A stretch of DNA of 56,634 nt, filler included, from Sluysia triapertura (Eukaryota): assembly GCA_046118255.1 (NCBI GenBank). It is 3 parts of 3 records of this genome, joined end to end, with 100 filler letters (N's around TTAATTAATTAA, not from the genome) between each part and the next. Parts side by side here need not be neighbours in the genome. Positions count along the whole stretch, not along the records: positions 37,412 to 56,634 come from JBJNIA010088686.1; 2 more parts are not named here. One strand, 5' to 3'. This document shows, one piece after another, positions 1-56,634 of this stretch. The position numbers and the translations under genes are program-made. The notes below the pieces were generated by a model. That model saw nothing but the letters and a program-made list of their open reading frames with translations, did no database searches and was not told where the DNA came from. How positions within the stretch are numbered: position 1 is the first letter of the stretch; each line of letters begins with the position of its first letter.

Positions 1-57
<57 letters not shown>
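1..57. repeat. (AAT)n microsatellite
   Basis: About 19 perfect AAT units at the window start. Confidence 0.95.
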
Positions 58-58
<1 letters not shown>

Positions 59-99
59 TTGGGGTAAAAAAAGGCCTAAGGTGTCATTTGGTAAAATTG

Positions 100-235
100 A
101 CTATAATAAAATAAAATCGTTCGACGGGACTGATAGCTCAGTGGCAGAGCATCGAACTGCGCAGCTAGAGGTCCGGGTTCGATCCCCGGTCAGTCCATTT
201 TACGAAGTCTAACAATAACAATAATAATAATAAAA
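100..235 (+). mobile_element. tRNA-derived (Cys-like) SINE/pseudo-tRNA, copy 1
   Basis: GGACTGA (127-133) pairs with TCAGTCC (190-196). A-box TAGCTCAGTGG, D-stem GCTC/GAGC and B-box GGTTCGATCC are present, but the anticodon stem does not pair. Followed by GAAGTCTAACA and an (AAT)n tail. Related copies at 331-453 and 33550-33695. Confidence 0.7.
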
Positions 236-330
236 ATAAAAGAATCGAATTTCAAGCATTACATTAAGATGCATTAGCAATAAATCTGTTAGAAAAAGTA
301 CTCTCAGAATTTATTTAAAAACTTAGAACT

Positions 331-453
331 GTTAGACTTCATTAAATAGACCAACTGGATTCCAACCCGGGCCCTCTTACGTCAAAGTTGTGCAGTTCGA
401 TGCTCTGACCATTGAGCTTTCAGCCCCGCCTAACAGTTTTATTTTATTATAGT
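331..453 (-). mobile_element. tRNA-derived SINE/pseudo-tRNA, copy 2 (inverted)
   Basis: Reverse complement reads ACTATAATAAAATAAAA..GGGGCTGAAAGCTCAATGGTCAGAGCATCGAACTGCAC..GGGTTGGAATCC..GAAGTCTAACA, homologous to copy 1 including both flanks. Confidence 0.65.
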
Positions 454-1431
454 TAATTAAACTATCATTATTCTAAATGGAACTTTTCCAGGCATGTATT
501 TCAACAGAATTATTGTGGAAAAATCTTATAGGCGTTAAAGTCACTTCATTCAAGAAAAACACTCGCAGATTCGAATTATTAATAAACGATAATGCTTAAT
601 TATTACTTCGTTTTAAACTAACTGTATTGATTTAATTTTTGGAGGACATTCCAGTTTTGGTTTCGCCTCTTGATTAATTGGTGCAATTTTGTGTAAATAG
701 TCCTCCATAAAGATAATTGCAAGTTTTAGTTTGTTGGTTATAACATTTATTTGAGTTTATTTAAATTTATTTTTGATAATTGATATTTACTGTGATAATT
801 TACAAATTTTATTAATTGTGATACTTTGGAGGTAATTGTGCTTAAATCTGAGCTTTGAATTTGAAAGTTATTAGAGTTAATTTAAACTAAAGACGCAATA
901 GTATACTAATTGTGTATTCAGCTTATGTCTTATAAAGTAAGTACTCAAAAGCGCTTAAAATAAATTATTCATTATATTATTTCTGAAAAATTAAAAATTT
1001 ACCACTTAGTTAAGTATTTCATAATCTTCTATTAATTTAGCATTAACTGGCAGCTGATTGTACATTTTTGAAACGCATACAATATATAAACCTCTACCTA
1101 TATCATTATCACTGTGGATAAATCAGTACCTTAAAGACATTCATATTTGTTTCCAAATTTTAATTATTTCCAAGAAATATTCAAGATATAAATAATGCAA
1201 ACATTGATAGATTGTTGTTATGATTTTAAATTGAACTCTTGCTTTTATTTGTAAAGCTTAAGTTATTTGCAGCTTTTTATTAAAGTTATTAAAGCTTTTA
1301 TTTGCACCTTTAAAAATAACATTTGTATAATAAAACAAATTCTTTTTTGTCGAATGCAAGTTATTTAGTTTATTTCCCATAAAATTAAAATTTATTTGAC
1401 TTATAATCAATACTTAAATAAACTGATAATA

Positions 1432-4400
1432 ATGAATGAAAATGAAAATAATTTTCAAAAAGTGCTTCAAAATCAAGAAGATTGGGAAAATATGTTATTT
1501 AGAGATGGATTAACAAGTAGGACAATTTAAGTATTTCATTTGATCTGGATTATTTTCATAATTTATTAGTTGTTGATGTCTGTGATAAGTGGTGTTATGC
1601 TTGTAAACCAATATCAAAGTTACTGTACAGACTCAAATCAGAATTAAATGATAATGTTTTAAATTTTGTTATTGGTATATCAGATAATATTGATTCTTTG
1701 GATGGATACAAAAATAAAAGCGAACCATGCTTTTTATTCTATTCGGTAAAATTTTTCTAATTTATTTAACTGACTAGTGTGGAATGCTAATTGATGTAGT
1801 TCGTGGTGCTAATGGACCTTTATTAATAAAAGTACTTAAACAAAGGTTAAAAGAAGAACATTTAGCTATAGATGGTTTGTATGAAAGAAAAGAAGTAATA
1901 TAATATTCATTTATAAATGATAATTTTTAGTTTACATATTCTTAGAAACTTCTCAAATTTTAATTGGTTTTAATTTAAAATCATTCATCCAAATATTAGT
2001 AAAATATCATTTCACAAATTTAATACCACAAAATATTGGAATGTGAAATCGGTATCAATCATTGTTAAATAAAGGAAACAATTTATTGTCTAATACTACA
2101 CGCCACCTTACTTAGATTATCAATATAGACATTGTTTAATCGGTTGTTTCTTTTTCAGTTCTTAGGAGAATCAGTATCCCTTTAAGTATTTTAGTCGTAA
2201 TGGCTTTAAATTTTGTCCTTTCATTATACATTTTAATTTAAAAATATTGTACGATTTTAAAATTGGCACAATTCAAGTTTATTGTAAATGGCTTCAAATT
2301 ATAAGTTTATATAGTCCTTAAACAAAATTAGTTGCATCGTTTTTCGAGAAAATATTTTCAAATTAAATTTTGGTTCAGTTATACTTTAACCATCACTTCG
2401 AGTTTCATCTATTTCTGCTCACTCAGAATTAAAGCATTTGTTACTCGCTCATTCCATCGGATTATGAATTTTCTAAGTTATTTACAGTTAAAACTTTCAT
2501 CTCAAAAACATATAATTGAATCTCCTTTGAATCATATGTAAGAGTTTTACCACATTTAACGAGTTATACAAACATAGGCACTCAGTTCTGCGGTATTATC
2601 ATTATATAGCCATTTTATTATAACTTTTTGCATTATTTTTATCTGATAGTACTCTCTTACAATGATTTCAATCATAAATATTTGGCATCTAAGAAGCACA
2701 TCATTAACATTAATTTTTTTCCAATTTAATAGTGGTTGTAGTCATATTATCCTTCTTGAGAATCCGTCAGTATTTCTGAACAAGTCACAAGTCATATTAA
2801 GCCTTTTTAATATCGCATAAAGCTCTTACTTCAATTATTTTTCTACTGAATAAGTTATAATCTTCATCTGAGGACATTTCAAACACCTTTAATACTTAAT
2901 TCAAAAGGTTTTATAATGTTTGTAATGTTTCTTGTAACTTTTGCTTCATTTTCTCTTTAGAAACCTGCATAACAACCGTAACATTATGATGGATAGTGTC
3001 CAAATATTTTTCCACAGATTCCACTTTTTTAATTTCTATTTTTGAAACTTCCTTAAAACCTTTTTCATTTGCGTAGTGAATCATCTAATTCAAGTATATC
3101 AATCGTACGAAATCTTAATTATTTTGATTCACGAAAACTCAGCACTGATCATAAAAAAGGTGCAATGCAACATTTTCTGCCACTAGTTCTGAATAATACT
3201 TACATTCATTATCTGGATCCACTGCGTACTATGGTTTGATTTTCTTTAAAATGAAATCTCTTATTTCCACTTCTATCTATCTGTAAAATTTTGTTTTAAA
3301 ATCCTCATTTGTATCATGTAGTAATGCTGATGCTATATGATTATGTTTGACACTTATAGAAAAGTTGTATGTGGAAACTTTTTGATAATAGAAACCAGTT
3401 CATTATTAACATCCTTTAATTATTCGAACGCAAAAATTCAATCCGTATTAAAAACGTCCCTCAAGATTTTATCAACTAAATTCATGTTTTTTAATTTTCA
3501 TTAATATTAAACATAATTTATGTCTTACCATATAGCAGCGATAGTGTCGCATCAGCTAAATTTTCACAAGTGGCTTGACAATGATTTTATTCCTTTCCAG
3601 TTACATTGATGTGTATCTTGTGGGAAATCCTGCATCTTAGGATCCCAAATTTTTACATACTGCTTAGTGCATTACGTAGGTAATCTTGTGGGGAAGTAAT
3701 TTTATTTCCAGTTTTCTGTTGAAAGTATTTTTTATGGCACAATTTTCAAAATTTTAATAGCGTTGAAATGGTTGGGAGACCACGCTCATCGACAACCATC
3801 GTGGATCCCAATACTATTGTGAAAATGACAGCATTTAAGGAACGTTACAACATGTCTGTAGAGATTGCTGACACTGACTCAAGCATGCGTTGGTTAGCTC
3901 AATTGGCATTACTCGCTAATGCATTCATTTGTCCTTCTGCGGTGAACCTTGCCACATAACTGTGCATGCTGTCAATGTATATGGTAAAACGTGGAAGTGC
4001 AGAGATTGTAAAAAGTCAGTAAAACTTGGTTCATTCTTTAATAGGAGCCACCTCACACTTAAACAAGTTGTACTGCTGGTTTATTGTTGGAGTCACGACA
4101 TGCCCTAGATGTTGAAGCAACCGAATGGTGCAACTTTCTGCGTGAAGAATGTGAAGTGTGGCTGAACAACAATCCTGACCTGTGGATTGGACAATAATGA
4201 TCATCCGATAATTGTTGAAATCGATGAGTCTAAATTTTTCCATAGAAAATACCATCGCAACCAGTGGCAAAAGATTCACTGGGTCGGCAGTGGAGTGGAA
4301 AGACAGAGCGGAAAGTGCTTTCTAGTGAAAGTTCCACATCGGAAAGCTAGAACACTAGAACCGGTAATTGTACAGCATACCTTGCCAGGTTCACATTATG

Positions 4401-6406
4401 TTAGATGGTTGAGCATTGTATACCAACATCGAGCACATACAAAATGAGATGCTCAATCGAGATACAAGAACAAAATTTCGTAGCACAAAAGGTTGAATGT
4501 TTGGAGCCGGGCCAAGAGAAAGATTCGTCGCCAGTATGGAACATCAAGAGACTTGTTCCTGCCTTATATGCATGAATTCCTTTTCAGAAACAATGTTATG
4601 TTTAGCAGTTTTTCGGCCTTTGTTAAGTGACTGTTATCCGCAGTGACACTTAAGCAGCCCATACTGCTTTTGTAAAGAGACAAATGACAGTGTTTAAGTG
4701 TTTTTTCAGTATATTGTCAATATATAGTTAGTGTTTGTGCTCCTATTTAGTTTTAGTAATGTGTGAAATTTGGGACCTTAAAGTGCTCTTTTAAACTTCC
4801 GTGGCCTTCAATAAATTACTTATTTTTAACTAAACTGCTAATAGTTCAAATTTATTGAAAATTAAAACATATAACCAAAATGAATTAACTAATATTCTTA
4901 CAAAAATTAATATATTAAAATTGTAAAACAATTAATCTTATAATAATGTGAATGTAACGTTTTAAAGTAAATGTTTATGAATTCGAAAAAATACTCATTA
5001 TTCAATTTGTTTACATTTTTTGAATGTGATTTAGTTTATGCTATTAAAAGCCACAGAAAAATCTTAAATCGTTGTTGAGTTACAATAAAAGCGATGATTT
5101 TAAATTTCGTAACAGTTTGTTTCCGAAAAGCTGAGAAAGCTTATTGGAATTGGCAAGAAGAACCAATAAATCATGTCAAAGAATATTTATTTTCTTGAGT
5201 AAATGATAGATATTTGTCAAGACATTACAATAAGAAATATAATTTTGGACAACATAATTACCCTAAACAAATGTGTTTATTTGACGTAACTGTTTTTAAA
5301 AAATTCATTTTGTTCGGATGTTAATTCTTAATAAACATTTTACTTTAAAATTTTATAATATATATTGAAAGTACATAAATATATATACAGTAACTGTATT
5401 TAAATTTAGATTATAGATCCTTATTTAAAAATAAAAGATGATTTGTTGAGAGAAGATGAAAATATGAGAGGAATGGAAGGTAATTTTATTTGCATTAAAT
5501 TTTAAGTCAGATAAGTGTAAAATAAATTATATTTCTTAAAATAAACATTTATACAATATTTGTTTATTAATATTAGAATTGAACAAGAAATACAAAATTC
5601 ATAGCATAATATATTACAAATTACATGTGCAGAAAAACATAAAAGCGACAAAAAATAATCGAGTTCGATAACGCTCTCTTGCTCAATTATTATCTGGGTC
5701 AATGTTACTGTTATACCAGTATTTGCTCGCGCTGAACGATGATCAATTTAATTAAACATCAAGATATTTACATTTACAAAATCCGTATGTTTATTATGTA
5801 TAAGTTTCTTTTACCTTACCTATTTGTAAGCGATAAAGTACACTTAAAATCTTTTCGTAATATTGCATTATCTTAATATGATAGTGATAAATGCAGTTTA
5901 AAATCAATTATTACAATTTAGGCCTCAAAATCCAAATTGATTTTATATTATAATCTAATTTAAAATACTCCTATTACGAAATCTAATTACATATGTTATA
6001 GTGAACTTTTGATTTTACTTGTGATTTAATTACGTAAAAATAGTGATTTTTGATTATTACTAAATTCATTTTGGTGATTTTTATGGTGATTTATCTATTT
6101 ATGGTATACATAATTTTTTGCATATAATATACATTCCCACCACTGCGTTATTTATTAGTCTTAAATAAATTGTGCTAAAGATATTACAATTCTGCGCAAT
6201 TCAAATTTGAAAGCTGGAGTTTTTATATCAGTCAACTCACGCGTTAAAATGTATAAATTAATTTTATTAAATTTTTATATTTACAAAATCTATTGAATAC
6301 TTATGTTTCAAATACCAATTTATTTATTACATTTAAATGAAGTTGAATAACGATGAAACGTTATTATTATTATCATCATCTAGATTATTATTATTATTAT
6401 TATTAC

Positions 6407-6460
<54 letters not shown>

Positions 6461-7023
6461 TACTTCAATACGTATCTGCTTTAGAACTTAAATCCTTTTC
6501 GATCGTTCTAAATAAAATCCATTATTCAACAATTGATTTTTCAATAAAACATATCAAGTATTTTATTTTCACTAACTTGAGTCATTATTAAAACATTTTT
6601 CAAAAATTATAAATCCCAATTATGTCCAAAAAACTGTAATAGAACATTATCGTAAAACCTGACCATAAGGATATTTTTAATTCCATTTGTCGAAACTTTA
6701 CTTTGTAATTCCAATTTAGTTAAATATTATTATTAAATATTAATATTAATCTAGGAGTTTTTAATAAACGATTTAAACTTTAATATTTTATTGAATACAT
6801 GTAATATTTAATAGTGTTTTATTAAAAAAATATTAAATTAAAAATAAAACGCAGACCTTTAGACACAATATGAAATAACAATTATTAAAGTTAAATTTAC
6901 TGTCTTTTGTTCAAGGAAATAATATTCATTTTTCTTTAGATGATAAGTTAGAAGTTGTGTTACTTATTCTAAAACCAGATTTAGTGCAAGATAAAATGGT
7001 CGAAGAGGTAAAAGCAAAGGTAA

Positions 7024-7097
<74 letters not shown>

Positions 7098-10000
7098 CAG
7101 TGATACTAGTAGTTATAATAGTAGTAGTGGTGCTTTTATATACAAAATTATTTTTGCTTTTAAGTCATTTATTTGCTATACGTTAATTAAGCAAATAGTA
7201 TAAAAAGAGCAATATTTAGTTAAAAGATTGAGATTGCAAAAGACGCGAATACAATTTGATCTACATCAATTTCATGTTCGTTAAAACTTTTTTAATTTTA
7301 ATTCGTAAGTTTTATTCATGTAGGATTATTTCCTTACTTGATAGTAATATATAAAATACACGTTAAAATTTTATTTATTTTGACTAGCTTGAGACGCTAG
7401 TAATAGAATCAGATTAAACTCTTAATTTGATTTATTAGATTTAAGTCTCACAAAATAAAATTATATATATGTTTTAGTGTTGTTACTATTTGAGTTCGAC
7501 TAATCTCTTTGTAATTCGTAATTGTTTTATCATTTATTAATACACTTTTAAAAACGTTTAATATTGTCAATTAATGGTAGTATTAAAAAAAGTGCCAAAC
7601 ATTATTTAAAAGAATATTCTTGATAATAAATAATTGATAATAAAAGAAAATTAAAGATTTATTGTTATAAGGAACTAAGGAAGTTCGATATTAAATACAA
7701 CTGTTTAGATCCTCGAATTTATAGTTAAGTAAATCTTATAGGTACATCTTTCGCAAGGATGTAAATCGTATACTACAGGAAAACCCATATCATAACTAAT
7801 ATTTTGCAAAAATTAAGTTAATAATTGTAATAATCTTGCAAAACAAGAATTACCGAATTATTATTCTTATTAATAGAATTGTTGTAAAAGCACTTACTTA
7901 ACTATACACTATTCCGAAATAAAAGATAAAACGGCAAGATTCAAAAAACAGGATTTTTAAAATTAAAGTTTTTTCTAATTTTTATTTTTTTAAAAAATTT
8001 TTGGATATTTACTTATTAGGTATGGATAACTAAAATTAAGAATTCGAAAAAAATATTGTAAATAAATTACTAATAATGTTGGCAGAAGAATTATGGTTGA
8101 TGCTATTAAGATCAAATGTTTTTCTGGCTAATATCGAATCTTTATCTTAAAACTTCATCATTAATATTTTTGTTTTTCTTTAACTGATCTACTTTTCTCT
8201 TTTTTTTCCAACTAAAGTTAATGTTCTTTATCGTCTTTTTGATATGGTAGGTTTTATATTTTTGTTTATAATTTTATAAACTTATTTAAAGTGATTTAGC
8301 GTTATCTCAACGAATGATATTTGAGCAGGTTGTAAAGCCTTCATTTTAATTATTATTATCATTATTTTTACAATTATTACTTTCATTTAAATACGAATTA
8401 TTGTATAATCAACCAAAAATAATATTGATTTAAAGTGAAAATCAATTTGTCCATTTGGCATTTCAGTAAAATCATTAATTTTAGCATTCAATGTATTTAG
8501 GAATATACGATTATCATTAAAATAATTTAATATAAATAAGATAATTTATAATAGTGCTTGTATCATTTCCTCCTATTAGCTTGTTGAAAGAAATATAACA
8601 ATTTTAAAAGAAGAATTGCGTCAAATAACAAATGAAGAATTTCAAGCTTTATTTAAACATCTAGAAAACGCTGATTTTTATAAACAATTATCATACGGTT
8701 TTACCATAAATTCTGCTTTACTATTAATAATAAACAAAGAAATAAAAGAAAATCAATCCACAGAATCATCATCGGAAGAAAGTCAAACAGAAATTCAAAG
8801 AAAATTAAAAGAAGTTACAATATTTGATGACCTGATTGAAATTGTTGGACCGATTTGCACAGAACAGGCAAGGGATGAATATCCAGAAAGTTATCGAGCA
8901 ACGCTCAATAAAAAATTTGAAGATGATTATTTTTATTATAGTGAAGACAAAGAACAATGTGAAAATGATATAAATATATTCTTTCCTGATTTTGAAATTC
9001 CTCTTATAAAACGTCGCAAAACTGATAACCGATTCATTCAAAGAACTGTGGCTATCTTACGTCCATCAGCTCATCAAGATTACAACGACGAAATATTACA
9101 AGATATTGAAAACAATGGTTTTACAATAGTTTTTATGAAAGAGATAACATTTACCGAAGATTTGTGCAACAAATTGTACGATAATACAGTAACTGATTGT
9201 TATTTTGAAGATTTGAAATTGGAAATGACTGAAGGTGCATCATTAGTATTAGGACTAGAAAGAAAGGTTTTTCTTATTAAAATTTAATCTCCTGTTTTCA
9301 CATGTGTCTGATCGCCTAATACTAATATTAAAATAAAATTCAACTTATAAAATATATTTAATCTAATAAAATGTCTTAATTGTAACATCATGTTATTTTA
9401 TATCCATTCTATTATTTATAAATTTTCTATGAAAACACAAACATACATAATATAATAAATGTTTCAAATTTTTATTCGATGTGCAAATGTTTTGATTTTG
9501 CTGTGGGTTTCTTAACTTTTAACTTGCAGCAAAATAAATTTTGGCATGGTTCGGTTACAGTATACGAATTATGACGTGAAGTGGGCGTTAATTCGTAAAA
9601 TATAATCTCGAACATGTTTTAATTGCTAATCGACTATATGGTTTAATTCAGTAATAAATTACGCTTATCCTACAATGTATTTATTTTTAATTGCTAGAAA
9701 GTTAAAAGGTCTTAATAGATTTATCTTATTCCTCAGAAATTCAACTAGTAACGTTTTTTTAATACAAACTCTCTTCATTACAGCGCTTTAACACGTTACA
9801 GCTTCGATATTTGGAAAACTTGATTATAAATTCTACAAAAACCGAATAATAAATCACAAACGTTGATGTAATTTAAATTTTTATTAACAAATAATGATTA
9901 TTTAATTATTTACAAATTGTTAATGATAAAGCCACAAAGAGTGAAAGAGAAATAAAAATACAATAATGTAAAATTAAAACATTGTTGAGGTCTTGAATTT

Positions 10001-13000
10001 TTGTGAATTATTGATGTACATAATTTGTATGCTGGCCATACTCCTACAATTTTGTTTTTATCATTGACTTTATTTCGATTATTGTCATAAACTTTCAATA
10101 ATGTTATAATTTTGCTTAAAGAATTTTTAAATTTTAAATGTTAAATTTTAAAGTCGGTTTAAGGGCGTAAAAACTATTAATTAAACTTTTAACCAAAACC
10201 GATTCAAATAGAACCAAACAACAGAACGCTAATGTTACATTAATGATGAAAAATAAAACATAAAACGTAAAAGGTATAAAATGGTTAAAAATAATCACAC
10301 TTCAACATTAGATGAAAGAGTTCGTGTACACACTATATTCGCTTTTCGATTGACTTCTTCGCTACATGGACTACTTTGACAACATTTTTTGACCTCGATA
10401 AATAAAACTTTTGAATCACATTTACATATATCATTTTCACTAGTAAAGTGTCACTAGTTTAAAAGTGTCAACGATACATTTAGGACTACAAAATTTAATA
10501 GGTGTATCTGCATTATTTTGCATGCGTACAGTAGATGCACAAAATGTAAATATTTTAGTCAACTCAAATATTTTTGTTGATAAAGCATGATTAAACCACC
10601 TTTTGTGATTATTAAATATTTGACTATAAGGAAATATATAGTAAGTTAGTTTGAATTTTTAATTGATAATTGCATAATCGTGATTAACAGATACCTAATT
10701 TTTAAGTAGCTTTTTTTCTTGTTCTGATCATAAACATCTAAAATAACATGATTTGTCTCTATCTAATATCTGATTTTTTTTATTGAAACACATTCAGTCA
10801 GAACATGCTAAAGGATAGTACCTTTTGCTATTATTGAATAACATTTGATACACGATTGTCCGAACCAATTTTATTTGTAAAATAACGTGAATAACACCAA
10901 AATTTAGCAAATAAATCATCAATACAAAAATCAGTTCTGCAAAGAATATGATCTAAATAAAGTAAGTTAAACAAGGTTTTACAAATTGATGTACGTCTAA
11001 AAAATTAGGTATATCATTTGGTTATCATTAATACAGAAATTGCCTGGTGGTAAACTAAAAACTAAAAAATGCCATATCATTGAAACATTTGCAATGGATA
11101 GATCAATAATATTAAGTATAATCGACAAGAAGAAAAAGGAAAAGAATAATAATGGTAGTAGTAAAACAGTGATAAAGTAATAACAACTCGATAAATTTGA
11201 AATACACAAAAAACAGATACATGGTGATAAAAATACTTATACAACAACAGTGACATTAATGATAATAATAGAACTTTAATGCAACAATAATAGAATAATG
11301 ATAAAAATAATTATAAAAATACGATTACAACAAATCTTAACAACAGTAGCAGGTAAAAAAGAAAAAACCGTTATAAGATTTAACAATATATGATATTATA
11401 AAAATTGGGTTTGTATTTTACGTATACTCTTTGGTGATTTGATATGTCGGAGTTCGTTTAATAACTTGTTTATGTAAGATATGTTAATTTGTGTTTGCTT
11501 GTGATTATATCTGTAATTGTTGTATTTTAAATTTGAGTTCACTGCATTTATAAATACACAATATTTTAGAAATGATTTTGCACTTCATTAAATCGGGGCT
11601 CAAAAGATTTAAATAAAATTGATTTAAAACTATTTTAATAGAAATAATTCAAAAAATAAAGATTGTATGGATGCTGAACTGAATTATTGTTCTGTTACTG
11701 AATTGAATTAACATATAAATTTCCACAAAATTTTCAAAAATAGTTTATTCCAAGTATGGTTGCAAATCATTAACACAATTATTAAACTATTATTAAGTTG
11801 TGATTTAAACTAAGCTGATGCCAGTGTACATACTAGTCATCAGCTAATCAAAATCAATGAAATTTCTAGAATGCTCTAGAATTTTCGATTAATTTTTTTT
11901 AGTAAATGTTCTTTTCTTTTTTCGAAAGTTAACTCCTTTTTGTATTTTTTTAAAGGTTTTAAAGGGTTGTGATTACAACTTAATAATAATAAACTAGCAT
12001 ACAAAATTGAAGACAATTAGCGGTTTAAATCTTTATGAAGACGCGCTTATAAATAATTATAGTGAACAATAGTGCCTAATCTTTATTCAAGTAATACAGT
12101 TCCTTAATCTTTGTGGTGATCTCTTGATACCTGAAATTATAAAATAATAATAGTTTAATAATAATAAGAAAACGAAATAATTAAAAGTAAATAAACCTTA
12201 ATGGATCTTCTGAATTGAATAAATAAACCAAATGCGAAACAAATAAAAATCAATTACAACTTACCTTTTTCGAATAAAATAAATTCTAAATAAATAAAAT
12301 AATAATTGGCAATTAACTTATTTGATATATAAACGTAGATTCAAAGTAACAGAGGTTAGAAATAAAAATTGGGATAAAAATTTTGTGAAAGTTATACATT
12401 GAGATATTGGTAACAGTTGATTTTTACAAATTTGGGAAGGTTTCTACGAATTTGATTTTATATATATTCCTTATTGATATTTGAAATGATTTTTCGAACT
12501 TAATTATTATACTTATTGATTCATTGGTCGAAATATCCAAATTGGTTAGTAAACCATTTGTGGTTGCATTAAGAATTTACATTGATCAATTGGTCATGTG
12601 ACGAATCGCATAAATCAATTAATCATTTGGTCATACGTCGGCAAAAACAAATTGGTTCGATGAGTATTAATTACATTGGTTAACACAAACATCAAATTAA
12701 TTGTGGTGCTTGAAAAGAAGACCTGGATAATTATTATCAGATCAGCTTATTGCTAATAATTTTTGTAAGTTTATATTTTTAAGGAGATATAAAATACTAG
12801 AGACAGTTATTCATAAAATCAATTTTAATTTTAGAGTTACGAATTCTAATAATAAATTATTTCATACATTATTATTTAGTGACTACTTTTAGTAATTTTG
12901 GCTTTTATCATAGACTTTGTATAAACAATATTTAAGACTTTAATTTTTATCTCCTAGGCTATGAATATTTAATATTTTTGGTAATAAATTTTGGGACTTA

Positions 13001-16000
13001 TAGTTTTTATGTTGTTATTGCTAGGTTTTTCTCTTATTTTCCTAACAATTATGATTTTAAATACGGGTTCGTCTGCGGTATAAGATTTATTACGTGAAGT
13101 AGACGTATCCACAGAAAAGAATAACTACACAAGAATTTCTTTAACCTTGCTAATCAAAACTCTTGAATTATAAATTACAAAGGTCCTTAATATGTTAACA
13201 ATTAATGTGCCACAATCAGGTCGTAATCTAACAATTTAAATTTAACTTTTAATCAAATACGTTTATCACTATTTTCAAAATTACAAAATCTAATTGCTCT
13301 ATCAATTTTAATTCGTAAACTAATTCTATGTCTATAAACAATTTTTACAATTAACTTTCTTGAAAATTCCTTCTTAAAATTTACAAAAATTAAACATTAC
13401 CTCTTATTAAACAAAGGATTAAATAACAAACTACAATTTATTAATAAAGTAAAGGTACAAATTATAATGAATTACAATTTATTAATAAAGTCAAATTATA
13501 ATGATAATAATAATAAATTAAACCAAAAAAGAAAAATTACACTTTTTCTAATTGTAATAAAAGATTTTAGTTCAAATTTAACCCAGGTTTAATACTTGGG
13601 TGAAAAATTGAATGATTTTGAATAAGAATTTAAGGCTAAAAGTATTAAAGCCTAACTTAATAATAATTATCTTACTGAATTTTGGTACAATTAAATGTTG
13701 ATAATTTTGTCCAAATCTTCTTTTATGTTTCTCAAATAATAATTCGTCCAAGTTGATCAAATCAAATTAATTTCCAAAAGAATTAATCCCGAGCAAATCT
13801 ATGCGACAAATACAACCAGAAATATCGAATTAAATTTCCAAGTATCACGATACCTTTAAAAGAATTCTGACAACTTGTGTAATTCTATCCCTATGTTATG
13901 GTATTTATACTTCTTGATGATGCTGCTTGAGTACCGTTCTTTTATTTGAATTTAATGAATTATTTTTTACTTTTTTATGTTTACTTTATCAATAAAAATT
14001 GTTTTTTGAATACCAAAATCCAATAAAATAGTTATAAAATAATAATTTTATAGTTATTTAATGTTCACAATCGCAAAATAAAATAACTTTTCAAAATAAT
14101 AAAAATTTTTTAAGTTAGAGATTTTTATTATTTACAAATATTAAAAGACGTTTACTATTTACAAATATTTTTTATTATTTACAAATATTAAATGATTTTT
14201 ATTATTTACAAATATTTTGTTAATAACTCTTTACTGTATATTTGTGAATTATCAGCATTTATCTTCCCACGTGTTGTGACAAAATGAGCGTTACGCTCTA
14301 TAAATAAAAATTATCATAAAATATTATTTATCAAAAAACTGTTTTATCATCATTTTATTTCAATTTTCAAATTATTTCAAAATTTATTACTGAATTATTG
14401 TTTAAATATTATAATCTATTATTATTTTGTTAATAATTTGGAATTGGCTTGCCTTGACGAATGCTTTAATTGTTGATAAAACAAATATTGTATCATTCGT
14501 TAATTGGTTAATTTTAGTCATTTAAAAATAATGAACAATTAATAAGATATTTCGTCCTAAAATTTTCATTTTTCTATAAGTTAACTGCTAAATTTGGTAT
14601 ATCGTTTTAAATTAATTTTTTTAATTCTTATGTGAAATTTATTTTTCAGATATTAATTAATATTTAAACTACGATAATGTTATTTCTTTAATGTACCGAA
14701 ATATATTTATTGAAAAAATTAAATTAAAAAGATTTGTATAATTATTTTTCCGTTTATTTTAGAATGCTATCCGTAGATGGAAAACATTATTAGGTAACAA
14801 AAATTTAGCATTTGTTCAAACTTATCAACCGAATTGTCTACGTGCTAAATACACAAAAAGTGGCGTCTATGTGAATTTAATACATGGTTCCAGTAATTTT
14901 GAAAGATCTCATATTGAATTTAATCTTTTCTATCCGGTTCAACAAGCCGTGGTCGGTGTCAAGCCTGAAATATTTGAATCAAAGGTTGAAATTTTAGAAT
15001 TGATACAAGATTTTGGTTTTAAAATATCTACTTCCAAAGAAGTTACGTTAACTAAAGAAGATGTTAAAGTACTTTATGGAAAACATGAACGTAAACCATT
15101 TTATGAAAATTTGGTGAAATCAATGACAAAAGGTCCTTCTTTATTCATAATAATATCCAAGGAAAATGTAATAGAAGAAGTTCGTCAACTAATTGGAGAC
15201 AAAGATCCAGAAATTGCTGCAGAGCAAGATCCTGAAAGGTTTAATTAAATAAATTTTACATAATTTCTAGCTGCAAGGTAACGAATTTTATACAAAACTA
15301 CACAATAATATAAAAGCTATTTATTATTAGTTGTGTTTATTGTTGAAATTTAATTGCAAAACTTAGACAAATATTAATATTACTTAGAATATATTTAAAG
15401 CTTATTTAATGTATGTCTTTTCTAAATAATGCAGGAATAATTTGCTGAACGATTGCATTGATTCAAAGAATTACTGTTATACCTCTATAATTAATTATTT
15501 AGACAAAAAAATATATAAGCATTCTTTTTTCGATATTTGGTTTTTACAGCTCCATTATTGGGCCTCATTCATTTATTAAACTTGAGAATTCGTAGCTTTG
15601 CAATGATAAAAGAAAGTTATATCAAAGCGTGAATTGCATGAAACTGTGTCATGCCGGATATTTCCTTTATAAAAACAACTAAATGTGATTTTGATTTTTA
15701 TTCTATTCTTAAAATCCTTATAATTATATAGTTTGAGAAGCATGTACGGAACGAATTTATTAGAAAATGGCATTTATGGCAGTTCAAATATTGAAGAAGC
15801 TCGAGAAGTGATTAAATTATTATTTGGAAATATTGAGTTTGATGATACAGGATCCGTTAAAGGTTATTATGAATTAATTATTTTAAATTTGTTGTAACAA
15901 TGGAGGCATTTGTTTATTATGTACGATAATTTAATATTTGTTGAAAATTTCACAATTGAAGTTTACATATCTATGTCTTAAAAATGTTTCTAAACAGAAG

Positions 16001-16279
16001 CACAAAACAAACAAAATAATATATAAAACAGACATGCAACAATATTAATCAATAAATTTATTTCTTTATTAACTGTTTAGGTAATAAATAAAACTCTGTT
16101 ATTTTATAAACACCCTATAAATAAATAAATAAATAAATAATAGATAAATTGTTTATTATCTGTAATAGCATTGAACGCATTAATATAACATAGGTGAAAA
16201 GAAAAGCAAAAGAAAATCACGAAAGCATAAATTAAAAGACGATACAACGGATGACGGTGTTAATGTATCTGAAGGTTAA
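1432..16279 (+). CDS. NME8: Thioredoxin domain-containing protein 3 homolog (Trx + three NDK domains; NME8/NME9, outer-arm dynein IC1-like), 9 exons, ~635 aa
   Basis: Hand-spliced GT-AG exons with consistent phases: 1432-1516, 1570-1745, 1778-1894, 5410-5479, 6940-7019, 8580-9266, 14763-15238, 15732-15862, 16194-16279 (1908 nt). N-terminus FQKVLQNQEDWENMLFRDGLTIVDVCDKWCYACK..LKSELND..EPCFLFY..VVRGANGPLL matches the NME8 Trx domain. NDK motifs LLILKPDLV, RTVAILRP, NLIHGSS, VVGVKPE, MTKGPS, LRSMYGTNLLENGIYGS. The last exon/stop is uncertain. Confidence 0.88.
3640..4777 (+). mobile_element. Degenerate Merlin (IS1595/ISXO2-like DDE) DNA transposon in NME8 intron 3
   Basis: ORF 4187-4447 IVEIDESKFFHRKYHR..WVGSGVERQSGKCFLVKVPHRKARTLEPVIVQHTLPGS is typical of Merlin/IS1595 transposases. 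N-terminal fragment with a Zn-ribbon relic at 3768-4010; several frameshifts. Imperfect TIRs GGATCCCAAATTT (3640) and AAATTTGGGACC (ends 4777); no TSD seen. Confidence 0.8.
6361..6462. repeat. (TTA)n microsatellite
   Basis: Imperfect TTA run; explains the spurious poly-Leu ORF 6337-6591. Confidence 0.9.
7025..7097. repeat. (ATT)n microsatellite
   Basis: Near-perfect ATT run just after the exon 5 donor. Confidence 0.9.
11800..11977 (+). repeat. LTR-like dispersed repeat with a heat-shock-element array (second copy 36332-36542, minus strand)
   Basis: Both copies share ATGCYAGT..TCATCAGCYAAT..TCTAGAA..AGGGTTGTGATKACA and end in ACA. Confidence 0.55.
11858..11887. promoter_or_regulatory. Heat-shock element, six alternating nGAAn/nTTCn pentamers
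   Basis: tGAAa tTTCt aGAAt gCTCt aGAAt tTTCg: five of six pentamers perfect and in register. Confidence 0.55.
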
Positions 16280-18281
16280 TATTTATAATTTCTATTATTT
16301 ATTTTCTCATTAGCATTATAAACAGGAATATATGATATCGATAAATTATGACAATTAATTTAAAATTGTGTAATTGTAACTTAAAATCAATTTATAATTA
16401 TGCAAATTAAATAAATACGAAAAATGATTGCCATAAATAATTTATGAATTATAACTTCTTTTTGGTTTGTGCGTACTTTAACTTATTGGCGGAAGTTTTG
16501 AAACATCCATTTTTTCTTACTTGAAAACTACTCATAATCGAGTTCTTTATAACAAAATATCTCCAAGAGAATCAAACATTGACTTGTAGCTTTAAATCAT
16601 GCATTAACATTAATAGAAAATATTTTAAAGTTAATTTTACAATATTTGAAATGTTTTAAGTAAAAAGTATATTTGCACCAATGGAAAATGACCATGTAAT
16701 GTAGTAATATTTGAATATATCAAATGAATTGGAACCCGTTTTCTTTGTTTCCAATTTATTTGTAAATATGTATAAAAATTTTATTCCACTTTCATTTATA
16801 TATTGATTAATTACTTTTGTTAGAAATAAGTAGTGAATATTATATCTTTAAATGACAGTATTTAGAAATGGGAATTTATTTTATATTCTTGAACCGACAA
16901 AAATCATTAATTAGCAAACTATTTTGTTAATTTCCATTATCAACAAATAAAGCTCGCAACATTATATTTGTTAACCAATAATAATCATAATCATAATTAT
17001 AATAATAATAATCATAACCAAATACAAATTAAAATAATATAGTAAAAAATATAACAATAGTTTAATTAAATAATATTAATGAAAATATAATAATAGCAAT
17101 TTAATAAGTGTCTTGATAAGCTTATATAATATTAATGTAATATAATTGTGATATGCCTATACAAAGAAACTACTTAAATATACTGACTCAAATATCAGTA
17201 TAATTACAACATCAATATTATACAATTTTTTTATATTTTTAAGAATTTTGTTAAGTTTTAGAATTATAAAATTTAGTAGAAACTTCATAACTCACAGATA
17301 AATTAATCAATAAGTATTAACAATTATACAATAAATGTAATTAAACATTTGTCAATAAATCTAATGATTAGTTTAAAAAATTTATATTCATCTTGATTCC
17401 ATCAAGAATAAAATCCATTTAAAGTTTTATACATGTTCAGGTAATTTAACTTATTAATATAACATCTGTTACTAAAATCAGGTATCATTTTGAGACAACT
17501 TAATAACTATTTATTGTTTTTATTTCGTTTTTATCTTTTGTATTTTACTTAATAAATTTTGGTTTTGAATCGTATTCATTAATTATCTGATTACTAAAAA
17601 GATTAATAACAGAGAAAAACGGTAATTTGGTAACTTTTACTTGATTTACCTACACAGTTTGTAAGTTGACCAACAACTACTTTAAAACATATTGTCATAC
17701 AGCAGAACTCATAACATAAACCATTTTGTGATAAGGTTCTTAGGAAACCACAGTATATTCATGCAATATTCTCATGACGAATTGCTTGAAGTTGTAAGAA
17801 TACAAATTTCAATAATAACCTCCATTTAATTAAAACTTTATAAATAAAGGAAACAACTTAGAAGTTCGAATATCCAGAAGAATACTTATAACTTAAGAAT
17901 AAAATAAAAGAAATAAATTAATGATTAAATGTAAAGTAGAACTTACGACACTTAATTTGCAATCAGAAAAGCTATAGATAAACGCAAGAACCATAGATAC
18001 AAGAAAAAACGATGTTAGAAAAATAGAAATGAATAAATGGATACTAACTCACACAAACACATAACTGCTAATGATTTTACATGAAAAAAATAGATAAATT
18101 CTAATATAACCAGACCAATATTATAACAAATAAATAATTAACGAGAAGAAATAGGCCGTATATTACAGTAAAACTACTATAGAATGAAATTTAAAAAATT
18201 ATTGATCTTAATAAGTAACAGTAAAAAATACAAAAACTAAAAAATAATTTTATGAGCAACTGATCGGTTGTAAAATGATTA

Positions 18282-18761
18282 TTAACCATTTCACTACCAC
18301 TCGTATTTCTGCACGTTTCTCAGACTTATGCAGGTCATGTTATATATTGTTTTAGAGGATTAAATAAGGACAATGTTTTGCATAATAGTTTCTGCTTTTA
18401 AAGTATGTGCACAAAGTTATTTCAATAATATATACCACCACTTTGTGAGAAAAATATTTGAATCAAATAAAATATGTGAAAATATTATGAAGTCTAAAAT
18501 TATTATTACTTTTGTTAGAAGATGGCAGAACATTCCACGCGCTATATTACACTTTGATAGAGAATACTAAATTTACCAATTTTCACATTTTATGCTATTT
18601 TGAAAATTCATGAAAAATTATACACTTTTTATTAATTTTGAAATTAACACTTAACGCAAGTGGCGCCAGCTTTTTAATGGCTTTTCTCACATATATTTCA
18701 TATAATCACTCAAATAAATTTGTGTTCGAAAAAATGCGCTCACCGGCGATTAAGGGGTTAA
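18282..18761. mobile_element. Possible non-autonomous piggyBac-like element
   Basis: Starts TTAA-CCATTTCACTACC and ends GGCGATTAAGGGG-TTAA; the two ends match only weakly (7/13). Confidence 0.3.
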
Positions 18762-21710
18762 ACATCACTTTACATCATTCATATTGTATTCTTAAACATT
18801 TCTATCAAAATTTAATTCATCAATAAACCTTCACTTCATACTTGTAATAGCATCACCTTCCAGTAACATTAAATCATATTCTATAATAAGTTGTAATTCT
18901 TTATAAGAACCTTATTTATCTTAATAATAATGATAATAATAAATTTAACATTATAAATTTGTCATTATTGTATCAACCAATCATCATTATTTAATTTTCT
19001 CAAAGTATATATTTCCACGCCTTAGTGTACAGTGAATTTTAATTGTAATTGGATTTCTATCATCATCCTTAAACCGATGGGAATTGCTAATTTCTAAATT
19101 AGAGTTTCTAATTGTTCCAAATCAAACATTTTAGGTTTTCGCATGTTTATACTTCAACATTGATCAGTGTAATGGGCGTATGTGAGGCGTTTTATGTATT
19201 ATAATTAAATTCTCTATAAAAATTTTAGTTTTTATTAATTGATCGTTTATTATGGTTTTTAGTATAGAAACATTTAAATAAAAATAAAATCCTTTTGCAT
19301 TTATTGGCTTAAAGCTGAAACAACGACAATGCTAATAAAACAATAATCAAACAAGTTTAAAATTACGAAAATATCGATCATATTATTTTCTCGAATAATC
19401 GAGTCAAGTGCACCGGACTCACATCAACAATCTTGGTAAGATTTGAAAAAAACAGCGATATTTAATGACTGAAAACTAAAAGAATACGTTTGTAAATTAT
19501 TATTATAAGCTATTCCGGTAACAAATGACTCAAAGAAAGGTGACCTTGCAGCATCTAATTTATGTATTTAAATTAATTTCTGTAATTCATCAGTATTTGC
19601 CTTATTTCTTTTAAAACTGAATAATTAGTTTCCATTATTAAATTTATATATTTAAAAGGTTCGATCAATCTTAACAAAACACATCTTCGAAAATCGTTTA
19701 TAACTATATAAAATCCTTTAACATTACATTTTAATTCTACAATTTCTATGTATCATGAATTATCATCCTTAACGAAGCTTATTTTCAATTCGTTCATTAT
19801 TAGCATCTAAGATTGTTCATTTGCCATGTTAAATAAATATAACTTTAATATCACGATCAATATTTTTTTCATTAGATTTACTAAGTACTCCATTACCAAT
19901 TTTCGAACGAAATTTCGACCCTTTAATTAACCAAAGGCACTCGAGTAATGTAAGCAGCATTGTTAACTTTGCTAATTCTTTAGCTACACTGTAAGTGAAT
20001 CCAACATACAAGTATTACTTCATTGTAATAATTACACTATTAGAAAGAGTATATTTGTACATTGACGCTTCTTCTTTGCACAGTGAATACATTGATATTT
20101 GAGATTCATATTTCAATTTAAAATATTTTCAAAATTTTTAAAACAATTAATTTACAGATTATTTAAACAAAAGATATAAATTCTAAATTATTTTTCTGCC
20201 TAATATTTAAACAAATATTTAAGTACATAAATGAATACACTCTTATTATTAATACTCAGACAAACATTGTTTTCTTAATGTATACTATTTACATTGTTTA
20301 TGAATGAAGAATATTACGACTCATTTTTGGCATTTTAATTTTCAACTTCAACTCTATTTTAGTATTTTTGTTCATTGCAATGTTTTTGTAAACACTATTA
20401 AGGTGCTACCATAAAATTATTTACATATAACAATACATAAAGAGAATATGGTGGAAGAGTTTGAAAAGAACTTGATTAATCAGTAAATAAAGAGTTAGCA
20501 CTTGATCATTAACACTCGAATAACCAGTAAACCATTTTCCAGTATGTTATCTAAATATATTTAACAAATAACTGACTTATGTTACAAGTTTCGGAAACAT
20601 ACTCCACTCGACTCATAATATAGCAATCTATAAGACGAAAATGTTATGAGGTCATTTAAATTAAAATTTCTCGGAAAGTTTGTGCTATTGACGCCAATAA
20701 TTATAGTAGAACAAAAACAAAATAAATACCACATTATAAACATTCAAATTTTTATTGTTAGATTCTATAAACATCCCTGTCTTTTTAACTACTGTGTTCC
20801 GATTTTGAATGATAATTCAGTGTGACAAAATAACAGTTATGGAGTAGGTACTTTACGATCGCATTTAAACAAAACATGAAGACATAGTCCAATTCAAATA
20901 CATACATGATTTTTCATTGAATATGCATCTCTAAATCTTTACTTAATTTAAACTTAAAAAACATATTAAAATGATGGATATACGTTTTTTTCGGTTGATA
21001 ATTGCCAATTATAGAAAAGTAAAGATATTATGTTAGAAATTCAGCATATTAAGACATTCTATGCTTACAATCTTATGCTAATAACTTAAAAATGAAAAAC
21101 GAAATTACATCACGATATATTAAACCATAAAAAATATTCGGTATAATATGCCAATAAATACTGTGCATGAAATCAAATTAAATAAGATAACGGCTAAAAA
21201 TCGAGGACCGATTTTATTCACCAAAAGTCGTTTCCAGTTTACTAACACCAAATCCAAATTTAATATTAAACTCACTTTCTAAGCAAAAAAACGTAATACT
21301 CAGAAATCAACCAATCACATTTCTCGAAACTTGTGACCATACTTAATCATCTTGTTTCAATTAATCCAAGTAGTGAAATATCGATTTTAATTCAAAATGT
21401 TTTTTCTTTAATTTGTGTTTTATAAATTTTTAAAGTTATAAATTAATAAATTCTTTTTCTTAAATCAAATTCAAAAAAGAAAAATTAGATATAAACTAAA
21501 AATAAACTTTAAAGTGATTATTTCTCTTTATTATAAGTTTATCATAAAAATATTAATTACTTTATATATATANNNNNNNNNNNNNNNNNNNNNNNNNNNN
21601 NNNNNNNNNNNNNNNNTTAATTAATTAANNNNNNNNNNNNNNNNNNNNNNNNNNNNNNNNNNNNNNNNNNNNAGTATTACAAAATCATAAAATAAATTTT
21701 ATAAATAACG

Positions 21711-21749
21711 AACAAGCGCGATCGCGCTTGTTGGCACTCAAAGGGTTAA
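21711..21749. mobile_element. piggyBac-type terminus with a subterminal 22-bp palindrome
   Basis: AACAAGCGCGATCGCGCTTGTT palindrome (21711-21732), then GGCACTCAAAGGG-TTAA. The other end is probably in the adjacent gap. Confidence 0.55.
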
Positions 21750-22971
21750 TAAACCTTTGAGCATAAAGTAGGAAAAAGTCCAAGAATAGATTTAATTAAA
21801 ATATTAATTAACTTATTTTCGCAAAAATACGTCTTTATAAATAACGTTTGAATTCGGAATGTCACGATAAAGTTATGACTGCGTATGGCTCTGCTTTTGA
21901 CAAGACAGAGTTTTGAGTTCGTGCAAGAAAAGCCTTAGTATTTTAGGTTTTGAGTTTAATAATGTTGTGATATTTTGAGAGGATATAATTATATTATCTT
22001 TACACTTAATAATAATCATTTACTATAGTGATTAAGGCACTTAAATCAAGCCTAAATTAAATATTATTATCACTATAAATTACAAAATAATTAGAAAAAA
22101 TTTAATTTGTTTTTTATTTCATGAACAACTTTAGATCAAGTCGAAGAACTTAAATCAATAATTGTTTCCGTACCATTAACAATATTAACTGCAAGTGATA
22201 ACAAATTACATAAAGTAGCTGCTGTTGTACCAAGACAGCTAAATTTTTTGCATTCTTTAATTCCTCTACATAACATTGAACGGTAATGTGGCTTCACTAG
22301 TTCTTTATATTGATTCAATAAAATTACCAATTTTATCACTATCCATTTTCGAATCATTGAAAATAAAATTTTTAATATGGTATTTATTAAAACCATTCAG
22401 TAATACGTGTACACGGCTACCGTTAACAATAAAAGGTACCTTAATGATTTCAATTTTTTCCACAGAAATATCTGATAAAGCACTATAAATTTCAATACAA
22501 TGACTTTAAATTCGGTGACCATCATTAATAAGGTTAATTAATACAATTATGAATTCGCTTATTCAAATTCTTATAGTATATTTTTCGATTATTATGACAC
22601 CTTAAACACTATTTTATTTAAATCTAAAGTCTTAACCGCTTCGTAATAATTAGTGAATATAATAAAAACATAATCAGTTACATTTTTATCATTATCGCAT
22701 TCTATTTTTATACAAGTTTGCCATGCCATGAAATATTTCAAATATCTTTTAAGCTCTATCACAAAATTTGGTAAGCCAACTTGATAACAAATATAACAGC
22801 AATTTTAGATTTACGATCACCATTTCGACGAGAATGAGACTTATCGGGTGACATCTTTCCGACTTGGTTTTTCATGATTTCACGCGAATTTTAAATCAAC
22901 ATCATTTATACGAAAATTATGATCAATTTTATTATTTATGTCTTCGAACTGTCTTCTTCGAACAAAGTTCA

Positions 22972-23037
22972 AGAGAAGTTCGTGGATCATCTGGTTACTT
23001 AGCCCCAGAGGCCTTATCTGTCGGTTATTATGATAAT
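22972..23037 (+). pseudogene. Protein kinase activation-loop fragment, phosphorylase kinase gamma-like
   Basis: REVRGSSGYLAPEALSVGYYDN resembles PHKG REVCGTPSYLAPEI; the flanks do not look like kinase sequence. Confidence 0.45.
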
Positions 23038-23329
23038 TTTCTTTTTTATATTTCTACAGAACTTGAGCTGTCGGAGATGCGTGATAACTCTATAGACTTT
23101 AAAATATATTACTTTTATGATAATTTTAGCCTGAAAGTTAAATACATCTTTGTTACGTGTTATTATTTCTTAAATAATTTTAAATTTATGATTTATAATA
23201 CAAAATTTAATAATAATAATTTCTTAAACGTTTTTAATTTACAACATAGTTACATCTGTAAGGACCTTAAGTCCATTTTTCTTAATATTAAGTTTATAAC
23301 GTTTAATTTCAAAATCAATACCAATATAT

Positions 23330-24600
23330 ACCGGCCATCACATGTTGTGTCCCAGAAGTGTGATTCTAGTCTGAAAGAATTGACATTTCTTGGGTTTGAT
23401 TACCAAATTATTGTATACCAGTTTCTTTAGCATGGTATCCCGATGGATTTGGTGTTTATGGACATCCTTGTAAGATTTGATCGATATGCCGTTAAAAGTT
23501 TGAGGGAATTCCATAGACTGAACGACATTCGGATATACTCGATGAGACTGAAAGGGATAATCACGGCCGTCTTTGATATATCAGCGGTATGTATCAGTAT
23601 TTGATGATAGGCCTTTTCGAGATCTATTGAGGAAAAGACACTCCATCCAGTAAATCGGTGTAGAATGTCAGTTATAGGAGGCATCGGATATGCGTCGTGA
23701 ATAGTGACTTTGTTCAACATTCTGTAGTCATCGCATATGCGAATAGTGCTATCTTTTTTTGACGATTTGTAGAGGTGCGGCCTAGGGTGAGGAAGATCGC
23801 CGCACAATTCCTTGTTTTTTCATGTCAAGAAATTCGAGCTCTGCTTGGGAACGGACATTTTGCGCTAGTTCCCTTTGTCGCTGTCTACAAGGTGGAGTGG
23901 GCAATGTATTGATGAAAGGTGTAAAGTGTAATTGTTGCCGATATAAATCTGGGTAACACCTGCTCCACCTAAGAAAGGATATTTGTTTCATTAATTTGGT
24001 TTTGGTCTATTGTCCGGAGATTTTTTTGTAACGTCTTTGTGTGGCAGTCAACGGAGAACTTAAAATGATTGAGAAAGTCTGCTCCTAGTATTGATTGTTG
24101 GACTGCCGTTATTAGAAAAGTCCACTCGAGTATTTCTTTGAACGGATATATCTGAAAGTTGAGCTTCTGGGAACTGTAGCAAGCCATGCCGTTCCGTTGG
24201 CTGCTGTCAAATAAAAGCGTGTTTTGGTAGCATTATTTACTATTTTTTGGGGTATGACCGACACGGCGGATCCGGTGTCAACGAGAAACTCAAGGGAAGT
24301 ATGCTGGAAGTTGAGGAATCTGAGCGGTACCGAAAATATACTGTTGATCGCCATATTGTCCGGTCGGGTCGCTACGACTAGTGGCGAATTTAGTTTTTGT
24401 CGCTGCCTTAAAAGAATTAAATTGGTTGCAGCCATCCATACATCGTTTTGAGATGTGCGTGATACATGCACACATTTTTTATTCGCAGAGAATTCAACTT
24501 GTTAGGATATCTGCACCTTCTGTTGGTACTTGTTGTGGTAGTAGCAGATACCGTTAAATCTCCGGGAATTGCTAGTTGATTTCCTTGACAACGATGAGTT
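23330..24600 (-). mobile_element. Degenerate Ty3/Gypsy gag-pol fragment (Zn knuckle, protease, RT)
   Basis: GICYYHNKY gag knuckle (~24550); protease FLVDTGSAVSVIP, LTAANGT, ILGADFLNHF; RT GIVRRSSSP, IRICDDYRMLNKVTIHDAYPMP, FSSIDLEKAYHQI, KTAVIIPF; later LVIKPKKCQFFQTRITLLGH. Frameshifted, with the YxDD segment deleted. Confidence 0.9.
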
Positions 24601-24729
24601 TGGTGTTTTATTAGTTTGAGAAGTTTATTCTGAGTTTTAAATTTACACGATAGTTAGTTTTAAATAAAGATCTAATTATTACATCTTTTATTTTGTTTTT
24701 TTAGTTACAGTTAACTATCATTTTAAAGT

Positions 24730-25596
24730 TTAGAATATATTACAAATTACATTGATCATATAAAGGAAGTGAACGAACAAACATTTATTTCTAAACTTAA
24801 TACTTAAAATTTTAATATATTCATGTTTATTTCTACATAAACTTCTTAAATTCCCCCATGATTCACTATCTAAAGAAAATTTAATACAATCATTATCATT
24901 ATCTAAAAACACAATGAACATTACTTTATTAGATTTTACTGTACGATTATTACTTGCAGCTTGCGAGACCATAGACTGGATGCTTTCCTACAATTCTAGG
25001 ATTTGTGTATTGGTCATTCCATGTAAGTACTTACATTTGGCTCCATTCTTTAAACAGATTCCTATTTCATCCGAAGAAAAGGTACAATAAGCGACGTTAC
25101 CAATCAAAAAACTTGTTTTGATTTTAACATTCTTGTGGAAGTTATGATAAGAAAAGATATCAGCTTCGTGCTCTTCTTCAAAAGCGTATGATTTATATTT
25201 ATTATCAATGTCACTGAATCGCTGAATACCTTTCACAATTTTCTTTTCTTTATTTCTATTATCTTGATCATAGTTAAGATTCTTCTGATGATTAATCATG
25301 AGATCGCGGTATATTTCATAAAATTCATCAAAATTTATCTGTTTATAAGCTTTAAAAAACACATGATTATACGGTGATCTTACAATATGTATTGTATTCA
25401 TTGAATGATATATCCGACAGCTATTGTAGCAAATTTTGTACTTGTCATTATTAACATCGTGGTTTATTTTGTCGAAATAAACAAAATGATTAGTAACACC
25501 TTTATAATGTTTTTGGATTAGATATTCATTGTTGTTTGAAACATTTTGTTGATGATTAACGACAGTTTGATGAGTATCGAGGTTATTTTTATTCAT
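24730..25596 (-). pseudogene. Intronless ORF with a CCCH-like finger and RRM-like segments (202-aa ORF plus a frameshifted 80-aa continuation)
   Basis: CTFSSDEIGICLKNGAKCKYLH is C-x9-C-x6-C-x3-H. IVKGI and KSYAF resemble RNP2/RNP1 motifs. ORF 24730-24972 appears to continue after a stop/frameshift. Confidence 0.35.
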
Positions 25597-25774
25597 GATA
25601 TCCTTTTTAATTTGGTAATCATGGTTTTCATTTGAATTATGTGATTTACTTTCTTTTTCATCTTTTCGTCACCTTCTTTTATAAATCATTTTATTTCATT
25701 ATTGTAATTCATGATACCTTTAATTTTTAAATTTTATCTGACATTAAAACGTATTCGTTAAATCCATCTAATAT

Positions 25775-37289: not shown

Positions 37290-37417
37290 ATACTAAATAT
37301 ACCTATGTCGTNNNNNNNNNNNNNNNNNNNNNNNNNNNNNNNNNNNNNNNNNNNNTTAATTAATTAANNNNNNNNNNNNNNNNNNNNNNNNNNNNNNNNN
37401 NNNNNNNNNNNGTTTAC

Positions 37418-37673
37418 AGGTTCTTTTTCTGAACCTTATTAAAATCTACATAAAAAAGGTTCGTTTCATCGAATCTGATTAAAATCTGTGAATTATTTTT
37501 ATTTTTAAACCACTTAAGTTCTTTAATTAAAGACCTCCTTATAAATTAATTAGAGTTTCTTAACCATTGAATATAAATCCAACGGTTGGCCATTAAGTTA
37601 GTAAGCCCAATACGTTGGTGGACTCACTTTTTACTTTCTAAGTTTTATTCAAAGCAAGCACATTTTTCTTGCA
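37418..37673 (-). repeat. LTR-like repeat family P, copy B
   Basis: Minus strand starts TGCAAGAAAAATGTG (37673); core 37579-37627; hairpins 37418-37436 and 37457-37476. Confidence 0.6.
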
Positions 37674-38061
37674 TACATCATTAACTGCATCGCAAAACAT
37701 TAAATTTACATTTTTAATTTACTTCAAAACATTAAATCAAATGGAATTTCTTTTAACATCTTTAACTATGTTATGTTGTTTAAAATTTTCTTTACATTTT
37801 TATGTTGACATTCATTCTTAATTCAACAACTATTTTCGTCAATTTCAACAACCTCAAGTTTAGTTACTGTAACATCGTACAATAGTCAAAAGATCTGTAA
37901 CGTATTTCAAACATTTACACAATTGCAAGGAAAAGAAATAATTTATAAATATTAATATTCTTATAAATATTATAATATTATATTATTATTATTTATAAAT
38001 ATTATTATTTATTATTAATAAATAATAATTTATAAATAAATATTATAATTTCTTATTTTAT

Positions 38062-39060
<999 letters not shown>

Positions 39061-40590
39061 GAAAGAGTCCCTACTATCTAATATGGAGGGTCTTTATATA
39101 TATGTCTTTAAATGTTATTTAATTGTACTTCTTACAGTCGATTCAACTTCTTTATACTTCTCTACTTAATTAAACTTTAACTAAAAATCAAAAACAAAAA
39201 TATTCAATACTTTACGTATTCTATGAAGTTTTTATTACTAAACTTTACAAGGGTAACAATAATAAATTTACAGAAGAAGATTTAATACAAACGCAAATAT
39301 TCAACAATATAATTATAAATAATAAAATTTAATTTATCAATTTTTAGGATTTCTCCTAAATAAATTATTCAATAGAAATTTAATATGATTTTAACCCAGG
39401 TGAACACTTGGGCGTGGAAAGATAATATGAATTTAAGTCTATTTTAATACAGTAAATTTCTGTACAAATCTTATCATAAATAGCTTACGGTTATTTTGTA
39501 ATTTAATATGCTGCTTCCAATTTTCCAACGACAATCCAATTTGCAGTTAACGAATTATTCGAGTAACGATTCCAAATAGTAAACGATGATGTCTTCGAAT
39601 ACCAATTCCAATTAACAAACAATTATCCTTCGAATAACAATTCCAATTCCAATTAGCAAACAATAACTTCTTTCTTCAATTAAATACCAATATCGAATAA
39701 TACGGCAAGTATTCCAAATGCGAAACTTCTTCAACAAAAGATTTTAAAATCTAATTCTAATTGTGTTATGAGATTTACTACAAAACCATAAGCTATTTAT
39801 ATGTGCTCTAATCTTTTTGCTACGTGTAAGTAAATGTAAGAATAATATGTTTTTTAATAATTAATTAAAAGATTAAAAGATAAAAATCGAATTAAAATGT
39901 AGATAATTATTATTTTAGACAGTAATAATCTAATTATTTCAATTATTCATTAAAAAATAATCTATTTTGTTTCGACTTTAAATTTACTGATAACGGTAAT
40001 TAAAAATAATCTAATTGTTTCAATTATTCTCGAATATTATGTTAAAAAGATAATTCAAATAATTATTTTCGACTTTGGATTTATTTTTGTGTACTTTTAT
40101 ACATTATATAATTAATTAAAAGGTTATTATTTATTATAAATTTTACTGCATAATATCTACAGTAAAAATTCGTTATTTTAATTAATTTTTATAATCTGAA
40201 GTTAAAGATACATATGTTCCGATGTATAAGTATTAATTGTCAGTACATAATTTGTGTTCAGTATGTCAGTGCATTAACAATCTGTATATAATATAATTTG
40301 TGTCTAAAAATAATTTGTAAAAATTAATAATCGATAATTTGTAACTAAAAATAAATTGTAAAAATTTTGAAAATAATAACGGTGTTATTATTGCTAATAT
40401 TATTTTTGTTATTTAGTATTATTTATCTTTTATTTAAAATCATTATTAATATTATATTTCTTTAAATTAAATAAAAATATTATTTCCTAAATGTAGGTCA
40501 AGGTGACCATTTTTCTATGATAAATACGCCTAAAAATTTTACAAGACACACAAAAATTTCTAAAAAACTTTTACAAAATTCTACTTTATA

Positions 40591-41950
40591 TTGGAGTTCT
40601 TTTTACGTGATGAGTATCCAAATCAATTTATTAAACAATATGGTCAAATTTATCATATCTATCAAGAGAGAAGATATATTTATACAAAAGCATATGAATG
40701 TGCAGTATCTAGGAAGAGATCTATTAGATGGTATGGACATAATATTCATACTTCACTAATTAAGCAACCAACAATAGAAGAGTATCTTGAAGTCACACCA
40801 AAAAATGCATGCCAAACTCGCGAAATACAAATTGATACAAGAATAAGGCTCAAAGCGAAACCAGGAGTTATTATACAAGAAGAAATATTCGTAGTAGGAA
40901 GTTTAGCTTGCGATGGTGCTTGAGAATATGGAGAACCTTGGCACAAAGGGAATAAGATTCAACAAGTATTAGTTATTGATACTTGTATTATTGAAATTAA
41001 AAACGCTGAAATAGCTGTTGATCCAGATACAAAGACAATGTTAGAAAAGACTTTTTTTAATTAGAATTAAAATCATGTTTTGATGAGAAATATACAATTG
41101 CTTATGATGTTGAAAATCGTGAATATAGCTTAGTATATTGAAAAACAGTTAATTTTGATACAATTAAACGTTAAATATTTTCATCTACTCATGAATAATG
41201 ATATTATCAATAATGTAAAAAATTTAAAATATAAGAAAGAAACCTTAGTAGAAACAACTACTCCCATTGTATTAATTGCTAATAGAACTGATGATGCATT
41301 TCGATTAATAAGAGTAAGTAAAATTCAAAAATGTGGTCAGTTAGCTTATAATACTAATTATAAAGTAAAACAATCTTATTTTAATCTATTAAATAAAGGT
41401 GTTAATTTTATAACTTACTTTAATAAATCAGACTTTCTTTATCATCATTAGTTAAGACAAGTAGAAGATCTTTAAAGAGAAATGATCATATATGACTGTA
41501 AATTAAATCGTGAAATATTGCGTACAAAAATGGCATTAATTGTTACTAATCCTAGCATGGCTACTCCAGTTATTCCGTTAGGAAAGGGAGTATTTAGTAG
41601 AATAATGTGACAGTTATTTATGTGGAACCTGTTACAAAGTTACTATTACCAGATATATTGAATGAATCAAAAATTAAATCCTCACCATTATTTTCTCCAA
41701 CATATAAATTGTTAGAAACAATGTCGCTTGTAGCTCCATCATTGACACAATACTACTATCAAGAAACCTAGAAATTACAACCTTATAAAATAATATACAT
41801 TTTGATCGAATTCAGGATTTAATGAAAAGTGGTCTATGTAATAAAAATCTATGGATGATTCTAAAAAACATTTATTATTCCCACAAACTCGTAATATATT
41901 TTTAACTGAAATAATAGAAACCTCTATAGGAGAAATTGGTGATGCTTCAT
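40591..41950 (+). pseudogene. Chuvirus-like (gB-related) envelope glycoprotein relic
   Basis: ECAVSRKRSIRWYGHNIHTSL..EEYLEVTPKNAC..VVGSLACDGA*; AFRLIRVSKIQKCGQLAYNTNY; YDCKLNREILRTKMALIVTNP..PLGKGVFSRI; EPVTKLL; MDDSKKHLLFPQTR. These blocks follow the order recalled for chuviral G proteins. Many stops and deletions. Confidence 0.7.
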
Positions 41951-42615
41951 CAAAGAGCATCAACAATAGCAAAAATTTTTATAGAAGAAATTATTTTCAG
42001 ATATGGGCCACCTAAAAATTAATTACTGATCAAGGTACTAATTTTACAAGTGAAATAATTAATAGGACAACAACATCTGTTTAGTTGAAAGATTTAATCG
42101 TACACTAATACAAATGCTATCTACATATAATGATGATCACCAAAACGATTGGGATGAATTTATTGCACCCTGTTTATTTGTATACCGTAACGTAGTACAT
42201 GAAGCTACTAAAGAATCACCATTTTATTTAATATATCTTCGAGAAATAGGATTATCGGTGGATTTATCCTTCATACCTGATTCATCAAAATATTTAGAAG
42301 ACAATTATTTACAGATAATGAAAGAAAGAATAAAAGAAGTATGGACAAGAGCTAAATTGAATGTAAAGTTTTACTAGGAATCTTATAAACAATATTACGA
42401 TAGTAAGATTAATCCAGCAAAATGTAAAAAGGGTGATTTATTATTATTCTATACCCTATTAAATAAAAAAGATTTTAGTAATAAATTCTGCAAACCTTAT
42501 GATGGTGCATATATTGTTGAAGATACCGCCGGACAGCATCTCAAAATAAAATTATATAAATAGAAAAAATTTGAATCTATAATAGCCCATAAAAATTGGT
42601 GTAAAACCTTTCAAA
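41951..42615 (+). mobile_element. Ty3/Gypsy integrase core and GPY/F region (degenerate)
   Basis: ASTIAKIFIEEIIFRYGPP..LITDQGTNFTSE..VERFNRTLIQML..NDWDEFI..YRNVVHEATKESPFYLIY..KQYYD..GDLLL..KFCKPYDGAYIV..IIAHKNWCKTF. Confidence 0.9.
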
Positions 42616-42699
42616 GAAATAATCCTCACTCTTTAAGAAATAATTCTACCAATAATTCTGAAGCAATACATCAAAATGAAGTAAGTAATAATACCTTAA

Positions 42700-43210
42700 A
42701 AGCACCTAATGTATCTAAATTAACGACACTCTTAATAATGTATATATGTATTATGATAACTTGGGCAAGAGATGGCACTGACATTGAAGATTGGATGTTT
42801 CATTCTAAAATATTTTACATAAAAATTAAATCTAAATTTGTTATTAATAATAGTTATCCTTATAAAGTAATATGCCACAATGAATATGAAATGCATAATG
42901 CAACATATAATGAAGATGAAAACTTATTTTCATGCATAAATTTAAATCCCGACACCAATTATATAGTCTATAAAGGTAGGAGATAAAATTTAAAAACTAA
43001 CCAACAAATGTATCCTGTTTTGCAAGTGCCTACAAGCATGATTTTACAACTGAAGTTATAGAATTAAACATAATGATGTTAATTATAGCAATAGGGGTGT
43101 TGATAATGTTAGAGTTTATTTTGTTTTATAAGTATAGTTATAAAAAGAGATTCGAAAGAGATATTAAGGGTATACGTTTAATAGCATCAATCAGGAGTTA
43201 CTGTGGTTAG
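42700..43210 (+). pseudogene. Type I membrane protein relic with an FN3-like motif, in frame with the integrase
   Basis: Hydrophobic LTTLLIMYICIMITWA (signal-like); ectodomain with INLNPDTNYIV (FN3 LxPxTxYxV motif); after a stop and frameshift a TM helix IMMLIIAIGVLIMLEFILFY followed by KYSYKKR. 42738 is in the same frame as 42114. Confidence 0.5.
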
Positions 43211-44126
43211 ATGAGTTTGTAAAGTCTGTTGAGTATCATGATAATAATTATGTAAATTATGATATATATGTAAACAATAACTCTAATTATGTAATAAAGT
43301 CTTATGTTTAAATTTGCATTATTGACATTTTTAATATTTTTTTCTTTACATTTTTTTGGTTTACAGCATAATGAACTATAAAAGAATTACCATACGACTT
43401 GTAATCTATAACTTAAGATTTATAATTTATAGTTCATTATTATGATATTCTGCTCTTGATTTACGCTTTAATACGATTTGTTATTTGTAATTTACAGATT
43501 TCTAGTTTTAATTTATGGTTCGTATTTTATAATTTATAGTTTATAATTTATAGTCTATGATTTATTATTTATAAGTTACGACTTCCGATTTATAATTCAT
43601 TAACCGTAAATTGTATATCACTTTGACAATTATTTTAAATATTGGTTGAGATTTGTTATTTAAAATAATTTCAAAGAGTTTTATGACTAGTTTGTGTTCG
43701 AGGTAAACCTCATTTTTGGTTGTATTTTAAAATATTTTATTTTATTATTTACGTGAGGTAGTCTTCTACTTATGATTGGACAAACACTAGCATGTCCGTT
43801 TTCTTTCCTAGTACTACCGATGAATGTTAAAAATCAGTTGGCATATTTACCTCGATGAACGAAGATAGTACATAGAGTTGGGCAATACATATTGATAGTG
43901 GAACGGAAGATAACAGTATGAGGAGTAGTGAATAGAATGGAGAGGGAGAAATGAGTGGTACTATGACAACTAATGGTAACTATATCCCACATGCGTTACG
44001 TTCAGTAAAAACTATGGAGTACTGTGAGCCATTATCTAATATACTACAAGAACCTGATAACTTTATTGAACTGGAGCATATTATATCTGAAGATGAAGAT
44101 CATAATGAAGTATAGTCAGTTTGACT

Positions 44127-44145
44127 AGAGAGGGCAATGTAATCG
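44127..44145 (+). other. Possible polypurine tract and 3' LTR start
   Basis: AGAGAGGGCAA directly followed by TGTAATC (44138), downstream of pol. Confidence 0.3.
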
Positions 44146-45255
44146 TTTTTAGAATTGATGAAAAGCGTCCAAAAAGCAAGTAAAATGTACATTGCACCTT
44201 GAATAGCTACAATTCAAACTGTTCAAAATATAGTTCTATGGGCAATGGCAATAGAAACTTGCTGTAGTATTGTTTTAAAGAAAGAATTTCAAAAGTATGA
44301 AACATTACTAGAAAATGTGCCATTTTTATAGTGGATGCCTAGATTACAATACTTAACGATCTGAATGGAGCAATAATTACTCTGTATAATAACCGGGTTT
44401 GGGAATTAAAATTACTTAATTTATTAAATGTGTGAAATTGAATACTTTATAAATCAACTGCTGAAGGTAGCATTTTTGTATAATTTATAAGAAATTTATA
44501 AGAAATTTAGAAAATTGTGATTTATTAGCTATTATGTTATTATGTTATTAGCTATTATAACATTGAGTTTTTGCTACTAATTTGAATTAAAGAATACAAC
44601 TTCTGTTGGGATTGAATAGATATCATTACTAAACTAATAGAATTTGAGATAATTTATATTTAATTTAGTGTGTATTGAAAATATTAAGATTTCGTTTAAG
44701 TAGATTAAAATGACACGCAACATTTAATGGATTTTCTCTCAGTTACTATATTTTCATTATGCCGATTTTCTTTGTTATTCTTTTTATTTACAGATTATAT
44801 TATTAATTATGATTATGATTATGATTATTTGATTATTAATTTTATTATTTACAGATTAATTATTTTATTCACACAAAAGTAAAGTTTAAAAGTATAAAAT
44901 AAACAAAAGTAAATCTACCTGTGGTGGCCCAGCCCACACCTACCTACATATCACATAAACCTCAACACAAAAATAACACCATAACAAATTTTACACATAT
45001 CATTTACAACATTGCACTACTTATCATTATAAAATCACAAATGCCTAGTAAAATTTCTTTTATTAACATTTTTATCAAAATATTAAACTCAATGTTCATT
45101 GTCATTTTTATTATCATTATGACGCACTATCATTTTTCTAGTATCTCCCGATTTTTCATTTTTTTTCTTTTTTGCGATTTAGCGTTGTTAGGTTCTTTTA
45201 CCCTAAATATTGAATCCGTCCGTAATGATGTATCGTTATACTTAAATTAGAAATC

Positions 45256-46050
45256 ATGGTTTTCATGCATATTTCTATTTCTGAAGAAAACCCATCGATT
45301 TCTGCTTTGGACCATTTATTAATTAGAAATGAAAAAGTATTATTGAAAGGCATTGAAATTTCTTTTAATCGGTCATGTTTAGTTCAATGTTCAAATCATG
45401 GAATTATATTTAGACAGACTTTCGAAATTGTAGGTTCAAATTTTTCGTATTTTAATAAACTACATCAGACATTGTCGGTGGCTTATGATAATGGTTCTTA
45501 TATTATATATGTTGCTGACGTTGAAAATATAATTAGAATTATTCAAGTTAATCTTACGTCAGGTATTTTTACAAACAGTTGTTTTCAAAAATCTTTTGTT
45601 AACATTACCGAACTTTTTGCTGAAATAAAGTCTTCCGTTTATGAAGAACATGTTAAAAATATAGAAGGTACCTATGAAATGAAATTATTTTCATATTATA
45701 ATACCAAAAGAAATGTATCATTTCAAATCGAAGAAGAATGAAGAATGGATCAGATAATTACTCATGAATATATTGCCAGTATTTCATATTCATCTAATAT
45801 TTTAGATTTTTTTGCGTTTTCAAATTGTTACTTACATTTTTTAACAACCCCAATTCTTGGAAAAGTGAAATCATATGGTAAATTAGAAATAGGTACACTC
45901 AGTGATAGTTTAGAACATGTACACTTTTATCAAAATCATTTAAAATCTAATGAATATGTATTTATTTTATCCCAAATTGATTCAGAAATTGTTACAATGA
46001 TTGATGGTAGTCTGCCTAGTTTGGATTGCTTTGATTATATACTCGTTTGA
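45256..46050 (+). pseudogene. Orphan intronless ORF split by one in-frame stop
   Basis: ORFs 45256-45741 and 45745-46050 share a frame; ~260 codons in very AT-rich DNA; no family recognised. Confidence 0.4.
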
Positions 46051-46520
46051 AACAAATGTTTATATCATTTACAAAATTAGAAATTTGGGTGAAAATGAAT
46101 TTTTTGATATTGTTAAACACTGATTCCATTTGACTATAAGAGATATTAATTAATTTGATGATAATAATAATTACAATGAGGATGACACTATATGTAGTGA
46201 TGATGATGATAATGATGACGATTAAGTATGTAGCGATGATGATGATGACCAAGATGACGTCAATAGATATGAGATATTTGTATGTAGTATAAATACTCAC
46301 ACATTAATAAAAATAATCATAATAACAAATTTTAAAAAATTTTGAAATTACTTCAAGTAGACTCAAACCAGAAAATTTGAAATAATTTGAAATAATAGAA
46401 TATAATTCTAATGAAAATATGTCTCTTATTGCAAAGACTGCATCATTTCCAGTCCACGACATGAACTAACTAGTTAATTATAAGGGACATTTAAATGAAG
46501 TTGCATTAAGTTGTTTTAAA

Positions 46521-47306
46521 ATGATAGTGAAAAATAAAAAGCGTTGCATCACGCATTCGGAGTTTAATCAGTACCAACATTCTGCAAAATTGATGAAATC
46601 AAATTCTAAAGATGGAGATTTATGTAAACGATCAGAATATTTAGTGATGAAATTCCGAAATGTATTAAATAAACATGTTTATGACGTGCGATATACTCTG
46701 TTTATTGCTAATCCAATATATTCAGTTTATCCTTCACCACCTAATGAAACTGATATGCATATATTCGATGTAAATGTTAGACTTCCACACGTTGTTCGGT
46801 ATTACCAAACTTGGACTGAATTTCAAACACTTCTCGAGCAATTAGAATATCATATTGGGTATTCTATTTATGATTATATTGTAAACTATTTGAAACAAAA
46901 TAATACTTATGAAATTAAAGAGGTGTTTGTAATAGAAATGATTTTTAGCATTCTATCAACTGTATCTTATTTACTCAATAATGATATACGTACTCATAAT
47001 GATGTTCATGAGTACGATTATATTGTAAACTATTTGAAACAAAATAGTACTTATGAAATTAAAGAAGTGTTTGTAATAGAAATAACTTTTAGCATTTTAT
47101 CAGCTATACATTATTTATTCAATAATGATATGAATGCTCATAATGACGTTAAGGTTAAAAAAAATTTATGTTTAAATAACAATAATTCATTAATAATTAA
47201 ATCCAAACATTATACATTTTACGTTAATAAAAACACATCCACAATACGTTGTTTGATCTGCAATTTCGGGTTTACTGCTCCACTTCGACTAAAGTTTAAA
47301 TGTTAG
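46521..47306 (+). CDS. Orphan 261-aa ORF with a 48-aa internal tandem duplication
   Basis: Longest open ORF in the window; repeats 46869-47012 and 47013-47150 (YDYIVNYLKQN..HNDV); C-terminal CLIC. Confidence 0.4.
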   Translation: MIVKNKKRCITHSEFNQYQHSAKLMKSNSKDGDLCKRSEYLVMKFRNVLNKHVYDVRYTLFIANPIYSVYPSPPNETDMHIFDVNVRLPHVVRYYQTWTEFQTLLEQLEYHIGYSIYDYIVNYLKQNNTYEIKEVFVIEMIFSILSTVSYLLNNDIRTHNDVHEYDYIVNYLKQNSTYEIKEVFVIEITFSILSAIHYLFNNDMNAHNDVKVKKNLCLNNNNSLIIKSKHYTFYVNKNTSTIRCLICNFGFTAPLRLKFKC

Positions 47307-50300
47307 GTTTTCAGAAGGCATTAAGCTAATGTTTTATTTTTGAAAGGCAATAATAAATTTTCTTAATAAAATGAAAAGCAAAATTAAAAGAAAAATAATA
47401 ATGACGTATTATAACGATATAAATTTATGGCTTTTAATAATATAAAATTAAAAATTTATTAAAAGATTTAAAATAATATCAGTGAATGAATAAAATTGCT
47501 ATATCTTAAGGATATCTGAATACTCGATCGAAATTTCAACTTTATTATTAATTAATATATTTATTTGGCTTGATTTAAACCCAAAAAAATACATAATATA
47601 CTAAAATTTATTAACAAAAAATTTTATTTAAAAATATTAAAATCGCATAGAAAGTACATATTTTATCAGTACAATTACACATATTACAAAGTATAAAAGT
47701 CTGGTGAATTCGTTTATCATTAATTCGACAAAATTTACATTTAAATCAAAATGTAGGTTACACATACTACTAATTTAATTTATTTCTACTACTAACATAA
47801 ATATAAACAACGTTTTTGTTAAGGTAGCGGCTTCGATAAGCATCGGTTTGAACAAGAACTTCTATAGCGTAAGTTTTAGAATAAAATGTTTCAAGAGAAA
47901 ATACTGATTTTGGAAAATTAATTCCAGTACATTTTAAAGATGAATATATCATTTAAGTTGCAATGTAATACATTTATTATGAAATGAAAATACTTCACTA
48001 ATTTCTAATGAAATCATTTGATAACGTGCATCATGCTCTAATTTGTTATGAATACGATTTTTTTTCTGTATCTGAAGTTTATGTTTTTCAATCAGTTCAT
48101 ATACATATTCCAGATAATTACTAGTTGGGTATATTATAAAGTATAAGTCTGAATTTACAACTGTAACAATATAATCTAAATTTATTCGATTTTTTGATTC
48201 AAAATCTTCATTTGTGGATTACTTACGAGGTAAATGGTAATAACACAATCAACTGTTGAATATTTTTCTTTTGAAACATGCATTCAAAATATCTAATTAT
48301 GTTTGGCAACCAAATAATGTAGTATAAAGGAGTTTATAACACTTTTACAAAATGACATAAGCAATGATATTTTTATGTTAATAAATATTTTATTAAATTA
48401 TTATTATTACTATTAATATTATTATTATCGCAATTACATATTTCGTCATCACAGATGTTAAAGATTTATAAGAAGCCTTAAACACATAATTAAGTAACTG
48501 TTGGATTATAAACAAAATTTTATAATTTTAAGAACATTTTTAAGTGATAGATCACATATTATGACCGATTAATGCATACTCCTAGTGTTATTAATGTACA
48601 AAATAATGATTATATTCAGTATTATCAATATAATTTTGTAGATAAAAACCATAAATGCCTCAGTAATTACACAATATATTTGGATAAATTTAATTAAAAA
48701 GATTTGGAATTTCCCATGATTATTATTAACACATCTAAATAAATAATTTACGCTAAATGTTGCTAATTTTAATAGTATTGATGAATGCGATATTCATGAC
48801 AAGGATGTGAAGGTGTAAAAATTTTATTTTTATTTTTATGTTTTATATTTTATATTTTAGAAATTTTAAAAAAATTGTAAAATATTGTAAAAATTATTAA
48901 AATTACCATTATTTAAAAAATCCTAATAATAATTAAATTAAATTTAAAATTAATAATTAATTATGTTAAAAGTAACCTAACAAGAATTAAAAAGAAGGTT
49001 CGAGAGTAGAAAGTTGTTTTATTAAAGTAATTTTTTAATATGGCTTTATGCATATATAACGAAGCAGAGATAAAGAAAGACGCCATCGTGTATTGTCATT
49101 AGAATTTATTACGTCTTTGTTAAAGATTCACCATTGCTTATTCGTCATTTATTGGTAATTCATTCATCATCAATACATCAGTTCTCGGTCAATTTTGATA
49201 CTCCAGCAATTCAATTCATTCGTCAAATATCCAATGGTATTTTTTTATCTCGCGTCTACAATTGGAGGGATACAGTTTTCAATTCTCAATCAATCAAATG
49301 ATCAAGTTATTTGGAGAAAAAGAACAATCCTGTATTTAGAGCACTCTTTTGATTAATTGAATTGTAAATTTGTTGTGTATAGCTTGAATACTCAATTTGA
49401 GTCAAAATATATACTTAAAATACCAAAATTTCGGTTGGTAATTAAGGCCAATCATAAAATCAATCTAGACTCTAAATTCATCGCTTTTTAGTTGGCCCTT
49501 AAGGTCAATTACAAAATCTATATCGATAAGTAGAGTCCACGGGCTAGATCTTTATTATAATTGAATTTATATTATTATTATATTTTTATTATTTACAAAG
49601 TTTTTTGAACTTTATAAATTCATCATTGTATTATTTTAAATTTTTATTTTATTTAACTTGTCGTATAATAAAACTTGAATAGTTTAAAGTTTTTTATTTA
49701 TAAGAATTTTGTGTTGAATCCTGTGAATATAAGTTGAATTTACAATTTATATATTATAGGAAATTTAAAGAATTAAATAGGTTGTTACTAGTGGAAATAA
49801 GTGAATTACGGCATAAACTTTCTAATATATTAAATAATTGAGGTTAAGCTTAAGAACTAAAAGAGTAATACGTTTCTATACGAATATTGTTAACTTTATT
49901 TTCACAAAAACTTAAATATTACATATGCCAGCGTTGGTAGTGATTATTTTTTCAAGTGTCAGTTGACATAAACGACGATTTGACCACTATTGTTAAGTTA
50001 AGGCAAAGAGTATCTTTTATACGATTAATTTTAATAATTGTTTTCACGTGATTTTTTACAGGTACACCATTAGTAAGTCGAATACTGTATACGGACTCAG
50101 AATAATAATTTATTTTGCTGTAAGTTAGTTTTTTATATTAAGAAAAAACACTATCCAGAAGAATATTTTTAAAAATCCATTTATTGATATAATATATATA
50201 AATAAGTGTATCAGTGAAACAATTATTAATCTACTATTATTTGAAGACAAAAATACTATTCATTATGTAGTAATTGTCAGAATCATATTTCGTCAGAATC

Positions 50301-50945
50301 AAAATCTTATAAATTAGAAAAGAATTGAAGGTTAATATTACGCAGATCAGAATCACATTAGAAATGAAACATAAGGTTACTCATCATCAGAAATATCACA
50401 AACTACACGTCTGTTTCCATTATATGTAAAACGTATTAAATTAGATTCATCAACGTAGTACAATGAATAAACAAATAAATATAAACACTTTAATTTTTTT
50501 GATTGATATTTTAGCAATAATAAATTTACATAATTTTTACACATAATTATATTAATAATAACTTTAACTAATAATAAAAATATAAATAATAAAGATAATT
50601 GTAACAACATTGGTTATAAAAATAATTACAGAATTATAACAATTTAGCATTATTATGACGACAGTTATTATTAATGTGATAAGAATTATGATAATAATAA
50701 TTGCAAAATTGTAGTAATTATAAATTATTACGACTGTGTCTGTGTTTTATATGAATTGAGAAATCTGTTTAGTAATTTATTTATGTATGAAGTTTTGATT
50801 TGTGATAAACTGTGCTTGTGATTATGATGAGTTCATTTAGAGTCCACTACAAAACTATTGCAAGAATGAAATGATATTGAATTTGATTTTAACAGTTACC
50901 ACAAAAAAGTGCCTGTAATTATGTACTGCTTAAAAGAGAAAGTAC

Positions 50946-51066
50946 ATGACAGTCAAATCCAAGTGCCGCTAGAAATTGTCGTGAAAAAGAAAACGCAGAA
51001 TTTGTTAAATTGGATAAATTACTGACATTGCTGAGTACTTTTACAAGTCATTTGAAAAAATTGTCG
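50946..51066 (+). pseudogene. sim: single-minded-like bHLH fragment
   Basis: MTVKSK/AARNCREKENAEFVKLDKLLTLLSTFTSHLKKLS versus Sim [41 protein letters not shown]; one frameshift; stops before helix 2. Confidence 0.75.
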
Positions 51067-51129
51067 AGTCAGAAATGCAACAATTAAGGAAAAGCAAAAT
51101 ATATAATTCATAATGAATTGAAAGAATAA

Positions 51130-51610
51130 CAAATTTTGCAAGTGACCTTGAAATAATGAAGAAACCTGATATAATAAACAATAATATTGCAACTATAGAT
51201 ACAGAATACTAATATAAAAGAGATTCTATTAAAAGAATTAGAGAATCAGTTGAAGATATTATTAACCACAGAAAGCTGAAAGTTGATTCAACTTTACATG
51301 ACATTTGCAAAAAAATAAAATGTATAATGCAGATTTAAAAGAAATGAAACAAAATTCTTCTAACTATTTAATCTTGAAAGATTCACGCCGCATAGGTTCA
51401 ATTCGTATTGGTGTTTTTGGAAGAATAGAATAAATCACAATCATTTTATTTAGAATTTTAAAAAGAATTACATTTTACAAACAAGCAACAAGAACATGTA
51501 ATTAATGAAAGAAAGTTATGTTGGAATTGGATAGTGATTTTATAATGAAATTGTAAAAAACTTTTTGTGTAAGAAAATACTTGTTAATGGATATTTGTTT
51601 AGATTCGACG
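51130..51610 (+). pseudogene. cGMP-dependent protein kinase fragment (end of cNMP-binding domain B + kinase N-lobe)
   Basis: KRDSIKRIRESVEDI; LILKDSRRIGSIRIGVFGRIE; KQQEHVINERK/VMLELDSDFIMKL*KTF..KYLLMDICL parallel PKG [36 protein letters not shown] and RQQEHIRSEKQIM..SDFIVRLYRTF..KYLYMLMEACL. Confidence 0.75.
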
Positions 51611-52934
51611 ATTTATTGTAGCATTCGCTCTTACGTCAAAAAGTTAGGGCAACTAGGCCCAATTAAGCATTTCATTTCTGGTGTTAGAGATGAAGTGTCA
51701 ATAAAATAAACGAATAACTAAGAAAAAAAATATAGTGAAGAATATTTGTAAGATGTGCGACTAACACGATTTGCTAAGAACACCATAGGAAATTGAGGAA
51801 ATTAAAGAAATGTAATAAAAACTGCAAAGTCTTATTTTAAAATGAATTTTTTAATACATTTATTTAATGCAATAAAATTATTGTAGATCGATAATTCTTC
51901 CCAATAAACTTTTATTTAACCAAGCTGCTAATCTATAAATTTCTATTTTACCAATTACTAATATATGTCAATTTCCAAAATATATTATAAGTACCTATTA
52001 ATCTTATCATCGATAGTAATTTTCTCTTTCGATGTATTTTCCTTGGAATTGTTTTACAGTGAAATATACTTTCTTATATAGTATTTTTCGACAGTCAATC
52101 TCAATCTATAATTACTTTTGTTATACGGACAGCTTGACTCTACAATTGAATATTTGCACATAATTTAATCGTATATATATTTTGCTCTTATATCGCCAGT
52201 TTTTTCATATGATATTCAGTTCTATTTCACATTATGATACATTTGTAATCGTCTTGTTATTTATTCAATTCTATATTATGGTTATATTGATTTTCGTGGT
52301 ATTTCTTGTTTAATCTGGCTAGTTAATGTTCGTCATATAAGTAATTTTTACTATTTTCAAATTTCTGCCTTTTGAAAATATTATGGTTCTCGACGCAGTT
52401 TATTTTATTTTAAAATGTGAGAATCCGATGGCATCTGAAATAAAATAAAAACATATTAATAATTTTAATATAATAATGATAAAAAATTTTTTAAACAAAA
52501 CAAATAAATGGAATAATAAAATAAATGAATAGTGAAAACTAACCGGATAATCACCTTTTTCTAAATAAAATAAATTTTGAATAAATAATTACGAGCACAC
52601 ACAAAATATAATAGTAGTAGTTATCAAAATAATGTCAATATAATTCCATTTTTTTACGTAATACTGAATTTAACCATACCTGTTTAAACGTATAAAGTAT
52701 GAATATTTAGTTCGAAACATTTTCAATGAGCTGATCATCTATTACAAGCTACAATTTATAGTATATGTTTCGTTTTACGTCAAATAGCGGAAAGGCAATA
52801 TTTAGATTTAAATATATTATTTCTAAATCTGATCTCGGGTTGGAGAAACAAAAAAGTAAGTATCAAAAGTAAGTAAAGTGATTCAAATTTTATTTTACTG
52901 ACGTTATGAATAGAACCATTATTGAAAATGTTTA

Positions 52935-53155
52935 ATTGTATAATAGAAAAAGTTTTAATGAATCTATTGCTTAAATGACAAACTAATATTATCGTATAAT
53001 AGAAAATAATAAATTACAATAAAGTATCATCAATGGATTTATTGTAATAGTAAAGAAATAATACTATTATGTAATAGAAAGTAATAAATAAAAATGAAAG
53101 TATTGTTAATACTATCGTATAATAGAAAGTAATAAATTACAATAAAATTGTTATT
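52935..53155. repeat. Degenerate ~45-bp tandem repeat
   Basis: Recurrent AATACTATCGTATAATAGAAAGTAATAAATTACAATAAA units. Confidence 0.6.
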
Positions 53156-54476
53156 ACATCAATTAAAAATAGTACAACTATATAAAATGAAATTATAGTA
53201 TATGTAGTACATAACACAATTGTTATATATTGGTCTGATTTGTTCCATATGGATCTGAAAATATAATAATTAATAGTAATATTTTAATAAAAAATTAATA
53301 ATAATAATAATGCATGCACTTTGTATAATTTTCTGCATTCTAAAACAAATAAAGATCAATTACTCAAATAAATAAAAGAATACAAATGAAAAAATAATAT
53401 TTTAATTATTAAATAAATAAATAAGAAAATCGCATAAAATTTATTTTACCTTTGTAAACATTGAATTGGTATATAAAGATCAGCTAAAAAACTTTACACC
53501 TCCAAGTTGGGATCTATTACTCGTGTTGAGAATTTTACAAATTCAGCAAAAAAAATTTGGTTGCGACTTGGAACCGTACGTTATAATAATTTGGTAAATA
53601 AATATTCAACGAATATTTGGTTACAGTAATTTTACGATTTGGAACGGTTCATTTTCAATATCATCTTGGCCAATTATTTCAGAGTAATACACCAAGTTCA
53701 AACTAAAATAAGTTTTGCGACAGAATATTCACCAATTTAGCTCAATTCGTTAACTATATAGGGAACTTGATAATATATTGTCAATTCGATTTTACCTAAA
53801 ATTTCGTAAGTTATTAATATTAAGTTTTTTCTTATTTTTCTTATATTTTTTCTTATAATTTGTTCCTTAATTTATTCGTTGATTAGTACATCTCTAATTT
53901 TCAGTCAGAGACAATTTTGTAAATTAAAATTGTATTAAGGATTAGAACGTAACTGATTAATCATAACATTATATATAATTATAATTTGTTTTTCAGCTAT
54001 TCTATACTTTTGTCATATAATATTATTCAACAATTACATCAATATATGCATCTGTATTATTTTGTAGCTAATCCATTTATGTTATTATTTGGTGATAAAG
54101 GTATCATTTGGCATACGTGAACGGCATTATTAGGTTTCATCTGGTACATGATAAGCAATAATATCTTGTTATACAAATCATAAAGTTACAAGGAGAAGTT
54201 ATAATATTTAGGAAGATCTTCAAGGTATAATTTGGCATTTGTAATATTATTTATTTATTATTTACGTTTATATTATCATATTTCAGCTATTTTATATCAT
54301 TTTTTCTTATATATATTTTAAATTCTATACACTACTGTACAATCCTAACAATATGATATTATTATTGAGTTTTATTAGGATTTTTAATGATGAACTATTG
54401 CAAAGCACGTTAACATAGATAACGTAACAATTAGTTATTTTTATTAATTTTTATAATTTAAAATTAAATTTAAATA

Positions 54477-54860
54477 TGTTCCGATGTTTAAATATTAATA
54501 AAGTATTGTGGAATTTTATTTAAAGTAGAATAATAAAATAAAGAGAAAGTTTTAACGTGAGTCCACCAACGTATTGGGCTTACCAGTTAGGGCCAGACGT
54601 TGGATTTGTGAATAAAAGGATTCTTAAGTAAGGTTAAAAGAAATGCTTAAAAGGTTTTGTTAATGATGCTAGTTTATATCTTGACAGTGAAATATTAAAA
54701 ATTTTCTGGAGGTAAATTTTAATACTAATGAATTTTATGAAATTTTATTTAAATAATCAAAATTAATAATAATAATGTTCTTAGGATTATTTTACGTAGA
54801 TTCTTTGAAATGGAATCTCAAAAAAGATTTTAAGAAATTGGATTTAAATTCCAATTGTTG
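54477..54860 (+). repeat. LTR-like repeat family P, copy C
   Basis: Possible start TGTTCCGATG (54477); core 54552-54607; TGGAGGTAA near 54707; hairpins 54798-54818 and 54836-54856. Confidence 0.55.
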
Positions 54861-56092
54861 AAAACGTGTTTTTTTATGGATTTTATATTTGCAATTATGT
54901 AAATTGAATAAAGAGACTCGATTTTAATAATTTATTATAAAACAATAATAAAATGCACATAATAGTAATATTAATAACAATTAATTTGCGTATTTTAACT
55001 CAACAGAAGTTAAAATAAAAATCAAATGAATTTACAAATGAATTTATCGTTAGATCTATTATAAGATCCAAAAAATTAATTCACAAAGAGAGTTTAAGTA
55101 TGAATTTACGCTGAAATTGTTAATATCTTGACTTATCACAATTAAACTAACGTAACGTTAAATAAAATTTATTTTGAAGCGTGATAGCAAACTGATTTCG
55201 ATTCGTAAACCACGAATTCCAATATTAAAAGAAGACTTATAATAACTAGTTGTATTGAAGACCTTTAAAAGTTGACATTGTGTCAACAAAAACTGTGTAT
55301 CAAAATTGAATTATCAATTTGTGTAATAAAAATTGTGGCTATTTATAATTGTTTTAGTCTGACCTTGGCCAGATTAAAACAAATTATTTTAATTATTAAA
55401 TTAAAACAATTTTCATTAATTTTAAAATTTGAAAAACAATAATTTCATCAAAAACAACAATTTCATTAAAATTAATTTTAGAATTTAAAAATCGCTTACA
55501 TTTTTTCCAATTCAAAATTTGAAAAATCCGAAATTAAAAAATCATTATTAAAGTAATCTAAGATTAATAATCTATAATTAAAAAATCCATAATTAACAAT
55601 ATTAATATATCAATTGTTCATTACATTACAACAATCAATGTATAAATCAAAGTGTCAAAGTATAGACCAAATCGCAAATCATTTGCATAATCACAAATCA
55701 GTTACAATCACAAATCATTACTTAACTTGACTTGCAACGTATGGTTGGTGCACAACGTATTATTATTTATTGTCAATATGTAAATTCTGAAATTCTAAAA
55801 ATAAACCTTAACACGCACAAGAATTATATTTTTATCGATTATGTCAATATGTAATTCTACATACATAAATATGTCATTTCTAAAAATAAATATTGATTAT
55901 TGTGTGTAATAATAATATTTTGTAATTCTAATATGTAATTCTAAAAATAATTTATTTCGACGATATTATTATTATTTATTTACTATTATTATTTAGCATT
56001 TATTTATTATTTGAAATCATTATTAATATTATTTTCAATTCTTTAAAACTTGCATTTCTTTAAATTAAACAAAAAATATTTCTAAAAATATC

Positions 56093-56190
56093 GGTCAAGG
56101 TGACCAATTTTTACTATAAATGCATATACAAAATTCACAACTCACACACAAAATTTTTTTACAAATCTCCTGCAAAACTTCTCCTAGTTG
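56093..56190 (+). repeat. Dispersed repeat beginning GGTCAAGGTGACC (other copy 40496-40590)
   Basis: About 95 bp of similarity between the two loci. Confidence 0.6.
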
Positions 56191-56634
56191 GTCTAATTTG
56201 GAAATACAATATAAATCGTTGGCGAAATCCTTTTTTGTGGCATATCACATCAGTTTAAGTCGGAAATATAATAATTGGAAGCTTTTGGAACCATATTGCT
56301 GGAATAGTTCACAATTTATTTGGAGCAATACTTTGACTGTTTTCTATTTATATGTACCTTAGTTTGTTAACAATAAGCTTTTTCACTTTTAATCGATTGT
56401 AAAATATGTCTATTTTATTTAAATATTTTTTAAACCCCCTTTTTAAGAGGGAGGTAATTAACTAACAGAAGATTATATTATAACCTTTTTAAAAGTTATT
56501 GTAGGGAATTCATCACATAAAATCCATCACATTTCATCGCATAAAAACACTCCACAGATACACAAACTATTAAACAAACTACTAAACTCATTTAAAAATA
56601 AACACGACCATCACATCTAACTATCATCAGCTAT

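Follow-up and report, generated by a model that had tools for sequence, protein, structure and literature searches.

A decayed Ty3/Gypsy relic with a chuvirus-like glycoprotein in Sluysia triapertura, and a predicted second membrane protein in its relatives

The stretch of Sluysia triapertura DNA analysed here (56,634 nucleotides, filler included; hereafter the window) carries what is very probably a dead, Burro-like Ty3/Gypsy element of gag-env-pol type, from which an internal deletion has likely removed ~3.1 kb. LTRs, gag and native gene order in this species are read across from the relative P0024, which is only ~50% identical.

Glycoprotein and integrase at the locus

In a three-frame reading, 39900-43200 holds broken glycoprotein-like sequence at ~40600-41941 and integrase motifs up to 42602 (Table 1), surrounded by window DNA that is AT-rich and eukaryotic (GC 20-35%). 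The glycoprotein (G) part, ~1.35 kb long, had been taken for chuviral-G-like in a preliminary description made from the sequence alone, and both the profile and the translated searches agree with that reading. Pfam PF24664 (Monjiviricetes_fusion, cut-off 27 bits) was recovered in the G frame at E 1.8e-8 and 33.3 bits (frame 40564-42042, stops read as X), and P0024 residues 415-918 were aligned over 40609-41988 by tblastn against the window with a combined E of 1e-105. By blastp the match of the window G pieces to P0024 stops at residue 901, and identity is 48% over 487 columns. The window G lacks the signal peptide, the first ~20 residues and the transmembrane end; its reading frame changes 5 times (near 41065, 41185, 41610, 41760 and 41845), ~34 codons are missing near 41610, and the matching frames contain 6 stops. 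Two other stretches tried as further G copies were rejected, 24988-25668 (-) being an ORF with a CCCH finger (Pfam, below cut-off) and 26750-27193 (+) a UFL1 fragment (Pfam, E 8e-13).

The integrase part matches 23 Gypsy pol proteins at 26-37% identity (best E 4.5e-20), and P0024 residues 1949-2183 at 51% over 235 columns, with a ~23-codon gap near 42063-42081, 2 frame changes and 2 stops. The abrupt same-strand join of G to mid-integrase, previously placed at ~41950, is confirmed and now set at 41941/41942. Relative to P0024, ~1,045 codons (~3.1 kb) are absent at this point, spanning the G transmembrane end, protease, RT, RNase H, integrase zinc finger and the first part of the core. The relic itself extends beyond 42615 to ~43200, as judged by the tblastn match to 43031, the hydrophobic segments and a high depth to 43179.

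Table 1. Features of the relic, its left flank and its best relative (window positions, except for P0024, given in residues)
Feature	Location	Strand	Basis
Separate AT-rich repeat adjoining the left end of the relic	40138..40585	.	86% to 54424-54499, 69% to 55907-56185
Decayed chuvirus/gB-like class III G ectodomain	40600..41941	+	Pfam PF24664, tblastn, 48% to P0024; corresponds to P0024 residues ~415-901
Junction	41941..41942	+	Colinearity with P0024: G stops at ~901, integrase starts again at ~1945-1949
Gypsy integrase, second half of core and C-terminal module	41942..42602	+	Matches to Gypsy pols, P0024, tree
Signal-like hydrophobic segment in the integrase frame, predicted start of second membrane protein	42711..42770	+	Hydropathy 1.87 over 17 residues (42711-42761)
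Short ectodomain with C-x-x-L-x-P-x-T-x-Y motif	42771..43034	+	Within P0024 tblastn match to 43031; alignment motif column
Transmembrane-like segment and short basic tail, different frame; relic end	43076..43207	+	Hydropathy 2.89 (43076-43126); depth drops past 43179
P0024 CCHC knuckle	31
P0024 hydrophobic segment	369-385
P0024 G	~392-1024
P0024 protease	1083
P0024 RT	1394
P0024 RNase H	1615
P0024 integrase zinc finger	1833
P0024 integrase core	1908
P0024 hydrophobic segments after integrase	2259-2275 and 2545

The window copy is without gag, protease, RT, RNase H, G anchor or recognisable LTRs, and the matching frames of the whole copy contain 9 stops plus several frame changes; judged from its sequence, it is dead and does nothing by itself. 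No direct repeat, LTR pair or target-site duplication bracketing the relic was found in the window, the copy itself being truncated. No relative gave a tblastn match upstream of 40600, and gag is absent from the stretch to the left of the relic (40162..40585), where the AT-rich repeat forms a very deep bin in the one public run (X1) used for depth. Depth in this run, summed over contigs and not to be read as a copy number, was 21,000-92,000 in every bin of 40606-43179, against ~30 in the long contigs of the flanks, which shows that all three parts, G, integrase and the downstream membrane-protein piece, are repetitive. Other copies differ at the 41941/41942 join, since loose ends before 41942 are seen in 6 contigs of that run.

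Elsewhere in the window, 23347-24501 (-) is a separate decayed Gypsy protease/RT relic; it was considered as the missing middle of our element and rejected, as it lies on the other strand and resembles G-less pols more (48% identity with P0002). Two exons with nucleoside diphosphate kinase domains (8580-9287 and 14763-15248, +) are likely parts of one host gene, and a tRNA-like sequence, together with a partial copy that has diverged from it (127-197, 170-232, 33634-33696), is possibly a SINE. Two short frames at 36639-37289 (+) have no Pfam match and carry motifs that we take to be those of a Tc1/mariner transposase. An open frame of 278 codons at 46470-47306 (+) has no Pfam match above cut-off and contains a 144-nt tandem duplication (46869-47150, 88%), and two further frames at 45229-46050 are unexplained.

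Relatives and the origin of the join

A word-indexed search found no relatives of the decayed G, yet an exhaustive HMMER search with the window G frame gave 32 matches, the best being P0024 (E 1.7e-91, 49%). All 2,627 residues of it lie in one open frame, which encodes in turn a CCHC knuckle, a signal, G with its transmembrane segment, the enzymes from protease through RT and RNase H to integrase, and then a signal-like segment, an ectodomain and a transmembrane segment. P0024 is HBK71150.1, a hypothetical protein whose record assigns it to a Flavobacteriaceae MAG (contig of 9,084 bases); its DNA is likely that of an animal retroelement which ended up in a bacterial bin as contamination, and its misplacement is a point for database curators. 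A metagenome scan found no locus matching it.

PF24664 was present in all 18 relatives scanned among the 32 G matches, with a protease downstream of G in 9 of the 18. A search among long proteins only, which covered single frames of 1,444-4,598 residues and in which an env as a separate post-pol frame could not appear, gave 11 matches, and G lies upstream of PR-RT-RH-IN in 10/10 single-frame proteins that have both G and integrase. The Gypsy-type PR-RT-RH-IN order is found in P0024, P0025, P0056 and P0060-P0066, of which the window retains the integrase only. A CCHC precedes G in P0024, P0029, P0032, P0043, P0046, P0059, P0060, P0062 and P0064-P0066 and is absent from the window; capsid matches were all below cut-off (Retrotrans_gag in P0043, Ty3_capsid in P0059). 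In P0029, P0056, P0060, P0061 and P0063 there are 2-4 or more aspartic-protease-like repeats, some of them after the integrase, and ankyrin repeats and C2H2 fingers also occur. By tblastn, P0024 residues 415-~901 fall on 40609-41940 and 1949-2357 on 41951-43031, so that window and relative are colinear, and the gag-env-pol order suspected in the preliminary description is supported.

The fold of the envelope is in line with its sequence. An AlphaFold2 model of the P0024 G ectodomain, built from 24 sequences (pLDDT 75, pTM 0.53), matched chu-like virus glycoproteins in a fold search (E 4e-34, 18-21% identity) and post-fusion herpes gB (E 6.5e-14, TM ~0.4); gB was found by fold search only, a PDB sequence search with the G alignment having returned proteases and no fusogens. 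As modelled, P0024 G belongs to the class III fusogens, in their chuvirus-like branch; a comparison with such fusogens had been proposed as a check. Since G matches chu-like virus glycoproteins both in Pfam and by fold, one might think of a fresh endogenised chuvirus gene inserted in a Gypsy element, but the viral glycoproteins are only 18-21% identical to P0024 G, against 48% between a retroelement G and the window G, and no other viral gene was found near the relic, which makes a recent capture extremely improbable.

It is worth considering whether one element or two lie at the locus. P0024 ranks first for both the window G and the window integrase. The 10 integrase matches that rank directly behind it comprise 9 G-carrying polyproteins plus a cluster-mate of such a protein, and all those G-carrying polyproteins outrank 23/23 G-less Gypsy pols. 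Trees of G and of integrase, which had been proposed as a check, agree: window and P0024 are sisters with support 100/99 among 34 integrases, and with SH-aLRT 100 in a quick G tree of 26 rows, viral G being compared by identity only. Support for a clade uniting the G-carrying integrases is 93/96, which does not reach the starred level.

The preliminary description had kept recombination between two neighbouring elements as its alternative. Two unrelated relics side by side, the G of a BEL/Pao (Anakin-like) or other-family element next to an ordinary Gypsy integrase, would fit the abruptness of the join and the divergence of other contigs there, and Gypsy fragments have often been seen flanking chuviral glycoproteins with no capture claimed (in the accessible part of PMC10084718). 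Nevertheless, P0024 is the best relative of either half and the sister of the window copy in both trees, which speaks against two unrelated elements. Nor is G linked only to BEL/Pao elements, a linkage that would have told against a Gypsy host: the relatives have Gypsy pols, and none of the 27 relatives scanned showed a BEL/Pao-specific domain at E <= 0.01. Largely refuted by P0024 and nine other single-frame G-integrase polyproteins, the arrangement of unrelated neighbours is very unlikely, and a Ty3/Gypsy lineage with a chuvirus/gB-like fusogen, as first proposed, is what the relatives' G and Gypsy pol, the trees and the fold matches support.

Within one family, the join may still have arisen by recombination or as a head-to-tail junction of two copies, which would leave the biology the same and change only the origin of the scar. 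The family looks abundant, so that ectopic recombination is plausible, and the relic is not bracketed by LTRs or a target-site duplication. Yet the halves keep the native order of P0024 and other small gaps occur on both sides of the join, for which one deletion is simpler; we therefore regard an exchange between copies as improbable. An internal deletion of ~1,045 codons is the most likely origin of the join because both halves share P0024 as best relative, are colinear with it and pair with it in both trees. The direct contact of G and integrase is a deletion scar of this copy and not the native layout.

Published elements of this layout

A Gypsy element with a chuvirus/gB-like env ahead of pol has already been published, and our locus adds a decayed member. 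The suggestion of a new invertebrate retrovirus-like group is thus not borne out, the layout being described for Burro (PMC6431247) and for gB-type errantiviruses (PMC13524379). In the planarian Burro elements (Arkhipova and Yushenova 2019), env lies in frame between gag and pol with matches to mononegavirus fusion glycoproteins, and decayed Burro fragments were noted in another planarian (PMC6431247). Our relatives resemble these giant Burro/GYPSM1 Gypsy elements in having one polyprotein with an in-frame env between gag and PR-RT-RH-IN (PMC6431247), ankyrin repeats (P0056, P0059) and sub-threshold Bcl-2 matches (P0026, P0059). However, P0024 is compact, with 2,627 aa against 4,873-5,140 for Burro (PMC6431247), and has no Bcl-2, ankyrin, MATH or BIR match. 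Strict Burro elements exceed 25 kb and carry MATH, BIR, Bcl-2 and ankyrin domains, the extras being shown partly by the farther relatives, whereas the P0024 contig has 9,084 bases. Since neither the giant size nor the extras were seen in P0024, we speak of a Burro-like and not of a Burro element. A membrane protein after the integrase is, moreover, not mentioned in the accessible part of the Burro account (PMC6431247).

Ty3/gypsy errantiviruses of GAG-ENV-POL order with a gB-type glycoprotein resembling Chuviridae G were described in Platyhelminthes, Nematoda and Bryozoa by Chary and Hayashi (eLife, PMC13524379), including six Schmidtea elements, Smed_errantivirus_1-6, of the Platyhelminthes C1a group with 1-215 copies. 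These share with our element the Ty3/gypsy pol, the gB-type env placed before pol and the multicopy state, and the motif order of their G domains I-II equals that of the window G, compared by eye only (PMC13524379 supplement 2). They differ in that the window copy is dead and deleted, and the main text on them (PMC13524379) does not discuss a post-integrase membrane protein. The bryozoan rows and 15 nematode C1 env rows of the same source lack the window motifs by eye. With the Schmidtea motifs, and the ankyrin and weak Bcl-2 matches that the relatives have in common with Burro, the element would point to a flatworm as host, probably a planarian. The non-canonical nematode ERVs (Sacco et al. 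2022, as cited in PMC13524379) are metaviruses that likewise have an RNA-virus glycoprotein before pol; by their env motifs, compared by eye, they are another lineage. Anakin, a BEL/Pao element with a chuvirus G, has the same fusogen family but a Pao pol and mosquito hosts (PMC7642597), while the pol here is Gypsy-type: Pao-type gag/pol domains were not found in the 27 relatives (E <= 0.01), and in both searches and tree the window integrase falls among Gypsy pols.

A predicted second membrane protein

Downstream of the integrase and in frame with it, 9 of the 10 complete G-carrying polyproteins have a signal-like hydrophobic segment and 8/10 a second, transmembrane-like one. Neither occurs in 23 G-less Gypsy pols, whose tails are short (<=206 residues) and in some cases truncated. 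The window retains both segments (42711-43207), the one at 42711-42761 sitting where P0024 residues 2259-2275 do. Between them, the motif listed in Table 1, which we take to be FN3-like, is common to several relatives in the alignment. The window ectodomain alone is not significant (phmmer E 0.09-0.13), and a profile of the relatives' post-integrase domains against the window frames gave E 0.64 at rank 2 of 795, the sequences being too diverged. The P0024 tail had weak Atlas matches to FN3 proteins (recognition 1905; scores 0.91-0.92). In P0064, a post-integrase signal is followed by an Ig-like domain (residues 2651-2750; Ig_3 E 1.5e-5, below cut-off), and the P0065 ectodomain looks unrelated to the others. 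From these weak matches the post-integrase ectodomain looks FN3- or Ig-like, and it seems exchangeable, P0064 having a putative Ig-like domain where other relatives appear FN3-like.

We found no published description of a post-integrase protein, and the words 'fibronectin', 'immunoglobulin' and 'polyprotein' do not occur in the main text of PMC13524379; Sacco 2022, Grohme 2018 with its extended data, Repbase, or the figures and deposited ORFs of PMC13524379 may mention one. The predicted membrane protein is the one feature of these elements that is possibly undescribed.

Most likely the intact element would make one polyprotein, in which two internal signals would guide the chain across the ER membrane. 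The first would put G in the ER lumen, and the G transmembrane segment would bring the chain back to the cytosol, where protease, RT, RNase H and integrase would lie, before the second signal opened one more luminal domain, anchored separately. Cleavage by signal peptidase and by the element's retropepsin would then yield Gag and the Pol enzymes as well as two surface proteins, a trimeric class III fusogen and a second, small one, and particles would bud with G and could move between cells.

Herpes gB works with the partners gD and gH-gL, and class III herpesvirus fusogens in general need partner proteins. It is conceivable, if rather unlikely, that the gag-env-pol elements are two-glycoprotein retroviruses in which the fast-changing FN3/Ig-like protein would be the fusogen's partner in attachment or triggering, or else a receptor decoy. 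Such a role is something that we infer, whereas the two-segment architecture itself is observed in the relatives (9/10 and 8/10, against 0/23). For the question of how gB-type errantiviruses choose their target cells, a co-translated, variable surface protein would be a concrete candidate.

Follow-up and report, generated by a model that had tools for sequence, protein, structure and literature searches.

A predicted type I glycoprotein fused to the integrase of a decayed env-before-pol Ty3/gypsy element in Sluysia triapertura

The DNA analysed here, referred to as the window, is a stretch of 56,634 nucleotides from Sluysia triapertura. Its positions 40494-43210 were best explained as the 3' end of a repeated retroelement, in a copy that has decayed and lost internal sequence and in which a predicted type I glycoprotein fused to the integrase was likely the accessory surface partner of the fusogen; the probability of this reading was put at about 55%. 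As judged from its sequence, the element is of the Ty3/gypsy type and carries a gB/chuvirus-like env 5' of pol, which is the known GAG-ENV-POL layout. That it encodes a membrane protein in frame after the integrase was considered highly probable. The layout leading from the integrase to the membrane protein was also found intact in a distant element (L001); therefore, such elements likely make two surface proteins, not one. The features of the window copy are given in Table 1. The GC content of the window (~25%) was that of AT-rich animal DNA.

Table 1. Features of the decayed element copy at 40494-43210 of the window.
Feature	Position	Strand	Basis
Decayed gB/chuvirus-type envelope (Monjiviricetes fusion) remnant, C-terminal anchor absent	40564-41925	+	PF24664; L001 env alignment; 5' of pol
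Internal deletion junction, approximate	41926-41942	+	Start of pol homology; loose copy ends; no RT/RH homology
End of the Ty3/gypsy integrase core plus the C-terminal domain, with frameshifts and stops	41942-42614	+	Gypsy pol homologues; L001 IN aa 2122-2360
Asn-rich linker, 32 codons, integrase frame, without ATG	42615-42710	+	Sequence
Predicted internal signal peptide	42711-42767	+	Hydropathy, flanking charge
First 72 aa of the ectodomain, predicted to be beta-rich, with 2 N-glycosylation sequons	42768-42983	+	Sequence, single-sequence model
Tenascin-like E-F strand motif within the ectodomain	42912-42968	+	Match to tenascin
Break: stop codon (42984-86) and frameshift before 43001	42984-43000	+	Sequence; X1 contig
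Stalk of 23 aa followed by a predicted TM helix at 43070-43126, then a basic cytoplasmic tail of 27 aa and a stop	43001-43210	+	Hydropathy, charge; end of repeated unit

The env remnant matched PF24664 with an E value of 2.3e-8 and 32.9 bits, against a curated cut-off of 27, over model positions 59-113 and 244-371. Residues 636-961 of the L001 env aligned with window positions 40651-41601, and the part at 41602-41925 was assigned to env by eye only. A chuvirus-like fusogen had been placed in the same element by the initial annotation, and the gB/chuvirus-type env found 5' of pol on the same strand bore this out. The integrase had 19 gypsy pol homologues (best E value 8.8e-22) with rve and H2C2 domains, mostly with RT/RH before IN. 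PDB sequence searches with the window integrase and env returned nothing significant. An origin from a Maverick/Polinton or Ginger element was considered and rejected, because all 19 integrase relatives were gypsy pol and no such core genes lay in 37420-47400. The pol homology began at 41930-41942, the loose ends of other copies fell at 41942, and no RT/RH homology was found between the env remnant and the integrase of the window copy. Hence, the env anchor and the greater part of pol are gone from this copy. Gag, PR, RT and RH are missing from it and are all present in L001, and the window covers 2.7 kb of the element. A pair of LTRs was searched for in the window, and none was found.

The summed contig depth was 21,700-84,100 in each of the 11 bins that make up 40494-43210, beyond which it fell to 1597, 163, 77, 50 and 33, where depth is the sum across the contigs of one run and not a copy number. 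The env remnant, the integrase and the membrane ORF clearly form one highly repeated unit, which ends at the ORF stop near 43210. In the initial annotation, an acidic ORF and a possible PPT were said to follow. This ORF and the purine tract at 43939-43951 lay outside the repeated unit and, with summed depths of 77 and 50, were rejected as parts of the element. The acidic ORF belongs to a decayed, GC-richer (34%) frame at 43760-44360 (+; depth 33-77; no Pfam match), which is probably an unrelated low-copy relic. Another decayed ORF, at 38236-39200 (+), lies 5' of the env remnant, is open for 144 aa and has no match in Pfam or in L001. An interspersed repeat (40162-40237, 40456-40559, 54424-54499 and 56054-56156; 79-86% identity) abuts the start of the env remnant and may mark the point at which the element lost its 5' portion.

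Several features were observed elsewhere in the window. Two long, near-intact ORFs at 45229-46050 and 46326-47306 (+; 170 + 102 aa, and 278 aa including a tandem duplication of 144 nt) had no significant Pfam match, and their summed depth of ~90-1,400 points to a lower-copy repeat or to accessory genes of another element. A separate, second decayed gypsy element with protease and RT remnants occupies 23347-24501 (-). Pieces of host genes, comprising thioredoxin/NDK-type exons (PF00334), a UFL1-like gene (PF09743) and putative apextrin-like exons, were located within 1521-15248 (+), 26750-27193 (+) and 32477-36301 (-). By eye, tRNA-like SINE ends followed by AAT repeats were seen at 170-232 and 33634-33696.

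The open frame at 42564-42983 has 140 codons and is in register with the integrase. The motif IIAHKNWCKTF closes the C-terminal domain of the gypsy integrase, the last residues of which make up the first 17 of this frame, and the homology to the L001 integrase stops at 42614. From 42615 on, 123 codons stay open, a length that was reached in none of 20,000 base shuffles (maximum 93); open runs of at least 123 codons were present at 0.55% of the window codon positions. An open linker of 32 codons arose in 4-10% of trials. On the strength of the 123 open codons, the earlier placing of the Asn-rich linker, the signal-like stretch and the ectodomain in the integrase frame was upheld. The integrase of the window copy is interrupted by stops at 42375-77 and 42561-63, and the fusion with the membrane ORF is therefore unbroken only from 42564. 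The frame had been described as running without a break from the integrase tail, which is correct from 42564 on but not for the integrase itself.

The signal-like stretch had a KD19 value of 1.72 and a KD11 value of 2.72, with basic residues before it and acidic residues after it. The KD19 value of the predicted TM helix was 2.93, and 6 K/R occurred in the next 15 aa, which agreed with the TM helix and basic stretch that had been noted beyond the stop and frameshift. Both hydrophobic segments had the positive-inside charge, and the first ATG of the membrane ORF sits within the hydrophobic core. The hydropathy and charge were compatible with a type I protein composed of a signal, an ectodomain, one TM helix and a basic tail, the parts of which are split by the frameshift. 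Hydrophobic stretches were frequent in the window, with a KD19 of at least 1.6 in 35 of the 103 open frames of 60+ codons and of at least 2.5 in 15 of them, and hydrophobicity by itself is weak evidence. Contigs of depth 31 from run X1, which is possibly the same sample as the source of the window, were identical to the window over 42344-42715 and matched 42807-43131 ungapped, with 3 differences. Moreover, the stop and frameshift were crossed by a depth-31 X1 contig with 0 gaps. The X1 contigs agree with the window; therefore, the breaks are present in the DNA itself.

No usable homologue of the window ectodomain or the membrane ORF was obtained from a search of 5.8 billion proteins, which covered near as well as longer lengths, a protein atlas, and metagenome and viral contigs. 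A HMMER scan of 1.84 billion proteins with the membrane ORF gave 3 matches, all of them tandem-repeat proteins with summed scores: two unrelated repeats and one engineered 8x tenascin FN3, which was matched over 21 residues. The module had earlier been proposed to be a captured cell-surface protein. The small type I membrane module after the integrase was retained from this proposal, and capture from the host was not, since the protein searches found no source gene.

An FN3 fold was considered possible for the window ectodomain, with the odds somewhat against it. The LxPxTxY motif, the sole occurrence in 113,264 window codons, lies ~60 residues into the ectodomain, and the likeness to the tenascin FN3 domain (1TEN) consists of a 19-residue E-F strand match with this motif at the right spacing. 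In the PDB, tenascin was matched with E values of 1.1-1.3 over 19-21 residues. The 19-residue match to the tenascin unit had an SW score of 58, reached in 0 of 5,000 shuffles, with tenascin chosen afterwards as the best of 177,635 sequences. FN3 domains are expected to carry a Trp on the B strand. In contrast to 1TEN, the first half of the window ectodomain was unaligned and had no Trp at the expected place, and no Pfam fn3 or clan profile matched the membrane ORF at E values up to 10. A model of the 73 aa before the break, built from the single sequence, was mostly beta with six strands (pLDDT 53; last part missing). The fold search with this low-confidence model gave a best Z of 3.9, with mostly beta-propeller fragments among the matches listed, and FN3 titles were found for 0 of the 50 matches listed, an outcome that speaks neither for nor against FN3. 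The FN3-like character assigned to the ectodomain by the initial annotation was not established and is kept as a lead.

An integrase alignment search of metagenome contigs yielded 302 confirmed relatives among 485 matches, and the best 80 were kept. L001 was the best integrase relative among them (E value 1e-28). It is a single ORF of 2,693 codons, in which zf-CCHC, a PF24664 env (E value 1.3e-88), PR, RT, RH and IN follow one another. After IN come a 60-residue linker, a hydrophobic segment at aa 2421-2439 (KD19 2.35), an ectodomain of 234 aa that contains 9 Cys and 6 sequons, and, at 2673-2691, a C-terminal helix of only moderate hydrophobicity (KD19 1.75), behind which 2 residues form the tail. 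The L001 protein was present in a second record as well, which differed at 2 of 2,663 residues. Two hydrophobic segments ahead of env were noted at L001 2072-2230, and the polyprotein therefore has at least five predicted membrane segments. Among the best 80 of the 302 relatives, a hydrophobic in-frame IN tail was found only in L001 (2.35; next 1.25), many tails being shorter than 19 aa or cut; an env similar to that of the window was likewise found in one, again L001 (E value 7e-5), many loci being short. The env or tail of L001 was matched at no other locus among these 80, and none of 19 other gypsy pol homologues had a hydrophobic IN tail. Five gypsy relatives (L003, L013, L014, L063 and L067) carry a TM-anchored ORF of ~700 aa 3' of pol, which is the conventional env position.

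In a quick tree built from 84 distinct sequences out of 93 rows, with loci of less than 140 aa left out, the branches of the window and L001 integrases were long and joined at an SH-aLRT of only 73. Homology between the two ectodomains was undetectable (SW 25; shuffle mean 27.6); therefore, the parallel is one of position and topology and is drawn from two elements only. The L001 ectodomain gave nothing significant against PDB sequences, and its model had a pLDDT of 34. From the sequences, the post-integrase slot is shared by the window element and L001, and common descent of the cargo does not follow.

The proposed mechanism was inferred from the topology and from general knowledge of viral polyproteins. 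In active copies, a single polyprotein with the order gag-env-PR-RT-RH-IN-X would be made. The env part would be translocated and anchored, and the enzymes beyond the env anchor would remain cytosolic. The internal signal past the integrase would restart translocation into the ER, signal peptidase would cut and free the N-terminus of the ectodomain, and the TM helix and basic tail would stop the transfer and anchor the type I glycoprotein. The element protease would separate the integrase from the membrane-bound linker. By this polyprotein route, each env would come with one copy of the membrane protein. Given an element-encoded, in-frame protein, its most likely role, with about an even chance, would be to dock particles or producing cells onto target cells. 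In herpes- and paramyxoviruses, the attachment and fusion proteins are separate. A lineage of env-before-pol gypsy elements with a two-component envelope was viewed as a rather doubtful extension; it would combine a gB-type fusogen in the polyprotein with an exchangeable attachment glycoprotein (FN3-like in the window, Cys-rich in L001), which is cut from the integrase end and sets the cell tropism. Against the preferred reading of an accessory partner of the fusogen, no intact copy of the window element family was seen in the data examined.

The window element and L001 carry different cargo, as expected of exchangeable host-interaction modules, and the same protein could act on the host cell as a surface decoy, an immune modulator or a superinfection-exclusion factor, comparable with the anti-apoptotic cargo of Burro1. 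According to the available text of the sources, the extras of Burro elements include BIR, BCL2-like and MATH domains (PMC6431247), and stem cells are protected by the IAP region of Burro1 (work cited in PMC13465017). However, both known cases of the module occur together with a gB-type env, with which they share their translation, and no immune-receptor similarity was found in Pfam and PDB sequence searches, so that a role on the host cell was judged unlikely. A separate ORF3 expressed from spliced or subgenomic RNA, with the pol frame being incidental, was quite unlikely. No stop occurs from IN to the signal stretch in the window element or in L001, and the position of the first ATG and the single ORF of L001 also speak against such a unit. 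ORF3s are typically separate spliced units, and that of the rotifer Vesta4 has 220-230 aa and two hydrophobic regions with cysteines between them (available text of PMC5408684); furthermore, the chance frequency of an open 32-codon linker given above and the possible loss of a start codon in a decayed copy would fit this origin.

The membrane ORF may also be a functionless passenger, that is, host or random sequence caught at the end of pol and amplified with the element. The commonness of hydrophobic stretches in the AT-rich window, the broken state of the window copy and the lack of homologues in the searches agree with this. It was held to be very unlikely in view of the 123-codon open frame, the ordered signal-ectodomain-TM-basic anatomy, the end of the copies' similarity at the ORF stop codon and the intact parallel in L001. 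A small cell-cell fusogen of the FAST/sORF2 kind, which would move capsids between cells, shares the single TM helix followed by a basic patch. FAST proteins have ~100-200 aa and sORF2 has ~70 aa in the available text of PMC11952523, and the remark in the initial annotation that the protein is too small for a fusogen is thus no strict argument. The window module, however, has a predicted cleaved signal and a predicted glycosylated ectodomain of ~100 aa behind this internal stretch, whereas in FAST/sORF2 fusogens the ectodomain is N-terminal, short and often myristoylated and a cleaved signal is lacking. The window module also lacks an N-terminal MG motif and follows pol instead of preceding gag; moreover, a full fusogen is already part of the element. 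Such a function was regarded as extremely unlikely.

The reading of an accessory surface partner bears on target-cell finding by gB-type retroelement envelopes, for which a second surface protein, swapped between lineages, would be a candidate for tropism or immune evasion. If it is true, a retroelement polyprotein would enter the ER twice, and the integrase would be tied to a signal sequence until cleavage.

The element was compared with known systems on the basis of the available text of the cited papers. GAG-ENV-POL Ty3/gypsy errantiviruses with an HSV/gB-type ENV occur in Nematoda, Bryozoa and Platyhelminthes (Chary and Hayashi, eLife 2026, PMC13524379), and the window element likewise has a gB/chuvirus-type env before a gypsy pol. 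By eye, its env resembles the Platyhelminthes_C1a rows of that paper. In the main text available, the post-IN domain discussed is the chromodomain, the 'transmembrane' passages concern ENV, and the words 'fibronectin' and 'fused' do not occur. The planarian Burro elements are similar in having env in frame between gag and pol; they combine a single polyprotein, a mononegavirus-like env, thousands of copies and extra domains (PMC6431247). The Burro extras, however, are of cytosolic type (AIR1, Smc, MATH, BIR, ankyrin, BCL2, SUMO-like and dUTPase), with no post-IN membrane protein in section 7 of that paper. Burro is giant, with an ORF1 of ~5,000 aa, whereas L001 has 2,693 codons and no MATH, BIR, BCL2 or dUTPase Pfam domains; therefore, L001 is not a Burro in that sense.

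The ORF3s of the rotifer elements Vesta4 and Vesta6c are small (210-230 aa) and located after pol, and Vesta4 shows two hydrophobic regions with cysteines between them (PMC5408684). They are separate ORFs taken as stand-ins for env, whereas the window module lies in the IN frame and is accompanied by a full fusogen. The MDG1-group sORF2/FAST proteins resemble the window module as small accessory TM proteins with a basic patch in a gypsy element (PMC11952523). In contrast, sORF2 is located 5' of gag, is often myristoylated and belongs to env-less elements, whereas the window module comes after IN in an element with an env. No description of a post-integrase membrane or FN3 module in such elements was found in the text searched, and figures or supplements may show the post-integrase region of Burro or nematode elements. 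A second membrane protein read from the integrase end is thus, apparently, an undescribed feature in an element of a known kind.
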